From an uncultured Spirochaetota bacterium (GTDB taxonomy: Bacteria > Spirochaetota > Spirochaetia > SZUA-6 > Fen-1364): a DNA stretch of 64,000 nucleotides. Position 1 is the stretch's first letter, and every line of letters begins with the position of its first letter. The notes below the pieces were generated by a model. It worked only from the letters and a program-made list of their open reading frames with translations. It ran no database searches and was not told where the DNA came from. Below, piece after piece: positions 1 to 64,000 of the stretch. The stretch spans positions 2,767,465-2,831,464 of the forward strand of contig CAWGAA010000001.1 of NCBI GenBank assembly GCA_963820525.1, written 5' to 3'. Made by a program: the position numbers and the translations under genes.

Positions 1-1
1 G

Positions 2-67
2 CGAATTGCGGCCGAAGGCTCCAAGGAAACCGAGGTCATGGCGATCACCGAGGAGGTGTACCGCTGA
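2..67 (+). CDS. 3' end of an unidentified upstream CDS (partial at window edge)
   Basis: Frame-2 reading ...[21 protein letters not shown] ends at TGA 65..67. The stop overlaps the gltD ATG by 1 nt (TGATG), suggesting translational coupling. Too short to name. Confidence 0.3.
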
Positions 68-1497
68 TGGGACACGTCACAGGATTTCTCGACCGAAGCC
101 GCGTGGGCCCTTCCTCCCTTCCCGTTTCCGAGCGGCTGAAGAACTGGAAGGAGTTCACGACGGTCCAGCCCGAAGAGGTGCTGCGCGCCCAGGGCTCCCG
201 CTGCATGGACTGCGGAATCCCGTTCTGCCACTCCTCGGGATGCCCCGTGTACAACCTGATCCCCGAATGGAACGACCTGGTCTACAAGGGAGAATGGTAC
301 GAAGCGTTCGTGCGCCTGGAGCTCACCAACAATCTGCCCGAGATCACGGGGCGCGTCTGTCCGGCCCCCTGCGAGACCGCCTGCACCCTCGCCATAAACT
401 CCAGCCCCGTCACCATCAAGCAGATCGAGCTTGCCATCATAGAAAGGGCGTTCGCATCCGGCTGGGTGGTGCCGCGGCCCCCCCGCGCTCTCAGCGGCCG
501 CTCGGTGGCCGTGGTGGGAAGCGGGCCGGCGGGCCTCTCCGCCGCGCAGCAGCTTCGCCGCGCCGGCCACGAGGTCACGGTATTCGAGCGCTCGCCGCGC
601 GCAGGCGGGCTTCTCCGCTACGGGATTCCCGACTTCAAGCTGGAGAAGAGCGTTCTGGACAGGCGTATCCACCAGATGGAAGCTGAGGGGGTGCGCTTCG
701 AGAACGGGGTGGCCATTGGCGAGGATGTTTCGGCCCGATACCTTCAGCGCTCCTTCGACGCCGTGCTCCTTGCCCTTGGAGCCGGCGAGCCGCGGAACCT
801 CACGGTGCCGGGGCGCGAGCTTTCCGGGATCCACTTCGCGATGGACTACCTCACCCCCTCCAACATGTTCCTGGCAGGGGAGATCCCGGAGAGCGAAACG
901 ATCTCCGCCAGGGACAAGAGGGTGCTCGTCATCGGCGGCGGGGACACGGGCTCCGACTGCGTGGGCACGTCCAACCGGCAGGGCGCGCGCAAGGTCATGC
1001 AGGTGGAGATCATGCCCAAGCCCCCGGAGTGGAACGAGAGCACCAACCCGAGCTGGCCCGCGTGGCCCAATATCCTGCGCACCTCAAGCTCACACGAGGA
1101 AGGCTGCGAGAGGGACTGGGGCATCGACACGAAAAGCTTCGAGGGCGATGGGGGAGCCGTGAAGAAGGCGAACCTGGTCCGCGTCGAATGGAAGAAGCCC
1201 GAGGGGGGAGGGCTGCCGAAGCCCGTGGAGGTTCCCGGAAGCCAATTCAGCGTGGAGGCTGATCTCGTGCTCCTTGCCATGGGATTCGTCCACGTGCGTC
1301 ACACGAAGCTCCTGGAGGACCTGGGGATCGAGTTCGACGCGCGGGGAAACATCCAATGCGGCCCCGACTACTCCACGACCTCTCCCGGGGTCTCCGTCGC
1401 GGGAGACGCCAACACGGGGGCATCCCTGGTGGTGCGGGCGATCTTCCACGGCCGGGAGGCGGCCAAGGCCATCGACGGGAGGCTGAAGGGCTCATGA
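67..1497 (+). CDS. gltD: Glutamate synthase (NADPH) small subunit, GltD-type Fe-S/FAD oxidoreductase
   Basis: 476-aa ORF. Has an N-terminal Cys-rich region ([18 protein letters not shown]). Two dinucleotide-binding motifs follow ([14 protein letters not shown] and [13 protein letters not shown]). This is the GltD layout. Confidence 0.9.
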
Positions 1498-1530
1498 GAG
1501 TGCGGCGGGCGGCCCCCCGCATCGCTTTCT

Positions 1531-3705
1531 CTATTCCTTGATCGTGAACTTTTCTATCTCTGCCACCACGGTGCGGATGCACTGCTCGTTTTCAGCGGCG
1601 CGCTCGCTTACGCGTCTCACCGAGGCGTCGATCTGGTCCGCGGCGCCCGCAATTTTCTCCACCTGATCCTTGACCTCGGTCTGGATCTCCCGAAGGCGTC
1701 CAACCTGAGTGAGGATCGTCCCGGTTCCCGATTTCATTTCCGTGGCGCTGGAGTGGACCTCCTGGGTGATCGTGTTGATCTGCCCCAGGGCTTGAAGGAC
1801 CTGGGAGCTTCCCGCGCTCTGCTCCGTCATCGCCATCTTCACGGAATCCACCAGGCCGCTCACCTCCTCGACGGAGGCGAGGATCTTCTCGAAGGCCTTC
1901 TCGGCCGTCGCGGTGGCCTCCACCACGCTGTTGATCGTTTCCTTCATCTCGGTGAGCCCCTTGGTCGTGTCCCGCGACTGGGCTCCGGCCTGCTCCGCGA
2001 GCTTTCTGATCTCGTCCGCAACGACGGCGAAGCCCTTTCCATACTCCCCCGCGTGCGCCGCTTCGATGGAGGCGTTCATGGACAGCAGGTTGGTCTGCGC
2101 CGCGAAAGAGGCGATGAGCTGGTTGGCCTCCAGGAGAGTCTCGGACTGGCTCGATATCGAGGCGGCCCAGTTGTTCGCCTCTTCGATCCTGGCCACCCCC
2201 TCGTCGGAGGCTTCGGCCAGGGCCTTGAAGCGCTGGCTCACCTTGTCCATGTTCTGGCTCATCGAGCGGATGTTGGCCACCATCTGCTGGATGGACGCCG
2301 AGGACTCCAGGACCGCCGAGGATTGATTTCCTATCATGCCGCTCAGGCCGCCGATATTGCGGGAGATCTGCTCCACGGCGGCCGAGGTCTCCTGCACGCT
2401 CTCGGACTGGACGTCGATCCTGTCCCTCACGCTCTTGACGTGGCCCGTGACGACGGCCAGGGATGAGGCTGTCTTTCCCATGTCAGAGGCAAGCTCCGTC
2501 CCCACGGTGGAAAGCTGCGTCGCGGCGTTCCTGATCTGGGCGATCATCGAGGAGAGCTTCGTTGCGAGCGAGTTGAAGCTCTCCGCCAGGGCGCCGACCT
2601 CGTCGCGGCCCACCACTCGAACCTGCTGCCTCAAATCCCCGGCGGAGAGATCCGCGAAGGAGCGGGTGATGGTCTTCAGGGGCGCCGTGATGCGCGAGGC
2701 GACGAAAACCGAGAAGACCGCGAGCGCCGCGATGATGAGGAGCGATGCGCCCACGATGAAGAGGACGATCCTCGTCGAGCTCTCGTAGAGCTCCGAGGTG
2801 GAAACCGAGACGCTGAGGGCCCACCTCTGTCCCGTATCGGCAAGATCGATGGGAACAATGGTGCGAAAGAGGCTCGCCGCACCGCCGGAGGAGGCGAGGG
2901 TGACGGTGACGGGCTTCCCTTCGGCAAGGCAGCGGGTGATCGCATCGGCGCCTTGCGGCGAGTCGGTCTCCTGGATGCTCTTTGCCAGCTCATCCGTGTC
3001 GCGGCTGGCGACAATAAGGCCGCTCTGAGAAACGACGTCGGAGGAGCCGGTGCGGAAGTGCTCGATTTCAGTCACGAGGCCGGAGAGGGTCTCAAGCGAT
3101 ATATCCACTCCCGAGACCCCGAAGAAGTTCCCCGAGGGATCGTGAAGCGGGATGCACGCCGACGTCTCCAGAACGAAGGTCCCCTTTTCGGTCTCGTCCT
3201 TGTAGGGATCGAGGAACAGGCTCTTGTTCTCTTTCTTCGGGAGGGCGAAGTAATCCTTTGCGATCTCGGCGGCATATTCCGCGGCGCCGTCGCTGTCCGA
3301 AGAGCCCACTTTGCCTTCCTTCCTCCAGGCGTACGGGACGAATTGCTCTCCCGCACCCAGGCCCTTGTCCCAGGCGTTGGGCTCGAACACGCACCAGGCG
3401 GCAAGCAGATCCGCGTGCGCGGCAAGCTCGTCGCGGAAGATCCCCATCAGCGTGGTCCGATCCTTGACTCCGGAAGCCCGAAGCGATTCGACCGTCGCCG
3501 CGATGGTCTGTGCCGTCTGCGACGCGGCCGAGAGCAACCCGCTCACCTTCTCTGCGTTTGTCTGGGCGCTCTGCAGTGCGCTCAAGCGGGCTTCATCCAG
3601 CAGGCTCGAAGTGACCATCCATCCGATGAGCAGGCAGGTTCCCGCGAACAGCAGCACCGCAATGGGAAGGAGTGAGAGGAGGATGCGCGCTCGTAATGAT
3701 TTCAT
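1531..3705 (-). CDS. Methyl-accepting chemotaxis protein with Cache-like periplasmic sensor and HAMP domain
   Basis: Track ORF 1531..3720 starts at TTG. The first ATG (MKSLRARI) at 3705 follows a GAAGGGA SD-like motif. Two TM segments flank a sensor of ~280 aa. The conserved MCP signalling hairpin [33 protein letters not shown] is present. Confidence 0.9.
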
Positions 3706-3768
3706 TCCAGTTCCCTTCAACCTTTTAGTTTATCGGCGATTCCCGATTCGCTGTCAACGGAGGACGGC

Positions 3769-4383
3769 TCACCCCCGGGAGAAGCCCCGGAGGTAGGGGA
3801 TTCGGGCGGCTGTCTCGCGGATGAGCGGGAGGTTGGCCAGGAGCACGCCCGTGGTGTCCCACCGGCCGCTTGAGAGCATCTTCCGGTCTCCCTCGGGCAT
3901 GTCGCAGGGGAAGCACTCTTCAAGGACGCTGATTTCCTTTGACTCGAGGTCTATCGTTATGAGCGCATCCGGGTCGCGGCTGACGATCTCCATGAGCCTG
4001 TCCACGGCGCTTCTGTCCGCCCGAACGGCCGGAATGCCGATGGCGGTGCAGTTGCCGCTGAATATCTCGGCAAAGGATTCCCCGATCAGGGCCTGGATTC
4101 CCCAGCGCATGAGGGATTGGGGCGCATGCTCGCGGGAAGAGCCGCAGCCGAAGTTCTTGTTGACGATGAGGATCCCTGCCCCCTGATAGCGGGGGTCGTT
4201 GAAGGGATGCGTGCGCATCCTCCCGCCTTCATCGAAGCGCTCGTCGGCAAAGGCGTGGCTTCCCAGATCGGTAAAAGTCACCGTCGTGAGATAGCGCGCC
4301 GGGATGATCCTGTCGGTGTCGATGTCGTCTCCGGGGAGGGGCAGACCCCTCGCGCTCACGATCCGCCTTTCAGAGCCGCTCAT
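3769..4383 (-). CDS. leuD: 3-isopropylmalate dehydratase small subunit
   Basis: Track ORF 3769..4602 is over-extended. The ATG at 4383 gives MSGSERRIV...[15 protein letters not shown], the aconitase swivel-domain motif. It overlaps the leuC stop by 4 nt (ATGA). Confidence 0.9.
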
Positions 4384-5801
4384 GTCGATGGCTCCTTTCC
4401 CGCGGGGAGGAGCCGCGCGTCGGTGACCTCGCCCGCCACCGCGGCGGCGGCCACCATGGCGGGGCTCATGAGGAGGGTCCGTCCCGTCGGGGAGCCCTGA
4501 CGGCCGATGAAGTTCCTGTTGGAGGAGCTGGCACAGACCTGGCGGCCCACCAGGCGGTCGGGATTCATCGCCAGGCACATCGAGCAGCCGGCCCCCCGCC
4601 ACTGGAATCCGGCCTGGCGGAAGATCTCGTCGAGCCCTTCGGCTTCCGCCTGCACGGCAACCTGCGCGGAGCCCGGTACTACCATGGCTTTCACGTGCGG
4701 CGCCACGCGCCTGCCCCTGGCCACTTCCGCGGCTTCCCTGAGGTCGCTCAACCTGCCGTTGGTGCAGGAGCCGATGAAGGCCACGTCGATCTTCAAACCC
4801 GCCAGGGGCGTTCCCTCTTGGAAGCCGGTATGTTCGTAGGCTTTACGGACAACCTCCCGTTCCCCGGGAGGGAGGTCCGCGAGGCGCGGCAGCCTTCCCG
4901 TCACTCCCACCGCCTGGCCGGGGTTGATCCCCCAGGCTACCGTCGGCTCGAGACCCGCCCCGTCGAGGCGGAATACGTCGTCGTAGGAGGCATCGCCGTC
5001 CGAAGCGATTTCTTTCCAGAAGCGCCGCGCCGCGGCAAGCTCCTCTCCCTTGGGGGCGAAGGGGCGGCCCTCGATGTACCGGAAGGTCGTCTCGTCGGGG
5101 TTTACATAGCCCACGCGCGCTCCGCCCTCGATGCTCATGTTGCAGATCGTCATGCGGGCTTCCATATCGAGAGCCTCGATTGCGGGTCCGCAGTACTCGT
5201 AGGCAAAACCGATCCCTCCCTTGACTCCGAGACGGGAGATGATGGCGAGGATGATGTCCTTGGCGTACACCCCCCGCGGAAGGCGGCCCGACACCTCGAT
5301 CCGGCGGACCTTTGGCCGGGAAAGCGCGAGGGTCTGCGTGGCCAGGACGTCGCGGATCTGGGAGGTCCCGATCCCGAAGGCGAGGGCCCCCAGCGCCCCA
5401 TGGGTGGAGGTATGGGAGTCTCCGCAGGCGATGACCATCCCGGGCTGGGTGAGCCCCAGCTCCGGCCCGATGATGTGGACGATGCCCTGGTACGGGGAGT
5501 CCAGCCCGAAGAAGCGGATGCCGTGCTCGCGGGTGTTCGCCTCTATTGCCTGGAGCATCTCCTCTGCCTGGGGATCGCCAAGGGGCCGCGTGCGCAGGTC
5601 CGTGGGCACGATGTGATCCACGGTTGCCACCGTCCTGTCGGCGAACAGCACGGGCAGGCCCCTGTCCTTCAGCATCTGGAACGCCTGCGGCGAGGTGACC
5701 TCATGGACGAGGTGCAGCCCGACGAAGATCTGGTCCTGGCCCGAGGGAAGAGTGGCTACCTTGTGCAGCGCCCAGACCTTCTCCAGAAGGTTTTTTCCCA
5801 T
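4380..5801 (-). CDS. leuC: 3-isopropylmalate dehydratase large subunit
   Basis: 473 aa. Carries aconitase-family Fe-S ligand motifs ([21 protein letters not shown]). An AAGGAG SD lies upstream of the ATG. Confidence 0.92.
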
Positions 5802-5810
5802 GGCGGCTCC

Positions 5811-6317
5811 TTACGTGACACCCTCACCGCGAGCGATGAGAAGCTTTCCCGAGCGCACCAGCTCCACGACCCCATAGGGATCCAGCATCTTTCTGAGGGC
5901 ATCGAGCTTCTCGGTGGAGCCGGTTGCCTGGAGCGTGATGGTGCTCTCGCTCAAATCCATGATCCGGCAGCCGAACGCATGGGCGATGTCCATGATCTCG
6001 GTCCGCTTGGCGGCGGTGCATTTGAGCTTGACCAGGGCAAGCTCCCTCTGGATGGTCTCCCGGCCCGAGTACTCCTTGGCATGGATCACGTCCACGAGCT
6101 TGTTCAGCTGCTTGAGGATATGCCCCAGGGTTTTTTCGTCACCTGTGGCCACAATGTTCATGTGGGAGAATCCGGGGTCCTGCCCTTCCGATACGACGAG
6201 GCTGTCCACATTGTAGCCGCGGCGGGCGAACACGAGGGCGATCCGATTCAGCACCCCGGGCTTGTTGGACACGTACAGGCTTATTGCGTGCTTCTTCGTC
6301 CGCGGCGGGGCGCTCAC
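5811..6317 (-). CDS. ilvN: Acetolactate synthase small (regulatory) subunit
   Basis: 168 aa. ACT-domain start ISLYVSNKPGVLNRIALVFARRGYNVDSL. GTG start overlaps the ilvB stop (GTGA). Confidence 0.88.
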   Translation of the reverse strand: MSAPPRTKKHAISLYVSNKPGVLNRIALVFARRGYNVDSLVVSEGQDPGFSHMNIVATGDEKTLGHILKQLNKLVDVIHAKEYSGRETIQRELALVKLKCTAAKRTEIMDIAHAFGCRIMDLSESTITLQATGSTEKLDALRKMLDPYGVVELVRSGKLLIARGEGVT

Positions 6318-8014
6318 GTGGCGGCCCTCGCGCGCGGGGGCTCGATTATCATTTCGGAGAGAGAAGCCCCGGCGGGAATCATGGGAAACACATTGTCTTC
6401 CTTGCAGACCTCCGCGTCCACGACGCAGGGCCCCTCGTTGTACTGGAGTGCTGCGGTGAGCACGCGTCGTATGTCCGCAGTTCGCCTGATGCGGAAGGCT
6501 TTGCAGCCGTAGCTTTCGGCAAGCTTCACGAAATCGGGGTTTCCCACAAGGTCAACGCCGGAGAGACGGTTTTCATAGAAGAGGTTCTGCCACTGGCGGA
6601 CCATCCCGAGGTAGCGGTTGTTGATGATCAGGATCTTCACGGGGAGCTTGTAGGTGGCCGCGGTGGCTAGTTCCGCCATCGTCATCTGGAAGCCCCCGTC
6701 TCCGACAATTGCCACCACGAGGTCCTTCGGCCGGGCGAACTGCGCCCCGATGGCGGCGGGAAAACCGAATCCCATCGTTCCCGCGCCTCCCGAGGTGATC
6801 CAGTGGAACCTCTGGTCCGTTTTGTAGAACTGCGCCGCCCACATCTGGTGCTGGCCGACGTCCGTTGTCACGAAGGCTTTCCCGCCGGTGAGGGTGTACA
6901 TCTCGTCGATGACGGCCTGGGCCTTGAGCTTTCCGTTCCTCTTGTATTTCAAAGGATAGGCCTTCTTCCAGCCTTCGATGGTGGAAAGCCACTCCTCGGT
7001 ATCTCCCGGGCGTGCCCGCTGGACGATCTGCCCCACCACGCGCCGCGCGTCTCCCACGATTCCCACGTCGACCTGGATGACCTTGTTGATCTCCGCGGGG
7101 TCGATATCGACATGGATCTTCACCGCATCGCGGCAGAAATCCTCCGTGCGCCCCGTGATCCGGTCGTCCCAGCGGGAGCCGACGGACATGACGAGGTCGC
7201 AGTCCGCCACGGCCTTGTTCGCGTAGGCGGTGCCGTGCATTCCGAGCATTCCCAGGCTGAGCTCATGCGTCTCGGGGAAGCATCCCTTTCCCAGGAGGGT
7301 ATTGGTCACCGGGATGCGCATTTTCTGGGCAAGCTCGATCACCTCTGCCTCGGCCCCGGAGATCACGGCGCCGTGGCCCACCAGGATCACGGGGCGCTTC
7401 GCCTTGGCCAGAAGGTCCGCCGCCCTTTCGATGGAGGAGGGATCGCCCTCCTCCGGCACGGAGTAGCCGGGGAGGTGGAACTCCTCGTCGTAACGGGGGC
7501 ACATGCTCGCCTGGGAGACGTCCTTGGGCACGTCCACCAGCACGGGTCCCGGCCGCCCGGTCTGCGAGAGGAAGAATGCTTCCCGCAGCACGCGGGGCAG
7601 ATCCTCCACGCGATGCACGAGGTAGGAGTGCTTCACCACCGGAAGCGAGATTCCTGAAACATCGGCTTCTTGAAAGGTGTCCAGCCCGAGGTTGAAGGTG
7701 GACTGCTGCCCCGTGATGATCACCATGGGCACCGAATCCATCTGGGCCGTGAGGATGCCGGTGATCGTATTGGTGGCCCCCGGCCCCGAGGTGACAAGCA
7801 CGACGGCGGGCTTTCCACTGGCGCGGGCGAAGCCGTCCGCCATGTGTGTGGCTCCCTGCTCGTGGCGCGTGAGAATGTGCTCGAGGGGAGAGCCGACGAG
7901 CGCGTCGAAGATGGGAATGGCTGCGCCGCCGGGCAGGCCGAAAACGTAGCGGACCCCCTGCTGTGCTATCACGTCGACTATTATCTGTGCTCCGGTTCGG
8001 GTGAGTTCGCTCAT
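6314..8014 (-). CDS. ilvB: Acetolactate synthase large (catalytic) subunit, ThDP-dependent
   Basis: 566 aa. ThDP-binding motif GDGGFQM...NN and typical AHAS N-terminal, FAD and PP domains. AGGTGG SD upstream. Confidence 0.92.
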   Translation of the reverse strand: MSELTRTGAQIIVDVIAQQGVRYVFGLPGGAAIPIFDALVGSPLEHILTRHEQGATHMADGFARASGKPAVVLVTSGPGATNTITGILTAQMDSVPMVIITGQQSTFNLGLDTFQEADVSGISLPVVKHSYLVHRVEDLPRVLREAFFLSQTGRPGPVLVDVPKDVSQASMCPRYDEEFHLPGYSVPEEGDPSSIERAADLLAKAKRPVILVGHGAVISGAEAEVIELAQKMRIPVTNTLLGKGCFPETHELSLGMLGMHGTAYANKAVADCDLVMSVGSRWDDRITGRTEDFCRDAVKIHVDIDPAEINKVIQVDVGIVGDARRVVGQIVQRARPGDTEEWLSTIEGWKKAYPLKYKRNGKLKAQAVIDEMYTLTGGKAFVTTDVGQHQMWAAQFYKTDQRFHWITSGGAGTMGFGFPAAIGAQFARPKDLVVAIVGDGGFQMTMAELATAATYKLPVKILIINNRYLGMVRQWQNLFYENRLSGVDLVGNPDFVKLAESYGCKAFRIRRTADIRRVLTAALQYNEGPCVVDAEVCKEDNVFPMIPAGASLSEMIIEPPRARAAT

Positions 8015-8117
8015 TTTCCACCTATTGGGCTATAAAGTAGTAACCATCCCGGCGGGAGACAACAGCGAAATCTATCCGCAGACGCCGGCGGGGTAGGGAC
8101 ATCGCGGCAGCCACGGC

Positions 8118-9629
8118 TTACAGTGAATATATCTCGCTGTACTTCGAAGTGAGGTAGCGCATGTAGGGCTCGATGTCGAGCGGCCCGCCCGCCGCCCGCT
8201 CGATGAGCTCCGCCGGGGTGAACGCAGCCCCATGGCGATAGAGGTTTTCACCAAGCCAGCCAAAGAGCTCTTCGAAGCCCCCGTTTTCGATCCGTGATGG
8301 GATTTCGGGGCGGGCGGCGACCGCCGCCTCGAAGAGCTGGGCGGACAGCACGTTTCCCATGGTGTAGCCCTGGAAGGCGCCGCCGATCAGGCCTCCGTAC
8401 CAGTGCACGTCCTGAAGCGCTCCGTCCTTGTCGTCCGGCGGCACGAGCCCCAGGTCCCGGCGGTAGCGCTCGCGCCAGGCGTCGGGAAGGTCGGCGGCTG
8501 CGAGCTTCCCCTCCAGGAGGTCGAGCTCCAGGTCGAAGCGGACCATGACGTGCAGGTTGTACGTCACCTCGTCGGCGTCCGTCCTGATGAGCGAAGGCTC
8601 CACCTTGTTGATGGCGCGATAGAAATCCGCAAGCGTCACGGAACCGAGCTGTGCCGGAAAGAGGGAAGAAAGCCTGGGGAAAAAGAAGCTCCAGAACGCG
8701 CGGCTTTTTCCCACCATGTTCTCCCACAGGCGCGACTGGCTTTCATGCACCCCGGAGGATACCCCGCGGGCGAGGGGCGTGCCCTCGAAGGAGGGATCAA
8801 CGCCCTGCTCGTACATTGCGTGACCCGCCTCGTGGAGGGTGCTGAACAGGGCGTCTGAAATCGTGGATTCCCGCACACGCGTGGTTATGCGGACGTCGCC
8901 AATGGAGAACCTGGTTGTGAAGGGGTGAGGCGATCTGTCCAGCCGCCCGCGCTCGATATCGAAGCCGAATCGGCGAACCACATCCAGGCCGAACTCGACC
9001 TGCTGTGCCTCGGGAAAAGTGCCGCGCAGGCAGGATGTGTCGATGGGCGGACGCTCGGCGATGGAACGCACGAGGGGGACCAGTCGGGAGCGAAGCTCGC
9101 CGAAGAGCTTTCGAAGCTGGCGGGCAGTAGCGCCCTGGTCCGCCATGTCGATCAAGGGGTCCGCCACGTGATCGTAGCCGGGGAAAAATCCGGCGAACTC
9201 TCGGCTGAGATCGAGTGTCCTCTGGAGATACGGCAGGATGGAAGGGAAGTCATTGTCGGGCCTCGCCCCGGTCCAGGCCATGTAGCTTGCCGAAGTCTGG
9301 CGCGACATCTCGGCCACGAACTCGGGCGGTACCTTTATCGCCTTCTGGTAGTCACGGCGCGTAACGCGGATGAGGGCGGCATCCGGCGAGTCGTAGGGCA
9401 GGCTCCTGGCGTAGGGCTCCAGGGAGTTCAGAAGCTCCCCGATGGCGGGGTGCGTGAGCTTTTCGTGCATCAGCCGGGACAGGGTGGCCAGCTGACGCCC
9501 CCGGGCTTCGGCTCCACCCGGCGGCATGTAGGTGGATTGGTCCCAGCTCAGGAGCGCGCCGGCCGAGTCGAGGTCGTTGATCTCGCGCAGGCGTTCGGTG
9601 AGCTGCTTCAGTCCGGCGTCGCTGCTCAT
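8118..9629 (-). CDS. Carboxypeptidase Taq-type metallopeptidase (family M32)
   Basis: 503 aa. HEAGHAMYEQG zinc motif plus HESQSRLWEN and GGAFQGYTMGN motifs, which I recall as M32 signatures. Confidence 0.88.
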   Translation of the reverse strand: MSSDAGLKQLTERLREINDLDSAGALLSWDQSTYMPPGGAEARGRQLATLSRLMHEKLTHPAIGELLNSLEPYARSLPYDSPDAALIRVTRRDYQKAIKVPPEFVAEMSRQTSASYMAWTGARPDNDFPSILPYLQRTLDLSREFAGFFPGYDHVADPLIDMADQGATARQLRKLFGELRSRLVPLVRSIAERPPIDTSCLRGTFPEAQQVEFGLDVVRRFGFDIERGRLDRSPHPFTTRFSIGDVRITTRVRESTISDALFSTLHEAGHAMYEQGVDPSFEGTPLARGVSSGVHESQSRLWENMVGKSRAFWSFFFPRLSSLFPAQLGSVTLADFYRAINKVEPSLIRTDADEVTYNLHVMVRFDLELDLLEGKLAAADLPDAWRERYRRDLGLVPPDDKDGALQDVHWYGGLIGGAFQGYTMGNVLSAQLFEAAVAARPEIPSRIENGGFEELFGWLGENLYRHGAAFTPAELIERAAGGPLDIEPYMRYLTSKYSEIYSL

Positions 9630-9757
9630 GAGCCAATATAATCGTAAAAAGCCCGACGGCGAAAGGGGACGGCTGCGCAGAGGCGCTGCGATAGGCGGGC
9701 TTTCTCATTTGGCAGGGGCGCCGTTTTATGCTATCCCTCACGTGAGGGAGGCAATCG

Positions 9758-10582
9758 ATGCGAAAAATGATTCTGCTGCTTTCAGCCCTTTTGCTATTGT
9801 TGGCTTCCTGCAGCCGTAAATTCGGCGACATAACCCCCGAGGAATCCATATTCGCGGATACGATGGTAGACATGACCTGGCAGCAGGTGAAGAAGGCCGC
9901 CGACGACAAGGCGATCGTGCTTCTCCCCATAGCCGTGGTGGAAGAACATGGGCCGCAGATGGATCTTTCTCCCGATATCTATCAAACCTGCATCGGTTGC
10001 AGGTACGTGAAGAGAGCTCTCGAGAAAAAAGGCATCCCGGTGATCATAGCCCCTCCCTACTATTGGGGCATGAGCGAAGTGAACAAGCACATTCCCGGGA
10101 CGTTTTCGGTCCGGGCCGATACGTTTACGGCAATGCTTTTCGATATCGTGAGCTCGCTTGAATCATGGGGTTTCACTGAAGTTTTCTGCGCGAACCTGCA
10201 TGGAGATACGACTCATAATGAGGTATTGGATCGGTCCATCACCGAGATAAGAAATGAGCTGAACATAGGCGTGTATAACATTCAGACCATCGGCAAGAGC
10301 CTGGCGAGCCCTCCAAGATTTCTGCCGCCGCGAAGCGGGAAATTCTCGCCGGATTACCATGCGGGTGCGGATGAAACGGCTATAATGCTGTCTTTGTATC
10401 CGCAGAGGGTACGAACGGATATCGCCGAAGGTCTGAAGCCGGAGGCCTCCTTCGATCCGCTGGGCTATGTCGGTGACCCCGCAAGCTATAAGCTGGAGAA
10501 GAACGCCGTCGAGAACTTCAGGATCAATGCCGAGTATGGGGCGCAGCTCATCGAAGCTTTTTTGAAAAAAAGTCGAACCTAG
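9758..10582 (+). CDS. Creatininase-family amidohydrolase with lipoprotein-type signal
   Basis: 274 aa. LLLLASCS lipobox and a VEEHGPQMDL motif resembling the creatinine amidohydrolase family. GAGGGAGG SD lies 6 nt upstream. Confidence 0.7.
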   Translation: MRKMILLLSALLLLLASCSRKFGDITPEESIFADTMVDMTWQQVKKAADDKAIVLLPIAVVEEHGPQMDLSPDIYQTCIGCRYVKRALEKKGIPVIIAPPYYWGMSEVNKHIPGTFSVRADTFTAMLFDIVSSLESWGFTEVFCANLHGDTTHNEVLDRSITEIRNELNIGVYNIQTIGKSLASPPRFLPPRSGKFSPDYHAGADETAIMLSLYPQRVRTDIAEGLKPEASFDPLGYVGDPASYKLEKNAVENFRINAEYGAQLIEAFLKKSRT

Positions 10583-10622
10583 GCCTCCGCGCCAAGGCGC
10601 GCGGCCTCCATCAATTCATGTT

Positions 10623-11462
10623 TCAACCCGCATTCCATTGAATGGGAATGAGCCGGCCTTCGACTTTGTTTCTGAACTTTATAGAAGGATAGCCTACCCC
10701 AAGAAAGCCGAAGATTCTCTCCGATTTCAAGAGATGCAGCTTGTTTCGGAGGGTGCCATCCGCATTCAGAATGGACTGGTTGCCCACGAGGTTCCTGCAT
10801 CCCAGACCGAGCGCCCCCGCCAACAGGGTGATATTGTAAACCGCGTATTGAGCGCTTTCCAGATTGAGCGGTACACGCTTGTCGCCGACAACCATGACGA
10901 AGGCGGGCGGACGACTGCTGAAGACCGATGCACGCGTAATTGCAGTCTCCAGCTTGGGCTTCGTTCTCAGGTATTGCTCGCGCATCGAAGGCTTTGCCAA
11001 GCTCACAAGATGCGTGAAAAGCCTGGGCTTGAAAAAAAGGTTATAGATCCTTGTGGAGAATCTCACCAGAATCCGGTCCATGAGATCAATGATCCCGGGA
11101 TCGTCGATTATCACGATTCGAAATCCATGGCTGTGCGTTGGGGCATAAGCGGCATAGCCCGCCAGGCGTTCGAGTGTCTTGCGGTCCATGGGAGCTTGCC
11201 TGAAGTCTCGGAAAGTCCGTCTTTCCTTGAACAGCTCATCCATCTGCTCTGCTGACGGCATAAGAAGGGGATTGAATCGCTTGGATTCCACCTTGTCCCA
11301 GGCAAGAGCCTGCGAAGGGCAGATTGCTATGCACTGAGAACATGTGCTGCAATACCGGTAGTCGATCTGGATCTTTTTATCGACGACGGACATGCAATGC
11401 TCATGGCAGATCTTTGCGCACGTTCCGCACCCCGTGCATTTCCCGGTATCTCGAACAACCAT
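10623..11462 (-). CDS. Nitroreductase-family protein with N-terminal 2x[4Fe-4S] ferredoxin domain
   Basis: Track ORF 10623..11987 is over-extended into the neighbouring gene. The ATG at 11462 gives MVVRDTGKCTGCGTCAKIC...CSTCSQCIAICP. This is followed by a nitroreductase-like RRTFRDF region. Confidence 0.8.
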   Translation of the reverse strand: MVVRDTGKCTGCGTCAKICHEHCMSVVDKKIQIDYRYCSTCSQCIAICPSQALAWDKVESKRFNPLLMPSAEQMDELFKERRTFRDFRQAPMDRKTLERLAGYAAYAPTHSHGFRIVIIDDPGIIDLMDRILVRFSTRIYNLFFKPRLFTHLVSLAKPSMREQYLRTKPKLETAITRASVFSSRPPAFVMVVGDKRVPLNLESAQYAVYNITLLAGALGLGCRNLVGNQSILNADGTLRNKLHLLKSERIFGFLGVGYPSIKFRNKVEGRLIPIQWNAG

Positions 11463-11482
11463 GCTGTGGCTCGGACTACGTA

Positions 11483-12145
11483 TCAAGCGGTGGGCGCGGC
11501 ACGCCCGGCGGTATCCGCAGTGACCACGGAACGATGAGCGTCGATCCATATTCCGAACGGGAGCAGTAAAAGCGTCGCGAAGCACATCAGGATTGAAAGC
11601 TGCGGCGGCAAGAGAGCGGACAGCGGAAAGAGGGCGAGGAAAGCCACCATGAGCCAGAATGACAGCACGCCGGTACGGTCCTTGGCCTTTGTTCCAAGCA
11701 GGTAGATCACGATTCCCGCGCCAAGCATGCCGAACTCCGTTATCAGCGCCGCTGCCATCGAGTTGTACAAGCCCAGGCCGACTTTCGGGGATCCATCGAA
11801 GAGAAGAGGCAGGTCCGGGGGAGCAGGATGTCCCATTCCCATTGGATGCGAAATGAAGTCCAGCACCCAGTGGCTGAAAACGAGGAGCCCGATCACGATG
11901 CTGGTTCGAGCGTCGCGAGAGAACGCGAAGGCGACTGCAAAACCCGCGATCGACCAGACAACGGACATGAAAAGCCCGTGGGACCACGGGAAAGATGCGT
12001 CCGGACCTCCATGCTCGATGCCAATGACCGCGAACAGGCCGGCCAGCGTATCTATTGCCGTTACGGCAACCAACAGGAAACCCAGAGACGCTTTCGGCGC
12101 GGCGCGCTTGGCGGCGAGCCCGACTCCAATGTGTCCGAAAAACAT
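11483..12145 (-). CDS. Membrane-bound metal-dependent hydrolase (YdjM/DUF457-like)
   Basis: ATG at 12145 (MFFGHIGVGL). Multi-pass hydrophobic protein with His-rich SHWVLDFISHPMGMGH. The family assignment is from memory of the YdjM motif. Confidence 0.6.
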   Translation of the reverse strand: MFFGHIGVGLAAKRAAPKASLGFLLVAVTAIDTLAGLFAVIGIEHGGPDASFPWSHGLFMSVVWSIAGFAVAFAFSRDARTSIVIGLLVFSHWVLDFISHPMGMGHPAPPDLPLLFDGSPKVGLGLYNSMAAALITEFGMLGAGIVIYLLGTKAKDRTGVLSFWLMVAFLALFPLSALLPPQLSILMCFATLLLLPFGIWIDAHRSVVTADTAGRAAPTA

Positions 12146-12255
12146 AGAATCTCCTTTATGTATCCGTCGAATGCCAGCATAGCGCGCGTGGGCTCGCTTC
12201 TCAAGATGCGGCCCTTCCCATTTTCCCTGTTTCTTGCCAGTATACGCGGCCATAG

Positions 12256-13662
12256 ATGCCGCCCATGAGCACGGATCAAACCCGCATCCCGCTCGTACAC
12301 CTTGCCTGGCCCATTCTCGTTGAAAACATGCTGCGCACGTCGCTCATGAGCATCGACACCTTCATGCTCAGCCGATACTCCCTCGATGCCGTGGCCGCCA
12401 TGAGCCTGGTCAACCAGTTCGCGTTCTTCATCCAGCTTCTCTACATGATGGTGGCTTTCGGCGCAAGCATCCTGATCTCGCAGAATCTTGGCGCCGGAAA
12501 GCGACGGGAAGCCGGGCTGGTGGGCGTTGCGAGCATCACCCTGATCGTCGGGTTTTCCCTGGCCCTTTCCGTGACGCTCGCGCTGATCACCAGGCCCATC
12601 CTCGGGCTCTACAAGCTCGACCCCTTGGTCTCTACATATGCCGGACAGTTCCTCCTCATCTATGGAGGTCTCTCCTTCTTCATGGCGCTCAACATCATCC
12701 AGGCGAGCATCCTGAGGGCATGGGGGTATCCCCGCCCTCCCATGTACGTCAATATCTTCGCGCTCATCCTGACCATGGCGGGCAACGCCTTCAGCCTCTT
12801 CGGCCTCTGGGGTTTTCCCATCCTGGGCGTCATTGGGGTGGCATCGTCGACCGTGTTGAGCCAATTCATCGCCTGCATTCTCTTTTTCATCATCATGCGA
12901 AGGAAAAAGGAAATCGAGCTGCCCCTTCGCTCCCTTACCCGGATCCCGAGATCCGTGTACAGATCGATTCTCGGGGTCGGGGTTCCAACAGCGGGGGAAA
13001 GCCTCTCCTATAACGTCTCTCAGATCGTGAACATGTCCATGGTGGCCGGCATGGGCACGCAGGCGTTGGCGGCGTACGGAATCCTCATCGCCCTGATCCG
13101 CTACACTCTCATGCCGGCGCTCTCCATCGGCACCGGCGTCCAGATCAAGGTCGGGTACTTCGTCGGGTCGGGAAAGCACGACGAGGCGAAAAGGAATGTG
13201 TACCGATATTTCGCGATGGGCTTTCTTGTTTCCATTCTTGCCGTCGGAATCCTCAACATCGTGAAGCGCCCTCTCCTCGGGCTTTTCTCGGAGGACGAAG
13301 AGCTGATAGCCCTGGCGGCGACGGTTCTCCTCGTTTCCCTGGTCCATGAGCCGGGCCGAAGCTTCAATACGATCATCATTCCCGCCTTGAAAGGCGCGGG
13401 CGATGTCAAGTTTCCCGTCTACGCGGGAATCATTTCAAATTGGGGCATCAGCGTGTTCGGCTGCTGGCTTCTCGGCGTGCGGCTGGGGCTCGGGCTTGTC
13501 GGGGTCTGGATTGCCATGGCTTCGGACGAATGGGCGCGGGGAATCGTGATGCTTCTGCGCTGGCGGTCGGGCATCTGGAAACACAAGAACCTTATTACAC
13601 CGGCCGGCCAAGATCCTTCCGTGCCGCTTCTCCCTTTGGCGGAAGTGGAACGGGGAGACTGA
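12256..13662 (+). CDS. MATE-family efflux transporter
   Basis: 468 aa with ~12 predicted TM segments. N-terminal LAWPILVENMLRTSLMSIDTFMLSRYS is typical of MATE/NorM proteins. Confidence 0.85.
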   Translation: MPPMSTDQTRIPLVHLAWPILVENMLRTSLMSIDTFMLSRYSLDAVAAMSLVNQFAFFIQLLYMMVAFGASILISQNLGAGKRREAGLVGVASITLIVGFSLALSVTLALITRPILGLYKLDPLVSTYAGQFLLIYGGLSFFMALNIIQASILRAWGYPRPPMYVNIFALILTMAGNAFSLFGLWGFPILGVIGVASSTVLSQFIACILFFIIMRRKKEIELPLRSLTRIPRSVYRSILGVGVPTAGESLSYNVSQIVNMSMVAGMGTQALAAYGILIALIRYTLMPALSIGTGVQIKVGYFVGSGKHDEAKRNVYRYFAMGFLVSILAVGILNIVKRPLLGLFSEDEELIALAATVLLVSLVHEPGRSFNTIIIPALKGAGDVKFPVYAGIISNWGISVFGCWLLGVRLGLGLVGVWIAMASDEWARGIVMLLRWRSGIWKHKNLITPAGQDPSVPLLPLAEVERGD

Positions 13663-13793
13663 GTCCTCAGCTCCCAGCGCGGCGGCGGATAGAAAAAAAC
13701 GTTTGGGCGATGGCCCTGGCAGCCCACGGCGGGGTTATAGTGACATATTTCTGAAAAAGGAGCGCTTCAGGGCCGAGCGCGTGGAGGATGAAA

Positions 13794-14612
13794 ATGAACA
13801 TGTTTGCAGAGAAAGTCGCCATAGTGACGGGCGGTGCTTCAGGTATTGGAAAAGCCGTCTGTGTAAATCTGGCCCGACATGGCGCCCGTGTGATCATCGC
13901 GGATCGTGATCTGCCCGGGGCGCAAGAGACTGAGTCATTCATCACGTCGAATGGCGGCGCCGCTAAAGCGATGTGCGTGGATGTATCCAATCCTCACGAT
14001 GTGGAATCTCTCATTGAAAATGCCGTGAGAGACCATGGCCGGATCGACTTTCTCTTCAATAATGCGGGCATCTCGATAAATGGAGAATTCCAGGATCTCG
14101 AATTGGAGCATTGGAAACGCGTGTTGGACGTCAATCTGTGGGGCGTGGTTTATGGATGCCATTACGCGTATCCCATCATGAAAAGGCAGGGATTCGGTCA
14201 CATTATCAATACGGCATCCCTGGCCGGTCTGATACCGCAAGGGCTGGGTACTATTTATTCCGCCAGCAAACATGCCGTGGTTGGTTTTTCATTGGCTTTG
14301 CGGGGAGAAGCGAAGCAGTACGGCATAAAAGTCAGCGCGCTGTGCCCGGGGTACATCAGGACGAACATCCAAAAGACGTCTTTGATGGTTTCCGACTATA
14401 TGAACTCGGAAAAAAACAAGCAAATGGAAGCCGGAATGAAATTCCTCACTCCCGAGGATTGCATCGATCAAATGATGCGCGGGGTGAAGCGGAACAAGGG
14501 AATAATCGTTTCGCCGGGAAGATTCAAAGCGTTCTGGTGGCTGCAGAGATTGTTTCCCGGGTTCATGCCGGCAATGTGGGACAGAATAATCAAGCACATG
14601 AAGAGGGCGTAG
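13794..14612 (+). CDS. Short-chain dehydrogenase/reductase (SDR)
   Basis: TGGASGIGKA cofactor motif and catalytic YSASKHAV (YxxxK). Track start 13788 abuts the GGAGG SD, so the ATG at 13794 is preferred. Confidence 0.85.
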   Translation: MNMFAEKVAIVTGGASGIGKAVCVNLARHGARVIIADRDLPGAQETESFITSNGGAAKAMCVDVSNPHDVESLIENAVRDHGRIDFLFNNAGISINGEFQDLELEHWKRVLDVNLWGVVYGCHYAYPIMKRQGFGHIINTASLAGLIPQGLGTIYSASKHAVVGFSLALRGEAKQYGIKVSALCPGYIRTNIQKTSLMVSDYMNSEKNKQMEAGMKFLTPEDCIDQMMRGVKRNKGIIVSPGRFKAFWWLQRLFPGFMPAMWDRIIKHMKRA

Positions 14613-14615
14613 AGA

Positions 14616-15443
14616 ATGGCTTCGACGGGTCATGACGATGGAATCGGGAAATTCAGAATAATAAAGCCGTCCTTTCTCAGGCGTCTCATGATAGAAGGCC
14701 TCGATGCCATACCTCCCGGCCATACAATGATGGCGCTGCTGGAGCTCGACGTTACGAAAGCGCGAAAAGCTCTCCGCGGACTAAGGGCAAACGGCAGGAA
14801 GGTATCTCTGTTCGCCTTCGTCATCAAGGCCATCGCCACGGCCGTTTCCGAGAACAAGGAGCTGAACTCGATCCGTGGCGCCAAAGGCATCGTCGAGTTT
14901 GAAGATATAGACGTCAATGTGCCCATGGAGCTGAATTCCGCAGGGGAGAAATTCCCCCGCCAGCTCGTCATCCGAAAAGCTCATGAAAAAAGCGTGGAAC
15001 GGATTTGCCAGGAGGTGAACGAGGCAAGAGAGCAATTCACAATGGCCGGCCATGCCGGGCAGGAAGACAAATGGGCTTTGAATCTTATGAGGAGGCTGTT
15101 TCTTGTGCCGAAGCTTTTACGGCGTTTGATTCTGAGAGCCCTCTACATGAATCCGTTCACCGTAAAAAGAATGGCCGGCACGATCTTCGTTTCTTCCGTG
15201 GGCACTTTCACAAAGACACCCGGTTTCGTGGTGCCCTACATGGGCGGACCCCGCGCCGTGTCTTTCATCCTGGGAAGCGTTGTCAACAAGCCCGTCATCG
15301 TGGGCGGGGAGAGTCAGGCAAGAGAGATGTTGTCCATGACCATCGTATTCAATCACGACATAGTGGATGGCGCGCCGGCTGCCCGCTTTGTAAATCGTTT
15401 GAGAAGGATCATAGAAGGCGTCCAACCCGTCACGTCCGGATAA
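14616..15443 (+). CDS. 2-oxoacid dehydrogenase E2-type acyltransferase catalytic-domain protein (no lipoyl domain)
   Basis: 275 aa. C-terminal FNHDIVDGAPAARF matches the H-x-x-x-DG catalytic motif of E2/CAT-fold acyltransferases. Confidence 0.7.
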   Translation: MASTGHDDGIGKFRIIKPSFLRRLMIEGLDAIPPGHTMMALLELDVTKARKALRGLRANGRKVSLFAFVIKAIATAVSENKELNSIRGAKGIVEFEDIDVNVPMELNSAGEKFPRQLVIRKAHEKSVERICQEVNEAREQFTMAGHAGQEDKWALNLMRRLFLVPKLLRRLILRALYMNPFTVKRMAGTIFVSSVGTFTKTPGFVVPYMGGPRAVSFILGSVVNKPVIVGGESQAREMLSMTIVFNHDIVDGAPAARFVNRLRRIIEGVQPVTSG

Positions 15444-15464
15444 AGCAGGCAGCCTTCGCGGGCC

Positions 15465-15668
15465 TCAGGCCGTCGGGGGGACTTGAGCCTTCCTGCGCTC
15501 AGCGGCACAAGGCGCATTCTTTGTGGTGTATTCACCCAGCTTCCGGCACCAAACCGCGGCAAAGGTCCGGCAGGGCCCTGCGCCGTCAACGTCCGTGTCT
15601 TTGGGGAAATCTGCGCTTGGGCAGTCGAAATCGCAGAACCTGGTCTTTGAAGATTCCTCCGCGCTCAT
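15465..15668 (-). CDS. Small Cys-rich hypothetical protein
   Basis: Track ORF starts at TTG (15710). The ATG at 15668 gives MSAEESSKTRFCDFDCPSADFPKD...PCRTFAAVWCRKLGEYTTKNAPC with 6 Cys. No clear SD; gene status uncertain. Confidence 0.35.
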   Translation of the reverse strand: MSAEESSKTRFCDFDCPSADFPKDTDVDGAGPCRTFAAVWCRKLGEYTTKNAPCAAERRKAQVPPTA

Positions 15669-15759
15669 CCCAAAGAGAATACCGCCGCCTGTCGGCGCGG
15701 CGCCCGGCAAGCGGCGGAGGGAGACATTGCTCCTTTGCTTCAGCAGCGGCGGAGCCGCC

Positions 15760-16266
15760 TCATGATGCTCTCAGGCTCTCGGCCAGGCGATCCAGCATTT
15801 CCATCCAGCCCTGCCGGGTCCCATCACGCTCCTTGACGGCTTTCGGGAAGGAATGCCGCAGGGTGAGCCTTGTCTTTCCCTCATGCTCTGCGAACGTCAC
15901 GGTGACAAGCGTCTCCGCGGGATGATCCGGGCTCATGCCGTAGAGGGTCGGCGATACGGGGTTTCCTTGCGGGTCTGCAAAAGCGTCTGTGTAGACGATT
16001 TTTTCATTGGGAACGATCTCACGATAGATTCCGATTCCCCAGACGCCCTTGCCTTCGGGGGGCTGCATGCAATAATGGAAGGCCCCGCCTGGCCGGAGAT
16101 CCACTTTGCAGGAGGGCGTTGTCCAATCCTTCGGGGCCCACCAGCGCACCAGGTGCTTCGGGTCTGTCCATGCCTTGAAGACCAGCTCCCGAGGAGCGTC
16201 CAAGACACGGGTGATAATGATATCGCTATCGGCCTTGGCCGACGCGTCCTTAGTTCTTTGTTCCAT
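15760..16266 (-). CDS. SRPBCC/Aha1-domain protein
   Basis: ATG at 16266 (MEQRTKD). ITRVLDAPRELVFKAWTDPKHLVRWW is typical of AHSA1/SRPBCC proteins. Lies downstream of ArsR with a 17-nt overlap. Confidence 0.8.
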   Translation of the reverse strand: MEQRTKDASAKADSDIIITRVLDAPRELVFKAWTDPKHLVRWWAPKDWTTPSCKVDLRPGGAFHYCMQPPEGKGVWGIGIYREIVPNEKIVYTDAFADPQGNPVSPTLYGMSPDHPAETLVTVTFAEHEGKTRLTLRHSFPKAVKERDGTRQGWMEMLDRLAESLRAS

Positions 16267-16612
16267 GCTTCTTCTCCTTCTGCAGCTCATGCAGATATTC
16301 ATCCAGACGATCGAGGCTTTTCTCCCAGAGTGTGCGATAACGCTCTATCCATTCGTCAGCATCCTTGAGAGGCTGCGCCTCCAGCCTGCACGGCCGCCAT
16401 TGCGCCTCCCGCCGGCGGGAGATCAGGCCGGCCTTTTCCAGCACCTTGAGGTGCTTGGTAATGGCGGGCAGGGTCATTGTAAAAGGCTGGGCAAGCTTCT
16501 TTACGGAAGCTTCTCCAGAGCTTAAGGAGGCGAGGATCCTGCGGCGCGTGGGATCCGCCAACGCGGCGAATGTGAGGCTGAGGCGATCCGGCTTTGTGTT
16601 TTTTTTTACCAT
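16250..16612 (-). CDS. ArsR/SmtB-family winged-helix transcriptional regulator
   Basis: 120 aa. FAALADPTRRRILASL...LAQPFTMTLPAITKHLKVLEKAGLI. Confidence 0.88.
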   Translation of the reverse strand: MVKKNTKPDRLSLTFAALADPTRRRILASLSSGEASVKKLAQPFTMTLPAITKHLKVLEKAGLISRRREAQWRPCRLEAQPLKDADEWIERYRTLWEKSLDRLDEYLHELQKEKKHGTKN

Positions 16613-16686
16613 AAGGTTAATTCACCTAATGGTAAAATAAGAATCTCGAGATGGAAGCGTCAAGAAAAAAACTTGCTTTACGCGGG

Positions 16687-16893
16687 TCAGCCGACCCTCT
16701 CGAATCGGATGGGCAAGAGCTGAGTCAAGTCGAGGTTTTTGGAGGCGTTCATGATTTCGATCCCAACGATCTTTTCTCCCTCCCCCACATCCAGGACAAT
16801 GTCATCCGACACGCGCCGGTTCACGACCTGTTGTGAGCGAGGATCTATGCGCAGGTACAGTAAATCCGCCCTCTCGTCATATTCGATCTTCAT
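16687..16893 (-). CDS. DUF2283-family small protein
   Basis: ATG at 16893. MKIEYDERADLLYLRI...IVLDVGEGEKIVGIEIMNASK matches my recollection of the DUF2283 pattern. Confidence 0.65.
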   Translation of the reverse strand: MKIEYDERADLLYLRIDPRSQQVVNRRVSDDIVLDVGEGEKIVGIEIMNASKNLDLTQLLPIRFERVG

Positions 16894-17019
16894 ATCAGGT
16901 CTCCCACGTCCCATAGAAAACATACACTGTAACTACTATTATGGCATCCCCTTAAGACACAATCCACACCAACTCCGCGACATTGTCGCCGCCTGCCGTT
17001 TCTTCGTACCTTTCAGCCT

Positions 17020-17355
17020 ATGAAAAGCGCAATCGAATGGTTCGACATACCGTCTTCAAACTTTGAACGGGCCCTGAAGTTCTGCTCTGATATCCTTGGC
17101 GAGCCGCTGAAGATCAATGAGTACGAGGGGCAGAAGCTGGCCTTTTTCCCCATGGACCCGAAGGGTGACGTGGGTGGAGACCTTGTTCCCCCCAGCCCCG
17201 AGTTTGTGCCCTCCAACAAGGGAAGCCGCGTATATCTGAATTGCGATGGCAAGCTGGATGAGGTGCTTAGCAGAGTGACACGGGCTGGCGGCAAGATTGT
17301 CAGGCCCAAGTTCTCCATCCCCGATGCCGACATCGCGATTATCGAGGATACATAG
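17020..17355 (+). CDS. VOC (glyoxalase/bleomycin-resistance fold) protein, C-terminus cut by an in-frame TAG
   Basis: 111 aa. The frame continues after TAG 17353..17355 as GNYVGLSSLKAK to TAG 17392..17394. The expected VOC C-terminal strand (E-G-N-x-V-G-L) is therefore split off. Confidence 0.75.
   Translation: MKSAIEWFDIPSSNFERALKFCSDILGEPLKINEYEGQKLAFFPMDPKGDVGGDLVPPSPEFVPSNKGSRVYLNCDGKLDEVLSRVTRAGGKIVRPKFSIPDADIAIIEDT
17161..17239 (+). repeat. 79-bp direct repeat, copy 1 (inside VOC gene)
   Basis: aagggtgacgtgggtggagacc...gcgtatatctga. 76 of 79 nt identical to 19346..19424. Confidence 0.9.
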
Positions 17356-17480
17356 GGCAACTACGTCGGGCTGTCGAGCTTGAAAGCAAAATAGGGCGAA
17401 AGATCACAGAACCAGCGCGTGGGCGATACTACTCCGCGAAGATTTCTGTGTGGGCAGCAGGCCATACTTTTGCGAGCTCC

Positions 17481-18239
17481 TTAACCAGCGCCATAGATAC
17501 TCCCGAGCTGCTCCAGCACCTCGTCCAGTGAGCTTTGGATAATGCCCATGCTTTTCAGGTCGATCGGCTCGCTTCGTACTTCACTGAGAAACCTACGCAT
17601 GTCGGCCCGGATATTCGGGGGAACGTCCGCGCGAGGGGCGGGATCGATAATTCGGTAGAGCCGGAACACATCATTGCGATGCTTGCTGATGTCGCTGCTG
17701 TGAATCTTGTGGCCGGCCTCCCTGCGCTCTCTGAGGTCGAGCCAGGCACGAGCTTTCAAAGGAACCAGGTGCTCGGGCCCAACCACGGAAACGCCTTCAA
17801 CGATCCGAATGCCGTCCTTGAGAAAAGCGTAGTACTCGTCTTGGAGAAGAATCGCGGACAGGCTTGATATCCCGTCACCGAAGGGAATTGGGGTGAGATG
17901 TACGCCGTGTGCCGGTTCAAGTCGATCTGGCCGGATGGAGAGTATCTCCAGCATGCTCGGAAACCCCGGCACCTGCGGCGAGACAAATCGATAATACGTG
18001 GGTCTGCCCTCGCCTGACTGCGCCACGCTGTACTGTCCTGCCCGGATGAAGTTCCAGAAGGACCTTGCGAACCCGGAGTCGAGCGCCTCAGCTATCAGCA
18101 CGATGTCCAGGTCCCTGGTTGCTCGAAACGCCAACCCCACCTGCTCCATTAGGAGGTCACAGGCGGAGCCGCCGATCAGTGCGTACTGGTGAGTCCGCTC
18201 CCTGAAGTGGTCCCGAAACAGTTCCAAGCCGGCTACCAC
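17481..18239 (-). CDS. Nucleotidyltransferase-fold protein (AbiEii-like toxin candidate)
   Basis: 252 aa. Pol-beta NTase motif IGGSACDLLMEQVGLAFRATRDLDIV (G-S...D-x-D). GTG start overlaps the upstream gene by 7 nt. Confidence 0.65.
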   Translation of the reverse strand: MVAGLELFRDHFRERTHQYALIGGSACDLLMEQVGLAFRATRDLDIVLIAEALDSGFARSFWNFIRAGQYSVAQSGEGRPTYYRFVSPQVPGFPSMLEILSIRPDRLEPAHGVHLTPIPFGDGISSLSAILLQDEYYAFLKDGIRIVEGVSVVGPEHLVPLKARAWLDLRERREAGHKIHSSDISKHRNDVFRLYRIIDPAPRADVPPNIRADMRRFLSEVRSEPIDLKSMGIIQSSLDEVLEQLGSIYGAG

Positions 18240-19240
18240 TTCATTCCCTCCAGCAGTTCGTCAAGCGCCGATTCCACGCGCTCGTCAGAGGTACCGTTCA
18301 AGGACAGGAAGAGTGAGAGCCGATCCACAACCGGGCCGTCGGCAACCGCTCCTGGAGGATAGGCCCACACCTCCACCTCGACCCCGTGCCGTTCCACGGC
18401 GTCCGCGCCCACAACGGGAAACCTGGCCCGAAGAGCAGGCCAGGCGCCGCTCGACACGGCCACCACGGGGGTCGATGGTCCCGAAAGGTTGGTGTAGGCA
18501 GCAAGGGCGGTAAGTCCTGCCGTGTGCGCGCCCAGATCCTTCCTGGACGCCGCCACTGCGACGCGTCGCAAGACCGGGCTTCGGAGCAGCGGTCGCGCCT
18601 TCTCCCACAGGTCGCGGCGCGATCCGGCCAGCTCCATGAGTCGTCGCCTTCCCGCGCTGTAGTGGCGGCCAAGCCCGGCGCTCTCAAGCTCGTCGAAAAC
18701 CCGGGACAGGGTCATATTGCTATAGCCAAGGGCGGCAGCCATTTCCTGCGGCGAGAATGTGTCCCGTTCCCTGCACTGAAGAGCATAGAGGAAGGCTGCC
18801 TGCGTGGCAGGGCTCAACCTTTCCGGCGCCCCCCTGACGTTCCTGAAGTGCTCGCGCAGGTCGATGCCGAGCATGGGCAGGTAGACCTGGTTCCCCGGAA
18901 CGACAAAGGCAACTCTCTGGTCGATAAGCTGCTTGCGCCGGGCGCTGTCGATTCCCGAGGCAACGTAGACCACCTCTCCTTCCCACCGCTTGCCGACCTC
19001 GAACATGTGCTTCCTGATTGCCGCAGGCGTATTCGGCTGGACGCCCCGATCCATCATGAAAAGGCAAGGCGCCCGCAGAACCCTCGCGGACAGGAACGCA
19101 TATGCCTCCCGCAGGTACGCAGGAAGAGAACCTTCGCCCGACCATGGGCGCGTGTCTATTCCTATAGAAAGGACTTCACGCAAATGCCGCTTGAGCCGCT
19201 CTTGGAGATCGTTCTGGACTATAGATTTCATAACTTTCAT
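18233..19240 (-). CDS. wHTH-containing partner protein (AbiEi-like antitoxin/regulator candidate)
   Basis: Track ORF begins at TTG 19273; ATGs at 19240 and 19231 are alternatives. Central HTH FSPQEMAAALGYSNMTLSRVFDELESAGL. Start uncertain. Confidence 0.55.
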   Translation of the reverse strand: MKVMKSIVQNDLQERLKRHLREVLSIGIDTRPWSGEGSLPAYLREAYAFLSARVLRAPCLFMMDRGVQPNTPAAIRKHMFEVGKRWEGEVVYVASGIDSARRKQLIDQRVAFVVPGNQVYLPMLGIDLREHFRNVRGAPERLSPATQAAFLYALQCRERDTFSPQEMAAALGYSNMTLSRVFDELESAGLGRHYSAGRRRLMELAGSRRDLWEKARPLLRSPVLRRVAVAASRKDLGAHTAGLTALAAYTNLSGPSTPVVAVSSGAWPALRARFPVVGADAVERHGVEVEVWAYPPGAVADGPVVDRLSLFLSLNGTSDERVESALDELLEGMKW

Positions 19241-19327
19241 CTGTACGATAACACTATCGGCGTTATCGTTCAAGATGCTGTTACTTTTTTCGGGCGGATA
19301 GTTTCCGCGCGGGCTTCAGATGGTAGT

Positions 19328-19468
19328 CGTTCAGGCGTTCACACTAAGGGTGACGTGGGCGGAGACCTTGTTCCCTCCAGCCCCGAGTTTGTGCCCTCCA
19401 ACAAGGGAAGCCGCGTGTATCTGAGAGGTCGAAAGATCGCCCGGCCGCGCTATCAGCCGATTGTGTAG
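19328..19468 (+). pseudogene. VOC-family gene remnant (N-terminus missing, internal deletion)
   Basis: Reads RSGVHTKGDVGGDLVPSSPEFVPSNKGSRVYLRGRKIARPRYQPIV*. It parallels DPKGDVGGDLVPPSPEFVPSNKGSRVYLNCDGKL...GGKIVRPKF of 17020..17355. About 17 codons are missing. Confidence 0.7.
19346..19424 (+). repeat. 79-bp direct repeat, copy 2
   Basis: 3 mismatches versus 17161..17239. Confidence 0.9.
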
Positions 19469-22359
19469 CTGAAGGTATAGCTCCCTGAACCCAGTACCGC
19501 CTCTGCTCCGTCTTTGCACTTCGTGAAACGGGCCGGGGCGCTCTTGTTGGCGGCCCCACGTAGATCGCCGGCGCCGCGGGCAGAAGCTCTACCGGGCCCG
19601 CGATCGGAGCTGCTGCCGAGCGCGGCGGCCCCCCCTTCTGTGAGGCCTGACGGTGTCGCTCCCGGCAGCACCACCCGGGCCGTCGTGTTGTGCGGCACCG
19701 TGATTTCCACGCTCATCCGGCCGCCCTTCAAAGACCAGGACACGGCGGCCTTGCCGAACTCCGTCATCCAATCCGCCTTGGCGTGGGTGATGCCGCCACC
19801 GGGCCGAGGTTTCATGAGAAGCCGGCGGCGGCCGGAGCCGTCTTCTTCCAGGTCCAGGCCAGCGACGGCGCCGTAGAGCCAGTCCCCGATGGCGCCGTAC
19901 GCGTAATGGTTGAAGGAGTTCATGGACGGGCTCCACATGGAGCCGTCGGGCTTGATCCCGTCCCAGTGCTCCCAAATGGTGGTGGCGCCCTTGGTCACCT
20001 GGTACAGCCAGGACGGGTAATCCTCACGGGTAAGAAGAGAATAGGCGACATCCAGTCTCCCGTTGTCTGCGAGGACCCGGCAGAGGAACGGCGTTCCGAG
20101 AAATCCCGTTGTCAGATGCCAGCCGTTCTCCTCGATAAGGCTGACCAGGGTGTCGACGGTCCGTTGTCTCTGTTTCTCGGGCGTCAGCCCGAAGGCGAGG
20201 GCAAGAACGTGCGCGGTCTGCGTCCTTGCGGCCAGGCGGCCGGAAGGCGTGTAGAACTCGTCCCGGAAGGCTTCAACGATTCTTCCGTACAGGCGTACGT
20301 ACTCCCCGGCATCTTTCTTCCTGCCCAGGACTGCGGCCGCCTTGGCAAGGAGCAGGGTGGAGTGGGCATAAAAAGCGGTGGCGATAAGGTCTGTCGGCGT
20401 TGCCCCGAAGTAGCTTCCCTCTTTCGCGTCGAGGGCCACCCAGTCCCCGAAGTGGAAGCCCGAGTTCCAGAGAACCCCGCCCTGGGCATGAGCGCGCACG
20501 TACCCCACCCAGGCCTTCATGCTGTCGAACAGCTCGGCAAGGATTCGCGCATCTCCGCAGCGCTCGTAGAGCATCCAGGGGCAGATCACCACGGCATCTC
20601 CCCAGCCGGAGGATGAGTGCGACTGCTTGACGTTGGGATCGTTTTGGATAACGTCGGTGAGAACGTCGGGAGCCACAAAGGGGACGCCTCCCCCTTCCAA
20701 TTGGTCCGCCTTCAGATCTCGAAGCCACTTGCGGTAGAAAGGGGCCGCGTGGACCAGGTAAAGGGCGGTGCAGATGAAGACCTGCGCGTCCCCGGTCCAT
20801 CCGAGCCTTTCATCCCTCTGCGGGCAGTCCGTTGGAATATCCACGAAGTTGCCCTTCAGGCTCCAGAGGATATTGTGGTGAAGCTTGTTGACCAGCTCGT
20901 TCGAGCAGCTGAAGCTTCCGGCGGGCTCGAGGTCCGAATGGATGACGACGGCCTGGAAATCATCCATGGCCGGCTGGCCCGGGTATTCTTCTATAATCAC
21001 GTAGCGGAACCCGTGAAAGGTGAAATGCGGCTCGAAGCTTTCCGGAGATCCTCCCTTGAGGACATACTCCACGCGGGCCTTCGCGCTGCGCAGGTTTTCC
21101 GTGTAGAAGTTGCCCGCCGCATCCAGGACTTCCGCATGCTTCAGCACCACGCGATCACCGGATTTACCTCGAACGGTGAAACGCACCCAACCCGTGAGAT
21201 TCTGGCCGAAATCCAGCACCCGCTCGCCCTTGGGTGTCGTGAACAGGCGCAGGGGCGCTATCGTTTCCTGCCGCCTGACCAGCGGTCCATCCTGCGCCTG
21301 CAGGCGCCCTCGAATGCTATCGCCGCTATCCAATGGCCAGACCGGATGCCAGAGTGAATCGTCGAAGCCCGCTTGGTCGCAGCCGGCCTGCTCCAGGCGG
21401 GCGTCGTAGGTTTCCCCATGATAGATCTCGGAGAAAACGATCGGGCCCGCGGAGGCCTTCCATGATTCGTCGGTAACGATCAGCTCCTCGCGTCCGTCGG
21501 TATATCTCACCAGGAGCTGGAGAAACAGGGCGGTTCGTGTGCCGTAGACATTTCGCCGGCCCAGCCAGCCGGCCAGGTCTCCCTTGTACCATCCGCATCC
21601 CAGCATCGCCGCAATTGCGTTGGCCCCCGGATGCAACAGGCCCGTGACGTCCCAGGTCTGGTAGAGAAGCCGCTTGGAATAGGAGGTCCAGCCCGGCGTG
21701 AGAAGCGCATTTCCCACCCGCGCGCCGTTCAGCGAAAGCTGATACACGCCCAGCGCCGTGGTATAGATCCGGGCGAAAGAGACCTCACCCGCAAGGCTGA
21801 ACTCCCGGCGCAAAAGCATTCCCGCGGATGAGGCGGCAGCCCCCTCGTCCTCCGGAGACACGAAGTGGGCCTTCCAAAAGGCAGGGTCGAGAAGTCCGGT
21901 CTCGAAGAAGGCGGCATCGCTCCAGGGGCTCTCCTCTCCATAATTGTCGCGCACCCGCACCCGGTAGAAGTAGCGCGTGGAGGAAAAAAGCGCGGGGCCC
22001 GAGTACTCCACCAGGACGGACTGCGCGGAGCGCACCTCGCCGGAGTCCCACAGAATGGCCGCGGGGGAGAAAGTATCGGCGCCTTGCTGGCCCGCGCCGC
22101 CGCCCAGGCTGCCGGCCCTCAGGTTGGCGGCCGGCTGCCCGCCCGCGCCTCGTGCGCCTTCTAGCTGGCCGGCGCCGCCCCGCTTACCCTCGCCGCCCCC
22201 CTGGTCGAAGCCCCCATCTGCCGCCACCTGCACCCGGAAGCTCTTCTGAACGACGTTCCTTCCATCGGATTCGAGGACCCAGGAGAACCGGGGCCGCGTC
22301 TCCCCGATTCCCACAGGGTTCTCCTGGTGCTCACAGCGCAGCCGCGTGGCTTTCAGCAT
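19453..22359 (-). CDS. Alpha-L-rhamnosidase (GH78)
   Basis: 968 aa. N-terminal LRCEHQENPVGIGETRPRFSWVL and the later DCPQRDERLGWTGDAQVF and WEHWDG motifs are characteristic of GH78. Confidence 0.88.
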   Translation of the reverse strand: MLKATRLRCEHQENPVGIGETRPRFSWVLESDGRNVVQKSFRVQVAADGGFDQGGGEGKRGGAGQLEGARGAGGQPAANLRAGSLGGGAGQQGADTFSPAAILWDSGEVRSAQSVLVEYSGPALFSSTRYFYRVRVRDNYGEESPWSDAAFFETGLLDPAFWKAHFVSPEDEGAAASSAGMLLRREFSLAGEVSFARIYTTALGVYQLSLNGARVGNALLTPGWTSYSKRLLYQTWDVTGLLHPGANAIAAMLGCGWYKGDLAGWLGRRNVYGTRTALFLQLLVRYTDGREELIVTDESWKASAGPIVFSEIYHGETYDARLEQAGCDQAGFDDSLWHPVWPLDSGDSIRGRLQAQDGPLVRRQETIAPLRLFTTPKGERVLDFGQNLTGWVRFTVRGKSGDRVVLKHAEVLDAAGNFYTENLRSAKARVEYVLKGGSPESFEPHFTFHGFRYVIIEEYPGQPAMDDFQAVVIHSDLEPAGSFSCSNELVNKLHHNILWSLKGNFVDIPTDCPQRDERLGWTGDAQVFICTALYLVHAAPFYRKWLRDLKADQLEGGGVPFVAPDVLTDVIQNDPNVKQSHSSSGWGDAVVICPWMLYERCGDARILAELFDSMKAWVGYVRAHAQGGVLWNSGFHFGDWVALDAKEGSYFGATPTDLIATAFYAHSTLLLAKAAAVLGRKKDAGEYVRLYGRIVEAFRDEFYTPSGRLAARTQTAHVLALAFGLTPEKQRQRTVDTLVSLIEENGWHLTTGFLGTPFLCRVLADNGRLDVAYSLLTREDYPSWLYQVTKGATTIWEHWDGIKPDGSMWSPSMNSFNHYAYGAIGDWLYGAVAGLDLEEDGSGRRRLLMKPRPGGGITHAKADWMTEFGKAAVSWSLKGGRMSVEITVPHNTTARVVLPGATPSGLTEGGAAALGSSSDRGPGRASARGAGDLRGAANKSAPARFTKCKDGAEAVLGSGSYTFSYTIG

Positions 22360-22425
22360 TTCATCCCCCTTGGCAAGCGGCCCAGCGCCCCCACTATCGT
22401 GAGCGCTATGCCCAGCCCCACCAGC

Positions 22426-23256
22426 TTACGCCTTAAGGGCACCCGCGGTCAGCCCCGCGACAATCCTCTTGTTGAAAAAGATGAAAAGGATGAGGGGCGG
22501 AATGGAGATCAAAACGACGTCTGAAAACAGGAGGTTCCACCGCGTCACGTACATGCTCATGAAGTTGTACAGGGTGAGCTGGACCGTCGCGTTTTTCGCA
22601 CCGGGAAGGAAATACAACGGGTTCACGAAGTCATTGAAGATGTTCACCGCGGAAAGCACGATGATGGTGGAGGTGACGGGCTTGAGGAGCGGGAAAATGA
22701 TCCTGAAAAACAACTGCCAGCCCTGGCAGCCGTCTATCACGGCCGCCTCGTCTATTTCCCGAGGCACGGTAACCATGAACCCTCTGTAGAGCAGGGTTGC
22801 GAAGGGGAATCCGAGGGCCACCTCAATCAGGACGAGCCCGGGCAGCGTCTTGAACAGCCCAATACCCCGCAGGATCCAGATCGTGGGGACAATTGAAGGG
22901 GGGATCATCAGGCCGGCAAGCACGAGGAAGTTCACAAGCCCCAGGCCCTTGCCTGATCGGCGCTGCATCACGAAGCCCCCCATCGCGCAGACCACGACCA
23001 GCACCAGGATGGAGAACACGGTGAGAAGGAAGCTGTTCACGAAAGCGCGCACCACCAGTCCTCCATTGTCCGTGAGCACCGTGGAGTAGTTCTGAACGAT
23101 CATGAAGGTCGATGGCCAGGAAATGCTGGCGTCGGCTGCATCAGAGATGGTCTTTGCCGAGTTGATGATGACGAAGTAATACGGTACGCCGAAGACCACG
23201 AGGGACACGAGGATGGCGATTCCCCCCACGATGAAGCCCCGCGCGCGAAACCTCAT
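22426..23256 (-). CDS. Carbohydrate ABC transporter permease (MalG-like)
   Basis: 276 aa, 6 TM. EAA-loop-like REIDEAAVIDGCQGWQLFFRIIFPLLKP. Confidence 0.88.
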   Translation of the reverse strand: MRFRARGFIVGGIAILVSLVVFGVPYYFVIINSAKTISDAADASISWPSTFMIVQNYSTVLTDNGGLVVRAFVNSFLLTVFSILVLVVVCAMGGFVMQRRSGKGLGLVNFLVLAGLMIPPSIVPTIWILRGIGLFKTLPGLVLIEVALGFPFATLLYRGFMVTVPREIDEAAVIDGCQGWQLFFRIIFPLLKPVTSTIIVLSAVNIFNDFVNPLYFLPGAKNATVQLTLYNFMSMYVTRWNLLFSDVVLISIPPLILFIFFNKRIVAGLTAGALKA

Positions 23257-24119
23257 AGGTCCACCTCATGACGGGTCAGGTATCTGTAGAGCGGCACGGC
23301 CAGGGCGGAGACCACCACGAAGAGGATGACGTTGCCCGCCGTGGCAAGCCCGTAGAACCCGCCGGTGTACTGCTTGTAGATGATGGAGGCGATGAGGTCC
23401 GTGGTGAACCCCGGGCCCCCCTTGGTCATGGCCCAGACAAGGTCGAAGGTGCGAAGCCCTCCAATGAAGGCAAGGATGATGACGGAGTTCATGGCAGGGC
23501 GGCAGAGGGGCAGGGTGATGAAGCGGAACTTGTCCCCCGCGTTCCCGCCGTCCAGCATGAGCGCCTCATAGTACTGCTGCGGGATAGAGGCGATGCCGGC
23601 AAGGTAGATCACCGTGGCCACCCCGACGCCCTTCCACACGTCCACCATCGCCACGGAGAGTAAGGCGATGTGTACGTCTCCCAGCCAGTCGGGGCCCGCA
23701 ATGCCGATGAGGGCGAGGGCCTTGTTGATAAGGCCACGGGAAGGGTGCATGAGACTGCTGAAGGTGATGCCGACGGCGATGGTGCTGAGAAGGTTGGGAA
23801 AGAAGACCATGGAGCGCAGGTATCCCTTTGCCCGTATGGAGGAGGAGAGAAACACGCCCAGAAAGAGGCCGAGCACCACCTTCAGCCCGCAGGTGACCAC
23901 GGCATAGATTATGGTGTTTCGAAAGCCGATGCTCAGCGAGTATTCGGAGAAGAAGCTTTTGAAGTTGTCAAAGCCGATGAAGTACCAGTTGGTGAGCGTC
24001 CAGCGGGTCATGCTGAAGAACAGGGAGATGACGGTGGGAAGCAGGAAAAGCCCGCCGTAGATCAGTCCCGCGGGCAGAAGGAAAGCAAAGGAGTAGGACG
24101 TGCGGGATATGGACCTCAT
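23253..24119 (-). CDS. Carbohydrate ABC transporter permease (MalF-like)
   Basis: 288 aa. EAA loop YYEALMLDGGNAGDKFRFITLPL. 4-nt overlap with the downstream permease gene. Confidence 0.88.
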   Translation of the reverse strand: MRSISRTSYSFAFLLPAGLIYGGLFLLPTVISLFFSMTRWTLTNWYFIGFDNFKSFFSEYSLSIGFRNTIIYAVVTCGLKVVLGLFLGVFLSSSIRAKGYLRSMVFFPNLLSTIAVGITFSSLMHPSRGLINKALALIGIAGPDWLGDVHIALLSVAMVDVWKGVGVATVIYLAGIASIPQQYYEALMLDGGNAGDKFRFITLPLCRPAMNSVIILAFIGGLRTFDLVWAMTKGGPGFTTDLIASIIYKQYTGGFYGLATAGNVILFVVVSALAVPLYRYLTRHEVDL

Positions 24120-24191
24120 GACGGCCTTTCACGGGCGGCGGTCCCGCGAGCTGGCGGGACCGCCGCAGTCAAAAAGGGTGCCGGGGAGAGA

Positions 24192-25460
24192 TTACCAGCC
24201 GGGAAGACCGAGCTGCTTGGCCTGCTTTTCGACGTCCCTGTCGTATTCCTTCGCCGCATCTATCGGGGTTGCGATTCCGCTGCCGCATTCCACGCAGATC
24301 TGCGGAAGGTTGGGGCCCTTGATGGGAGAAAGGAACTCCAGGGCCGGGGCGGTGTTGCCCGAGTCGAAATAGGGGAGCATGTCCTTTGCCGCGGGCACCA
24401 CGTCCGCGGGCAGCTTCACGCCCTTGACGGCGAACGGCCCGTCGGGTTTCTGCCTTTCCATGTACGCGGCGATTCCCTCCTGTGAGACGTAGAACGCGGC
24501 CCACTTCTTGGCCGCATCCACGTTCTTGCCGTTCTTGTACAGGTAGATGCCCGCGGGCATCCAGACCGTCAGGCCGTTCTTGGCCGCCGTGTCTCCCGGC
24601 TGCGCGAAGAACCCGATGTCGTTCAGCTTGTCGGGCGCCGTGTTCTTGATATTGGCGAGGGCGAAGGTGAGCATGGGGTAGTGCGCTCCGGTCCCGTCTG
24701 CGAGCATCTTCAGCGCAACGTCATAGGTGGTGGCCAGGCTGTCCTTGTTCATGAACCCCATCTTGTAGATCTGCTGGAGCTTCTCGAATCCGCGGAGCGC
24801 GATCGGGGTGCCGGCGTAGGTTGCCTTGTGATTGGTGTAGTCTGCGGCAAAGCCGGGGTACTGCGCCTGCACGTTGTAGTAATCCGCCAGGAGGATGAGC
24901 TGGGAGGTCCAGTCGTCCTTGTAGGACCCGATCACCGCGATCTTTCCGGCCGCCTTGATCTTGGTGCAGTTTGCCAAAAGCTCGCTCCACGTCCGGGGCA
25001 CCTTGAGGCCGAGCTGGGCGTACACCTTCTTGTTGTACAGCCAACCGCCCCCCATGGCCGTCTGCGCGGGAATTCCGTACACGCGGCCACCCACGCTCAC
25101 CGTCTGCTTGAATGAGTCCACGATGTTCTTCATGTACGGCTCATTGGTCAGGTCCACGAAGTTCTGCGGCGGGTTGAGGGCCTGGAACAGGGAGCCCGAG
25201 TTGTAGAACGAGAGGTCGTCCATGTCCCCGGTTGCCAGGCGGGTCTTCACCACGTTGTCGCCCTCAGCGCCGCCGGGCCGCAGGTCTATGGTGACCGAGA
25301 TGCCCAGCGCCTTCTGCGCGGCGTCGATGACCCCCTTGATCCCGTCCAGCGCGGTCTGGTTGTCGATCAGGAGCGTGAGGTTGGTCTGGGCGAACACGGT
25401 CCCGCCGGCCAGGAGCCCGGCGACGCAGAACACCAGTACGAGGAACGCTTTCGTACGCAT
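24192..25460 (-). CDS. Sugar ABC transporter substrate-binding protein
   Basis: Track ORF is over-extended. The ATG at 25460 (MRTKAFLVLVFCVAGLLAGGTVFA signal peptide) follows a GGAGG SD. Confidence 0.85.
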   Translation of the reverse strand: MRTKAFLVLVFCVAGLLAGGTVFAQTNLTLLIDNQTALDGIKGVIDAAQKALGISVTIDLRPGGAEGDNVVKTRLATGDMDDLSFYNSGSLFQALNPPQNFVDLTNEPYMKNIVDSFKQTVSVGGRVYGIPAQTAMGGGWLYNKKVYAQLGLKVPRTWSELLANCTKIKAAGKIAVIGSYKDDWTSQLILLADYYNVQAQYPGFAADYTNHKATYAGTPIALRGFEKLQQIYKMGFMNKDSLATTYDVALKMLADGTGAHYPMLTFALANIKNTAPDKLNDIGFFAQPGDTAAKNGLTVWMPAGIYLYKNGKNVDAAKKWAAFYVSQEGIAAYMERQKPDGPFAVKGVKLPADVVPAAKDMLPYFDSGNTAPALEFLSPIKGPNLPQICVECGSGIATPIDAAKEYDRDVEKQAKQLGLPGW

Positions 25461-25565
25461 GGGAGGTAGCCTCCTTGGTTGGATGATGAGAACTCGCACG
25501 GGCAAAAAGTTATCATCGCGCATGCCAGCCGAACATGGACTGTTCAGCACAATTCCATGGAGTTT

Positions 25566-27095
25566 TCAGCGCTCCGGGGCAGCCGGCTTTTTTCCCCATT
25601 CAGACGGCGGCACGCCCGTGACGGACTTGAAGACCCGGCTGAAGTAGAACTGGTCCTTGTATCCCACGTAGGCGGCGACGTCCTTCAGCGGCATGCCGGG
25701 GTTGTCCGTGATGAAACGCTTGGCCGTATCCACGCGGGTTTTCGTCAGGAAATCGATGAATGACATATGCTCGTTGCGCCGGAAGAGCCTGCTCAAGTAG
25801 GTCTGGGAGACGGAGAACTTCTGGCACACGGACTGCAGGGTCAACGGATCCGCGTAGTTCTGCTCAACGTAGCGCACTATGGCTCCATAAAGTGAAGGGA
25901 CATCGGTTTCCCGCCGGACATCGCAGCCCGGCCCCGCGATGCGCTGCACGATCTCCCACGCGCCCCGCGCGAGGCCGCTGAAGGAGGAGGCGCGGGAGAG
26001 AAGATCGTCCAGCTGAAGCTCCGCATCCTCCGCCGTCATTTCCTTCGGGTTTCCGGATTTCCGAAGCACCCGCAACAATACCTGGCGAAGGATTCCCTCC
26101 ACCCACACGAGCGGGCGCTGCTCCCGCTCCCAGGCCGCGGCAAGCTCGCCCAGCACGGCCTCCAGTTCATGCCAGGAGGCATTGGAGAGAAGGAAATCGA
26201 TACGGGACTCCAGCTCCGCGTCCAGGGCGGCCTTCGCGTCCTGGCCCGGATGCGGGGAGGCGTCGTTCATCTGCGCCGTGCGGGAAATACCGGGCACGAT
26301 CGTTCTGTCCAGACCGTGTCGAAGCTCCGCCGTGTACTTTGCGCACTGGGAAAGCTCAAAGGTTCCCGCTCCGAACATGAGAGTCGAATACCCGCTGCCT
26401 GACTTCTCCCGCACGGCGAAGACACAGCGCCTGAAGGCGGCGGTCCGCGTCAGCTCCGGCGCATGGAAGAACACCAGCTCCCGGGTGTCCCGCCCGGAGA
26501 ACGCCCAGACATTGTCGCTGATAAGCTCGTCCCACGGGGGAACCAGCGCCGCCTCCTCATCCTGACCGCCGGGCGCGGCGCGGAAGCGGGAAAGAAGGCC
26601 CCCCATTCGAAGCACCGCGCCCTCGAATTTCTGGAAGGGCAGGTACCTGGCCGCCATCCCCTCCTCCACCGGCAGGCCCAGCACCGCGTTTTCGAGGATC
26701 CGCACGCGGCGATCATAGGTGTCCCGGCGGACCTTGTCGGAAATGGCTTCCAGGGCGCGCTTCAGCTCAGATGCCCGCACGGGCTTCAGCAGGTACTCCA
26801 CGACGCCGGAGCGCAGCGCGCCCCTGGCGTACTCGAAGTCCTGGTAGCCGCTGACGATGATGGAGGATACCTCGGGAAGCTCCTCCTTCAACCTGGCCAC
26901 AAGCTCGATGCCGTCCATCAGCGGCATCCTGATGTCCGTGATGACGAGGTCCGGCCGCAGGAGCCGGGCCTGCTTCAATCCCTCCGCGCCGTTTTCCGCG
27001 GCGGCAATTATCCGCCATTCCTTGCAGTGAAGCTGGATGGACGAGCGAAGGTAGCGAAGCGCGGAGGGCTCGTCTTCCACCAGGATGACGGTCAT
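25566..27095 (-). CDS. Response regulator with AraC-type HTH output (YesN-like)
   Basis: 509 aa. Receiver domain (ILVEDEP...DLVITDIRMPLMDG) and C-terminal AraC HTH (YLSRLFRR...FYFSRVFK). Confidence 0.88.
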   Translation of the reverse strand: MTVILVEDEPSALRYLRSSIQLHCKEWRIIAAAENGAEGLKQARLLRPDLVITDIRMPLMDGIELVARLKEELPEVSSIIVSGYQDFEYARGALRSGVVEYLLKPVRASELKRALEAISDKVRRDTYDRRVRILENAVLGLPVEEGMAARYLPFQKFEGAVLRMGGLLSRFRAAPGGQDEEAALVPPWDELISDNVWAFSGRDTRELVFFHAPELTRTAAFRRCVFAVREKSGSGYSTLMFGAGTFELSQCAKYTAELRHGLDRTIVPGISRTAQMNDASPHPGQDAKAALDAELESRIDFLLSNASWHELEAVLGELAAAWEREQRPLVWVEGILRQVLLRVLRKSGNPKEMTAEDAELQLDDLLSRASSFSGLARGAWEIVQRIAGPGCDVRRETDVPSLYGAIVRYVEQNYADPLTLQSVCQKFSVSQTYLSRLFRRNEHMSFIDFLTKTRVDTAKRFITDNPGMPLKDVAAYVGYKDQFYFSRVFKSVTGVPPSEWGKKPAAPER

Positions 27096-28942
27096 CGCGA
27101 CCCGTCCTCCGGCACAGATCCCAAAGGCGCACCGATGGTCACCCTGGCCCCGCCCTCCGGCGCATTCTCGAGCGTGAAGAGAAAGCCCGGTCCGTAGAAC
27201 AGCGCAAGGCGCGCATACGTGTTGACCAGCCCCATGCCGCCGATGGCAAAGCCCTGCCGCGCGTCCGGCTGAGCCAGGCCCGCATCGATGGATCGAAACC
27301 GCTCGGCCAGGGAGGCGAGCGTCTCCGCGGAGAACCCCTGACCGTTATCGAGAACCTCAATGATCCAGCGGGAGCCCTGGATGAACCCGCGGACGGAAAC
27401 GGACATGGCTCCTTGAGAGTTTTTGAAGCCGTGCGTCAGGGAGTTCTCCGTGATCTGCTGGAGAACGATCTTCGGGATGGCCTCCTCCAACATGGCGGGG
27501 TCCACCTCGACGCTATACTCCAGCCGATGCTCGAAGCGCGTCTTCATGAGGGAGAGGTAGGTGCGCACGTGCTCGATCTCCTCCGCGATGGTGGCGGAAC
27601 GCCTGGTGGTGGAGGTGGAATAGCGGAGCATGGAGGCCAGGCCGTCGCAGATGGAGACGATCTCCTGGTCTCCCGTTTCCAGGCCCTTGTTGGCCAGCAC
27701 CGTGAGGATATTGTAGATGAAGTGGGGATTCACCTGCGCCTGCAGGGAGTCCAGCCGCGCCTCCATCTGAAGCGAATGGGAGGTGATCTCGCGCTTCACG
27801 GCATCCGTGAGCCGCTGCCGCAGCCGCTGGAAGGAGAGATTGAGCGCCGCCACCTCGTCGTTGGCGCTCTCGAATACCAGCCTCTCGGGAAGATTCTCCA
27901 GCTCCGTGTTCTCCATCTTTTCCTTGAGCTGCATGATGGGCCGGGTGAGCTGCCGGGAGGAGAGGATATTGTACGCCAGGGAGACCGCCACGATCAGGAT
28001 CCCGATGAGGATGGTCATGTTGCGGTTGAACTGAAGCGGCCCCAGGAGGGCCGCCTTGTCCTGGGCCAGGACCACCCTGATCCCTGTGTAAGCGGAGACG
28101 CCGGCGGCCAGGATCTCATCCGCGCCCGAGACGGGGTTTCGAACGAGGGAGACCTCCCGCGTCGGTGACGGAAGGCGGCTGGAGTAGTATTTCACCAGCG
28201 CTGCGTTCATGGGCGTGTTGTTGTAGAAAACCTGCCCGGAGGATGTCACGGCAAGGACCGCCAGGCTTCGCTGCTCGGGGACGGAGAACAGCTTTTCGAG
28301 GTCTTCGAACGGGTTCTGCACCTCCAGGTAGCCCATTCCTCCCGTGGGCCCCTGGACGGACCGCACCAGGCCGTATACCTGGACGCGCGGAACCGTGGAC
28401 CACGGATCCGCATAGGGCGGGAGAATGAGCGCCCGGCCTCCGGCGCTGTCAGCTTCCGGGATCCACGGAAGCGAGCCAACGAGCCGCACCACATCACGAA
28501 TGTCGCGATGCGTGCTGAAGTTGCTGGAGAGGAAGTCTCCGTTTCTATTGAAGACGTTGACGCTGTAGAAGTTCTTGCTGATGGAATAGCTCAAGAGCGT
28601 GCCGTTGATGATCTGCCAGCCCTCGTTGATATAGATGAGGTTCCTGGAGTCGTTCCTGTCCAGGTTGGAAAGGCTTGCCATGGAGGACATGAAGCCGGCG
28701 TTGGACAGGAGATACGTCGTGATGAAATCCATGGGCCGGATGAGGTTGTCCAGCTGCTGCGACATCTTGTTGGCCAGAACGGAGAGATTGGCATAGGCGT
28801 CACGCTCGGACAGCCGGGCGGAATACGTATAGAACCCGATCCCGAGCGCCACGACGAGCAGGATGATTAAAAGCGAATAGGTGAGCAGAAGCCGAGTCCG
28901 AAATCTCAAACCGGTTCTCGCCTTTCTCTTCAGCGAACCCAC
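27092..28942 (-). CDS. Sensor histidine kinase (YesM-like, two TM, HAMP)
   Basis: 616 aa. LQAQVNPHFIYNIL phospho-acceptor box and ATPase N/G boxes (ENSLTHG, DNGQGF, GGMGL). GTG start; 4-nt overlap with the regulator gene. Confidence 0.85.
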   Translation of the reverse strand: MGSLKRKARTGLRFRTRLLLTYSLLIILLVVALGIGFYTYSARLSERDAYANLSVLANKMSQQLDNLIRPMDFITTYLLSNAGFMSSMASLSNLDRNDSRNLIYINEGWQIINGTLLSYSISKNFYSVNVFNRNGDFLSSNFSTHRDIRDVVRLVGSLPWIPEADSAGGRALILPPYADPWSTVPRVQVYGLVRSVQGPTGGMGYLEVQNPFEDLEKLFSVPEQRSLAVLAVTSSGQVFYNNTPMNAALVKYYSSRLPSPTREVSLVRNPVSGADEILAAGVSAYTGIRVVLAQDKAALLGPLQFNRNMTILIGILIVAVSLAYNILSSRQLTRPIMQLKEKMENTELENLPERLVFESANDEVAALNLSFQRLRQRLTDAVKREITSHSLQMEARLDSLQAQVNPHFIYNILTVLANKGLETGDQEIVSICDGLASMLRYSTSTTRRSATIAEEIEHVRTYLSLMKTRFEHRLEYSVEVDPAMLEEAIPKIVLQQITENSLTHGFKNSQGAMSVSVRGFIQGSRWIIEVLDNGQGFSAETLASLAERFRSIDAGLAQPDARQGFAIGGMGLVNTYARLALFYGPGFLFTLENAPEGGARVTIGAPLGSVPEDGSR

Positions 28943-29147
28943 ATTTTACCAGATGCCGAAAGCACCCTCAATCGAGCGGGGGCTTGCTTGTTAAACGATT
29001 ACAGCCTATTCCTTAATAAGAAAACTCGTAATTAAAGTTTGCTTATAGAAGTCGCGGCCGATCCTGATTACTATTTTTCCCGATCAATCGAGTTCACCAT
29101 GAATATCCTTCTTGCAATGGATGATTTTCATGGTGTATCATAGGGCC

Positions 29148-30308
29148 ATGGTAGAGCGCGCTTTTATACTCGATAAATTGAAGGTGGCCCTGTCGCGCAG
29201 TCGCGTCGTCGTACTGGCCGGGCCGCGCCAGTGCGGCAAGACGACGCTGGCACGGCAACTTCTCAGCGAGGATTCGGTCAACTACTTCGACCTGGAGGAT
29301 CCTACCGGCCTTGCTCGACTGGATGAGCCAATGACCGCGCTCGGACATTTGCAGGGCCTGGTAGTGATCGACGAGGTGCAGCGGCGGCAGGATCTTTTCC
29401 CCGTTTTGCGGGTTCTGGCAGATCGTCGGGACAACCCCGCCCGTTTTCTGATTCTGGGCAGCGCTTCGGGCGACCTTCTGCGTCAGACTTCGGAGAGCCT
29501 GGCGGGGAGAATGGAGCGCGTGACAATCAGCGGCTTTTCGCTGCGGGAGTTGGGCGCAGAAGCGGAACAAACCTTATGGCTGCGCGGCGGTTTCCCGCTC
29601 TCCTACCTGGCAGGCAGCGAAGCCGATAGCGCGGAATGGCGGAAGAGCTTTATCCAAACCCTGCTTGAACGTGATTTCCCGCAATGGGGCGTCCGCGTGC
29701 CTGCCGTGGCCTTGCAGCGCTTCTGGACAATGCTCGCGCACTATCATGGACAGACCTGGAACGCGGCCGAACCAGCCCGGGCGCTGGGTGTGAGCGAATC
29801 CACCGCCCGCCGCTATCTCGATCTGCTGACGGACGCCTTCCTTATCCGGCAGTTGCATCCCTATTATGCCAACATCAGCAAACGGCAGGTCAAGGCCCCA
29901 AAGGTCTCCGTGCGCGACAGCGGGCTTTTGCACCAGCTTCTCGGCATCAACACGCTGAAGGAACTGCTGAGCCATCCCAAAGTCGGCGCCTCATGGGAAG
30001 GGTTTGTTATCGAGCAGGTATTGATGACGGAGCCGCATGACGAAGCCCTCTTCTGGGCCACGCATCAGGGAGCGGAGATCGACCTGATCCTGAGGCGTGG
30101 CAGCGAGCTTTTGGGCGTAGAGTGCAAGCGGACCGACACTCCACGCATGACCCCGTCCATCCGCATCGCCCTTGAAAATCTTGGGCTTGCGCGGGTGGCC
30201 GTGCTCTACCCCGGGACGAAGCGTTTTCCAATTACGGAACGGGTGGAAGCCGTGCCTCTTCAGACGATGGTCAAAGGTATTTCGCTTTTCGAGGGGGGCG
30301 AGTCATGA
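29148..30308 (+). CDS. AAA-type ATPase with DUF4143-like C-terminal domain
   Basis: ATG at 29148 (MVERAFILDK). Walker A LAGPRQCGKTTL and Walker B VVIDEVQ. Architecture recalled as AAA_14 plus DUF4143. Confidence 0.7.
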   Translation: MVERAFILDKLKVALSRSRVVVLAGPRQCGKTTLARQLLSEDSVNYFDLEDPTGLARLDEPMTALGHLQGLVVIDEVQRRQDLFPVLRVLADRRDNPARFLILGSASGDLLRQTSESLAGRMERVTISGFSLRELGAEAEQTLWLRGGFPLSYLAGSEADSAEWRKSFIQTLLERDFPQWGVRVPAVALQRFWTMLAHYHGQTWNAAEPARALGVSESTARRYLDLLTDAFLIRQLHPYYANISKRQVKAPKVSVRDSGLLHQLLGINTLKELLSHPKVGASWEGFVIEQVLMTEPHDEALFWATHQGAEIDLILRRGSELLGVECKRTDTPRMTPSIRIALENLGLARVAVLYPGTKRFPITERVEAVPLQTMVKGISLFEGGES

Positions 30309-30324
30309 GTTTGGGCTTTGAACG

Positions 30325-30942
30325 CTATCGCGGCGATTGCTTGAAAAGCCCCTGAGCGAGCAGCCCTAGATAAAAAGAAGCCATCTGACGCGGCGTGAAT
30401 GCCCGGGGGTGGTCCATCCACCAGAAGGCAAGGCCCATGAGGATGGAGGTCAAGACGCGGGTTGCTAGGGGCAGGGGGATGGAGAGGTGCTCCTCTCCAA
30501 CAACCCGCAACCTGCTCTCTTGGAGAAAGTCGTCAACAAAAGCCTCCATCTGTTCCAGCAGTATCGGGCCTGCCGCTCCTGATATCAGGGGGCGGAAGAT
30601 TTTCTCATGACGGTGGACCATCTCGAAGAAAGTGGAAACTCTCACGAGCACCCTGTCCGGGTTGGCAGAGCCGGGGGGAGCGGACGCGTCGATGCGGGCA
30701 AAGAAATCACCCAGGAGTGAGGCCAGACCTCTATCCAGAAGATCCGAGGTGCCCTCGAAATGTCGATAAAAAGTGGCGCGATTCACGCCCGCGCACCTCG
30801 CGATTTGAGCCACGCTCACCTTTTTCATCCCTTGCACCGCGCAGATCTCGATGAACGCCTCGACAAGAGTATTTCTGGTCCTGCTGGAGCGATTGTCCAA
30901 GGCTTGGGGGCGGGCCGCGCCTGTCCGGCGTACCGGCTTCAC
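30325..30942 (-). CDS. TetR-family transcriptional regulator
   Basis: 205 aa. HTH MKKVSVAQIARCAGVNRATFYRHF. GTG start preceded by GGAGGA. Confidence 0.85.
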   Translation of the reverse strand: MKPVRRTGAARPQALDNRSSRTRNTLVEAFIEICAVQGMKKVSVAQIARCAGVNRATFYRHFEGTSDLLDRGLASLLGDFFARIDASAPPGSANPDRVLVRVSTFFEMVHRHEKIFRPLISGAAGPILLEQMEAFVDDFLQESRLRVVGEEHLSIPLPLATRVLTSILMGLAFWWMDHPRAFTPRQMASFYLGLLAQGLFKQSPR

Positions 30943-31065
30943 ATTTCCTCCATAAAGCGTTGCAGATGCGACAGTTTTTGCCGGATCTGTTGCCTGGCAA
31001 CAAGGCCTCTTTCGCTGACAGCGCGCATCTACCTCACTATAGTCCTGCCATGAACGTCACACAAC

Positions 31066-31770
31066 ATGACGGCGCATAACCAGGGGGAAGGAATGAAAGA
31101 TCGCGGGAAAGTTCAAAAGAGGTTTCTTCAAGTAGCGTTCCAGATCGTTCTCTTCGCAGTGCTGCTGTTTGTTTCCGCCGGCAGGCTGGCATGGGTTTGG
31201 GCCTGGATATATATCGGATTGTATGTCCTCGTTGTTGCGGTGAACGCATTCGTCCTGCCACCCGACCTGATCGAGGAGCGCGGCAGATCCAAGGAAAACG
31301 TCAAGCCGTGGGACAGACTGATTATGACGCTGAATATCCTTCCTGCTTTAAGCCTGTTGATCGTGGCCGGCCTGGACTTTCGCTTGGGATGGACTTTTCC
31401 TTTTGCGGCTTGGATTCGGGTGGCTGCAGCGGCCATCATGATCCTGGGAAATGCTCTGTTTACTTGGGCCATGATATCAAACCACTACTTCTCAACCGCG
31501 GTGCGCCTTCAGCTCGATCGAAATCATCAGGTGGCGACCGGAGGCCCGTATAGATACGTTCGCCACCCCGGGTACGTCGGGTTTATCGTCTTGAATCTGG
31601 CTACGCCTCTCATTCTGGGGTCCCTTTGGGCGCTGATTCCGGCAGCCGTCATGATGGTGCTTTTCATCGTTCGCACCGCTTTAGAGGATGCAACGCTGAG
31701 GAAAGAGCTGGATGGCTATCAAGAGTATGCGATGAGGGTTCGCTACAAGCTAGTCCTGGGGATTTGGTGA
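31066..31770 (+). CDS. Isoprenylcysteine carboxyl methyltransferase (ICMT/PEMT)-family membrane protein
   Basis: 234 aa, multi-TM. GPYRYVRHPGYVGFIV motif. ATG 31093 is an alternative start. Confidence 0.75.
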   Translation: MTAHNQGEGMKDRGKVQKRFLQVAFQIVLFAVLLFVSAGRLAWVWAWIYIGLYVLVVAVNAFVLPPDLIEERGRSKENVKPWDRLIMTLNILPALSLLIVAGLDFRLGWTFPFAAWIRVAAAAIMILGNALFTWAMISNHYFSTAVRLQLDRNHQVATGGPYRYVRHPGYVGFIVLNLATPLILGSLWALIPAAVMMVLFIVRTALEDATLRKELDGYQEYAMRVRYKLVLGIW

Positions 31771-32139
31771 GCTGAGCGGGCCAAGTCTCTTAAGGGGATC
31801 AGCTCTATTGAAGAGGGCAATCGGTTTCTTCGGGCTGTATTCACGGAGAAGCTCAACAAAAAGCTGGCTGTTCTTCCTGTTTCACAGACCAACTTTCACC
31901 ACCTCGTGGACCACAGACTTGATCTGCGGAGGATGCTTTGCTGGGAAGAACTACACAGCGTTAGCCATGACCGGGTGGTAAGACACCGTAGCCTTTTGTA
32001 TCAGATCCTTCGGGACAACCGCCCAAGGCCAAGACACAAGGATCATGTGATTGTTCAGGGCTGGTTGGATGGCTCTTTGCATATCTATTTCAAGGGCAAG
32101 GAGCTGAAGGTACAGAAAGTGACGGACATTTCCAGGTAA
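31771..32139 (+). pseudogene. C-terminal remnant of a DDE transposase (ISNCY-like)
   Basis: Open frame directly after the ICMT stop codon. Reads ...GISSIEEGNRFLRAVFTEKLNKKLAVLPVSQTNFHHLVD..LDLRRMLCWEELHSVSHDRVVRHRSLLYQILRDNRPRPRHKDHVIVQGWLDGSLHIYFKGKELKVQKV. This resembles only the C-terminal third of ISNCY-type transposases. No start codon or catalytic core is present. Confidence 0.6.
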
Positions 32140-32192
32140 GAGGTCTGATGGGGACATTTCTAATGAGTCTGGACAATGCGTAGCACGCGCTC

Positions 32193-32221
32193 TTGACAAG
32201 AGCTATGCCTGCTGCTACTGT
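32193..32221 (+). promoter_or_regulatory. Possible sigma70-like promoter of the island operon
   Basis: TTGACA (32193..32198), a 17-nt spacer, then TACTGT (32216..32221). Lies 160 nt upstream of the first island ATG. Hexamer match only. Confidence 0.25.
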
Positions 32222-32381
32222 TTTATTTCGCAGGGGAAAGAGTTTATCTCGCCCAACAGTACTACCTTGATGAAGGGGGTAGTCTATCCTAAGGGCTAGC
32301 TATATCAGACTTTCGCAGCCAATCAGCCTTTCAAGGCTAAGAGAATGCTGAATTCAATAAAGTAGGCTACCTCGCACTGGA

Positions 32382-34358
32382 ATGGAGATGATGAGCGCAA
32401 CCAAGAAAGCTACAACCTCAAAGTCGTCAAAGATTGCCTCGGGCTCATCTACAAAAGCTCGTAAGATCACTTTGAGGCCTTTGTCATCACCCCTAAAGGT
32501 CAAATCAACTTCCGTATCTGACTCCCATAGGTCCATCATGGTGATTTCCGAGAACGGCAAGGAAGTCCGGCTACTTCTACACCGTTTTGCACTCGTCGGG
32601 CCCAGCGACAAGATCTTGTTGGACTCGGCACAAGCCTCCCGAATTTTTGTTGAGTCTGCGGATCCATCTAGAAAGGCCATACCCGTTTCGCCGCACTTTG
32701 AGAAAAGGTCAACTTTACGCTTGGGAGCAAGAGACTATTCGATTCTCGTGAAGGAAATAACCACTCCAAGCGACCTCAAGGAATACGAGTATCTAGAGGG
32801 CTTTCACTATAAGACTTCCTCTGCCATCGTTACTGACGAAGATGAGCCGAGCAAAAGCGGCCTCAATGTTGGTGGAAGAAAAGCCATACTTATCGCCTAC
32901 ATCCAAGTTGGCAAGCGCATGATACCTGCCGGGTACATAGATCTCCAAATGCCTTTGCTAATGGTAAAGCCAAGACACGAGCTCTTTAACAACGGCTTTT
33001 TCCACCCTGATCGCGATATCTCTTGGGATACATGGGATATCAAGAGCATGAGGAAATACGTAAATCTGATTGTTAGGATTGCAAGAATAGTGACAAGCCC
33101 CGATCTTAGGGGCTTAGGTCTTGCACGCATAATAATCGATGCTGCTAAAGACTATGCCAGAGAACGGTGGCATGTCTATGGCAAGTCTCCACTCTTCATG
33201 GAAATCTCAGCTGAAATGCTCAAGTACATGGACTTCGTGACATCTGCTGGAATGCATTTTGTCGGTAACACCGAAGGAAATCTTTCGAGAGTTCACAAAG
33301 ATCTACTTCAAATGCAGAGAGGCCAGAAACTCACTTTTGGGATTATGACACTTCAGAAAAAGTATCTCACGAACTTAAGGCATCTATCGGAAAGTCTACA
33401 CATCTCTTTTCCAGAGGTGCTCGATAGACTGAAGGCACTTACTAAAAACTCTAGCGAAAAAGAGCTTCGATCAAAACTGAATAAATTGAGTGGTCAAGAA
33501 TGGTTCCTATTCAAAAGAGTGCTCAGATTCCCTATTCCATATTTTATATGTGGCCTAGATGATGCGTCCGAATCATTTGTACAAAAACACTCACTAACCC
33601 CTCCAAGCAAGACTACCCAAAACAAGACATTTCAATCTGCAAGGATTGGACTTAAGGATATTAGAGCTACCTCGACATACGAGATCCCAGACAGTGAGCA
33701 AGCTCGCGCGATACGTGACTGTTTTGGACTTGATGGGAATACTTTGAAGGTATCTCTCGTCGGACCTGTCACAATAGAGGCCTCGGGGGGAAACATCATT
33801 CTGATTACGGGTCCAAGCGGAAGCGGAAAAAGTGTACTTTTGCGAGCAATCGCAGATGACAGTGAGACGAAACTAATTCATACCACATATATAAAAACCG
33901 TTGACAAACCATTCGTAGTTGGTTGGCTGACCGAAATTAATAGTGATAAACCCATTATTGAATACTTCAGTGGTATTTGGGGAATGGAATCCTCTATTTC
34001 TGCATTAAATCAAGCAGGATTGTCCGAAGCATTTGTATATCTGAGGCCATATAAACTCTTAAGTAGAGGACAACAATATCGTGCGCGTCTAGCTGCGCTT
34101 AGCCTTGGCTCGGCTAACGTTTGGCTTATGGATGAGTTCTGCGCAGACCTTGATCCCTTCACTGCCCGAATTGTATCAAATAATTTGCGGAAGCACGTTG
34201 TGAGAACTGGAAGGATCGCGATAGTTGCCGCAGCAAACAACGCTCACTACATAGACGCGTTGATGCCCAACAGGATCATCTACCTTAGGCACAACGGCCG
34301 TTGCGAGGTATTTAAATATAAGGAATACATAGATGAGTTTCGTATCAACGCAAGCTGA
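32382..34358 (+). CDS. Island gene 1: GNAT-like acetyltransferase domain fused to a C-terminal ABC-type ATPase
   Basis: 658 aa. GNAT acetyl-CoA loop IVRIARIVTSPDLRGLGLARIIIDAA (R-G-L-G-L-A from 33108). Walker A GPSGSGKS at 33810..33833. ABC signature LSRGQQ at 34059..34076. Walker B VWLMDEF at 34119..34139. No TM domain. Confidence 0.8.
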   Translation: MEMMSATKKATTSKSSKIASGSSTKARKITLRPLSSPLKVKSTSVSDSHRSIMVISENGKEVRLLLHRFALVGPSDKILLDSAQASRIFVESADPSRKAIPVSPHFEKRSTLRLGARDYSILVKEITTPSDLKEYEYLEGFHYKTSSAIVTDEDEPSKSGLNVGGRKAILIAYIQVGKRMIPAGYIDLQMPLLMVKPRHELFNNGFFHPDRDISWDTWDIKSMRKYVNLIVRIARIVTSPDLRGLGLARIIIDAAKDYARERWHVYGKSPLFMEISAEMLKYMDFVTSAGMHFVGNTEGNLSRVHKDLLQMQRGQKLTFGIMTLQKKYLTNLRHLSESLHISFPEVLDRLKALTKNSSEKELRSKLNKLSGQEWFLFKRVLRFPIPYFICGLDDASESFVQKHSLTPPSKTTQNKTFQSARIGLKDIRATSTYEIPDSEQARAIRDCFGLDGNTLKVSLVGPVTIEASGGNIILITGPSGSGKSVLLRAIADDSETKLIHTTYIKTVDKPFVVGWLTEINSDKPIIEYFSGIWGMESSISALNQAGLSEAFVYLRPYKLLSRGQQYRARLAALSLGSANVWLMDEFCADLDPFTARIVSNNLRKHVVRTGRIAIVAAANNAHYIDALMPNRIIYLRHNGRCEVFKYKEYIDEFRINAS

Positions 34359-35730
34359 AAAGTTTGCAGCGGTTTTCGATAGATCTCCTTATCAGTCCAC
34401 TGATCCGATCGTTAAAATTCAGTACGTTCAAAAGGGCAATAATGTTGTTTTTGGTCGAACTCTATCAGGCGAGAACTATGACAAACTAATCTACCTCGGC
34501 AAGGTTTACGAGAATACCGCCGGGAAAAACTACCTTAGTTCAGACGCTTGGCTGGATGTTGGCTACCCGCACGTAATCTATATTACGGGAACGCGAGGAA
34601 GCGGGAAGAGCTTTGACTTAGGCGTCTTGATCGAAGGCATTTCCGAGCTATCTAATCCATCAACAGCGCAGAACAACGTCCAGCCTATCTGCTCGATAGT
34701 AATTGATACGCAGAGCCAATTCTGGACTCTAAACTATACGCCAAACCCGGCTGTCAAGGAGAACAAGGAGCAACTAGCCGAACTTAAGAAATGGAATATT
34801 AGTCCCAATTCTCTGAAGCATTGCAGGCTTTATATTCCTCCCTCAACCGAGAGAATAACAAACACTGAAACCATATTCCAGATTCGAACATCCGACGTAC
34901 GACATGAAGAATGGTGTGCTTTAATCGGTGAGCAAATATACAGTCCTCAAGGGCATGTCCTTGGCCAAGCTCTTGAGGATCTTTCTGGAAAGGCCTATTC
35001 GCTTGAAGATCTGATCTCGTATGTTGCAAATGGAGACAATTGGGATAATGTTCCTGAAGTCTCTCGAAATGCAATCGTCTATAAGCTTGAGGGTTACCGT
35101 CGAACAGGGCTTTTCAGTGCAAAAGGAATCGACATTTGCACGCTACTTTCACCTGGTCAGTGTTCAGTATTTCTTTTGCGGGATCTTAGGAACGAAGACA
35201 AAGCCCTAATCACTTCTCTGATAGCACGCCAACTTTCAAGCATCTTGGGTGCTCACCATAAAAAGCTCAAAGTCAGCAAATTCTTCGAAAGAAAGGAAGA
35301 GGACGACGGACTTCCAAATACAGTTTGGATGTTTATAGATGAGGCTCATGTGGTTGCTCCAAACGGTTCAGTGTCTCCTGCCACCAATGCTCTTATAGAT
35401 TATGTAAAGCGTGGTAGAGATGCAGGACTGTCCTTGGTAATGGCCACGCAACAACCCTCTGCTGTTGATGATAGAATATTGAGCCAAGTCAATATCACAT
35501 TCTCGCATAGACTTACATTTCAAAATGACATAAGTGCTGCGATAAACCGAATACCTACTAAGCTTCTAAAGGACTTGAAATATGCAGGAAGAGATATAAC
35601 AGATTTTGGCGACATGCTTCGGTATCTCGAGGCTGGTGAATGTTTCTTGGGCGATCACAACACTAGCAGAGCTGTCTTGGTTTCTATTAGGCCAAGGGTG
35701 ACTCCTCATGGTGGTTATAACCCAAGCTAA
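34333..35730 (+). CDS. Island gene 2: HerA/FtsK-like (DUF87-type) P-loop ATPase
   Basis: 465 aa. Walker A GTRGSGKS at 34588..34611. Walker B VWMFIDEAH at 35323..35349. LVMATQQPSAVDDRILSQVNITFSHRL is typical of HerA-clade ATPases. AAGGAA SD; 26-nt overlap with gene 1. Confidence 0.8.
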   Translation: MSFVSTQAEKFAAVFDRSPYQSTDPIVKIQYVQKGNNVVFGRTLSGENYDKLIYLGKVYENTAGKNYLSSDAWLDVGYPHVIYITGTRGSGKSFDLGVLIEGISELSNPSTAQNNVQPICSIVIDTQSQFWTLNYTPNPAVKENKEQLAELKKWNISPNSLKHCRLYIPPSTERITNTETIFQIRTSDVRHEEWCALIGEQIYSPQGHVLGQALEDLSGKAYSLEDLISYVANGDNWDNVPEVSRNAIVYKLEGYRRTGLFSAKGIDICTLLSPGQCSVFLLRDLRNEDKALITSLIARQLSSILGAHHKKLKVSKFFERKEEDDGLPNTVWMFIDEAHVVAPNGSVSPATNALIDYVKRGRDAGLSLVMATQQPSAVDDRILSQVNITFSHRLTFQNDISAAINRIPTKLLKDLKYAGRDITDFGDMLRYLEAGECFLGDHNTSRAVLVSIRPRVTPHGGYNPS

Positions 35731-36910
35731 CCCATATCTCACAATTAGTCGTAAAATTGGCTACTCTGTCGGCCTTGAATCACTCAACGAACGTGTCTTT
35801 GAGCTTGTAAAGCTCTACGATACTGAAAAAGGGCTTTCCTTTGCTTCATTTACCAATCTTGTAGAGAAGACATATGCTCGCAAGAATGCTGTGGAACATT
35901 TTGCCAATTTTTATGGTACACTTAATCTTGTTAGGCTTGTCGGAAGAGATATTGAGCCGCTTTTCAGATTAGACACTCTTGCTATTCTACGCAGACTCTT
36001 CCTTGATGACGAACCAAAATTCTTACTATGTCAACGAATCATTCTGACCCTGCTAATCATTGAGGCAGACGGGGATGTATTCCTTAATGGCCTCTTCGCT
36101 GATTTCAAGCCAAACGAGATGAAGACAAAGCTCGAAGCGATGTCCTTCACAAAAATCCAGCGTCTACAGACTGTATTTCCGACGAAAGCCTTGTTAGCGC
36201 AAATGGCTAGCATAATAAACATCAAAAACCAAACTCAGAAGAATGCAATTTCAGATGAAAAGCTTGGTCGCTTCGAAAAACGTAAAATGCCACTTGAGAT
36301 GGGAAAAAGAACTACAAGCCTAGATACTTCAGTTTATTTGACGCAAAACATCTCTGAAGACTACCTTGACAAGACCAGCAAGACAAGAAAGGGATGGGCA
36401 CAAGACTTATTGCTGTTTAAAGGAGAGAAGCGAACGGCCATAGGGGACAAACTGTTGAGCTTTCTATTTGAGAATATAGTCTCCACCGACATTGAACGCA
36501 GTTGTATACTTTATTGGGGCTATAAATCTGATCTAGACCGTATTCGAGTTGACCCCTCAAAAATCAGTGCTATTTCCTTCGAAGAATGGGATCTCATCTC
36601 TCAGATTTCAAAGGCCTATAAAGGGGAAACTTCCGTGGGGACACAGAAACTCTCCGATGATCAATTGTACAAGCTGTTCTTAAAAATGCATCAACTTTAT
36701 AGAGAAGCGTCCTCTTCACGGGGATCTATTCGAAACAGTTTACCCTTGTATATCGCTGAGCCAATTCTCGCTGCGTATTGCGTTGCAAAGAACATTCGGT
36801 TGCCCGACATAAACGCCTATCTAAAGAAAGAGTTCACTCGACCAGTTCGACGTATCCAAAGAATGATAATCCGTGGTACCCTCGGAGCGCTTTACTTCAT
36901 GAAGGAATAA
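35708..36910 (+). CDS. Island gene 3: hypothetical protein, no recognisable motif
   Basis: 400-aa ORF with island-like composition. Overlaps gene 2 by 23 nt and ends 1 nt before gene 4. Confidence 0.65.
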   Translation: MVVITQANPYLTISRKIGYSVGLESLNERVFELVKLYDTEKGLSFASFTNLVEKTYARKNAVEHFANFYGTLNLVRLVGRDIEPLFRLDTLAILRRLFLDDEPKFLLCQRIILTLLIIEADGDVFLNGLFADFKPNEMKTKLEAMSFTKIQRLQTVFPTKALLAQMASIINIKNQTQKNAISDEKLGRFEKRKMPLEMGKRTTSLDTSVYLTQNISEDYLDKTSKTRKGWAQDLLLFKGEKRTAIGDKLLSFLFENIVSTDIERSCILYWGYKSDLDRIRVDPSKISAISFEEWDLISQISKAYKGETSVGTQKLSDDQLYKLFLKMHQLYREASSSRGSIRNSLPLYIAEPILAAYCVAKNIRLPDINAYLKKEFTRPVRRIQRMIIRGTLGALYFMKE

Positions 36911-36911
36911 T

Positions 36912-37796
36912 ATGGCTGTACACATCACCAAAGAGTTTCTCAACGATCTAAGAGAGGCCGATGATCTAAGGTTTGTCAGACAAGTATTGAATCACACGAT
37001 AGACCGTGACGGTGATTTTGCAGACGACAAGGATGATCATAGATATAAGGACATCGATGATGCTTGGATACGCTGCGTCAGTAAAGGCGCAACTGCTTTC
37101 CGGGTAATATTCATAAGAAAAGGTTCAGACATATATCTCTATAGAGCTGGACATCATGACATTGAAGATCATTTGGCGCCTGCGCGCTCCTTTTCCTCGT
37201 CTATTACACTGGCAGAAGGCCCAATCAAACAGCCTCAAGAATATAAAGAGCAAGTTCCTCAGCAGATTTTTCTTAAGAACTCTGAACCTGCCTTCATAAA
37301 CAAGTTCCTGATAAGCATGTATCACTTGAGGCATCATGAGATCTACATTGTGTCTCCTTTTCTGGACTTGCCGATTCTATCTAGCAAGCATCACTTTGGT
37401 AGATTCCTTGACAAAGCAAAGGAAGAGGGAACCGATGTTATTTTGATCACGCTACCTCCAAAAAATGACGATGAGATTACTGTTTTTAGAGACTTGGAGT
37501 TACGAGATATTCGAGTATTCTTTCTTCCTAGACTGCACACAAAGCTATATATCTTTAATGTGGACCTTGAATCGAGAACTTTCTATCAGCGCGGTGTCTT
37601 CGGAACAGCTGTACTCGGATCCTCCAATTTGACATGCCCGGGTCTTGGTTTCGATGAACTGCAGCCTAATGAAGAGCTTTGTTCCACGTTTCACACCGAT
37701 AGAATTGACGAATTGAAGGATTATGTTCTAAAGTTGATGTTTCGCTCTCAGGACTTTACAGATTTTATGCAAAGAAGAAGGAGACAGCAACGATGA
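36912..37796 (+). CDS. Island gene 4: RelE/ParE-like N-terminal domain fused to a PLD-family (single HKD) nuclease domain
   Basis: 294 aa. N-terminus WIRCVSKGATAFRVIFIRKGSDIYLYRAGHHDIED resembles the RelE/ParE C-terminal strands. HKD motif LHTKLYIF...VLGSSNLT at 37536..37628. GAAGGA SD. Confidence 0.75.
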   Translation: MAVHITKEFLNDLREADDLRFVRQVLNHTIDRDGDFADDKDDHRYKDIDDAWIRCVSKGATAFRVIFIRKGSDIYLYRAGHHDIEDHLAPARSFSSSITLAEGPIKQPQEYKEQVPQQIFLKNSEPAFINKFLISMYHLRHHEIYIVSPFLDLPILSSKHHFGRFLDKAKEEGTDVILITLPPKNDDEITVFRDLELRDIRVFFLPRLHTKLYIFNVDLESRTFYQRGVFGTAVLGSSNLTCPGLGFDELQPNEELCSTFHTDRIDELKDYVLKLMFRSQDFTDFMQRRRRQQR

Positions 37797-38932
37797 TTGC
37801 TCCGGAGACATTTTATAAAGCTGCCAATCTGAGGGACAATCCTTTTCGAACAAACCCTGCCGCCGAGGCAGATCCTCGAAGAGGCATCTGGATAGGGTAT
37901 CTGAATGAAAGAAACACGTTGACGAAGTATCTCCAGCGTTCTTTGTCTGACAACGTTGGGAATATCAACTTTGTAATGATTTACGGCGAATTGGGTAATG
38001 GCAAATCGCACGCTCTGCTTTGGTCTCAGCATTTGGTGCTTGTTGCAGAAAACGAGAAATACAACAGTGTTGCATATTATATTCAAAGCCTAAAGCGCGA
38101 CAAAGGCAAAATGTCATTTGTCTCAGCGTTCAATGAAGACATTGTTGGCAAGTCCAATCTTGCGGGAGATCTCCTAATCTATAAACAGTTTGTCTCTGAA
38201 TGCATAATCGAGTATAAGCGAGATAACGCGCTCGGACCTGATGTAAGCAATGATAAGGTGGCTGAGCGACTCATTCCATCAATGGATATGCGTAATACGC
38301 TTACAAAAATTCTGAAATGTGAAACCGAGGACAATATAAGAGGCCTCTTAGGCACTGACACAGACTACTCTGCGATGCTGCTCTTCTGCCAAATTGTGAA
38401 TCTGTTTGTTCACCCTTATGAACTTGCAGCAGGCAAGAAGAGATACAAGAAATGCGTCTATCTCTTCATTGACGAGATGGACGTTCTAGGTGAAGTCCCT
38501 CCCAAAGAAGCCAGAGATGTTAACGCCTTGTTACGACATATCTATGACCTTTGCCCAAATTGCTTCTTCCTTGGGCTTGGCTTCACTGCAACTGCCGCTG
38601 AGCTTGGGGTTCTTTTCGATGAATTTGTTCTTTCTAGAGTTTCGAAGCAAATCACTCTGCAGTTCATGCAGCCTGTAGAAGCTCAGGACTTCATTCGCCA
38701 AATACTCAATACAGTTCGAATTGATAACAAGAAGCACATTGATTATTTCCCATTCACGGAAGACGCGGTTGGGACAATAGTCTCACGAATGGTGTCAATA
38801 ACTCCACGAAAAATCGTTAATCAAATGCTGCAGATACTCGAAGAATGTCGCCTAGCAGATCTTGATCCGTCAAAGGCTCCGATCTCTACAACCCAACTCG
38901 ATGAAAAGGAGATATGGGAGATGGTGGATTGA
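37793..38932 (+). CDS. Island gene 5: P-loop NTPase (AAA/STAND-like, possibly BrxC/BrxD-DUF2791-related)
   Basis: 379 aa. Walker A GELGNGKS at 37985..38008. Walker B VYLFIDEMD at 38456..38482. ATGA overlap with gene 4; GAAGGAG SD. Confidence 0.75.
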   Translation: MIAPETFYKAANLRDNPFRTNPAAEADPRRGIWIGYLNERNTLTKYLQRSLSDNVGNINFVMIYGELGNGKSHALLWSQHLVLVAENEKYNSVAYYIQSLKRDKGKMSFVSAFNEDIVGKSNLAGDLLIYKQFVSECIIEYKRDNALGPDVSNDKVAERLIPSMDMRNTLTKILKCETEDNIRGLLGTDTDYSAMLLFCQIVNLFVHPYELAAGKKRYKKCVYLFIDEMDVLGEVPPKEARDVNALLRHIYDLCPNCFFLGLGFTATAAELGVLFDEFVLSRVSKQITLQFMQPVEAQDFIRQILNTVRIDNKKHIDYFPFTEDAVGTIVSRMVSITPRKIVNQMLQILEECRLADLDPSKAPISTTQLDEKEIWEMVD

Positions 38933-39792
38933 GCAAGAAAATTGTCGGCGCAAAGACGAAGGCTCAGAAAGTCCTCGATGGCTTTGCGCAGTCAGAATGT
39001 CTCCCCATAGTGCAATCCATATCATCCATGCTAATTCGACTCCAAACAGCGTTTGACCTCCTTGGCAAATCGATTATGCACACTGACCAGAACTCTTCTC
39101 CTGTCATAGATCCTTCCACCATCCTTGAAGCAATTGAAAGCATGAAGCTTTCAGAGTTTTCTCTTGATAAAGATGCTGTAGATAATGCTCGCAAATGGGC
39201 AATTTTCCAACTTGCCACGACCTATAGCAACCTTGGAGAGTTGATTCGACAACACTGTGCCGAGCGAGCGATAAAGATAGACGGCGGCCCACGATCTTTC
39301 ATTCTTGCTAATTTTCTGCATATTGTAATCGATTTTGAATCAAATGCCGTGTTTATAGAAGACAAAAAACTCGAGCGACTATCCACTTCCGCTATTCTTA
39401 AGTTGATCGATGCGGAAATTTCGAATGAAAACAAAAGAAGCCCGAGCTCGAGTGAATTCCTACTTGCTTGTTATCGGGCATATAGCTACCTCATAAAGGC
39501 TTCTGCTCAAGAGTATGGTACTCCTATGAGAGTTCGCGATGTTTACAAACAGATTATTATTGCGAGTCAGCCGGAGAAATTTTGGAAGAACCCCAATCGC
39601 GCAAACCTATTTGAATATGATGAACATCTCTTCAAGCGAGATCTTGTACGACTCTTTCTTGAGAACTCTTCGGCCCTTCCAACTGGTGAAAGTATTGAGC
39701 TATTGCCTACTGCCTTTCCTAAACAAGGGATTCCAATCCCTTTGCCCGAAGGCACAAGATACATCGGTCATATTGCCTTCCGCAGAGCATAA
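38914..39792 (+). CDS. Island gene 6: hypothetical protein, no recognisable motif
   Basis: 292-aa ORF. 19-nt overlap with gene 5; ends 2 nt before gene 7. Start uncertain because the SD is too close to ATG 38914. Confidence 0.6.
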   Translation: MGDGGLSKKIVGAKTKAQKVLDGFAQSECLPIVQSISSMLIRLQTAFDLLGKSIMHTDQNSSPVIDPSTILEAIESMKLSEFSLDKDAVDNARKWAIFQLATTYSNLGELIRQHCAERAIKIDGGPRSFILANFLHIVIDFESNAVFIEDKKLERLSTSAILKLIDAEISNENKRSPSSSEFLLACYRAYSYLIKASAQEYGTPMRVRDVYKQIIIASQPEKFWKNPNRANLFEYDEHLFKRDLVRLFLENSSALPTGESIELLPTAFPKQGIPIPLPEGTRYIGHIAFRRA

Positions 39793-39794
39793 CA

Positions 39795-41102
39795 ATGCTT
39801 GAGCTTTCTATTGAGACTGCTAGAAGGATCATAAGCCATCTAAAATCGGGAACTACTCCTATCGATTGTGTTCAACATCTCAACGTTGGCAACGAGAAGT
39901 GGTATTCTGCTGCAGAACGGCAACTTAAGGATATTTCAGTTGATGGGGATTCTTTGGTTAGATTCATAAACGGCTATTACGGCGACGGTAAGACGCACTT
40001 CCTTGGAATGCTAAGGGCGATAGCTTTTTCGAACAGGTGGGCGGTGTCTTATGTCTCAGCTGAGAACACTCCATTACACAAATTTGATGTCGTTTATTCT
40101 GAAATCATTCGGAACCTTAGCATTCCCCGTTCTTTGACACTTCCAGAATGGATTGCCAAAGAAGATTGTAGAGGTGCACCAGCAATACTTGGAGCGCTTT
40201 TCTTTCGCTTTTACTTTGAGGCATACAGATTATCAGACAACGCTGGCTTACGAAAAGAAAGAGTAATCGAAACTATTCGACATAGGGTAGCGACATTTTG
40301 TTCCCAACCGGATATCTCGGAGCCTCTCGGAGTCGCGATTAGGTACTATTTCGAGGCTATAATAAAGGGAGACTCCTCAACCGCTCATTCGCTTTGTGAA
40401 TGGCTTGAAGGAATGGATGCCCGCGTTGACGGATTGCCTGTTCTGAAGAGGATCGATAAGCTTCGATCCAGAGACGCAAGTCGGGGACTATCGATAATCA
40501 CCAAGGCCTCGGGCATCTCTGGAGTTCTTATACTGATCGATGAGGCCGAGCGGATCATGGAACAGTCCCGATCTATACGCAACAAGAGCTACGGTGTTCT
40601 TAGAGATCTCTTAGATAATGCGGATGACCATGGCGGAATGACCTCAACCATCTATTATGTTGCTGCTACCCCGGAAATGTTTGAAACTGCAAGCGGTTTT
40701 GCTGAATACGACGCACTACGTTCGCGGCTTTCTAACATCGCTATCGCCTATGCCCCCGACTTAATAGATTGGCGCGGTACTCTTGTTAACCTAGTGAAGA
40801 CCCCAATGAGTCCCGAGAACCTATCTTCTTTAGCGCGAAAAGTTATCGGAATCCACTCTATTGCCCGTCAATGGAATCCATCTTCTATCCTTTCTGAGGA
40901 CTTGATCGATAAGATTATTGAAAAGGTAGTTGCTGGCGTCTTTTCATCTTCCAAGCCTCGTATAGTAACCTCTTTCTTCGCTAATCTGCTTGAGCTTCTG
41001 GAACAGAATAGAGAATATCCGCTAAACGATGGTATCGAAAGCGTATTGTCCTACATAGTGCCAATCCTCAAGACGAAGCCAAAAGCAAAGTCTTGGGAAT
41101 AG
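39795..41102 (+). CDS. Island gene 7: P-loop NTPase, BrxC/BrxD (DUF2791)-like
   Basis: 435 aa. Walker A GYYGDGKT(H) at 39972..39995. Walker B VLILIDEAE at 40524..40550. Size and G-x-Y-G-x-GK-[ST]-H context recalled from BREX BrxD-type ATPases. Confidence 0.7.
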   Translation: MLELSIETARRIISHLKSGTTPIDCVQHLNVGNEKWYSAAERQLKDISVDGDSLVRFINGYYGDGKTHFLGMLRAIAFSNRWAVSYVSAENTPLHKFDVVYSEIIRNLSIPRSLTLPEWIAKEDCRGAPAILGALFFRFYFEAYRLSDNAGLRKERVIETIRHRVATFCSQPDISEPLGVAIRYYFEAIIKGDSSTAHSLCEWLEGMDARVDGLPVLKRIDKLRSRDASRGLSIITKASGISGVLILIDEAERIMEQSRSIRNKSYGVLRDLLDNADDHGGMTSTIYYVAATPEMFETASGFAEYDALRSRLSNIAIAYAPDLIDWRGTLVNLVKTPMSPENLSSLARKVIGIHSIARQWNPSSILSEDLIDKIIEKVVAGVFSSSKPRIVTSFFANLLELLEQNREYPLNDGIESVLSYIVPILKTKPKAKSWE

Positions 41103-41107
41103 ACCCA

Positions 41108-42235
41108 ATGATTTCAAACCAACTAAAGCTCAGGCGGAACATTCGCTACCTCAAGAGAGGCGTATTCCCGCCTGAAGACATTGAACAATTTACTTTTGGT
41201 CGCGAGCGTGAATTGGCTGTCATTCAGAAAAAGCTATCCGAAGTAAAGGATGGTTGCTGTAGATCTCTCTTTATTCAGGGCGTGTACGGACGAGGGAAAT
41301 CACATTTATTAAAGTCAATTGAGGCCTCAGGTCTACAGAGAGGATTTGCTGTGGCTTGGGTTACAATAGACGGATATGCGCATGCCTTCAATCACCCAAC
41401 TAGGTATCTGCATTCCATTTCGGAAAGCATTCGCTTTCCATCCAGTCCTTATCGAGGTCTTGCGGCCAACGCTCGTGCTTGGTTATCGGGCGACAAACGT
41501 GAGACCCTTCTTTCATATCTCAGAAGCTCTCGCAATACTTGGATGTCTTTTGCACTTCAATCAATTGCAAGAGATCATCCTTCGTTTCTCGAAAACCATT
41601 ACAACAGCATTATTGAGAGTCGAGACCTCTTGGGCAAGAACGGTAAACAATGGTTTGAGCTGGTCGTAGAACGGCTAGATGATATTAGCCGTTTATGTAA
41701 GCTTGTAGGACACGGCGGAGTCATTTACCTTTTTGATGAGATTGAATCAATCGCCACCCAATTGTCCACGATTAGGCAGAGGCTATTGTCCTATGAGTTT
41801 TTAAATATGCTTATCGATGAACGTCGACATGCCCATAGCTTTCTTGCATTCGCGGCTACCCCAGATTTTGGAAATAAGATATTGGAAGATGTAGCAGCTA
41901 TTTCAAACTATGAAGCTGATTATGCTGATGCATGCAGATTCATTAGGAAATGGATTTCTAACAGCGTAGACTGCATAAATATCAACAGGTTATCAAAAGA
42001 CTGTCTCTTCCTTCTCTGTGAGCATATTCGAACTATTCATGAGAAGGCGTATGAATGGAAATCAAACGGGGCAGTATCCTCGGAGAGCATTAGGACGTTG
42101 GTTAGCGAGTGTTTCGCAAAAAACCTTGGAACGAGAGAGATTGTCAGAACAGTCGTTCATCTTCTTGAGGTCCATGAGCAGCTCTCTCATACGCATTCTT
42201 CCAGTCATAGCAGACTGAACGACGAAATCAAATGA
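41108..42235 (+). CDS. Island gene 8: P-loop NTPase, BrxC/BrxD (DUF2791)-like paralogue
   Basis: Track start 41093 is TTG. The ATG at 41108 (MISNQLKL) lies 5 nt after the gene 7 stop. Walker A GVYGRGKS(H) at 41279..41302. Walker B VIYLFDEIE at 41720..41746. Confidence 0.7.
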   Translation: MISNQLKLRRNIRYLKRGVFPPEDIEQFTFGRERELAVIQKKLSEVKDGCCRSLFIQGVYGRGKSHLLKSIEASGLQRGFAVAWVTIDGYAHAFNHPTRYLHSISESIRFPSSPYRGLAANARAWLSGDKRETLLSYLRSSRNTWMSFALQSIARDHPSFLENHYNSIIESRDLLGKNGKQWFELVVERLDDISRLCKLVGHGGVIYLFDEIESIATQLSTIRQRLLSYEFLNMLIDERRHAHSFLAFAATPDFGNKILEDVAAISNYEADYADACRFIRKWISNSVDCININRLSKDCLFLLCEHIRTIHEKAYEWKSNGAVSSESIRTLVSECFAKNLGTREIVRTVVHLLEVHEQLSHTHSSSHSRLNDEIK

Positions 42236-42574
42236 AAGTTTGACCATTGTCTCAAGAAGTCTATTAAGATATTTGTGTCACTTATTGCTATCCGCATGCT
42301 CTTCGCTCAACTCCGCTTCGGCATCAGAAATTGTCAAGATAGACAAAGCTGCCGCTTTGCTTATGCTTCTGAGACTGACCTATATAAGAACCGTTTGAAT
42401 CTTGATGGTTTCTCAATCCCGAGGCATCCTCCTGGCTCCTTTTTCTGCCAGCCATACCTCTCAAACTCGCGCATGAGAGCACTGTAGCTGCATCGGAAAG
42501 AAGCGCGTGCGCATATGCCCGAAATGGAATTGCCTGAATTGAGATGCCGTATTTAGACTCGTTTATATGTCCCC

Positions 42575-44237
42575 TTACCCCTTCACCTCCAGTATCTCCT
42601 CAGGTATATGTGTAATAAGCTTCACCAGTTCCTCGAATCTAAAGTCAATGTCCATCACGGCATACATCTCCTTCTTGGAGTTGTAGATCGGCATCGCCGC
42701 CGTCATGATCAGCTTGTCCGTGTACTTGGAGAAAAAGAGATCCGAGTAATACGGCTCTCCGGTCTTCAGGACCGCGACAAACCAGTCATGCTTCCTGAAG
42801 TCCTTGTTCATGAGGTTTCTGAAAAGACTCTTCTCCCCGCGCTGGGTGTGCGCCTGGGAGATGCGCAGGCCCTCCAGGTTTGTCACGGCAAGAAGCTGGA
42901 TGGAGGCCTCCCGCGTCACCACGTCATGGAGGTAGCTCTCCATGCGCTCTGCATCCAGGGAGCGCACCTCCTCTGAGACGGAGATGTGCTGGGCGATGTG
43001 GCGGGCCTTTTCAATCGCGGCCTCTTTAGCTTTCTGGAAGTCGGAGACGAAAAGCGAGGGCAGGAAATGCTTTGCCTGCGCCACAAGCTCATCAGCGGAA
43101 ATGCTTGTGGTTCGGCCTTGGGCATACTGCTCAGTGACCCAGGCGTTGATGTGCTTGATGCCGGGGTGGCGCTTGACCACCGGCTCCATGGCCCTGCCCG
43201 TGAGCTGCGGGATGTTTTTGTTTATCCATTGCGCAATTCCCGCCATGCCGGATTTGTCCGTCACCATCACGCGGATGGGCCTGTTCAGAAGAGCCTCAGT
43301 ATCAAAAATGTTATAGATCTCCGGGTTCTTGAGGATGCCGTCCGCGTGGATGCCCGCGCGGGTCACGTTGAACTCGACCCCACAAAGGGATAGTTGGGTG
43401 CAACGGGAGCCTGGATCTCCGTCCGGAAATAGTCAGCAATCTCCGTGATGACACGGGTGTTCATGCCATCCGGCGTTCCCTTAAGCCCTATGTACTCCAC
43501 CACCGCGGCTTCAAGCGGCGGGTTTCCCGTGCGCTCGCCAAAGCCCAGCACCGTGGCGTTTAGCGCGGAACATCCGTACAGCCAGGCGGATGTGGCGTTC
43601 ACGTGCACCTTGTGAAAATCGTTGTGGCCGTGCCACTCCAGAAGCAGAAGCCGTAGATGTCCGCGCGCGTAATATCTTCAAAGTGACAGCGCGGCCGTAT
43701 GCCCTCCTCAAGCGCTGATTTCACAATGGCAAGGTAGTCTTCCATGACCTTGGCGCGGTTTGACTTGAACTTGAGAAACACGTGGTAGTCTGAGACAGAG
43801 GTGAGGATGCCCGTCTCCTTGAGGCCTAACCCCTTTACTATAGACAGATCCTTTGCGTCAGCGCAAATCCATCCCGTCACCTCGGGGAACGGGTGTCCCA
43901 GGGCAAGGCAGGCCTCTACCGCCTGCGCGTCCCGCTTGGAGTACAGGAAGAACTCGCTTTATCTGATCACGCCCTTGGGGCCGCCCAGCTTGTGGAGAAG
44001 CCCAAAGATGAGGGCAATCTGCTCCGGGGCATACGGCGGCCGGGCCTGCTGGCCGTACCGGAAAGTGGTGTCCGTTATCCAGATGTCCTTGGGAGGGTTC
44101 AAAGGCACTTCCAGGCCGTCAAAGAGGATGCGCGGGATATCGGAATAGGGGAATTGCTCCCGGTAGAGGTTGGGTTCCGCGGGAGATTCAAGGGGGAACG
44201 TGCGCCTGACAGGCAAAGGAGAGAAGGTGCTTTGCAT
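42575..44237 (-). pseudogene. Disrupted homocitrate/isopropylmalate-synthase-like (HMGL-type) gene with C-terminal Cache-like domain
   Basis: Four consecutive track ORFs (43959..44237, 43599..43880, 43363..43608, 42575..43366) form one protein. Motifs are TDTTFRYGQQ; HFEDITRADIYGF; HGHNDFHK; GERTGN; and GIHADGILKNPEIYN plus a Cache-like tail. First break: in-frame TAA at 43959..43961 (GVIR*SEFFLYSKRD). Second break: a frame-changing deletion between DIYGF and LEWHGHNDFHK near 43608..43640. Third break: a 1-nt deletion near 43371 (YPFVGS/EFNVTRAG). The start ATG and GGAGG SD are retained. Confidence 0.8.
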
Positions 44238-44382
44238 ACAGCCTCCAGCAAAGTTGAGATTTGTTAGCAGAAAATATGATTTATATCAATTTCGCAGACA
44301 TGAAAGTGACAAAAAATAGTTTTTATGTAAGTTTTAAGTAAGGGAAGTTGAAGGTTTTGCTAACCCTGATAGCGTTTGTTCT

Positions 44383-44814
44383 TCATGCTAGACCGCAAAA
44401 GCCTATCACTTTTTCAGCCAGCTCGCCCAAATCCTTCCGCGCCTCAGAAAGCGCATAGTCAAGGAACTCTGCCAGCGGATCTGTATCCCTCTCCCAGTAT
44501 GGCTCAACAAAAGAGATGCCATATTTCTTTACCAATCGGTCGAGAGCAACGGCGCAGACGAATACATCATCAATGTATCCCGCTGGGCCGTAGATCTTTT
44601 CCGGAAGCAGGTCGTTCGGTACAATCAAATAGCCCAGGACGCAGAGAATAGTCATTCTGTCTTCCGCTTGTAATTCCGGCCGGTCAAGGACGCCGGACAA
44701 AGCCTTGAAGATCGCGGGGAGGTAATAAATGTATTCCTTGATAGAACCGTGATAGGCGTTGATCTCCGTTTCCAGAAAATCGTGATAATCCTCAGGCATT
44801 TGTGCTTTTGCCAT
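44383..44814 (-). CDS. DUF1232 (YkvA-like) domain protein
   Basis: Track start 44820 is TTG. The ATG at 44814 follows AAGGAG with a 7-nt spacer. VPNDLLPEKIYGPAGYIDDVFVCAVAL resembles the DUF1232 core. Overlaps the helicase stop. Confidence 0.65.
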   Translation of the reverse strand: MAKAQMPEDYHDFLETEINAYHGSIKEYIYYLPAIFKALSGVLDRPELQAEDRMTILCVLGYLIVPNDLLPEKIYGPAGYIDDVFVCAVALDRLVKKYGISFVEPYWERDTDPLAEFLDYALSEARKDLGELAEKVIGFCGLA

Positions 44815-47590
44815 CGCCAAGCTCCTTGCAGATGAATTGATAATGGCATGCAGGACAGCGGGAGGGGTCTTTATTCAGTGGAAAAGATTTGGCTTTAAGA
44901 CCATCAGAGACTGAAGAGAGAAGACTTTTTGCTGTTCCATCATCATAATCGAAATCAATGCATTGACTGTCAAAAAAGGTGTATGTGGCCATTCGTTGGA
45001 TGGCGGTATCCACAAGACAGTGGCGGTAAATGCCAAGCTGGTCTTTGACGCCCGTTTCCTCAATGCCTTCACGTGTACGTGCCTTGAAATCAACCAGCGT
45101 GTTTTTGCCGGTATTATCCCGAGCCACCAGATCAACCTTCCCTCGGACAATCGTGGTGCCGTCGATGTGTACAAACGGCTTTTCGAAAGAGTGAATCTCG
45201 CGGAACTCTTTTACTGCAAAGGCAAGGTATTTAAGGGTGAGGCCAAGGTAGCTCTTCTTGAGCTTTTCATCAGATTCTTCGTCATAGATGGGGATCCATG
45301 ATCCGTTTATGAATCCCTGGATATCGCCCTTGGTCACTTTTTTACCATTTTTCAAGGCCCAGTTCACTTTCTGCAGAACATTGTGAATGATAACTCCTTG
45401 TCGCTGCATCGGTTCCGCAGAGGAAGCGAATCCATAGAAGTAATTGATCTTGTAGCGGAACGGGCAATCCCGGTAGGTATGGACGGCGCTGTAGCTCAGG
45501 GATGTCACGGAAAGCGGAGAAATGTAGGAGTTGTCCATCCGTATATCAGTGTCGATTTCCTCCGTGACATATCCCTTGATCATTTCGATAAAACGGGAGG
45601 GCCGCGCTTTTCTGACATTAATTTTCTCAGGAACTGTGATCATTAGGAGATCCTGGGCTCGAGTGATTGCCACATACAACAGCCTGAGTTCCTCCTCGAA
45701 ATGCCTTTTCTCATCAGCCGTTTTTATCTTCATGAGATTATCTGGGATCGGGATGCCGCAGACTGGTTCTTTTTCCCGATAGCGGAGAGGAAAATCTCCC
45801 TCGATCAACGAGCAGACGACCACGGCTGGGAACTCCAGGCCCTTTGCCTTGTGCACCGTCATGCATTTGGCCGCTTCCGTGCTTTCAACAAAGACCTGGT
45901 CCATTCCCTTGTCCATTGTCTTGTTGTAGAGCAGCCATAAAAGGTCTTTCGCGGACGGCCGTGAGAAACGCCGTTGGTAACCGTCAACAATCCTGGTAAG
46001 CTGGGCCAGGTTTAAAAGCTTCTCCTCATTTTCTGGGCAGGGATGATCGAAGAGCAGCGACAGATATCCGGAGAGCTTGAAGATTTCATACAGAGCGTCG
46101 AGCAAGCCGATCTCATTTTCTTCTATTCTTTTCTTGGCTAGATTCAGCTCTACCAGGACTCGGCTATCCTTGCGATTTCTGATGCCGAGCGCTGAAGCCT
46201 TTTTGTCTGAATTGATTGCGTTGAGGCTGGAGTTTCGCGGAAGGTTGCGGAGCACGTCCAGGGTCGTGCGCGAGAAAGAAATCACCTCATTGTCAAAAAG
46301 ATCGGGCCGCCACCAATCGCTCCAATCCTTGAATCGTGTTTCAGCTATCAAGCTTTGATGCAGATAGCTGAAGATGTTGATAACGTCCCGGATCTCCTTC
46401 CGCTCCAGAAAGCGGCCGTCGCTATCCGTGGCGAATGCCAGACCGTGTTCCTGCAAAGCCGCGGTAACATCGGTTGCCAGGCTTCTTTTTCGATAGAGAA
46501 AGGCGCAGTCGCCTATGGAAAGCTTTCCCTGTGCAATCTTTTTTTTCAAAAACAGAACAGCATTTTGAGCCACGGCTCTCCTGTTTTCCCCGTTGATGAG
46601 GATAATCTCATTTCCCTTGGAGCGATGGGCCTCAAGTTTTTCCTTGATTTTAGCTTCCAAGAGCTTGTTGGCAGTGTCAACGATGTTTTTTGTAGAACGA
46701 AAATTGGTGTTCAAAGTAAAAGACTTTGTCTCTGGATACCGGCAGGAGAATTGCGTGAAGCTTTCCCGCACTGCTCCCCGAAAACCGTAGATGCTCTGGT
46801 TTTCATCCCCAACGACAAAGATGTTTTTATGGTCCGAAACGATATGCCTGATGATTTCATTCTGTATGGGGTTGGTGTCCTGATATTCGTCCACGAGCAC
46901 AAAGCGGAACCGCTCCTGGACAGGCGTGCGGACGGCCCGAATATCTGAAAGCATTTTCAATGCGATGCTTTCAAGATGTGCAAAATCAACGAGTTTTTCC
47001 GCGCGTAATAATGCCACATACCTCTTATAGCTTTCGATAAGTGCCCTGCCATCCTCGGTTTCCACGCCCATCTTTTCTATCACAGCGGCTAATGCCTTTG
47101 GTTTAATGTCGTTTTCTGTGATGGTGTTATAGAGAAGGCATACCTGATCTTCTGGATTGCCTGCGAATCCTGCCGCTTTGCTGATGAGATTACGCCAGCC
47201 GTGTGGACCATTGAGACCCAGCCGGTATCTGTTTGCGATGATAAAAAGCTTCTGGTTCTCACTGTCAAGAATGTTGAAGGAGGCGCCAAAATCTTGAAAG
47301 ACGAAATGGTCTTCCATGATCGTCTTGCAGAGAGAGTGGATGGTTGAAACGTGAACTGCCTTCGCGTTTTCTCCTATTGAGAGAAAAAGGCGAGTGCTCA
47401 TCTCCTCCGCGGCCTTTTCCGTAAAGGTCACAGCCAGGATACTATTCGGTTGGGTTTTTTTCTCTTCTATGAGAAACTTTATCCGCTCAATCAGGACCCG
47501 GGTCTTGCCGGAACCCGGTCCGGCAATGACTATTGCGGGTCCCAAATAGTGGTGCGCTGCATCTCTTTGGCGGTCGGTGAGCTGGACCAT
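44792..47590 (-). CDS. UvrD/PcrA-type SF1 helicase fused to a C-terminal Cas4/AddB-like Fe-S PD-(D/E)XK nuclease
   Basis: 932 aa. Walker A AGPGSGKT (about 47501..47524). DEYQD at 46877..46891. Helicase motifs VGDENQSIYGFRGA and TVHKAKGLEF. C-terminal nuclease GKVDLV...LVDFK. Cys set RDCPFRY...CPACHYQFIC (C-x2-C-x5-C at 44828..44857). Confidence 0.85.
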   Translation of the reverse strand: MVQLTDRQRDAAHHYLGPAIVIAGPGSGKTRVLIERIKFLIEEKKTQPNSILAVTFTEKAAEEMSTRLFLSIGENAKAVHVSTIHSLCKTIMEDHFVFQDFGASFNILDSENQKLFIIANRYRLGLNGPHGWRNLISKAAGFAGNPEDQVCLLYNTITENDIKPKALAAVIEKMGVETEDGRALIESYKRYVALLRAEKLVDFAHLESIALKMLSDIRAVRTPVQERFRFVLVDEYQDTNPIQNEIIRHIVSDHKNIFVVGDENQSIYGFRGAVRESFTQFSCRYPETKSFTLNTNFRSTKNIVDTANKLLEAKIKEKLEAHRSKGNEIILINGENRRAVAQNAVLFLKKKIAQGKLSIGDCAFLYRKRSLATDVTAALQEHGLAFATDSDGRFLERKEIRDVINIFSYLHQSLIAETRFKDWSDWWRPDLFDNEVISFSRTTLDVLRNLPRNSSLNAINSDKKASALGIRNRKDSRVLVELNLAKKRIEENEIGLLDALYEIFKLSGYLSLLFDHPCPENEEKLLNLAQLTRIVDGYQRRFSRPSAKDLLWLLYNKTMDKGMDQVFVESTEAAKCMTVHKAKGLEFPAVVVCSLIEGDFPLRYREKEPVCGIPIPDNLMKIKTADEKRHFEEELRLLYVAITRAQDLLMITVPEKINVRKARPSRFIEMIKGYVTEEIDTDIRMDNSYISPLSVTSLSYSAVHTYRDCPFRYKINYFYGFASSAEPMQRQGVIIHNVLQKVNWALKNGKKVTKGDIQGFINGSWIPIYDEESDEKLKKSYLGLTLKYLAFAVKEFREIHSFEKPFVHIDGTTIVRGKVDLVARDNTGKNTLVDFKARTREGIEETGVKDQLGIYRHCLVDTAIQRMATYTFFDSQCIDFDYDDGTAKSLLSSVSDGLKAKSFPLNKDPSRCPACHYQFICKELGDGKSTNA

Positions 47591-47651
47591 TTTTTATTTA
47601 GAACTCAATCAGATTATAGGACTCAGGGATTGTTATTGCAAATGCCCTGGC

Positions 47652-47681
47652 TTGATTTCTGGCAAGCGGATGCCCTACAAT
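47652..47681 (+). promoter_or_regulatory. Possible sigma70-like promoter upstream of chrA
   Basis: TTGATT, an 18-nt spacer, then TACAAT. Hexamer match only. Confidence 0.2.
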
Positions 47682-47847
47682 CGGATCACTTTCCATCATG
47701 GGCGGCGCACTCCGTATCCCAATGCCAGACGATGCCTTTCAATCCAAATGCCCAGGCGAAGAGACCTGGGATCATTTTCGTTTTCCGGAGCCGGGCGGAC
47801 AACTATCTTTGAGAGGAAGCAGGTGTCGCGGGAGGAGGAGTGACGGC

Positions 47848-49086
47848 GTGAAGCGGAAAACGTGCGGCAAGTCCCATCTCCAAGGACGGTCTGTCGGAAC
47901 GCCGTGGGAGGTTCTGGGTGTCGCAGCCCGCCTTGGGATTACCTCATTCGGCGGACCCATCGCACACCTTGGATATTTCCATGAAGAATACGTTGTTCGA
48001 AGAAAGTGGATCGACGAGAAAAGCTACGCTGACCTTGTCGCTTTATGCCAGATGATCCCTGGCCCCGCCAGCAGCCAACTTGGCATTGCCATCGGAATCG
48101 AGCGCGCAGGCCTCTTGGGGGGCGTTGCGGCCTGGATTGGTTTCACCCTGCCGTCTGCTATTGCGCTGACCGGATTTGCGCTTCTGGTGCACGGATCGGT
48201 CGTCGGAACCGCCGGGTGGCTGCACGGCCTCCTTGTGGTTGCCGTGGCGGTTGTGGCCCAGGCCGTGTGGTCCATGTCCCGCACTTTGACTCCTGACGCG
48301 CCGCGGGCGTCAATCGCCTTCTCCGCCGCGATAGCGAGCATTCTTCTGCCTTCCTCTCTCACCCAGATTCTTCTGATTGTCGCGGGCGCAATTGTCGGGT
48401 TGATCCTCCTGAGAACGAACGCTGAAGACAAGCCCAACCTGCCGACAAGCATTGAGACGACCGGCCGCGTCGTTGCCATCGCGTGCCTGGCACTGTTTGT
48501 TCTCCTCCTGATCGGTCTCCCGGTCCTTCGCGCCGCAATACACTCGCAGTGGATCGCGCTTATCGACAGCTTCTATCGCAGCGGTTCGCTTGTCTTTGGT
48601 GGGGGACATGTGGTTCTGCCGCTTCTCCAGCGCGAAGTAGTGCCCACAGGATGGATTTCGAATGAAAGCTTCCTTGCAGGATATGGGGCAGCCCAAGCTG
48701 TGCCTGGTCCACTTTTTACTTTCTCGGCATACCTTGGGGTGCTTATGGCAACCGCGCCGAACGGCGTCCTTGGGGCTGTAGTGGCGTTGGCGGCCATCTA
48801 TCTGCCTTCTTTTTTGCTCATCAATGGACTGCTTCCATTCTGGAATACCCTCCGGAATCAGGGGGTTGTGCGGTCAGCTCTCTCCGGGGTGAATGCCGCC
48901 GTAGTTGGGATTCTTCTCGCTGCGCTTTATACCCCGATGTGGACCAGCGCAATCTTACGTCCTGCTGATTTTGCCATCGGTCTGGCAGCCTTCCTGCTCC
49001 TGACGATATGGAAAGTGCGACCCTGGATCATTGTTGTCGCAGGAGCCGTGGCGGGCGAAGCTCTTGAGCTTGCCCTGAAACTATAG
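47848..49086 (+). CDS. chrA: Chromate transporter (CHR family, two-domain)
   Basis: Track ORF 47698 is over-extended. The GTG at 47848 lies 7 nt after GGAGGAGGAG. GITSFGGPIAHLGYFHEEYV and LVFGGGHVVLPLL are the duplicated CHR motifs. Confidence 0.85.
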   Translation: MKRKTCGKSHLQGRSVGTPWEVLGVAARLGITSFGGPIAHLGYFHEEYVVRRKWIDEKSYADLVALCQMIPGPASSQLGIAIGIERAGLLGGVAAWIGFTLPSAIALTGFALLVHGSVVGTAGWLHGLLVVAVAVVAQAVWSMSRTLTPDAPRASIAFSAAIASILLPSSLTQILLIVAGAIVGLILLRTNAEDKPNLPTSIETTGRVVAIACLALFVLLLIGLPVLRAAIHSQWIALIDSFYRSGSLVFGGGHVVLPLLQREVVPTGWISNESFLAGYGAAQAVPGPLFTFSAYLGVLMATAPNGVLGAVVALAAIYLPSFLLINGLLPFWNTLRNQGVVRSALSGVNAAVVGILLAALYTPMWTSAILRPADFAIGLAAFLLLTIWKVRPWIIVVAGAVAGEALELALKL

Positions 49087-49158
49087 CGGCGGCCGCGAAT
49101 ATGGACCTGCCAATCAGTCGTGCCGAGGATTAAACTATTGATAAGGGGAAGGTTCTCC

Positions 49159-50340
49159 ATGAAAAAGCCGATCTTGATTTGTTTTGTTTCCCTATTGATT
49201 GCGTATTCTGCGAGCAAGGACAATCAATCATCCGCGTCCGGGAATGGTCTGATTCCATTTCGCAAGGGCGATAAATGGGGTTACTGTGACGCAAGAAAAA
49301 AAGTGCTTGTTGCGCTGAAATATGACTTTGCAGCGCCATTCAGTGAAGGCTTGGCAGGGGTTGAGCTGGGCGGCAAGTGGGGATACATCGACAAGACCGG
49401 CATGGAAGTAGTCCCGCTGAAATACGACGCTGCAGCGTTCTTCAGCGAAGGCTTGTCGCGGGTTGAGCTGAGCGGCAAGTGGGGATACATCGACAGAATC
49501 GGCATGGAAATAGTCCCGCTGAAATATGACTTTGCAGCACCCTTCCGCGAAGGCTTGTCGCGGGTTGAGCTGGGCGGCAAGTGGGGATACATCGACAGAA
49601 TCGGCATGGAAGTAGTTCCGCCGGAATATGAAAGCGCATCGCCTTTCAGCGAAACTCTGGCACGGGTTGAGCTGGTGGGCAAGTGTGGATACATCGATAA
49701 GACCGGCACGGAAGTAATCCTGCTGAAATATGACAGTGCATCGCCTTTCAGCGAAGGTCTGGCAGGGGTTGAGCTGGGCGGCAAGTGGGGATACATCGAC
49801 AAAACTGGCATGGAAGTAGTCTCGCTAAAATATCACAGTGCATCGCCTTTCAGCGAAGGTCTGGCGCTTGTTGAGCTGGGCGGCAAGTGCGGATACATCG
49901 ACAAAACTGGCACGGAAGTAGTTCCGCTGAAATATGACGATGCATTGGCTTTTAGCGACGGCTTGGCGCTAGTTGAGCTGGGAGGCAAGTTTGGATACAT
50001 CGACAAAACCGGCACGGAAGTAGTCCCGCTGAAATATGATATTGCATACAATTTCATCGACGGCCTGGCGCCTGCAAATCTGGGCGACAAGTGGGGATAC
50101 ATCGACAAAACCGGCGCGGAAGCAGTCCCGCTGAAATATGACGATGTATTGGCTTTCAGTGACGGCCTGGCGCTTATTGAGCTGGGAGGCAAGTGGGGAT
50201 ACATCGACAAAACCGGCATGGAAGTAGTCCCGGCAAAATATCACAGTGCATCGCCTTTCAGCCAAGGTCTCGCGCTTGTTGAGCTGGGAGGCAAGTGGGG
50301 ATACATCGACAAAACAGGTACTGAATATTGGGAGAATTAA
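49159..50340 (+). CDS. WG (KWG)-repeat secreted protein
   Basis: ATG at 49159 (MKKPILICFVSLLIAYSAS signal-like N-terminus). Eleven consecutive 34-aa units containing G-K-W-G-Y-I-D. Confidence 0.85.
   Translation: MKKPILICFVSLLIAYSASKDNQSSASGNGLIPFRKGDKWGYCDARKKVLVALKYDFAAPFSEGLAGVELGGKWGYIDKTGMEVVPLKYDAAAFFSEGLSRVELSGKWGYIDRIGMEIVPLKYDFAAPFREGLSRVELGGKWGYIDRIGMEVVPPEYESASPFSETLARVELVGKCGYIDKTGTEVILLKYDSASPFSEGLAGVELGGKWGYIDKTGMEVVSLKYHSASPFSEGLALVELGGKCGYIDKTGTEVVPLKYDDALAFSDGLALVELGGKFGYIDKTGTEVVPLKYDIAYNFIDGLAPANLGDKWGYIDKTGAEAVPLKYDDVLAFSDGLALIELGGKWGYIDKTGMEVVPAKYHSASPFSQGLALVELGGKWGYIDKTGTEYWEN
49267..50337 (+). repeat. In-frame tandem array, about 11 units of 102 bp (WG repeats)
   Basis: ggcaagtgg recurs at 49372 and 49474 (period 102 nt). 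Units diverge mainly at a few codons (W/C/F in KWGY; A/S in the linker). Confidence 0.85.
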
Positions 50341-50556
50341 AATAGGTCTGGACCTTGGGAAACGCTCCGAGAGTGGCCGTAGTGCGTATTGTGGTGAAGA
50401 AGCCACTTTTTCACTTATGTCATCTCTCACACTTAACTGCGTAGACCGCTCGAAAAAAGCCACATCTGAAAGCGCCGCGTTGTCAACCTTCATTGTGCAG
50501 GCGATCAGGCATGGGTATCCCGTCATGATTCATCAGTCCGCGGGCGCGTTTGGGGG

Positions 50557-51402
50557 TCAGGTGCGCGCGCCCATCCTGTTTCCGGACTCATAGACGCGAA
50601 GCCCCAGCCTGAACACGGCAACGGAGACTGCCGCAATGAGGGCGTCTGCCGCCGTGACCATGAGGAGGGTGGCCGCATCAAAGGAGCGGAAAAGCCGCGC
50701 GGGTATGTAGGCCACAAGCGCCGCGGGGATGATGGTGTGAAGCACCCAGGATGCGGGTCCGTCAAAGATGCTTCCCGGGTACAGCATGAAGTTGAGCACA
50801 AGGTCTGATGCCGTGGAGGCGAACTCCTCGGCGTTTCCCAGGAAGAAAGACAGGCTGTGGTACAGGATCCGCATGCTCACAAGGACTACCGCGCCCAGGA
50901 TGCTGAAAACGGCGAACAGGCCCAGGCGGGGGAGGGTGATCTGCTGGGTGAGGGCGAAAAGCACAAGGCCGAAAAGCAGGTCCCCCCAGCCGGAAATGCT
51001 CATGCGGGAGGACAGGAAATTGAACAGCACGGGCCTGGGCTGAAGCAGGTACACATCAAGCTCTCCCGTGGTTATGGCGCGGGACAGGTAGCGCGCGTTT
51101 TCCAGGAACACGGCGGCCAATCCGAAAGCAACGGAGGACAACGCCCAGAGGAACATGACGTCAGAAAACGCGTAGCCTTTGATGTCCTGGAGCCTGCCGT
51201 AGAGGATCCACCAAAAGACTATGAACGATGCGTTGTTCAGCACCATGCCGACAACCTGCATGAGGAACGATGCGCGGTATTCCATGCCGGCGCTCAGGTT
51301 GAAGCGCACGTAGTGTCCAAACAGGCCCAAAGAGCGGCCCGCCCGGCGCGCCGCCCTTTGGGCCATGAGCCTTGCGGAACTGCCGCCTGCGTCAGCCGCC
51401 AT
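50557..51402 (-). CDS. ABC-2-type exporter permease (DUF990-like)
   Basis: The ATG at 51402 is preceded by GGAGGA at 9 nt. Six hydrophobic segments. 11-nt overlap with the upstream permease gene. Confidence 0.7.
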   Translation of the reverse strand: MAADAGGSSARLMAQRAARRAGRSLGLFGHYVRFNLSAGMEYRASFLMQVVGMVLNNASFIVFWWILYGRLQDIKGYAFSDVMFLWALSSVAFGLAAVFLENARYLSRAITTGELDVYLLQPRPVLFNFLSSRMSISGWGDLLFGLVLFALTQQITLPRLGLFAVFSILGAVVLVSMRILYHSLSFFLGNAEEFASTASDLVLNFMLYPGSIFDGPASWVLHTIIPAALVAYIPARLFRSFDAATLLMVTAADALIAAVSVAVFRLGLRVYESGNRMGART

Positions 51403-52174
51403 TGGCGTGGATCCTCCGCTTGCCCAGACTGAAGAGCCCCACGGCCGCCGCGCCCAAAACAAAAATGTAGATGAAGGCGCCGGAAAGGCCGGTCAGGAAC
51501 GTCTGGGTGCTGAACCTGACCATGGTGGCAGCCGGCCAATACGCTGAAAACGCAAAGGGCAGGAAACGCGCCACAGCGGCCAGCCCTTTGGGGAAGAGAT
51601 CAATGGGGATGAACATCCCGCCCAGGATGAACACCAGCTTCTGCATTATCCAGAACATGGGGGAAACCTCCTCCGTCCAGAACGCCAGGAGGCCGATGGC
51701 CAGGACCCACAGGTTTCCGACAATGAGCCCGCACAGAATGAGGAGCAGGCCAAAGGGCAGGCTGTGGAAATATCCGGGCAGAGGTCCCACAAAGATCAGG
51801 GCCAGGATGAAGCCCAAGAGCATGATGGGGACCATCTTCACGGCGCTTTCCCCCATGGAGCGGAACAGGTGGAACGCCACGTAGGAATAGGGACGGCAGA
51901 GGTTTACGCTCACCGTCCCGTCCTTGACCTCCTCCTGGATCTGGATGTGCAGGCGGCTGCGGGAAAGCTCCACGGTCTCCGTGAAGGTCAGGTACCAGAG
52001 CGTCTGCGTGAGCGTGAACCCCTCCAGCGCTGCCCGGCCGGAGAAGATGACGCGCCACAGGGAGTAGAACGTGAACATGATGAAGACGAAAAGGACATTG
52101 CGCGCCAGGAAGGCGGGCATGTAGATGAGCTGGTCCCGCGCGGCATAGGCGAAGATGCGCAGGTATTTCTTCAC
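51392..52174 (-). CDS. ABC-2-type exporter permease (DUF990-like)
   Basis: 260 aa. GTG start overlaps the stop of the ATPase gene (GTGA). Multi-TM. Confidence 0.75.
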   Translation of the reverse strand: MKKYLRIFAYAARDQLIYMPAFLARNVLFVFIMFTFYSLWRVIFSGRAALEGFTLTQTLWYLTFTETVELSRSRLHIQIQEEVKDGTVSVNLCRPYSYVAFHLFRSMGESAVKMVPIMLLGFILALIFVGPLPGYFHSLPFGLLLILCGLIVGNLWVLAIGLLAFWTEEVSPMFWIMQKLVFILGGMFIPIDLFPKGLAAVARFLPFAFSAYWPAATMVRFSTQTFLTGLSGAFIYIFVLGAAAVGLFSLGKRRIHANGG

Positions 52175-52879
52175 CGCCCGGCTCCATAGATCATGGTGAT
52201 GATCTCTTCCATGGGGGGATTGGAAATGGTCATGTCTACGACCTTGTTGTCGCGCATGATGCGAGAAATGACCTCCTCCATGTCCGCCCGCTCCTGGTCC
52301 ACCTCGAGCTTCGCGGAATACTCCCTGTTTTTCAGGATCTACACGCCGGGGATGTCCAGGGAGAGGGGGGATTCCAGCTTCAGGTCTATGATCTTCCGCT
52401 TCAGGAACGAGTACTTCATGTTCTTGATGGAATCATCCCAGACCACGCGGCCGTGGTTGATGACAATGGCGCGCCTGCAGATCTTTTCTATGTCTCCCGC
52501 GTCGTGGGAGGTGAGAAAGATCGTGGTCTTTTTTTCTTCATTGATGCGCCTGATCAGGTCCCGGATGGTCTGCCTGACCACAATGTCAAGGCCGATGGTG
52601 GGCTCGTCCAGGAACAGGATCTGAGGCTCGTGCAGAAGGGAGGCGGCAATCTCGCATCGCATGCGCTCCCCCAGGGAAAGCCTTCGAACAGGGGTTTTCA
52701 GATACTCCCGGATCCCGAAAAGCTCCGTCAGCTCCTCTATCCGTTTGCTCGCCTGCCGTGGGTCAACCTCGTAGATGTCCGCCAGGAGCTTCAGCGAATC
52801 AAGCGGCGGAAGGTGGAACCAGAGCTGTGACCTCTGGCCAAAGACGGTGCCGATCCTGTACGCCAGCGCGCGCCGCTTC
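52171..52879 (-). pseudogene. ABC transporter ATP-binding protein, C-terminal fragment (split by IS, plus in-frame TAG)
   Basis: Signature LSLGERMR, Walker B ILFLDEPT and H-loop LTSHD. In-frame TAG at 52339..52341 (..LDIPGV*ILKNREYSAKLEVD..MEEIITMIYGAGR*). Confidence 0.85.
52871..52879. repeat. 9-bp target-site duplication (left) CGCCGCTTC
   Basis: Identical 9-mer at 54499..54507, directly abutting both IS ends. Confidence 0.85.
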
Positions 52880-54498
52880 GGGATATAACCGAATCTTGTG
52901 GGTGGACAGGGAATAAAAAGAGCGTATCCTTCGGTGAAACCAAGCACAACCAAGGAATCACCGATTGGAGGACACGCTCATGGACGAAACTATCACATCC
53001 GGGCTGAAAATCGAAGGGGGCAATTCCCAGGAATTGTTGGAGCAGTTGGTCCGCTCTGGCGCGCGCAGTGCCCTGCAGGCGGCGCTGGAGGAAGAAGTCA
53101 ATCAGTTCCTGCAAAAGTTCACGCACTTGCGAGACGAGAAAGGGCACCGGAAGGCGGTGCGCAACGGCTACATGCCCCCGCGGACCATCCTCAGCGGGGT
53201 CGGGCCACTGCCGATCCGTCAACCGCGCGTGGACGATCGCGGGCTTCGCGATATCGAAGGGGGCGAACGATTCTCCAGCAGGATCCTGCCGCGCTTCATG
53301 CGCAAGATGCCGAGCCTGGAGGGGTTGATCCCGGTGCTGTACCTGAAGGGCATCTCCACGGGGGACTTCAGCGAAGCTTTGGCTGCGATCCTGGGCGAAG
53401 GGGCCAAGGGGCTGTCGGCCTCGACGATCACGCGGCTGAAGGAGGGGTGGCTGGAGGAGCACACGCAGTGGAGCAGCCGGGGCCTGGAGGACAAGGAGTA
53501 CGTGTACCTGTGGGCGGACGGCATCTACGTCAACGTGCGTCTGGATGACGAACGCAGTTGTCTGCTGGTGCTCATCGGGGCCACACGGGAGGGCAAGAAG
53601 GAGCTGGTGGCCGTCAGCGACGGCTATCGCGAGAGTAAGGCCAGCTGGCGGGAGATGCTGCTGGACCTGAAGGCCCGGGGGCTGAGAATGGCAGGAAAAC
53701 TGGTCATTGGGGATGGGGCGCTGGGATTCTGGGCAGCGGCCGAGGAGGTGTTCCCGGGGATGAAGCACCAACGCTGCTGGGTGCACAAGACCGCCAACGT
53801 TCTGGACAAGCTGCCCAAGGGGGTTCAGTCGAAGGCCAAGGCGATGCTTCACGCCATGTATCAGGCCGAGACGAAGGAGGCGGCACTGAAGGCGTATCGT
53901 TTGTTCATCGGCTGCTTTAGGGACAAGTACCCCAAGGCCGTGGAATGCCTGGAGAAGGACGAGCAGGCCCTTTTCACGTTCTACGAGTTTCCCGCGGCGC
54001 ACTGGCTTCACATACGAACGACCAACCCCATCGAGTCCACGTTCGCGACGGTGAGGCTTCGCACGGCGAAGACCAAGGGGTGCGGATCGCGGGCGGCCAC
54101 CCTGTCGATGGTGTTCAAGCTCTGCCGGGAGGCGGAGAAGAGCTGGCGGGGTCTGGACGGGGCAAAGTGGATCCCGATGGTGCTGGAGGGCAAGCGTTTC
54201 ATCGACGGAGAGCTCAAGGAGGACGTCGCGTAGCGGCATCCGTCAGCCACCCGGGGCTGGGAAGATCGGCGGCGAACAGGATGGCTGCAAATCGTCGTGA
54301 GGATGTTCGACGAGTCATCGACTGAAAAATCGTGCGTCGTGGTGGGCCTACAACGCATTTGCGAAGGCCAGTTGGTATCTGTACACCCCCTCTACGGCGC
54401 CCGGTCTCGAGGAAAGGAGGGCATAGGGGTCAACAGCAGTTTCGAAATCATCGTTGGATACGCTCGCAATCCTGATCCACAAGAATTGACAATATCCC
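52880..54498 (+). mobile_element. IS256-family insertion sequence (1619 bp)
   Basis: Imperfect terminal inverted repeats: GGGATATAACCGAATCTTGTGG (left) versus the reverse complement of the right end, GGGATATTGTCAATTCTTGTGG. Single transposase ORF. Flanked by a 9-bp TSD. Removing the element and one TSD copy restores the ABC ATPase frame (..DPHRKRRALAYRIG..). Confidence 0.88.
52980..54233 (+). CDS. IS256-family (Mutator-type) transposase
   Basis: Track start 52965 is TTG. The ATG at 52980 lies 9 nt after GGAGG. ..LWADGIYVNVR..QRCWVHKTANVLDKLPK..NPIESTFATVRLRT.. are typical IS256 transposase motifs. Confidence 0.9.
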   Translation: MDETITSGLKIEGGNSQELLEQLVRSGARSALQAALEEEVNQFLQKFTHLRDEKGHRKAVRNGYMPPRTILSGVGPLPIRQPRVDDRGLRDIEGGERFSSRILPRFMRKMPSLEGLIPVLYLKGISTGDFSEALAAILGEGAKGLSASTITRLKEGWLEEHTQWSSRGLEDKEYVYLWADGIYVNVRLDDERSCLLVLIGATREGKKELVAVSDGYRESKASWREMLLDLKARGLRMAGKLVIGDGALGFWAAAEEVFPGMKHQRCWVHKTANVLDKLPKGVQSKAKAMLHAMYQAETKEAALKAYRLFIGCFRDKYPKAVECLEKDEQALFTFYEFPAAHWLHIRTTNPIESTFATVRLRTAKTKGCGSRAATLSMVFKLCREAEKSWRGLDGAKWIPMVLEGKRFIDGELKEDVA

Positions 54499-54507
54499 CG
54501 CCGCTTC
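54499..54507. repeat. 9-bp target-site duplication (right) CGCCGCTTC
   Basis: See 52871..52879. Confidence 0.85.
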
Positions 54508-54779
54508 CTGTGCGGGTCCAACCCCAGCACCTCTATTGACCCCGAGGTGGGGTAAAGAATCCCCGTGATGAGCTTGATGGTTGTGGATTTGCCCGCTCCG
54601 TTCGGCCCAATGAACGCAAGGATCTCTCCGGGCTCTACGGAGAAGCTGATTCCGTCCACGGCGCGCACGGTCCGGTATGAGGGGGAGAAGATTGACTTTA
54701 TGGAGCCTGATAATCCGGGCAGTTTTTCCTTGACGCGGAAGACCTTGGTCAGATCCCTGACTTTCAGCGCTGGTTCCAT
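54499..54779 (-). pseudogene. ABC transporter ATP-binding protein, N-terminal fragment
   Basis: MEPALKVRDLTKVF...Walker A GPNGAGKSTT...EVLGLDPHRKRR, then the reading runs into the IS end. Confidence 0.85.
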
Positions 54780-54952
54780 AGCGGATGATACAAGAGAAGA
54801 AAGGGGGGATCAAGCAGCTTGTGGAAGGGGCCTTTGCAATAGCTCTATAGCGGGCCTGGGTTTTACATATCTCTTGACAGACAGGGATTCTTATTATACT
54901 TTTCTCCTAAAAAGTATAATAAGCAATGTTGATTGATAATAAGGTATAACAA

Positions 54953-56107
54953 ATGCAGCCAAATGACTTTGCTCGTAGCACCAGCGGAAGGCTCATTCAT
55001 TTGCCGCAGGATTATTGGGCATTCATTCCCAATCCACTGGAACCTCAAATAACATTCAGCCTGCCGTTTGCGCAGGAGCTTTCTGAAGCCAATAGGGTGC
55101 TGGGTGAACTGGCAGGTATTGCCAGGACTCTTCCAAATCTTCATTTATTGATTGGCCCTTTCATCCGCAGGGAAGCCGTGCTTTCAAGCAGAATTGAAGG
55201 GACGCAGGCTTCCTTGTCTGATCTTCTTTTCTTTGAAGCGGCAAACCTCAGGTTGAAAGAAGTACCGGATGTCAAAGAAGTCTCCAACTATGTCCAGGCT
55301 TTGACCTATGGCCTTGACCGTTTGAAAGACCTTCCCATTTCCCTCCGCCTGATCCGGGAGCTTCATGAGCGCTTGATGCGGGATGTCCGGGGAGAGACGC
55401 AGACTCCCGGCGAGTTTCGACGCTCTCAGAACTGGATTGGCCCGGCAGGGTGCCCGCTTTCAGATGCGGCTTTCGTACCGCCTCCAGTGGAAGAAATGAA
55501 CGCGGCGCTTGATCTTTTTGAAAAGTATCTCCCTGCGTCCTCCGATATGCCTGAGCTTGTCAGGCTTTCCCTGATCCATTATCAGTTTGAGGCAATTCAT
55601 CCATTTTTTGACGGAAATGGCCGGATTGGCAGATTGCTGATCACTCTCCTTATGTGCTCCTACAACCTGCTTTCGAAGCCCCTGTTGTACCTCAGCCCCT
55701 ATTTTGAACAGCAGAGGGACGAGTATTACTCTCTTTTGCTTGCAGTAAGCCAGAAGGGCTCATGGGAAGATTGGATCAGGTTCTTTATTCATGCGGTTGC
55801 CGTGCAATCTCGAGACGCCATCAAAAGGTCGGATCTGCTTCTTCACCTCAGGCAAGAGTACCATTCGCGCATGCAGAAAGCCCGTGCTTCCGCATTGCTC
55901 CTCAGAATGGTGGACAAGCTGTTTGTCAGCCCCGCTTTGACGAATCCCGGCGTAGCGCGGGAGATGAAAATAACCCCCAGATCAGCCCAGCTGAATTTGG
56001 ACAAGCTTGTTCGTGAAGGAATCATACGTGAGGCAACAGGGCAAATGCGAAAACGTGTGTACGTTGCGCCACGGATCATTGAAATCCTTGAGAAGTTGGA
56101 TGTGTAG
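54953..56107 (+). CDS. Fic-family protein (class II, N-terminal inhibitory helix)
   Basis: 384 aa. Fic motif HPFFDGNGRIGR. Upstream SSRIEG fits the [ST]xxxE[GN] autoinhibition motif. C-terminal wHTH-like region. Confidence 0.88.
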   Translation: MQPNDFARSTSGRLIHLPQDYWAFIPNPLEPQITFSLPFAQELSEANRVLGELAGIARTLPNLHLLIGPFIRREAVLSSRIEGTQASLSDLLFFEAANLRLKEVPDVKEVSNYVQALTYGLDRLKDLPISLRLIRELHERLMRDVRGETQTPGEFRRSQNWIGPAGCPLSDAAFVPPPVEEMNAALDLFEKYLPASSDMPELVRLSLIHYQFEAIHPFFDGNGRIGRLLITLLMCSYNLLSKPLLYLSPYFEQQRDEYYSLLLAVSQKGSWEDWIRFFIHAVAVQSRDAIKRSDLLLHLRQEYHSRMQKARASALLLRMVDKLFVSPALTNPGVAREMKITPRSAQLNLDKLVREGIIREATGQMRKRVYVAPRIIEILEKLDV

Positions 56108-56397
56108 CCGCTGGTCAACGTGAGGAATGTGCCCATCCAGGGGCGTTGCGGGGGCGGAGCCCCCGCAGAGGGGGTAGTGGAGGACGCAAGCCGGGGAGGT
56201 GCAAGGAGGGAGCTACCCTTCCGCTGCGGCCGCACTGCTGTGAAAGCTGCCCCCCCTGGCTTGCGGCCGGAGCGAGGGGGAGACTTCCCCCTCCTGCCCC
56301 CTGTCACAAACCGGTCCCACCATTCGTTATTACATTGGAGACGGCCCCTTGGGCAGCCAGATCATCTGGAGTGCGCCGGTTGGCAAGGAGAATGCGC

Positions 56398-56961
56398 ATG
56401 ACAAGATTGAGTGTCTTCAACAGCATCACCTTGGATGGATATTTCTGCGGCCCGGATGGCGATTTGAGCTGGGGTTATAGCCCGGATGCGGAATGGCAGA
56501 GCTTTGTGGAGGGGAACGCCAGGGGCGGAGGGGCTCTGCTCTTTGGCAGGGTGACCTAAGATCACATGGCAAGCTTCTGGCCGACGCCGGCCGCGGCCAA
56601 GTCATATCCGGTTGTCGCGGAGCGGATGAACAGCATGCGGAAGTTCGTGTTCTCAAAAACCCTGGACAAGGCAACGTGGAGCAACACGACGCTTTTGAAG
56701 GGGAACATTTCCGCGGAAGTGCAGAAGATGAAAAAGGAATTTAAGGAAGATATTGCCATCCTGGGAAGCGGGAGCATTGTTTCCCAGTTGGCGCAGGAAG
56801 GGTTGATAGACGAGCTCCAGTTTGCCCTGTTCCCCATTGTCCTTGGCAAGGGACGGTCGATGTTTGAAGGCGTCAAAGGGAAGCTTTCTCTAAAGCTGGT
56901 GCGGACCCGCACATTCAAGAACGGGAATGTCCTTCTAACCTACGAGCCGGTGAGGGCGTGA
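56398..56961 (+). pseudogene. RibD-C/dihydrofolate-reductase-like family gene with in-frame TAA
   Basis: MTRLSVFNSITLDGYF...LLFGRVT*DHMASFWPTP... The TAA at 56557..56559 sits where the intact paralogue 58641..59219 has Tyr (LGRLTYESFAGSWP). AAGGAG SD lies 7 nt before ATG 56398. Confidence 0.8.
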
Positions 56962-56966
56962 TCGAC

Positions 56967-57449
56967 CTAGAACCTTTTACGTATGAGAGCCGCCAGCTGC
57001 CCGGCCCGCTCTTCCACGCGGTCGTTTCTGGAGGCGGAGCTGACCGCGTCCACCTTGATGTCCGGCTTGGACCATTCAGGCATTGGATCTTCCGTGCCCC
57101 GCGTGAAGAAGACGATCACCTTCGCGTTCATGGGATCTTTTCCCAAGAACCTGCTCACCCGTGCATCGATCCGGCCCGCCTTGAATGCGGTCACCAGGAG
57201 GACGGCCCCGTATTGCCCGGTTTCCTGCCCCTCCAAGCGATCCAGGCCGACGACTCTGAAATACCAATCCGTGGTCCCCAGCGTCCCGATCAGCTTTGCG
57301 ACGACTTCTTCCTTGAATGCGCTGCTCTCTCCGGCTATGAGCACTTTTTTCTGCGCGTCGCTATTGCCGCTTTCACGCGGCGTCATGTTTGACGTGCAGC
57401 CAAGAATCAGGAACAACCCGAAGAGACCCAAAGCCGCTACTTTCAGCAT
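56967..57449 (-). CDS. Hypothetical lipoprotein
   Basis: 160 aa. Signal peptide plus LILGC lipobox. No catalytic motif recognised. Confidence 0.6.
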   Translation of the reverse strand: MLKVAALGLFGLFLILGCTSNMTPRESGNSDAQKKVLIAGESSAFKEEVVAKLIGTLGTTDWYFRVVGLDRLEGQETGQYGAVLLVTAFKAGRIDARVSRFLGKDPMNAKVIVFFTRGTEDPMPEWSKPDIKVDAVSSASRNDRVEERAGQLAALIRKRF

Positions 57450-57557
57450 GAGAACGCCTCCTTCCCGCCGGCCCTGCGAGGTACAATCCTACAGCATGTC
57501 TCCGGCGCGGACAACCGGACGCTTGACTGTCCTGAAAAGGGGCGGGTATGGTGACGC

Positions 57558-58355
57558 ATGTTCCCGCCAGATTACCACATGCACACCCGCTTCTCTGGAG
57601 ACAACACTTCAGAGATGGAGGAGATGTGTCGTGCCGCGATTGCCGCCGGGATTGCGGAGATCGCTTTCACCGAGCATTTCGACGTAAACCCCAAGGAGCC
57701 CCTTCACGGACGGTTTCCCCTGGAAGCATGGGCCGCTGAATTGAAACGGTGCCGCAGGCTTTTTGCCGGCAGGCTCGTCATACGCGCGGGCCTTGAAGCG
57801 GGAGAGCCGCATACCGCGCCGGAGGAAGTGGCCGCACTCGTCGCGCGGTATCCCTTTGACTTCGTGATGGGGTCCGTGCATTGGGTCCGAGATCAGATTG
57901 TCTTCGATACCGGCTTCTTTCAAAGGCCCGCGGATGAAGCGTTTCGCGAGTACTTCCAGGAGACGGAGCGCATGGCGCGCACGGCAGATATCCAGGTCCT
58001 TGGCCACCTGGATGTCGCGGCCCGCGTTGGATATGAGGTGTACGGGGTGTATGATCCCCGCGCCTATGAAGAGCTGATCCGCTCCATCCTTCGCGCCTGC
58101 ATCCAACGCGGCATTGTACCTGAAATCAATGCGGGCGCCGTGCGGCGCAGCCTTGGCCGTCTCATGCCCGGGCTGGAAACGCTCCAGTGGTATGTCGAGC
58201 TTGGCGGGGATCGGGTTGTCGTGGGCTCCGACGCCCATAGACCCGAGCAGGTCGGGATGAGCCTGGACAAGGCCATGGAGGCGGCCCGGGCCGCGGGTGT
58301 GAGGTACCTTGTCAGGTTTGAAGGGCAACAGGCAACCACGTTTCCCCTGAAGTGA
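57558..58355 (+). CDS. PHP-family histidinol-phosphatase-like protein
   Basis: 265 aa. N-terminal DYHMHTRFSGD and later GHLD and GSDAH metal-ligand motifs of the HisJ/HisK PHP family. Confidence 0.8.
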   Translation: MFPPDYHMHTRFSGDNTSEMEEMCRAAIAAGIAEIAFTEHFDVNPKEPLHGRFPLEAWAAELKRCRRLFAGRLVIRAGLEAGEPHTAPEEVAALVARYPFDFVMGSVHWVRDQIVFDTGFFQRPADEAFREYFQETERMARTADIQVLGHLDVAARVGYEVYGVYDPRAYEELIRSILRACIQRGIVPEINAGAVRRSLGRLMPGLETLQWYVELGGDRVVVGSDAHRPEQVGMSLDKAMEAARAAGVRYLVRFEGQQATTFPLK

Positions 58356-58640
58356 AAAGCGGGGACCTGCAGCCGCGACCGCGGCACTTACGGCGGGGCA
58401 AAGGCGCGGCGGGCATTGCTGCCCGCCGCCACCTGCTTACAGTGATCCATGCATCGACTTGATGAGGTCCACTACGCTGACGTGATTCACCACCATGTGG
58501 ATGGTCAGAAGAATCACGCAAGGCCGCGCCGTGCTTGTGCTTTTGCCAAAAAAGAGTCCCTCATCGATATTCTACTTGCGGGCAAGTATTGGCCATGAAG
58601 CCGCGCGCTTCATTCATGGCCACACCGATCGGAGGGAGTA

Positions 58641-59219
58641 ATGAGAAAACTCGTTGTGACCATGTGGATCACCTTGGATGGTCGCATTGCAGGCCCGAAT
58701 AACGACATGGGTTATGTGGGGGAGCTCTACGACGACGCAATGGGCAAGTATGAGTATGACCTGGTAAGCCACGCGGACACCCTTGTTCTGGGGCGTTTGA
58801 CGTATGAAAGCTTTGCCGGCTCCTGGCCAAAAGTCCCGGACAACCCTGCCGTATCAGATGGGGAGAAGGCCTATGCGCGCATCCTCAATGGCATGAAGAA
58901 GATCGTGTTTTCCAAAACGCTGCAGAAAGCCGATTGGGAACACTCGACCCTGGTGCGCGAGATTGTGGCCGCTGATGTAAAGAAGTGGAAACAGCAATCG
59001 GGCAAGGACATGGTCATCTATGGAAGCGCCAGCATCGTGCAGCAGATGACGAACCTTGGTTTGATTGATGAATACCAGCTGCTGCTCCATCCCTTTGTCT
59101 TGGGCGGCGGGAAAACTCTGTTTGAAAATATCATGGAGAAGGTCAAGCTTCGGCTGGCTGGTGTCAAAACGCATCCTTCAGGAGTCGTTTTGCTCACATA
59201 CCAACCAGCCAATCCATAG
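58641..59219 (+). CDS. RibD-C/dihydrofolate-reductase-like family protein (intact paralogue)
   Basis: 192 aa. ITLDGRIAGP...GRLTYESFAGSWP...IYGSASIVQQ. GGAGGGAG SD. Confidence 0.8.
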   Translation: MRKLVVTMWITLDGRIAGPNNDMGYVGELYDDAMGKYEYDLVSHADTLVLGRLTYESFAGSWPKVPDNPAVSDGEKAYARILNGMKKIVFSKTLQKADWEHSTLVREIVAADVKKWKQQSGKDMVIYGSASIVQQMTNLGLIDEYQLLLHPFVLGGGKTLFENIMEKVKLRLAGVKTHPSGVVLLTYQPANP

Positions 59220-59290
59220 AGGGTGATGTCTGCCAAAAAAAGAAGGGGCAGCTCGGCTCGCTGCCCCTTCAATCGTGGATGACCAGCAAG

Positions 59291-59704
59291 TTATGGATTC
59301 GGCTTCATGTGGGTGAGCATCCAGGTGAATCCGTACCTGTCCGTCAAATCCCCGTAGTATCCGAAGAACTCCTCTTTCGGGGCGTGCAGTATCTTCCCTC
59401 CAGAGGCAAGCTTTTCAAAAATGGCGTCCGTTTCTTTATTGCTGCTGCACTCGACTGCAATGGTGAAATTGGTTCCCTTTTTGGCGGGTTCAGGGCCCAT
59501 CATGTCGGCAGCCATGATCTGGAAGCTTCCACCCTTCAAAGAGGAGTGCATGATATTTTTCTTTTGCTCGGGCGGCACCTGGCTTGCCATTGGAGACTCT
59601 TCCATGCTCATCAAGGTAAGCTCTCCGCCAAAGCATCCTTTATAGAATGTCATAGCCTCACGGCAGTTGCCGTTGAAGTGCAGGTAGGGACTGATTTGCG
59701 CCAT
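59291..59704 (-). CDS. VOC/PhnB-like (3-demethylubiquinone methyltransferase-domain) protein
   Basis: 137 aa. ISPYLHFNGNCREAMTFYKGCFGGEL is typical of the PhnB/YjdN family. Confidence 0.75.
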   Translation of the reverse strand: MAQISPYLHFNGNCREAMTFYKGCFGGELTLMSMEESPMASQVPPEQKKNIMHSSLKGGSFQIMAADMMGPEPAKKGTNFTIAVECSSNKETDAIFEKLASGGKILHAPKEEFFGYYGDLTDRYGFTWMLTHMKPNP

Positions 59705-59823
59705 ACGGTTCTTTCCTCCTGCGCTAAAAGCTAATCCTCAGGTCTCATCGGGGTCAAACTTTCGCCGGCGGCTCCTGCACTGTGGACAAATTTTGTAGTA
59801 ATTTTGATTCGTTGAGTACAAAA

Positions 59824-60705
59824 ATGAGATTTGCTGCAGTTTCTGTAGTGGTTGCCAACAGGCCCTCAAGCGCATCCGCGTCTTCAGAGGAGCAGTTTCT
59901 TCGGTCACCGAGAACCCGTTACCTCACTACCGACGAGGGGACCTTGGCTTATGACGATACCGGAGGCCAGGGGCCTGTCGTCATCTGCATGCCTGGCATG
60001 GGAGATCTTCGGTCGCAGTATCGGTTCCTGGCGCCTCTATTGGCCGCGGCAGGATATCGCGTCATCACCATGGATGTCCGGGGGCATGGTGACTCCTCGG
60101 TAAATTGGATGGGATGGGACGCCCGGGCAGTGGGCGGCGACATCCTATCCCTGATGAGCTTCATCGGAGTGGAGAGGGCCCATCTTGTCGGCAACTCTTT
60201 TGCGGCGGGGAGCGTCTATTGGGTGGCCGTTCATGCGCCCGAGCGCGCGATAAGCCTGACGCTTCTCGGCCCGGCCATGCGCGACAGCAAGGCCAACCCT
60301 CTGGTGAGCTTCGTTCTGAATGCGGGGCTCACGGGCTTTTGGGGCCCCGGTTTCTGGCTTGCATACTGGAATGGGCTCTTTCCCGTCAAGAAGCCCAAGG
60401 ACTTCGCCGCTTATCGGGCCGCTCTCCGGTCCAACCTCGCGGAACAGGGGAGGCTCGCGGCGCTGAAGAAGATGGTCTTTGCGAGCAAGACGCCGATCCA
60501 GGAGATCCTGGGCAAGGCGAAGGTTCCCATCCTGTTGATCATGGGATCCAAGGACAAGGACTTCCCGAATCCGGCCTCGGAGGCGGCCATGCTCGGCGCC
60601 AGGACCGGCGCGCGCGTCGAAATGCTGGAGTCAGGTCACTATCCCCATGTCGAGCTGCCCGAGCAGACTGCCGCGCTGATGCTGCCCTTCTTGGGCTCCC
60701 CGTAG
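59824..60705 (+). CDS. Alpha/beta hydrolase
   Basis: Track start 59782 is GTG; the first ATG is at 59824. PVVICMPGMGD and nucleophile elbow GNSFAAG. Start uncertain. Confidence 0.75.
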   Translation: MRFAAVSVVVANRPSSASASSEEQFLRSPRTRYLTTDEGTLAYDDTGGQGPVVICMPGMGDLRSQYRFLAPLLAAAGYRVITMDVRGHGDSSVNWMGWDARAVGGDILSLMSFIGVERAHLVGNSFAAGSVYWVAVHAPERAISLTLLGPAMRDSKANPLVSFVLNAGLTGFWGPGFWLAYWNGLFPVKKPKDFAAYRAALRSNLAEQGRLAALKKMVFASKTPIQEILGKAKVPILLIMGSKDKDFPNPASEAAMLGARTGARVEMLESGHYPHVELPEQTAALMLPFLGSP

Positions 60706-60840
60706 CGCATAGAGGGCCGAACGGCCAGCCAGGCAATCTCCCGGGTACTCAATTAGCGCAGCCAGCGTTTCGCCAGCGTTTGACCGAGTCGAAGGAGTGG
60801 CCAACACCGAGTAGGGCTCTTTTTTGCAGCTTTTAGAATA

Positions 60841-61029
60841 TCATCCAACTTCAGGAATAGACAAAGAACGGCATATTTTGCGTGCAAGCAAGTTCGCGAT
60901 CTCAGTATGTCTGGGGACTGCCTCCATGACGCCGGTTCGCGGGTTTACCCAAAGAGAGTGAGAGCGACCTTCCCGTTTGAGGACGCAACCATGAAAGCGT
61001 AGATGCCTGAGGAACTCAGTCCTCTTCAC
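60841..61029 (-). CDS. hicA: HicA-family toxin (mRNA interferase)
   Basis: 62 aa. LRHLRFHGCVLKREGRSHSLWVNP...VPRHTEI..ARKICRSLSIP. GTG start overlaps the hicB stop (GTGA). Confidence 0.85.
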   Translation of the reverse strand: MKRTEFLRHLRFHGCVLKREGRSHSLWVNPRTGVMEAVPRHTEIANLLARKICRSLSIPEVG

Positions 61030-61262
61030 GAGAGACTGACAACATCCTGAATGGCATCGGCAGGCAACCCCCGGTGGGCATCCTCCCGCCTATCCTGCAA
61101 GATGAGGGCAATCGCCTCGGATAGGTTCTTCTTGCATTCCTCAAGGGTTTCACCTTGGCCGTTCGCGCCGGGGATCTCCGGGCAATACCCGATGTACCAC
61201 TTTCCGTCGCGCTCGATTATCGCGGTGAACTCGTTATGCAGCGAATGCTTTGACATGATCAT
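61026..61262 (-). CDS. hicB: HicB-family antitoxin
   Basis: 78 aa. FTAIIERDGKWYIGYCPEIPGANGQGETLEECKKNLSEAI. The alternative ATG is at 61256. Confidence 0.85.
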   Translation of the reverse strand: MIMSKHSLHNEFTAIIERDGKWYIGYCPEIPGANGQGETLEECKKNLSEAIALILQDRREDAHRGLPADAIQDVVSLS

Positions 61263-61617
61263 ATACTACTGCGTGCCTCGAATGCGAACAAGAGGACAGC
61301 GAGCGCAGGTTCCGCCTATTCGGGGAGATTCCAGAACATCGTCTGGGCGCAGGCGGTCTGGGATGTGTCGCGGGCGTTGGCCCTGAGCGCAGGTGCCAAG
61401 TACGTGAACAATCCGGGTCCCACGAGCGTCACCGACAATGCGTCGAGGAGCAGTTTTTCCCTGCTGATGAGCCTCGGGTACAAAACGGGTATCGTCTGAC
61501 GGTCAGGTCCCTGCAAGCTTTCCAAAGGCCGCGTCGAGGTCCCGGCATAACGAAAGCGCGGCTCGTAGAGTGAGGGCTCTCAGCCGGTATCACCCGGACG
61601 ACGAACCCGGGGTCCGC

Positions 61618-63360
61618 TCACATCGGCTTCTTCCCGGCCAGCCAGAGGGTCTGGTACGGATCCATGGAGACGGATGTCCCGTTGATCGGCGGCGCGCCGA
61701 GAAGATCCTGGAGCGGACCGTGCAGGATCGTGGGCAGTGCCGCCTTTTCCAATACCAGCGTGCTTCTCTTGGGGCCCGTGTTGTGGATGCAGAGGACCGA
61801 ATCGCGTTTGTCAGGGGAGGTTCGAAGCAGACAAAACAGGGGTCCGTCCGTCGGCAGTACCTCCTGGCTCCCCTGGGGATGGAAGGCGGGGCGTGAGCTG
61901 CGTGCCCGCATACAGCTTGCAAGCCCGCCGTACACACGGACCTGCAACCCTCCTTCCGATGCAAGGCTTTTCTCCACCTCCTCCAGGGAAAACTTCCGCC
62001 TGTTCACCGCCCGCTTGTTGCCTGTCTGCAAAGCTCTCCCGGGGTCTGCCGGCGCGCCGATGAGGCTGTTGGCCCATACGGCCGGCACCCCCGCGAGGCT
62101 CAGCATGATGCAATGCGAGGTGATGTATTTCCTGAGCCGAAGCCCTTCCTCCTCCCCGGGATCCGAGATCGCGTCCAACCACGTTGCATTCAACTCGTAC
62201 GGGCTTTCCTTTTCAGCGCATGCCGCGGCATCGAAGCGATACGAGACCATGCCACCCCGCTCCCTCGTCATCCTGACGAGCCCCTCCACCTGCTCTTCCG
62301 TCAGGAAGTCTTTGGCCGGGACCAGCCCTATCCCGTCGTGGGATGAGAGGAAGTTCAGGAAGGCCGTGGCGCCCGGAGGCTGCTTCAGTGAGCTGGCCCA
62401 CGCCCGCAGGGGTCCGGCGTCGCCGCGGCGAAAGGCGTCCAGGATGAGGGGCGGCAGGGTGAAGTTGTAGACCATGTGCGCCTCGTTTGAGCCATTTCCC
62501 AGGTAGGATATGTTCTGCTCATGAGGCACGTTCGTCTCCGTGACGATCATCACCCAGGGGCACAGCGCGTCCATGATGGCTCGTAGAAGCCGGACCACGG
62601 CATGGGTCCGCGGAAGGTGGACACAGCTCGTTCCGCTTTCCTTCCATAGGAATGCAACCGCGTCGAGACGGAGCACCTGCGCTCCCTGCACTATATAGCC
62701 CAAGAGCACATCCACCATCTCCAGAAGGACGGAGGGGTTTGCATAATCCAGGTCTGCCTGGTCCGCGCTGAAAGTGGTCCAGACGCGAATCTCCCCGCGG
62801 GAAGAATGAAAAGGCGTCAGCAGGGGATGGGTGCGGGGCCGGAATACCCGAGACAGGTCGGCGTTCTCCTCAGGCGTGATGAAGTAGCCGGCATATCTTG
62901 GGCTGCCCTTCAGGAACCCCCTGAACCAACGCCCCTGCGTGGAGGCGTGGTTGAGTACCAGATCCACCATAAGCCGGAAGTCCCCAGCAATGCGGCTCAC
63001 ATCCCGCCAGGTTCCCAGACGGGGATCCACACTGCGGTAATCCATGACGGAGAATCCCTCGTCGGAAGAGGAGGGAAAGAAGGGAAGAATGTGGACTCCT
63101 GAAAACGCCCCCGCCGCGAACCGCGTGAGGAAACGATGGAGGCAGGACAACGGTACTGCCCCCCGGTTGCTGAAATGGTCTCCATACGCGATAAGGAACG
63201 CGTCTTTCTGGGAGAGCACCGCCGAGAAGCCGCCTACAGCTCCGCGGGGGCGTCGTATGCGTTTCTCATACCGGCGCATTATCCTGGAGAGCCTCAGGGA
63301 TGCCGTTTTTCCCTTTTCCCCGCCGTAGATGAAGCTCAGAAGCGCGCCGATTGTATCCAT
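61618..63360 (-). CDS. GH13_18 sucrose-phosphorylase-like sugar phosphorylase
   Basis: 580 aa. VHILPFFPSSSDEGFSVMDYRSVDPRLGTW, DLVLNHAS and LRLDAVAFLWKE match sucrose/glucosylglycerate phosphorylase family motifs. Confidence 0.85.
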   Translation of the reverse strand: MDTIGALLSFIYGGEKGKTASLRLSRIMRRYEKRIRRPRGAVGGFSAVLSQKDAFLIAYGDHFSNRGAVPLSCLHRFLTRFAAGAFSGVHILPFFPSSSDEGFSVMDYRSVDPRLGTWRDVSRIAGDFRLMVDLVLNHASTQGRWFRGFLKGSPRYAGYFITPEENADLSRVFRPRTHPLLTPFHSSRGEIRVWTTFSADQADLDYANPSVLLEMVDVLLGYIVQGAQVLRLDAVAFLWKESGTSCVHLPRTHAVVRLLRAIMDALCPWVMIVTETNVPHEQNISYLGNGSNEAHMVYNFTLPPLILDAFRRGDAGPLRAWASSLKQPPGATAFLNFLSSHDGIGLVPAKDFLTEEQVEGLVRMTRERGGMVSYRFDAAACAEKESPYELNATWLDAISDPGEEEGLRLRKYITSHCIMLSLAGVPAVWANSLIGAPADPGRALQTGNKRAVNRRKFSLEEVEKSLASEGGLQVRVYGGLASCMRARSSRPAFHPQGSQEVLPTDGPLFCLLRTSPDKRDSVLCIHNTGPKRSTLVLEKAALPTILHGPLQDLLGAPPINGTSVSMDPYQTLWLAGKKPM

Positions 63361-63551
63361 GGAGCCTTTTCGAAAGTACTATATATCGGTGCGGCCAAGG
63401 CTGTCATGCCGCTGGTCCGCATGGATTCTGTCGGAGAGAAAGCCACCTTTGCCGCGGGAGCATCGGCTACTTTCAAGCCGATTTGTCACCCGGGGATAGG
63501 CCTTGAGGCCGGACAGGCAGCTATGGGCTCCAAGGCTGCCAGTCTCCTCCG

Positions 63552-63690
63552 CTACCGGCTTGAAGGGGCTGGAATCCCAAGAATCCTGCAAATCCCTCTG
63601 GCGGTCGCCCTCTTGATATTCGTGTGTCTTGGAACAGGTGCGTGTGATTGGGTACGAGCGGAGGTGCCTTTCAAGCGCCCTCCGATTCAT
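63552..63690 (-). pseudogene. Degraded hicA-like toxin gene (internal deletion plus frameshift)
   Basis: ATG at 63690 gives MNRRALERHLR. The conserved C-terminus ..VPRHTNIKRATARGICRILGIPAP is in the +1 frame only ~8 codons later. The intact HicA at 60841..61029 has 26 residues between these motifs. Confidence 0.7.
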
Positions 63691-63899
63691 GCTTTGATGC
63701 CGGCCAGTTTCTTGATCAGCTTTCGTCTGGATGCAGCAAGGGCAGACAGAGCGTCCCGCGCATTTTCGAAGGCTTCCTTGACGGTATCAGCCTCGGTGAT
63801 GAGTTGGGGGTCAAGGGGAGACGTCACAACGTAGCAGCCCTCTTCGGCTTCCTGAAGAGTGAGAACGATCTTTCCATCGCTCACAGTGTATTGCTTCAT
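63687..63899 (-). CDS. HicB-like/DUF1902-type antitoxin
   Basis: 70 aa. KIVLTLQEAEEGCYVVTSPLDPQLITEADTVKEAFENARDAL. ATGA overlap with the degraded hicA. Confidence 0.7.
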   Translation of the reverse strand: MKQYTVSDGKIVLTLQEAEEGCYVVTSPLDPQLITEADTVKEAFENARDALSALAASRRKLIKKLAGIKA

Positions 63900-64000
63900 C
63901 GCAACTAGGATATGCCTCAGTGGGCTTTTGCGTCAATCACTCTCCTCGAACAGAGCCCGGCCAACACCGAGTAGGCCGGGCAATGCCCCATGTACCACTT

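Follow-up and report, generated by a model that had tools for sequence, protein, structure and literature searches.

Do the eight coupled genes at positions 32382-42235 of the window analysed here, a 64,000-nucleotide stretch of DNA from an uncultured Spirochaetota bacterium, constitute one single, new defence system, as a preliminary description of the sequence proposed? And if they do not, of which parts is the operon composed, and what might these parts do?

Organization of the operon and its distribution

ORF calling within the window revealed, on the + strand, a run of eight tightly coupled ORFs (g1 to g8) with a length of 9.85 kb. From the g1/g2 to the g6/g7 junction, the genes are connected by overlaps of 26 nt and 23 nt, a 1-nt gap, a 4-nt ATGA overlap, a 19-nt overlap and a 2-nt gap; the last gene overlaps g7 by 10 nt when it starts at the TTG at 41093, and follows it after a 5-nt gap when the in-frame ATG at 41108 is used. 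The junctions listed previously were thus reproduced. The ORFs are real genes and not chance ones, because the identical gene order is kept in many unrelated genomes. Between about 32.0 and 42.8 kb the GC content is 0.40-0.49, mostly 0.42-0.46, and about 43-44% overall, which corrects the earlier value of about 40%; the trough itself was correctly recognised, the chromosome upstream of the operon having a GC content of 0.58-0.66. Its right border is a steep climb to 0.60 at about 42.8 kb. This base composition suggests that the operon was acquired horizontally. Another low-GC block is present at 44.3-47.6 kb of the window.

In most of 25 species-level genomes (Alpha-, Beta- and Gammaproteobacteria, Binatia, Spirochaetia and others), the genes g1 to g5 follow one another in the same order, and most genome loci with these five genes lack g6 to g8. 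The full eight-gene form has four further occurrences; only within a small subclade is the core joined by the triad g6-g8. In 77 of 80 g7-family loci, the triad occurs and all genes of the g1-g5 core are absent, and of the 29 full-length g7-family loci examined, nearly all have a giant double-helicase protein (SF2 + SF1) behind the triad. Hence, the neighbourhoods of g1 and g7 homologues, whose comparison the preliminary description had proposed, display a conserved g1-g5 order and a recurrent triad, and the notion of one single eight-gene system was not upheld, core and triad being separable across genomes. Judging from these gene orders, the operon is a composite of a rare but conserved five-gene core, g1-g5, and a three-gene module, g6-g8, that is autonomous elsewhere.

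A sister cassette contains homologues of g2, the PLD domain of g4, g5, g6, g7 and g8, with a TGT and a ParB_N gene replacing g1. This swap was observed at three looked-up loci and at two genome loci, one of which shares a contig with a looked-up locus, and the preQ0-synthesis genes QueC/QueD/QueE/FolE are additionally present at one sister-cassette locus. The TGT resembles archaeosine TGT, without being close to the solved DpdA. The g2 homologue of the sister cassette was detected with E 1e-26 to 1e-34, its small PLD protein matches the g4 PLD domain (hhalign 92%, E 7e-7), and its 382-aa ATPase matches g5 (hhalign 78%, E 2e-5, 313 columns). No similarity was detectable between g3 and the protein at the g3 position in the sister cassette.

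Genes downstream of the cassette vary between loci. Around the operon in the window, no integrase, tRNA or flanking repeats were found. The Pseudothauera copy is adjoined by integrase, PIN and HTH genes, and two eight-gene copies by rve and Transposase_mut genes. Among the genes that flank 22 loci are TrbI/VirB8/CagX, TniQ and ParE and, as a listing and not an enrichment against background, PADLOC matches with E < 1e-10 to IetA, AbiEi, MzaA, HEC-09, DolB, AriA and TRIP13; many other flanking genes of these loci are ordinary metabolic genes.

Proteins of the core and of the triad

Profile searches and alignments bore out the motif and domain calls made earlier (GNAT plus ABC, HerA, HKD and further NTPases), and profile matches together with motifs confirmed five P-loop NTPases (g1, g2, g5, g7 and g8). 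The core signature gene, g1 (32382-34358), encodes a 658-aa protein in which a GNAT acyltransferase is joined to one ABC-type nucleotide-binding domain (NBD), and has > 300 homologues of ~620 aa each. The ABC domain is matched by ABC_tran (Pfam, E 8e-10); the GNAT profile match is weak in the window protein itself, and Acetyltransf_1 matches 15/15 members of the g1 N-terminal profile. Against the PDB, the g1 GNAT profile gave weak matches at E < ~2, every one a GNAT-type acetyltransferase and the closest being small-molecule acetyltransferases, e.g. SpeG; Mom was absent from these matches, and no specific similarity to Mom was found. An alignment of 26 homologues showed no variation in Walker A, the LSxGQ signature, Walker B (D584-E585) or the H-loop, and little or none in the acetyl-CoA loop R243-G244-x-G246. 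The AF2 model (pLDDT 82.5) predicts a small beta domain (~38-100), the GNAT domain (~100-300), a helical linker and the NBD (421-655), and its best Foldseek matches are transporter/ABC-F-type NBDs. According to this model, the NBD is transporter/ABC-F-like and unlike known DNA-scanning ABC ATPases; it is not of the SMC/OLD type that occurs in Gabija, Septu, Lamassu and PARIS, the systems named in the preliminary description.

Three groups of large phages carry g1 as separate ABC and GNAT genes. The phage ABC gene matches g1 with E 2e-24, and the phage GNAT genes match the g1 GNAT domain with hhalign values of 96%, 93% and 54%. In the four records examined, the ABC and GNAT genes and two ParB-like genes form a conserved block immediately upstream of the large terminase gene, and the phages having split g1 beside ParB-like genes include lytic and temperate ones.

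The best-conserved gene of the cassette is g2 (34333-35730; 465 aa), which encodes a HerA/FtsK-type P-loop ATPase that is presumably a hexameric DNA translocase. It matches DUF87 (E 5.5e-7) and HerA_C in Pfam, and several HerA models in PADLOC/NCBIfam match weakly. The closest relatives share 73-77% identity with it, and genome loci of the five-gene form 52-64%; Walker A, GTRGSGKS, is present in 26/28 sequences, Walker B, DEAH or DEAQ, in 28/28, and the block GRDAGLS..ATQQPS is near-invariant among them. Gene g3 (35708-36910; 400 aa), on the other hand, encodes a system-specific orphan protein and is the core gene evolving fastest, with 23-37% identity where g2 has 52-64%. It has no sequence match in Pfam, PADLOC, NCBIfam or the PDB. 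AlphaFold and Foldseek, suggested previously for this protein, yielded a confident AF2 model (pLDDT 90, pTM 0.89) with helix-helix-helix-hairpin units, but no significant structural match in the PDB or BFVD; the best weak matches are wHTH proteins. DNA binding is suggested by these wHTH-like units alone, and g3 is a candidate specificity or DNA-binding subunit. Clustered at 50% identity, its family comprises 171 representatives among 1.84 billion proteins, with full-length matches of ~360-420 aa and shorter ones resembling fragments, and no member is long enough for an additional domain.

Gene g4 (36912-37796; 294 aa) encodes a two-domain protein. Its strongly conserved N-terminal domain, of ~90 aa, has no assigned fold and contains the invariant residues D42, H43, R54, S57, R64, R78, G80 and H82; a RelE/ParE-like resemblance of this domain was unsupported when checked. 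The C-terminal domain is of the PLD/HKD nuclease type: PLDc_2 remains under the Pfam cut-off in the window protein and is found in 16/21 orthologues, of which set 14/21 match the PLD domain of the NgoFVII restriction enzyme. The window protein carries H209-x-K211 and G236-S-S-N, and HxK is intact in all four eight-gene relatives. The PLD domain, proposed earlier as the nuclease effector, is not a universal effector, because the catalytic His is replaced by Asn (NxR, NxN or NxK) in 6/21 orthologues, a loss that apparently falls in two separate locus groups. In these orthologues, either cleavage would be dispensable or there would be another effector.

The core is closed by g5 (37793-38932; 379 aa), an Orc/Cdc6- or BrxC/D-like AAA+ ATPase. 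Its orthologues match AAA_16 and AAA_22 (22/22) and BrxC_BrxD (16/22), no variation occurs in Walker A (G65-x2-G68-x-G70-K71-S72) or Walker B (D227), and its identity is 58-62% in the eight-gene relatives, against 39-50% in genome loci of the five-gene form. The triad opens with the orphan g6 (38914-39792; 292 aa), which has no family or PDB match (Pfam, PADLOC, NCBIfam, PDB) and evolves fast, with 25-34% identity in the eight-gene relatives against 50-62% for g5 and g7; it has homologues immediately before BrxD-like pairs, both in the sister cassette (E ~1e-21) and in 37/80 g7-family genome loci. The second triad gene, g7 (39795-41102; 435 aa), encodes a BrxD-like Orc/Cdc6-type AAA+ ATPase that matches BrxC_BrxD over its full length (Pfam, 172 bits, E 2e-50) and, in PADLOC, BrxD (130 bits) and SngB (100 bits). 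It is not an equivalog of NCBIfam BREX_BrxD (128 bits, cut-off 350). Across 39 homologues, neither its Walker A (GDGKT) nor its Walker B (DEAE) varies. The third, g8 (41093-42235; 380 aa from TTG 41093), encodes another BrxD-like AAA+ ATPase, with matches to BrxC_BrxD (99 bits) and AAA_16 (Pfam), Walker A GRGKS and Walker B LFDEIE. It is a paralogue of g7 (24% identity over ~400 aa, E 3e-16), lies right behind it in the four eight-gene relatives and in the sister-cassette loci, and keeps this position in many more distant g7-family loci.

A possible role in defence and rival explanations

A defence role for the operon, most likely against foreign DNA, is plausible. The reading that we favour, at a probability of about one half, is that a multi-ATPase system centred on HerA/FtsK was acquired horizontally and acts against foreign DNA, consisting of two modules and with g1 marking self DNA. 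In such a system, g3 and the Orc/Cdc6-like g5 would recognise DNA and recruit or load the HerA hexamer of g2, which, by analogy with its family, would pump or capture the DNA; to judge from its motifs, the PLD domain of g4 would cleave the DNA where the active site is intact, as in the window copy. The ABC domain of g1 would dimerise and couple ATP binding/hydrolysis to acyl transfer by the GNAT domain. Acting on nucleic acid, g1 would mark host DNA, which would be spared by the pump-nuclease, and would therefore correspond in function to TGT + ParB, the module found in its place in sister cassettes. The two BrxD-like ATPases and the fast-evolving adaptor g6 may be an accessory loader/regulator of the DNA motor, because the triad adjoins giant helicases elsewhere and BrxD pairs with BrxHI in type 2 BREX.

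The preliminary description considered the acetyltransferase a possible effector. A nucleic-acid-modifying or self-marking role is equally likely, because TGT + ParB replaces g1 in sister cassettes and phages carry split g1 by ParB-like genes. Thus, g1 may be an ATP-driven nucleic-acid acyltransferase marking self DNA, a modification role that we infer only from gene-swap logic and analogy. Mom is a GNAT-fold enzyme that modifies adenine in DNA (PMC13219725), DpdA activity requires the DpdB ATPase (PMC10164549), and phage DNA-modifying enzymes are activated by ParB-like proteins (PMC13229309). The phage ABC + GNAT block adjoins packaging genes and could have a role in packaging instead of modification. 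If our reading is correct, the operon may use a novel type of DNA marking.

The same genes might instead cause abortive infection, with g2, g5, g7 and g8, together with g3 and g6, sensing invading DNA or phage proteins and eliciting a toxic output, and with no self-marking at all. The effectors would be the PLD domain, the N-domain of g4 and the GNAT domain of g1, the latter as an ATP-gated toxin acetylating proteins or aminoacyl-tRNA in the manner of the GNAT toxins of the TacT/AtaT type. That the g1 NBD is closest to transporter and ribosome-associated ABC-F NBDs, and that the nearest weak PDB matches of its GNAT domain are small-molecule or protein acetyltransferases, fits this view; moreover, the loss of the PLD His in some orthologues, with the g4 N-domain and the g1 motifs invariant, suggests that the essential output is not PLD cleavage. 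In PMC10853773, GNAT fusions of conflict systems are interpreted as co-effectors hitting self molecules. However, the replacement of g1 by TGT + ParB and preQ0-synthesis genes would be left unexplained, as would the keeping of split g1 by lytic and temperate phages, a suicide toxin being odd as a conserved phage gene, and the g4 N-domain lacks support for its RelE/ParE-like resemblance. We therefore regard abortive infection as rather unlikely.

It is improbable that g1-g5 are one system and g6-g8 a separate neighbour without joint function. The separate occurrence of core and triad described above would be expected, but outside the core and the sister cassette a giant helicase comes after the triad in nearly every case, and here the triad is without a motor or effector of its own. 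In addition, g5 and g6 overlap, and the order at this junction is kept in the four other eight-gene loci despite the low identity of g6. The triad also joins the HerA/PLD/g5-like kernel of the TGT-linked sister cassette, and there are therefore two independent associations with the HerA kernel. Least probable, in our opinion, is a non-immune function, in which the operon, either domesticated or still active, would handle DNA for a mobile element in segregation, transfer or packaging; it would derive from the phage ParB-ABC-GNAT-terminase neighbourhood and have HerA/FtsK as its pump. HerA/FtsK ATPases power DNA transfer and packaging (PMC10853773); phage g1 homologues are located directly upstream of the large terminase gene, with ParB-like genes, and conjugation genes flank some loci. 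Yet the conserved cassette has no replication, capsid, relaxase or integrase gene, its flanks are variable, g1 was found on none of the PLSDB plasmids searched, and a restriction-enzyme-type PLD and BrxD-like ATPases are better suited to conflict systems.

Comparison with known systems

PADLOC analysis of the eight proteins gave merely weak single-protein matches, to mad3/mad8, HerA and BrxD/SngB, and none for g3, g4 and g6, in line with the previous conclusion that no named system matches. The claimed lack of a methyltransferase, PglZ, NurA, Sir2, TOPRIM or HNH partner was likewise corroborated for the operon with Pfam, PADLOC and NCBIfam. MADS, BREX, Shango, Dpd, BRC and HerA-Sir2 each fail to fit the gene content, and no description of the operon was found in the searchable literature.

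Like MADS (bioRxiv 10.1101/2023.03.30.534895), the operon has eight genes, and g1 and g2 match mad3/mad8 weakly (44 and 67 bits), but matches to mad1, 2, 4, 5, 6 and 7, a methylase and a kinase are all lacking. Mom provides a precedent for GNAT-fold acyl transfer onto a dsDNA base in restriction-related conflict (PMC13219725, PMC7261163), but it has no ATPase, is a counter-defence enzyme, and has no specific sequence similarity to the g1 GNAT domain. Dpd combines a base-modifying transferase and a required partner ATPase with a multi-gene restriction module (PMC10164549, PMC5699537). The likeness is by analogy only, through the sister cassettes with TGT + ParB_N, one of them with preQ0-synthesis genes; the window has no TGT, ParB or DpdC, and the canonical Dpd restriction genes, DpdD-K, are built around helicases and not around HerA, BrxD and PLD.

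In type 2 BREX, BrxD forms a dyad with BrxHI and has been proposed to load/activate its partner DNA motor (PMC12839542, NAR 2026), and BREX-related capture (BRC) systems contain HerA/FtsK with GNAT and TGT "DNA-modification" homologues (PMC12839542). Both g7 and g8 are BrxC_BrxD-family proteins, but the operon is devoid of PglZ, PglX/BrxX methyltransferase, BrxC, BrxA/B, DUF6079, STAND NTPase and DUF4007, and, in contrast to BRC, its GNAT is fused to an ABC ATPase and not to TGT.

The HerA/FtsK "capture" systems, as presented in the sections of PMC10853773 (Rakesh, Aravind & Krishnan, NAR 2024) used here, unite HerA/FtsK, an Orc/Cdc6 AAA+ protein, a nuclease and a rapidly evolving partner in one mobile operon, and are predicted to intercept invading DNA. 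The cassette of our operon is not described in those sections. The forms described there use REase-fold nucleases, an inactive REase inserted in Orc/Cdc6 and wHTH proteins, whereas in our operon the PLD belongs to a two-domain protein of its own, the AAA+ ATPases number three, and the signature gene is a GNAT-ABC fusion; both have HerA/FtsK, an Orc/Cdc6-like AAA+ protein, a nuclease and a fast-evolving partner. The preliminary description was therefore right in calling the system new insofar as the combination is unnamed, but not insofar as a wholly new kind was meant: on the evidence of those sections, which already contain the theme, its architecture is a variant of HerA/FtsK capture.

The operon and its surroundings

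The eight ORFs of the operon, g1 to g8, lie on the + strand and span positions 32382-42235 of the window. ORF layout, the GC trough and domain scans show that the operon is real and that the domains assigned to it in the preliminary description had been called correctly. The junctions listed there were also recovered, with overlaps of 26, 23, 4 (ATGA) and 19 nt and gaps of 1 and 2 nt. In the case of gene 8, the reported 5-nt gap is obtained only from the in-frame ATG at 41108, whereas the mechanical start, a TTG at 41093, gives a 10-nt overlap. The GC content is 0.40-0.49 (mostly 0.42-0.46) across ~32.0-42.8 kb, against 0.58-0.66 in the upstream chromosome, and the right edge of the trough, at ~42.8 kb, is sharp.

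The operon is flanked by ordinary chromosomal genes: the scanned flanking ORFs encode a rhamnosidase, components of an ABC sugar transporter, a His_kinase/AraC-type two-component pair, a TetR regulator, an ICMT-family methyltransferase, a truncated Cache-domain fragment and a chromate transporter. The rhamnosidase has its best matches, at 59-62% identity, in MAGs of Spirochaetota and Bacillota. Searches around the operon revealed neither a tRNA gene nor an integrase gene, and no convincing island-boundary repeats, the direct and inverted ones being short and not colinear. Promoter and terminator scans of the operon gave results at chance level.

Several other features of the window deserve mention. 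A 263-aa ORF at 42575-43366 (- strand) contains a partial dCache_1/PDC sensor domain, below the Pfam cut-off, without a signalling domain, and looks like a truncated chemoreceptor or sensor gene. As it lies where the trough ends on the right, it may have been disrupted by the insertion. A 932-aa UvrD-type SF1 helicase with a fused C-terminal PD-(D/E)XK nuclease is encoded at 44792-47590 (- strand). Its gene fills a second low-GC block (0.45-0.53, ~44.3-47.6 kb), which is set off from the operon by ~1.5 kb of host-like GC, and it could be a further defence or repair gene acquired in the same island. A DUF4143/AAA_14 ATPase is encoded ~2 kb upstream of the operon (29112-30308, + strand), and a Fic/DOC-family protein with a Fic_N domain ~13 kb downstream (54953-56107, + strand). 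Finally, a broad region at ~10000-18000 has an intermediate GC content of 0.51-0.59; it contains genes for MatE, a short-chain dehydrogenase and a 2-oxoacid acyltransferase and was perhaps acquired as well.

A five-gene core and an accessory triad

The operon consists of a five-gene core (g1-g5) and an accessory BrxD-type triad (g6-g8). An alignment of the g1 family led to 25 loci in species-representative genomes of Alpha-, Beta- and Gammaproteobacteria, Binatia, Spirochaetia and Rokubacteria. The preliminary description had proposed the conservation of this neighbourhood as a test, and the outcome differs between the two parts of the operon: g1-g5 keep their order in most of the 25 loci, with similar gene sizes and overlapping junctions, but g6-g8 are absent from most of them. 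The comparison loci are numbered L001 to L118; exceptions to the core order are a Spirochaetia MAG (L015, OZ241879.1, 9884-15119), where g2 is not detectable and g1 is directly followed by g3, g4 and g5; L016, in which g5 is not detectable; and L027, where just a frameshifted g1 remains. The sequence after g5 varies among the 25 loci. The triad follows g5 only in the closest relatives, namely a betaproteobacterial MAG and three metagenomic contigs (g1 61-67% identical), and two such eight-gene relatives are flanked by rve or Transposase_mut genes.

The core proteins differ strongly in conservation. Identity to the window proteins is highest for g2 (52-64%), followed by g5 and g1 (~37-51%), g4 (30-39%) and g3 (23-37%). 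The product of g2 is a HerA/FtsK-type ATPase with a DUF87 match above the Pfam cut-off, a HerA_C match and near-invariant Walker motifs. That of g5 is an AAA+ ATPase, for which the AAA_16 and BrxC_BrxD matches are weak but consistent; when g5 was compared with g7 by hhalign, the Walker B region alone was aligned (10% probability). No match to the g3 sequence was found among families or solved structures in Pfam member scans and a PDB profile search. Its structure was predicted with confidence (pLDDT 90) and contains wHTH-like units, and Foldseek gave no significant match to it in PDB or BFVD. The g3 family comprises 171 representatives (at 50% identity) among 1.84 billion proteins; full-length members have ~360-420 aa, shorter matches look fragmentary, and none could hold an extra domain.

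The N-terminal domain of g4 (~90 aa) is strongly conserved and has a fold without a recognised relative. A by-eye impression that it is RelE/ParE-like was rejected: ParE_toxin matched just one of 21 orthologues (E 0.03), there was no PDB match, and the local hhalign score against approximate RelE/YoeB/ParE/HigB/YafQ sequences (12.4) fell within the range of shuffled controls (8-15). A phmmer search with these approximate sequences likewise found nothing in the comparison loci.

As to the triad, g7 and g8 encode paralogous BrxD-like ATPases, members of the Pfam BrxC_BrxD family, and g6 has no family match, its broad family profile finding nothing in PDB. An alignment of the g7 family led to 80 genome loci, 77 of which lack all of g1-g5; these core-less loci are mostly from Desulfobacterota, Chlamydiota, Latescibacterota, SAR324 and Legionellaceae. 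Similarity to g6 is detectable at 37 of the 80. Nearly all of the 29 full-length loci examined consist of a ~280-aa gene, two BrxD-like genes and a gene for a giant protein of 1,600-2,300 aa (such four-gene cassettes are widespread and occur among L038-L114, e.g. L045:9126-18398 and L073:9042-18146). Domain scans of three giants showed that each begins with an SF2 DEAD/Cas3-like helicase and ends with an SF1 (AAA_11/AAA_12) helicase. Two genes encode the giant in L040, where a weak PD-(D/E)XK match was obtained, and apparently in a few other loci. Thus, occurring elsewhere without g1-g5 but with a giant helicase, the triad is a unit in its own right whose usual partner is a DNA motor.

Within the eight-gene subclade, g6 is only 25-34% identical, against 50-62% for g5 and g7. 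Both g3 and g6 therefore diverge fast beside conserved enzymes, giving one fast-evolving orphan per module. A fast-evolving component beside conserved enzymes is the usual signature of a protein that faces a variable target.

The flanks of the g1 loci are suggestive of defence or mobile-element neighbourhoods. The 114 flanking ORFs at 22 loci include TrbI, VirB8 and CagX conjugation genes, TniQ, ParE toxins and DUF932, together with numerous metabolic genes, and with PADLOC (E < 1e-10) they gave matches to IetA (several), AbiEi, MzaA, HEC-09, DolB, AriA, PDC candidates and TRIP13. The Pseudothauera copy adjoins an integrase, a PIN-domain gene and an HTH gene. In Pseudothauera rhizosphaerae (L001:17190-21842, SSOD01000011) two further same-strand genes come after the core, one of 109 aa and one for a protein of 2,147 aa; the latter has an AAA_16/NACHT-like STAND NTPase region and differs from the giant helicase partners of the triad. 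In an uncultured bacterium (L004:16491-20071), g5 is immediately followed by two ORFs on its own strand, of 531 and 657 aa. The pooled flank proteins of the 22 loci also gave PADLOC matches to mad3 (E 1e-29), mad8 and mad1.

The GNAT-ABC fusion and possible roles of the cassette

The GNAT-ABC fusion encoded by g1 is the distinctive and most interesting part of the operon. In this protein a GNAT domain comes first and is followed by a single ABC nucleotide-binding domain (NBD; ABC_tran, E 8e-10). Acetyltransf_1 was found in 15 of 15 family members, the weak PDB matches of the GNAT profile with E below ~2 are all GNAT-type acetyltransferases, and 26 homologues show little or no variation in the acetyl-CoA loop and in any of the ABC motifs. 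According to the AF2 model (pLDDT 82.5), the protein is made up of a small beta domain, the GNAT domain, a helical linker and the NBD. The best Foldseek matches of the NBD are transporter/ABC-F NBDs (MJ0796, MacB, HrtA and EttA), not the SMC/OLD type of Gabija, Septu, Lamassu and PARIS, which the preliminary description had cited. In JGI and NCBI the family bears generic labels, such as 'ABC-type ATPase with predicted acetyltransferase domain' or 'GNAT family N-acetyltransferase', and a PLSDB search yielded no plasmid record encoding g1. No description of a GNAT-ABC/HerA/PLD cassette was found in the literature searched, and a text search for COG2401 likewise gave nothing pertinent; the GNAT-ABC clade may have been mentioned in a broader ABC-ATPase classification.

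The ABC part of g1 was matched in 28 phage records, which form three groups: SSU5-like phage-plasmids of Salmonella, E. coli and Klebsiella; P. syringae phages of ~112 kb (nickie and relatives); and Rhizobium phages of ~115-122 kb. The phage ABC ATPase has ~215 aa, is 30% identical to g1 (E 2e-24) and shares its S-x-GQ-x-YR signature. In all four records examined, which represent the three groups (SSU5-like, nickie-like and RHEph10-like; L115:2653-5826, L116, L117:1870-6642 and L118:1514-6689), its gene is followed by that of a ~293-aa protein, which matches the g1 GNAT profile at family-specific motifs (hhalign 96%, 93% and 54%). The order is the same in the four: a ParB-like protein, a ParB-like nuclease domain, the ABC ATPase, the GNAT-like protein and a DNA-binding protein, with the large terminase directly after this block in the nickie and RHEph10 records. 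The phage GNAT-like genes are annotated as 'ABC transporter ATP-binding subunit', as 'MK0520 protein' or as hypothetical. The occurrence of a split ABC and GNAT pair in phages argues that g1 is a fusion of what in phages are two genes, which are found in the company of ParB-like proteins.

A second comparison comes from a sister cassette, marked by g7 homologues at 42-47% identity. Its order is a small PLD protein, a ~380-aa ATPase, a DUF87/HerA protein, a ~420-aa protein, a g6-like protein, g7 and g8. Homologues of g2 (E 1e-26 to 1e-34), g6 (E ~1e-21) and, by clear tblastn matches, g7 and g8 are present; the PLD domain of g4 corresponds to the small PLD protein (hhalign 92%, E 7e-7) and g5 to the ~380-aa ATPase (78%, E 2e-5). 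The g3 profile has no similarity to the protein at the g3 position, and g1 is absent. In place of g1 stand, on the same strand, a ParB_N protein, a 649-aa TGT/DUF5591 protein and a sigma-54-type AAA+ ATPase. This set was seen in three of the four loci looked up, the fourth running off its contig end, and at two Verrucomicrobia genome loci, one of which shares a looked-up contig. TGT and ParB_N were seen just in the sister cassettes L032, L033, L036 and L037 and are absent from the window operon. One sister locus adds QueC, QueD, QueE and FolE. A TGT, a ParB-like ATPase and preQ0 synthesis are the hallmark of 7-deazaguanine DNA modification (PMC10164549, PMC5699537). The sister-cassette TGT is archaeosine-TGT-like, not near the solved DpdA, and the canonical Dpd restriction genes differ from those of the sister cassette.

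There are precedents for enzymes of these kinds acting on DNA. Adenine in dsDNA is acylated by Mom, whose fold is that of GNAT enzymes (PMC13219725, PMC7261163), DpdA requires the ATPase DpdB (PMC10164549), and phage thymine dioxygenases are activated by ParB-like proteins (PMC13229309). By analogy with these cases, it is plausible that g1 has a role directed at DNA. The g1 GNAT profile showed no specific similarity to Mom in the PDB search.

Taken together, we favour, with a probability of about 0.5, a HerA-centred system against foreign DNA in which the target of g1 would be nucleic acid and its task the marking of self. The main competitor, with most of the remaining probability, is a version of this HerA-centred system that works by abortive infection or through effectors. 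The preliminary description had cast the g4 PLD domain as nuclease effector. This C-terminal domain is of the restriction-enzyme type, with PLDc_2 found in 16 and NgoFVII PLD in 14 of 21 orthologues, and its nucleophilic histidine has been retained both in the window (H209) and in three further eight-gene loci that were checked. A universal effector role, on the other hand, does not hold. The histidine is an asparagine in six of the 21 orthologues (NxN, NxK or NxR; L008, L009, L019, L020, L022 and L028), in all of which the GSxN asparagine is altered; changes of the lysine occur as well. These loci apparently form two separate groups, one of two Pseudomonas and one of Luteimonas, Caulobacterales and Brevundimonas, and their g4 genes keep intact reading frames and the N-terminal domain. 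In contrast to the PLD residues, eight residues of the N-terminal domain are invariant, and the catalytic motifs of g1 and g2 are invariant or nearly so. Since the catalytic histidine has been lost in these orthologues, DNA cleavage by the PLD domain cannot be the universal output of the system.

The self-marking reading can be taken further, to a version that we consider rather unlikely: g1 would found a family of ATP-dependent, GNAT-based nucleic-acid acyltransferases, whose covalent mark on DNA, of a kind not known before, would signal 'self' to restriction by the HerA pump and PLD nuclease in bacteria, and the split ABC and GNAT proteins of large phages and phage-plasmids would, with ParB-like proteins, protect or process the genomes of these elements. 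Such a mark would be interchangeable with the 7-deazaguanine marking of the sister cassettes. The position of g1 in the slot of TGT and ParB, together with its split phage homologues beside ParB-like proteins, gives a concrete starting point, cheap to test, for what may be a new chemistry of DNA modification, and would also provide a function for phage genes annotated as 'ABC transporter'.

Comparison with named systems

The claim that the operon matches no named system was borne out: MADS, BREX, BRC, Shango, Dpd, SIR2-HerA, DUF4297-HerA and the systems with OLD/SMC-type ABC ATPases all have defining components that are lacking here. The MADS model has mad6, mad7 and mad8 as mandatory genes. 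PADLOC gave no match to mad6 or mad7 in the eight proteins, the mad matches in its scan being weak ones to mad3 and mad8 alone (44-67 bits, on g1 and g2), and no methyltransferase, specificity subunit or kinase domain is present; MADS as the identity of the operon is ruled out by this component list. From Dpd, neither DpdA (TGT), DpdB (ParB-like ATPase) nor DpdC is found in the operon. Shango's SngA and its helicase SngC are absent, only SngB-model matches being obtained, on g7 and g8, in an operon without a helicase. The effectors of SIR2-HerA and DUF4297-HerA are missing too, with no SIR2 or DUF4297 match in the operon, and the HerA-model matches are limited to the C-terminal ATPase region and far under the NCBIfam cut-offs. 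The OLD/SMC-type ABC ATPases GajA, PtuA, LmuB and AriA belong to the SMC/OLD clade, contain a coiled coil or insert and have a TOPRIM/HNH-type partner, whereas here the AriA, LmuB and JetC matches in PADLOC are at Walker-A level (12-18 bits) and there is no TOPRIM or HNH domain. BRC combines PglZ, DUF6079 (BrxC-like), a STAND NTPase and DUF4007 with HerA, with or without GNAT and TGT (PMC12839542); HerA and GNAT are shared with our operon, but PglZ, DUF6079 and DUF4007 are absent and no STAND match exceeds the Pfam cut-off.

In the case of BREX of any type, the PglZ phosphatase, the BrxC ATPase and the modification enzyme (the PglX/BrxX methyltransferase or, in type 4, PAPS reductase) were undetected in the operon and the scanned flanking ORFs, and g7 (128 bits) and g8 (61 bits) stay below the NCBIfam BREX_BrxD equivalog cut-off of 350. 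A likeness exists to type 2 BREX, which has a BrxD-BrxHI helicase dyad (PMC12839542), in that the BrxD-like ATPases of the triad are elsewhere paired with a helicase. The modularity of the triad, which accompanies a HerA kernel here and giant helicases elsewhere, provides a handle on the role of BrxD-type ATPases, including those of type 2 BREX.

Among described concepts, the HerA/FtsK capture system (PMC10853773) comes closest to the operon. Of the features given there, g2 supplies the HerA/FtsK-family ATPase, and g7 and g8 supply the Orc/Cdc6 AAA+ partner, the class in which BrxC_BrxD is placed (PMC12839542), with g5 matching AAA_16 and BrxC_BrxD weakly but consistently. The active REase and the inactive REase inserted in Orc/Cdc6 are absent: no REase or PD-(D/E)XK match was obtained in the eight operon proteins, the nuclease-type domain being the g4 PLD. 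As regards the rapidly evolving wHTH DNA-binding protein of that description, g3 and g6 evolve fast, and the g3 model contains wHTH-like units, none of its structural matches being significant. Reading the operon as an undescribed defence system is thus reasonable but needs refinement: the operon is a core plus an accessory triad, and it belongs to the known architectural theme of HerA/FtsK capture. Should the cassette prove protective against phages or plasmids, it would be a rare but phylogenetically widespread multi-ATPase addition to the capture class, of which no member of this composition has so far been characterised experimentally.

Follow-up and report, generated by a model that had tools for sequence, protein, structure and literature searches.

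An eight-gene Spirochaetota operon that joins a HerA-PLD cassette to a pair of BrxC/BrxD-family ATPase genes

Introduction

Within 64 kb of DNA from an uncultured Spirochaetota bacterium (the whole stretch analysed, hereafter the window), three genes encode ATPases with a BrxD-like Walker A context, which raises the question of what such a group does away from BREX genes. An earlier note took them for three paralogous BrxC/BrxD-like NTPases, interleaved with an orphan gene and forming one hetero-oligomeric assembly. We find that these look-alike genes (g5, g7 and g8) lie in the 3' half of an eight-gene operon at 32382-42235. On balance, we consider it probable that this operon was horizontally acquired and joins two separable cassettes, A and B, into a composite system of the HerA/FtsK-capture type, for which we infer an anti-phage or anti-plasmid function.

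Results

Organization of the operon

The eight co-directional genes lie inside a low-GC island (Table 1) of 42-45% GC, against flanks that the composition profile places mostly at 54-65%, with a dip to 49-50% at 44-48 kb. Since several neighbouring genes overlap and no gap between them exceeds 5 nt, the eight are taken to constitute one operon: g2 overlaps g1 by 26 nt, g3 overlaps g2 by 23 nt, the g4 stop and g5 start share an ATGA, and g5 overlaps g6 by 19 nt. All eight ORFs are intact and agree in length with their orthologues in locus L031. Searches of the island for tRNA genes, Rfam matches and flanking repeats found none. The surrounding genes are mostly housekeeping, and no recognised defence system was found in the window neighbourhood. 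PADLOC (2023) called no known system on the window, a result that also fits a non-defence role, and the literature yielded no published name for the eight-gene system. As the earlier note had stated, BREX core genes are absent from the window, in which the only ORFs of at least 700 aa encode an MCP, a rhamnosidase and a UvrD-PD-(D/E)XK protein.

Table 1. Positions of the island, the genes and the ATPase motif sites in the window
Feature	Position (nt)	Strand	Description
Low-GC island	32001..42300		contains g1-g8
g1	32382..34358	+	658 aa; N-terminal region, GNAT domain, C-terminal ABC-type ATPase; first gene of cassette A
g2	34333..35730	+	465 aa; HerA/FtsK-type P-loop translocase
g3	35708..36910	+	400 aa; conserved, always after the HerA gene
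g4	36912..37796	+	294 aa; N-terminal domain and single HKD/PLD nuclease domain
g5	37793..38932	+	379 aa; ORC/Cdc6-fold AAA+ ATPase (predicted); last gene of cassette A
g5 Walker A	37985-38011	+
g5 Walker B	38456-38482	+
g6	38914..39792	+	292 aa; conserved, opens cassette B
g7	39795..41102	+	435 aa; PF10923 (BrxC/BrxD family) AAA+ ATPase, 'position 2' paralogue
g7 Walker A	39972-39998	+
g7 Walker B	40524-40550	+
g8	41108..42235 (ATG, 375 aa) or from TTG 41093 (380 aa)	+	second PF10923 AAA+ ATPase, 'position 3' paralogue; last operon gene
g8 Walker A	41279-41305	+
g8 Walker B	41720-41746	+

Genes g1-g4

The GNAT acetyltransferase domain of g1 (approximately aa 150-290) carries an R-G-L-G-L-A acetyl-CoA motif near aa 243, and the residues of its Q/RxxGxG/A-type motif are invariant; the ABC-type ATPase has a Walker A GPSGSGKS at nt 33810, an LSRGQQ signature and a Walker B VWLMDEF. 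Against Pfam, the window protein matched ABC_tran (8e-10) and, weakly, Acetyltransf_1, and its 20 orthologues matched ABC_tran in every case, Acetyltransf_1 in 16 and an additional ASCH domain in two. A profile search of the PDB returned solely ABC nucleotide-binding domains, at profile positions of about 426-627. Orthologues hold the same position in at least 18 loci; in one related locus this slot is held by ParB and TGT (DpdB/DpdA-like) genes.

The best-conserved gene of cassette A is g2 (52-77% identity), with Walker A GTRGSGKS at nt 34588 and Walker B VWMFIDEA, and matches to DUF87 (the HerA central domain, 5.5e-7) and, weakly, HerA_C in Pfam. PADLOC matched it to the generic mad8 model (4e-19) and to a number of HerA models (4.8e-14 at best). 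Neither Pfam, PADLOC nor NCBIfam gave a match for g3, nor did its orthologue profile (A6, 19 sequences) match the PDB. In g4, an N-terminal domain of about 90 aa (DDHRY..AWIR.VS....A.R.I......I.LYRAG.H), for which a hint of ParE_toxin appeared in a single orthologue of 20 (E 0.03), precedes the HKD/PLD residues H209-x-K211 and G236-S237-x-N. The window protein matched PLDc_2 weakly (5.7e-4), while 18 of the 20 orthologues matched PLDc_2 (best 7e-8) and 13 the RE_NgoFVII PLD family; in alignment A8 the GS residues do not vary, and conservation of the HKD histidine and lysine is 90% or higher. The g4 product is the predicted effector nuclease.

The three ATPases

The coordinates of the three ATPase ORFs and the motifs that had been read from them are confirmed: GELGNGKSH (aa 65) and VYLFIDEMD (aa 222) in g5, GYYGDGKTH (aa 60) and VLILIDEAE (aa 244) in g7, and GVYGRGKSH (aa 63) and VIYLFDEIE (aa 210, TTG numbering) in g8. 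The spacing between the motifs, put by the earlier note at about 150-180 aa, measures 157, 184 and 147 aa, respectively. The pattern GxxGxGK[ST]H occurs three times in the six frames of the window, once in each of these genes, and never in 100 shuffles; without the histidine, five of the six window occurrences fall in the operon. Conservation of GK[ST]H and hhhhDExE/D is complete or almost complete across 35 g5-type, 83 g7-type and 62 g8-type sequences. Since DnaA also carries GKTH, the histidine after Walker A is not specific to BrxD.

The reading of all three as BrxC/BrxD-like paralogues stands for g7 and g8. Over its full length g7 matched Pfam BrxC_BrxD at 2e-50, and in PADLOC it matched BrxD (3.7e-38) and SngB (4.9e-29); since it scored 128 bits against the NCBIfam BREX_BrxD cutoff of 350, it is no BrxD equivalog. 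Its AF2 model (pLDDT 88.5) gave weak Foldseek matches to DnaA domain III and ORC (E 3e-3 to 1e-2). For g8, Pfam gave BrxC_BrxD (2.9e-28) and AAA_16 (3.5e-8), a PDB profile search gave Aquifex DnaA (1e-4, spanning the GKTH Walker A region), and exhaustive searching with HMMER recovered 931 representatives at E<=1e-3, 23 of them at E<=1e-30. The two proteins are homologous over their full length (23.5% identity, blastp 3e-16), and hhalign joined their families at 99.9% (E 2.7e-37).

By its predicted fold, g5 is ORC/Cdc6-like and belongs to a family apart from g7 and g8. Foldseek of its AF2 model (pLDDT 92.9) placed ORC1, ORC4 and Cdc6 at the top (E 2e-8 to 1e-6, TM about 0.5) and the BrxC N-terminal structure 9zll_B at rank 44, and between strand 2 and Walker B the protein carries a helical insertion some 125 aa long. 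BrxD, too, has been placed in the ORC/Cdc6 clade (PMC12839542). No Pfam match was obtained for g5 itself; its family matched, in all cases weakly, AAA_16 (42 of 46 sequences), AAA_22 (36), BrxC_BrxD (28, best 3.3e-6) and TniB (22). Nearly all of its 241 relatives are unnamed. By blastp, g5 has no significant match to g7 or g8, and hhalign of its family gave 5% with g7 and 89% with g8 (E 2.6e-6, 283 columns). The tie to the PF10923 lineage is thus remote, becoming firmer only through the intermediate family A10 (97.6% to g5, 96.3% to g8), and the standing of g5 as a BrxD-type paralogue is weakly supported.

The ATPase phylogeny places g5, g7 and g8 in three separate old clades, with Shango SngB sister to the g7 lineage and nearer to g7 than g8 is. 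It thereby indicates that the g7/g8 duplication is ancient, and speaks against the paralogues having duplicated in situ.

Nor is g6 an orphan, as had been supposed. Although a word-based search returned the self-match only, HMM searches showed that more than 60 of the fetched loci have a g6-type gene immediately preceding the ATPase pair. Alignment A5 (31 sequences, 13-26% identity) displays the C-terminal motifs F-[AK]-R-D-L and R-Y-I-G-R-I-A-F. Pfam and the PDB gave no match, and no similarity to Shango SngA/TerB was detected. A quarter of the operon's genes, g3 and g6, are without an assignable fold.

Distribution of the two cassettes

Cassette A (g1-g5) is complete and in order in about 19 of 23 related genome loci, as well as in L032. 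Its loci belong to Alpha-, Beta- and Gammaproteobacteria and Binatia, with one in Spirochaetia (L019) that is without g2; where the cassette stands alone, housekeeping genes follow downstream. Cassette B (g6-g7-g8) is in register in L024-L029 and L033-L112, over 80 loci in which g7 and g8 are retained together; a close relative (L028/L033) has g7 and g8 alone, without motor or nuclease. Outside the window, a BrxHI/SngC-type plus SF1 megahelicase of 1,600-2,100 aa usually comes after cassette B: in 24 loci with enough sequence it adjoins a protein of 1,056-2,106 aa, which in two examples resembles PADLOC BrxHI (2e-89) and SngC (1e-70) in its N-terminal part and SF1 AAA_11/AAA_12 in its C-terminal part.

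The cassettes are united in at least 11 distinct eight-gene loci (the window, L012, L030, L031, L034-L039, L041-L045 and L056), with the gene order of the window in L031, L034, L039 and L041-L044. In the other eight-gene loci g5 and g6 are co-oriented and separated by 16-111 nt. A second architecture, found in seven loci (L024, L026, L046, L048 and L053-L055), runs PLD, g5-like, HerA, X, g6, g7, g8. Its g5-like protein is homologous to g5 (97.6%, E 4.6e-12), its HerA gene, upstream of g6-g8, is g2-like, and the 413-424 aa protein after HerA has no detectable similarity to g3. A g5-type gene always lies immediately 3' of the PLD gene. The orders PLD to g5-type, HerA to X and g6 to g7 to g8 are kept, the cassettes are modular, and the ATPase, HKD and GNAT motifs are intact. 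Flanks differ from locus to locus in every case. Mobile contexts include an ICE with TrwC, integrase and Mrr at L024, IS elements at L031 and L032, and H-NS with an anti-restriction gene at L030. No relatives were found in 2.9 million viral contigs.

Discussion

In the explanation that we favour, cassette A contributes a GNAT and ABC-ATPase protein (g1), a HerA/FtsK-type translocase with its partner (g2, g3), an HKD/PLD nuclease (g4) and an ORC/Cdc6-fold ATPase (g5), and cassette B the protein g6 of about 290 aa and two anciently diverged PF10923 (BrxD/SngB-type) AAA+ ATPases. Given how widely g7 and g8 are kept together, their products plausibly form a hetero-oligomer; probably joined by g6, it would, like g5 with the nuclease, recognise or mark foreign DNA. 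As sensors or loaders, these initiator-clade AAA+ proteins would then load or activate a DNA motor, the HerA hexamer in the window operon and a BrxHI-type megahelicase in most other cassette-B loci, and the motor would feed DNA to g4. The product of g1 may act in modification or regulation, which is a guess.

A 'capture system' of HerA/FtsK, an Orc/Cdc6 AAA+ protein and a nuclease has been described (PMC10853773, section 22). Published capture systems have REase/iREase domains and no GNAT-ABC protein, whereas the window operon has an HKD nuclease and a GNAT-ABC protein, so the likeness is thematic only. BrxD has been proposed as a helicase loader and forms a known dyad with BrxHI (PMC12839542), with which, as with Shango SngB-SngC, the association of cassette B with a large helicase agrees. 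With BREX, the window shares the PF10923 family of g7 and g8 and none of the core genes. The view that BrxD-type ATPases occur singly next to PglX and PglZ is incomplete, as a PF10923 ATPase also stands beside a TerB protein and a DEAD helicase in Shango.

Considering that cassettes A and B are each found alone, their fusion could be the co-location of two systems and not one machine. The locus would then hold two independent adjoining defence systems without cross-talk, a self-sufficient HerA-PLD system (g1-g5) and a reduced Shango-like ATPase system (g6-g8), and clustering of defence systems is common, as in defence islands; the solitary g7 and g8 of L028/L033 fit this as well. We regard such independence as possible but doubtful, keeping in mind the overlap or close, co-oriented spacing of g5 and g6, that cassette B lacks an effector of its own and at nearly every locus adjoins a motor or nuclease (megahelicase or HerA plus PLD), and that its coupling to HerA, PLD and a g5-type gene in two gene orders is not easily explained by chance adjacency.

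That g5, g7 and g8 are products of local duplication in one hetero-oligomeric BrxD-like ring, with g6 incidental, is unlikely. All three share their motifs and long Walker A-B spacing, all are initiator-clade AAA+ proteins, the g5 family has its remote tie to the g8 lineage, and the eight-gene form always has the three together. Nevertheless, their separate clades, the nearness of SngB to g7, the low g7/g8 identity and the lack of a significant pairwise match for g5 argue against it. So do the conservation of g6 along with g7/g8 and the loci themselves: g5 occurs without g6-g8, always after the PLD gene, in about 19 of the 23 loci, and g6-g8 without g5 in about 60. Of the assembly proposed earlier, the g7/g8 part is therefore plausible and the single g5-g7-g8 complex is not upheld.

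HerA/FtsK-type pumps and ORC/DnaA-like initiators also serve DNA transfer, partition, replication initiation or addiction. Such a mobile-element role instead of defence would suit the low-GC island, the ICE and IS contexts of related loci, the replication initiators as nearest folds of g5, g7 and g8, and the faintly ParE/RelE-like N-terminal domain of g4. It is, however, decidedly improbable, since no relaxase, coupling protein, integrase, origin features or partition genes accompany the cassettes, flanks vary throughout, and g5 relatives were absent from 72,556 plasmids. Moreover, the dedicated HKD nuclease and the GNAT enzyme are both features typical of conflict systems, and cassette B has as its closest partners helicases of the BrxHI/SngC type, known from defence systems.

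A decayed type 2 BREX or Shango remnant that has lost PglX/PglZ/BrxC/BrxHI or SngA/SngC, as the matches of BrxD and SngB models to g7 and g8 might suggest, is very improbable and already contradicted, given the absence of BREX or Shango partner genes from the window, the sub-cutoff BrxD score of g7, a g6 unrelated to TerB/SngA, eight intact ORFs of orthologous length and an identical gene set that recurs across many loci.

Organization of the eight-gene block

Four ORFs in the same direction fill the region examined in the earlier note and are the final genes (g5-g8) of an eight-gene block, the neighbours of which either overlap (g1/g2 by 26 nt, g2/g3 by 23, g4/g5 by 4 and g5/g6 by 19) or lie no more than 5 nt apart. 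We refer to g1-g5 (a GNAT-ABC ATPase fusion, a HerA-like translocase, g3, a PLD nuclease and an AAA+ ATPase) as cassette A and to g6-g8 (a protein of about 290 aa followed by two AAA+ ATPases) as cassette B. In the composition profile the block has a GC content of 42-45%, against 54-65% for most of the flanks and 49-50% at 44-48 kb. Att-like repeats, a tRNA and an integrase were all searched for at the borders of this low-GC island and none was found; promoter and terminator scans gave no more matches than in shuffled sequence, and no Rfam family matched.

Coordinates of the operon, of genes around it and of related loci
Feature	Position	Strand	Description
Full-length MCP	1531-3720		comparison for the 263 aa Cache/PDC ORF
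AAA_14 + DUF4143 ATPase	29112-30308	+	2 kb upstream of the island
g1-g8	32382-42235	+	eight-gene block
g4 N-terminal domain	36912-37180	+	aa 1-90, very strongly conserved
g5-g8	37793-42235	+	final four genes of the block
g5		+	379 aa
g6		+	292 aa
g7		+	435 aa
g8	from 41108 (ATG) or 41093 (TTG)	+	375 aa or 380 aa, respectively
Cache/PDC ORF	42575-43366	-	263 aa, right edge of the island
UvrD-type helicase fused to PD-(D/E)XK nuclease	44792-47590	-	932 aa, GC about 49%, just past the island
WG_beta_rep protein	49120-50340	+	10 repeats
Fic/DOC family protein	54953-56107	+	Fic_N + Fic
Related locus L003	11443-12630		AAA_14 + DUF4143 gene just downstream of the cassette
Related locus L024	1-12447		cassette genes within an integrative and conjugative element (ICE)
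Metagenomic locus L077	9126-18409		four-gene unit with helicase

Relationship of the three ATPases

The Walker motifs that the earlier note quoted for g5, g7 and g8 lie exactly where it placed them and are far beyond chance: when the 64 kb window is read in all six frames, GxxGxGK[ST]H turns up three times, each time in one of these genes, and it is absent from 100 shuffles, and five of the six occurrences of the shorter GxxGxGK[ST] fall within the operon (g1, g2, g5, g7 and g8). The distance between Walker A and Walker B, which it described as similar in the three proteins, measures 147-184 aa, and this unusual spacing is explained by a long, all-helical insert before the Walker B strand, since helices fill the stretch from beta-2 to Walker B in the AF2 models of g5 (aa 109-206) and g7 (aa 97-238).

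The proposal that all three are BrxC/BrxD paralogues holds for g7 and g8 and is weakly supported for g5. When whole-protein scores above the Pfam gathering cutoff of 22.2 bits and a match across the profile were taken as the standard for PF10923, both g7 (172.4 bits, E 2e-50, profile positions 5-411 of 414) and g8 (99.4 bits, E 2.9e-28, in two stretches) belonged to the family, and they are full-length homologues of each other, with 23.5% identity over the whole length (blastp 3e-16) and a family-profile match of 99.9% (hhalign, E 2.7e-37). By contrast, g5 had no match to PF10923 at E<=0.1, no Pfam, NCBIfam or meaningful PADLOC match of its own, and nothing significant against g7 or g8 by blastp. 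It is a distinct family, outside PF10923, with 241 members, almost all unnamed; 28 of 46 members matched BrxC_BrxD at E<=0.01 (best 3.3e-6), on a level with AAA_16, AAA_22 and TniB. In hhalign the g5 family scored 5% against the g7 family and 89% against the g8 family (E 2.6e-6, 283 columns). The link to g8 is strengthened by an intermediate family of g5-like proteins (A10; 377-414 aa, adjoining a PLD gene in other loci) that matches both the g5 family (97.6%, E 4.6e-12, 316 columns) and the g8 family (96.3%, E 2e-9).

Searches of PDB sequences with the g5-family profile and the g7 protein returned nothing useful, and the relationship was read from a fold search instead. The g5 model (pLDDT 92.9) gave ORC1, ORC4 and Cdc6 as top Foldseek matches (E 2e-8 to 1e-6), with a BrxC N-terminal structure at rank 44; the g7 model (pLDDT 88.5) weakly matched DnaA domain III and ORC, and the g8 family profile matched Aquifex DnaA across the GKTH Walker A region in the PDB sequence search. 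The attributes of initiator-clade ATPases were found: a core and lid, helices inserted downstream of strand 2, and both Walker motifs intact. The Walker residues are kept in 35 g5-type, 83 g7-type and 62 g8-type sequences, a conservation that predicts ATPase activity for each of the three. We conclude that g5, g7 and g8 are initiator-clade AAA+ ATPases forming one loose assemblage. The earlier note had held that placement with ORC/Cdc6 would mark the proteins as unrelated; g5 is indeed ORC/Cdc6-like, yet the opposition is ill-posed, because BrxD itself has been placed in the ORC/Cdc6 clade of AAA+ proteins (PMC12839542).

Nor did the three genes duplicate in situ. A distance tree, a coarse neighbour-joining one of very divergent sequences, together with cross-scoring with family HMMs, resolved three old clades: g5 with the g5-like proteins, a "position 2" clade of g7 orthologues and a "position 3" clade of g8 orthologues; in the same tree Shango SngB sequences from plasmids were sister to the g7 lineage. 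Since, in addition, all loci examined have the g7-type gene ahead of the g8-type one, the g7/g8 split is older than the spread of the cassette.

The partner proteins g1-g4 and g6

Described at first as an orphan, g6 has relatives that a word-based search had missed and that stand in register with g7- and g8-type genes across loci. The family alignment (A5) holds 31 non-redundant members with 13-26% identity and conserved C-terminal motifs, and has no Pfam or PDB match. An analogy to the TerB-domain protein SngA was rejected, as TerB did not match and A5 scored 0.2% against plasmid SngA (hhalign). The g3 protein is likewise without detectable relatives of known fold in Pfam or in a profile search of PDB sequences, where the g4 and g6 profiles also found nothing; g3 and g6 are both poorly conserved (13-47% identity). 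Homology of g3 to the protein that follows HerA in the alternative gene order described below was rejected (hhalign 0.3%).

Among 20 orthologues of g1, ABC_tran was present in all and Acetyltransf_1 in 16, and the PDB search returned ABC nucleotide-binding domains only. Two of these orthologues (L039 and L043, assigned by protein length) carry an extra N-terminal ASCH domain (5.6e-15) ahead of the GNAT domain and the ABC ATPase; those ASCH proteins that have been characterised act as N4-acetylcytidine amidohydrolases (PMC6972931), a hint of chemistry based on acetylated nucleobases. The g2 product is a HerA/FtsK-type ATPase (DUF87, 5.5e-7, and several PADLOC and NCBIfam HerA models). A single HKD motif characterises g4 as a PLD nuclease: PLDc_2 matched 18 of 20 orthologues; across the 20, conservation is at least 90% at H209 and K211 and complete at G236 and S237, the residue after HxKxxxx being N or variable, not D. 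Its N-terminal domain, with D42, H43, W52, I53, R54, S57, R64, I66, R78, G80 and H82 invariant, may act as a further effector or in regulation; a ParE/RelE identity was not adopted, the single weak ParE_toxin match in 20 and a faint pattern being a hint only.

Distribution of the two cassettes

A first genome scan with the g5 sequence alone found nothing, and a scan with the g5 alignment (A1; one genome per species) found 23 loci. In about 19 of them g1-g2-g3-g4-g5 occur in this order without g6-g8, in Alpha-, Beta- and Gammaproteobacteria and Binatia; one spirochaetial locus (L019) keeps the order with g2 missing, L032 is a further example of cassette A by itself, and among the 23 only L012 has all eight genes. 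The genes downstream of the five-gene loci, considered as possible alternative accessory modules, proved to be housekeeping genes (sigma-70, an AMP-binding enzyme, an MFS transporter and others).

Cassette B has its own range. Although a metagenome scan with the g6 alignment found nothing, g6-, g7- and g8-type genes lie in register almost everywhere among contigs with g7 relatives and the 80 metagenomic loci retrieved with the g7 alignment (A2). In about 55 cassette B loci the g7-type proteins are 27-31% identical to g7, and wherever the sequence extends far enough (24 of these) the trio lies beside a homologous protein of 1,056-2,106 aa, 23 times downstream and once upstream. In two examples scanned, the N-terminal part of this megahelicase matched PADLOC BrxHI (2e-89) and SngC (1e-70), and its C-terminal SF1 part (AAA_11/AAA_12) resembled MkoA and DpdJ; in L053 a 1,112 aa RNase_H_2 and SF1 protein takes its place. 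Widespread among metagenomes (L057-L112) is a conserved four-gene unit of a g6-like gene, two PF10923 ATPases and a 1,600-2,100 aa helicase, which in the scanned examples joins a DEAD part resembling BrxHI and SngC to an SF1 part; PADLOC 2023 calls no system on this unit, which has the look of a "double-ATPase" relative of Shango without a name.

The complete eight-gene form was found in at least 11 distinct loci (the window, L012, L030, L031, L034-L039, L041-L045 and L056), where counts refer to fetched contigs, some of them, for instance L036-L038 and L044/L045, being near-duplicates that come from related samples. In L012 and L030 the operon is fragmented into numerous short ORFs, with g1, g2, g4, g5 and g8 each split, more likely through assembly frameshifts than through real decay. 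Seven other loci (L024, L026, L046, L048 and L053-L055) have an alternative order, namely PLD, g5-like, g2-like HerA, a 413-424 aa protein, g6, g7 and g8, and some of these also have a sigma-54-type AAA+ protein; a bare g7+g8 pair occurs in one close relative (L028/L033). The successions PLD to g5-type, HerA to partner protein and g6 to g7 to g8 are kept even where the order changes, which argues that they are functional sub-modules.

Relatives often lie near mobile elements. None occurs in 2.9 million viral contigs (IMG/VR), and a phage origin was rejected on this ground; on plasmids g5 has no relatives, and the plasmid matches of g7 are ordinary Shango loci. In L024 the ICE setting includes a TrwC relaxase, an integrase and Mrr nearby; the g5-like gene is split into two ORFs, a sigma-54-type AAA+ is present, and ParB_N and TGT/DUF5591 genes (DpdB/DpdA-like) stand upstream of the cassette genes.

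Comparison with BREX and Shango

Taking pglZ, brxC/pglY and the methyltransferase pglX (or PAPS reductase) in one locus as the signature of BREX, we found neither PglZ nor PglX nor full-length BrxC among the eight products of the operon or in a scan of 20 flanking ORFs, in agreement with the earlier note, and the only ORFs of at least 700 aa in the window encode an MCP, a rhamnosidase and the UvrD-nuclease. Both ATPases of cassette B resemble BrxD (PADLOC 3.7e-38 for g7 and 6.5e-16 for g8), scoring 128.1 and 61.2 bits, respectively, against the NCBIfam BrxD equivalog NF033438, below its cutoff of 350 bits. BrxD is a stand-alone ORC/Cdc6-clade AAA+ protein, tightly linked to a Ski2-like helicase and proposed to be a helicase loader (PMC12839542). 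The wider cassette B family retains this ATPase-helicase link; however, the window lacks PglX, PglZ, BrxC, PglW and BrxHI, and cassette B has two such ATPases together with a partner of their own, g6.

Shango consists of SngA (TerB-domain), SngB (a PF10923 ATPase) and SngC (a DEAD/DEAH helicase). PADLOC SngB matched g7 (4.9e-29) and g8 (3.5e-16), so that an SngB-type ATPase is present, the layout of a small first gene, ATPase(s) and helicase is shared, and most other cassette B loci have a helicase with an N-terminal SngC/BrxHI match next to the trio, an SngC-type helicase thus occurring in distant cassette B loci as the megahelicase N-terminal part. On the other hand, there are two paralogous ATPases here and one in Shango, g6 is unrelated to TerB/SngA, and instead of an SngC-type helicase, absent from the window (the operon itself has no helicase), a HerA translocase and a PLD nuclease are attached. 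The idea that the locus is a decayed BREX or Shango system is contradicted by its intact, recurrent gene set together with the absence of the partner genes of Shango and, anywhere in the window, of BREX core genes.

Comparison with capture systems, Dnd and MADS

Another parallel is the computationally defined class of capture systems built on HerA/FtsK and Orc/Cdc6 AAA+ ATPases (PMC10853773), to which the BRC system is related (PMC12839542). In this class the machinery is positioned on DNA by Orc/Cdc6-type ATPases, and HerA pumps DNA into a nuclease (PMC10853773). Like these, the operon combines in a mobile unit a HerA/FtsK-type translocase (g2), Orc/Cdc6-type AAA+ proteins (g5, with ORC1, ORC4 and Cdc6 as the best fold matches of its model, and g7, with weak matches to DnaA and ORC) and an endonuclease. 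The BRC variant recruits GNAT and TGT enzymes (PMC12839542); here g1 has a GNAT domain, and L024 has ParB and TGT genes. In contrast to capture systems, which have an active REase and also an inactive one that is inserted in the Orc/Cdc6 protein, behind its AAA+ core and ahead of its C-terminal wHTH, sequence profiles detected no REase/PD-(D/E)XK match in any operon protein, and the g5 model, of only 379 aa, is all-helical after the core. Capture systems also have a rapidly evolving wHTH DNA-binding protein, for which g3 and g6 are candidates with no profile matches; the BRC features PglZ, DUF6079, STAND and DUF4007 were not detected. Particular to our locus are the HKD/PLD nuclease, the GNAT-ABC fusion, three AAA+ proteins with large helical inserts and two proteins of no assigned fold. 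It fits the broad HerA/FtsK and Orc/Cdc6 capture theme, but has no REase/inactive REase; the HKD nuclease, the GNAT-ABC protein and the cassette with its pair of PF10923 ATPases are additions to that theme.

The resemblance to DndFGH/DptFGH, in which DndF is a P-loop protein sometimes with GNAT, DndG a DNA-binding protein of about 400 aa and DndH a HerA/FtsK protein with a nuclease (PMC10853773), is by analogy only: the PADLOC DndF, DndG and DndH models did not match g1-g4, and here HerA and nuclease are separate, the latter being HKD, not REase. MADS (mad1-mad8) is also an eight-gene operon, and its mad8 and mad3 models matched g2 (4e-19) and the g1 ATPase (5.8e-12); these profiles were, however, built from HHpred alignments to PDB ATPases and behave as generic HerA/ABC models. 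[quoted passage not shown] PADLOC 2023 calls no known system on the locus, on either cassette, and neither cassette is described in the literature consulted, with incomplete coverage, on DUF2791/PF10923/BrxD-like proteins with HerA.

Proposed function

Domain content, intact catalytic motifs, modular distribution and foreign base composition are established for the locus; our confidence is high for the anatomy of the operon, moderate for a role in defence and lower for the mechanism. We infer an anti-invader system of the HerA/FtsK capture kind, and consider it somewhat probable that the eight genes as a whole constitute one composite system of this sort. Because cassette B parallels the BrxD-BrxHI dyad, for which a loader role has been proposed (PMC12839542), and SngB-SngC, g7 and g8, probably as a hetero-oligomer with g6, are proposed to serve as a sensor-loader, for which the HerA motor would in this lineage take the place of a BrxHI-type helicase. 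The PLD nuclease would have g5 as its cognate AAA+ partner, and g1 might supply a modification or regulatory step, as suggested by the DpdA/DpdB-like genes in the equivalent place in L024 and by the recruitment of GNAT and TGT by BRC.

The serious rival is that cassettes A and B, each also found without the other, are two independent systems that happen to be neighbours. We regard this as rather unlikely in view of the tight operon structure, the lack of an effector in cassette B and its coupling to HerA, PLD and g5-type genes in two different gene orders. A single ring of g5, g7 and g8, as the earlier note envisaged, is unlikely because g5 and g7/g8 travel independently, and a housekeeping role in a mobile element is not supported, as no transfer, replication or integration genes co-travel.

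Within the composite anti-invader system, a more specific and quite improbable reading is conceivable, in which g6-g8 would be a portable heteromeric ORC/DnaA-like loader-sensor for interchangeable motors (the BrxHI+SF1 megahelicase, or HerA with PLD) and g1 an ATP-driven nucleic-acid acetyltransferase marking self DNA or RNA, the whole resembling an acetylation-based restriction-modification system. It draws on the ASCH domain of some g1 orthologues and on the DpdA/DpdB-like genes in the g1 slot of one relative.

To our knowledge, few components of BREX and Shango are as poorly understood as the BrxD/SngB-type ATPases. Our findings reveal that these also come as two conserved paralogues accompanied by a partner protein of their own, and that this trio is wired to quite different DNA motors and nucleases, which supports the helicase-loader idea for BrxD and predicts that the pair binds and activates the co-encoded motor. 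Two cassettes for which we found no name are thereby defined, g1-g5 in at least 20 bacterial species and, in dozens of loci from metagenomes, g6-g8 with the megahelicase. The GNAT-ABC(-ASCH) protein gives a hint that defence may involve the acetylation of nucleic acids, which, if true, would be a new kind of self-mark.

Genes around the island

The Cache/PDC ORF at the right edge of the island retains the sensor part only, without an MCP signalling domain, and may be a chemoreceptor gene truncated by insertion. The UvrD-PD-(D/E)XK protein beyond it could be a repair gene or a further defence gene. The AAA_14 + DUF4143 family, encountered close to the cassette genes both in the window and in L003, may reflect coincidence or a recurrent neighbour.
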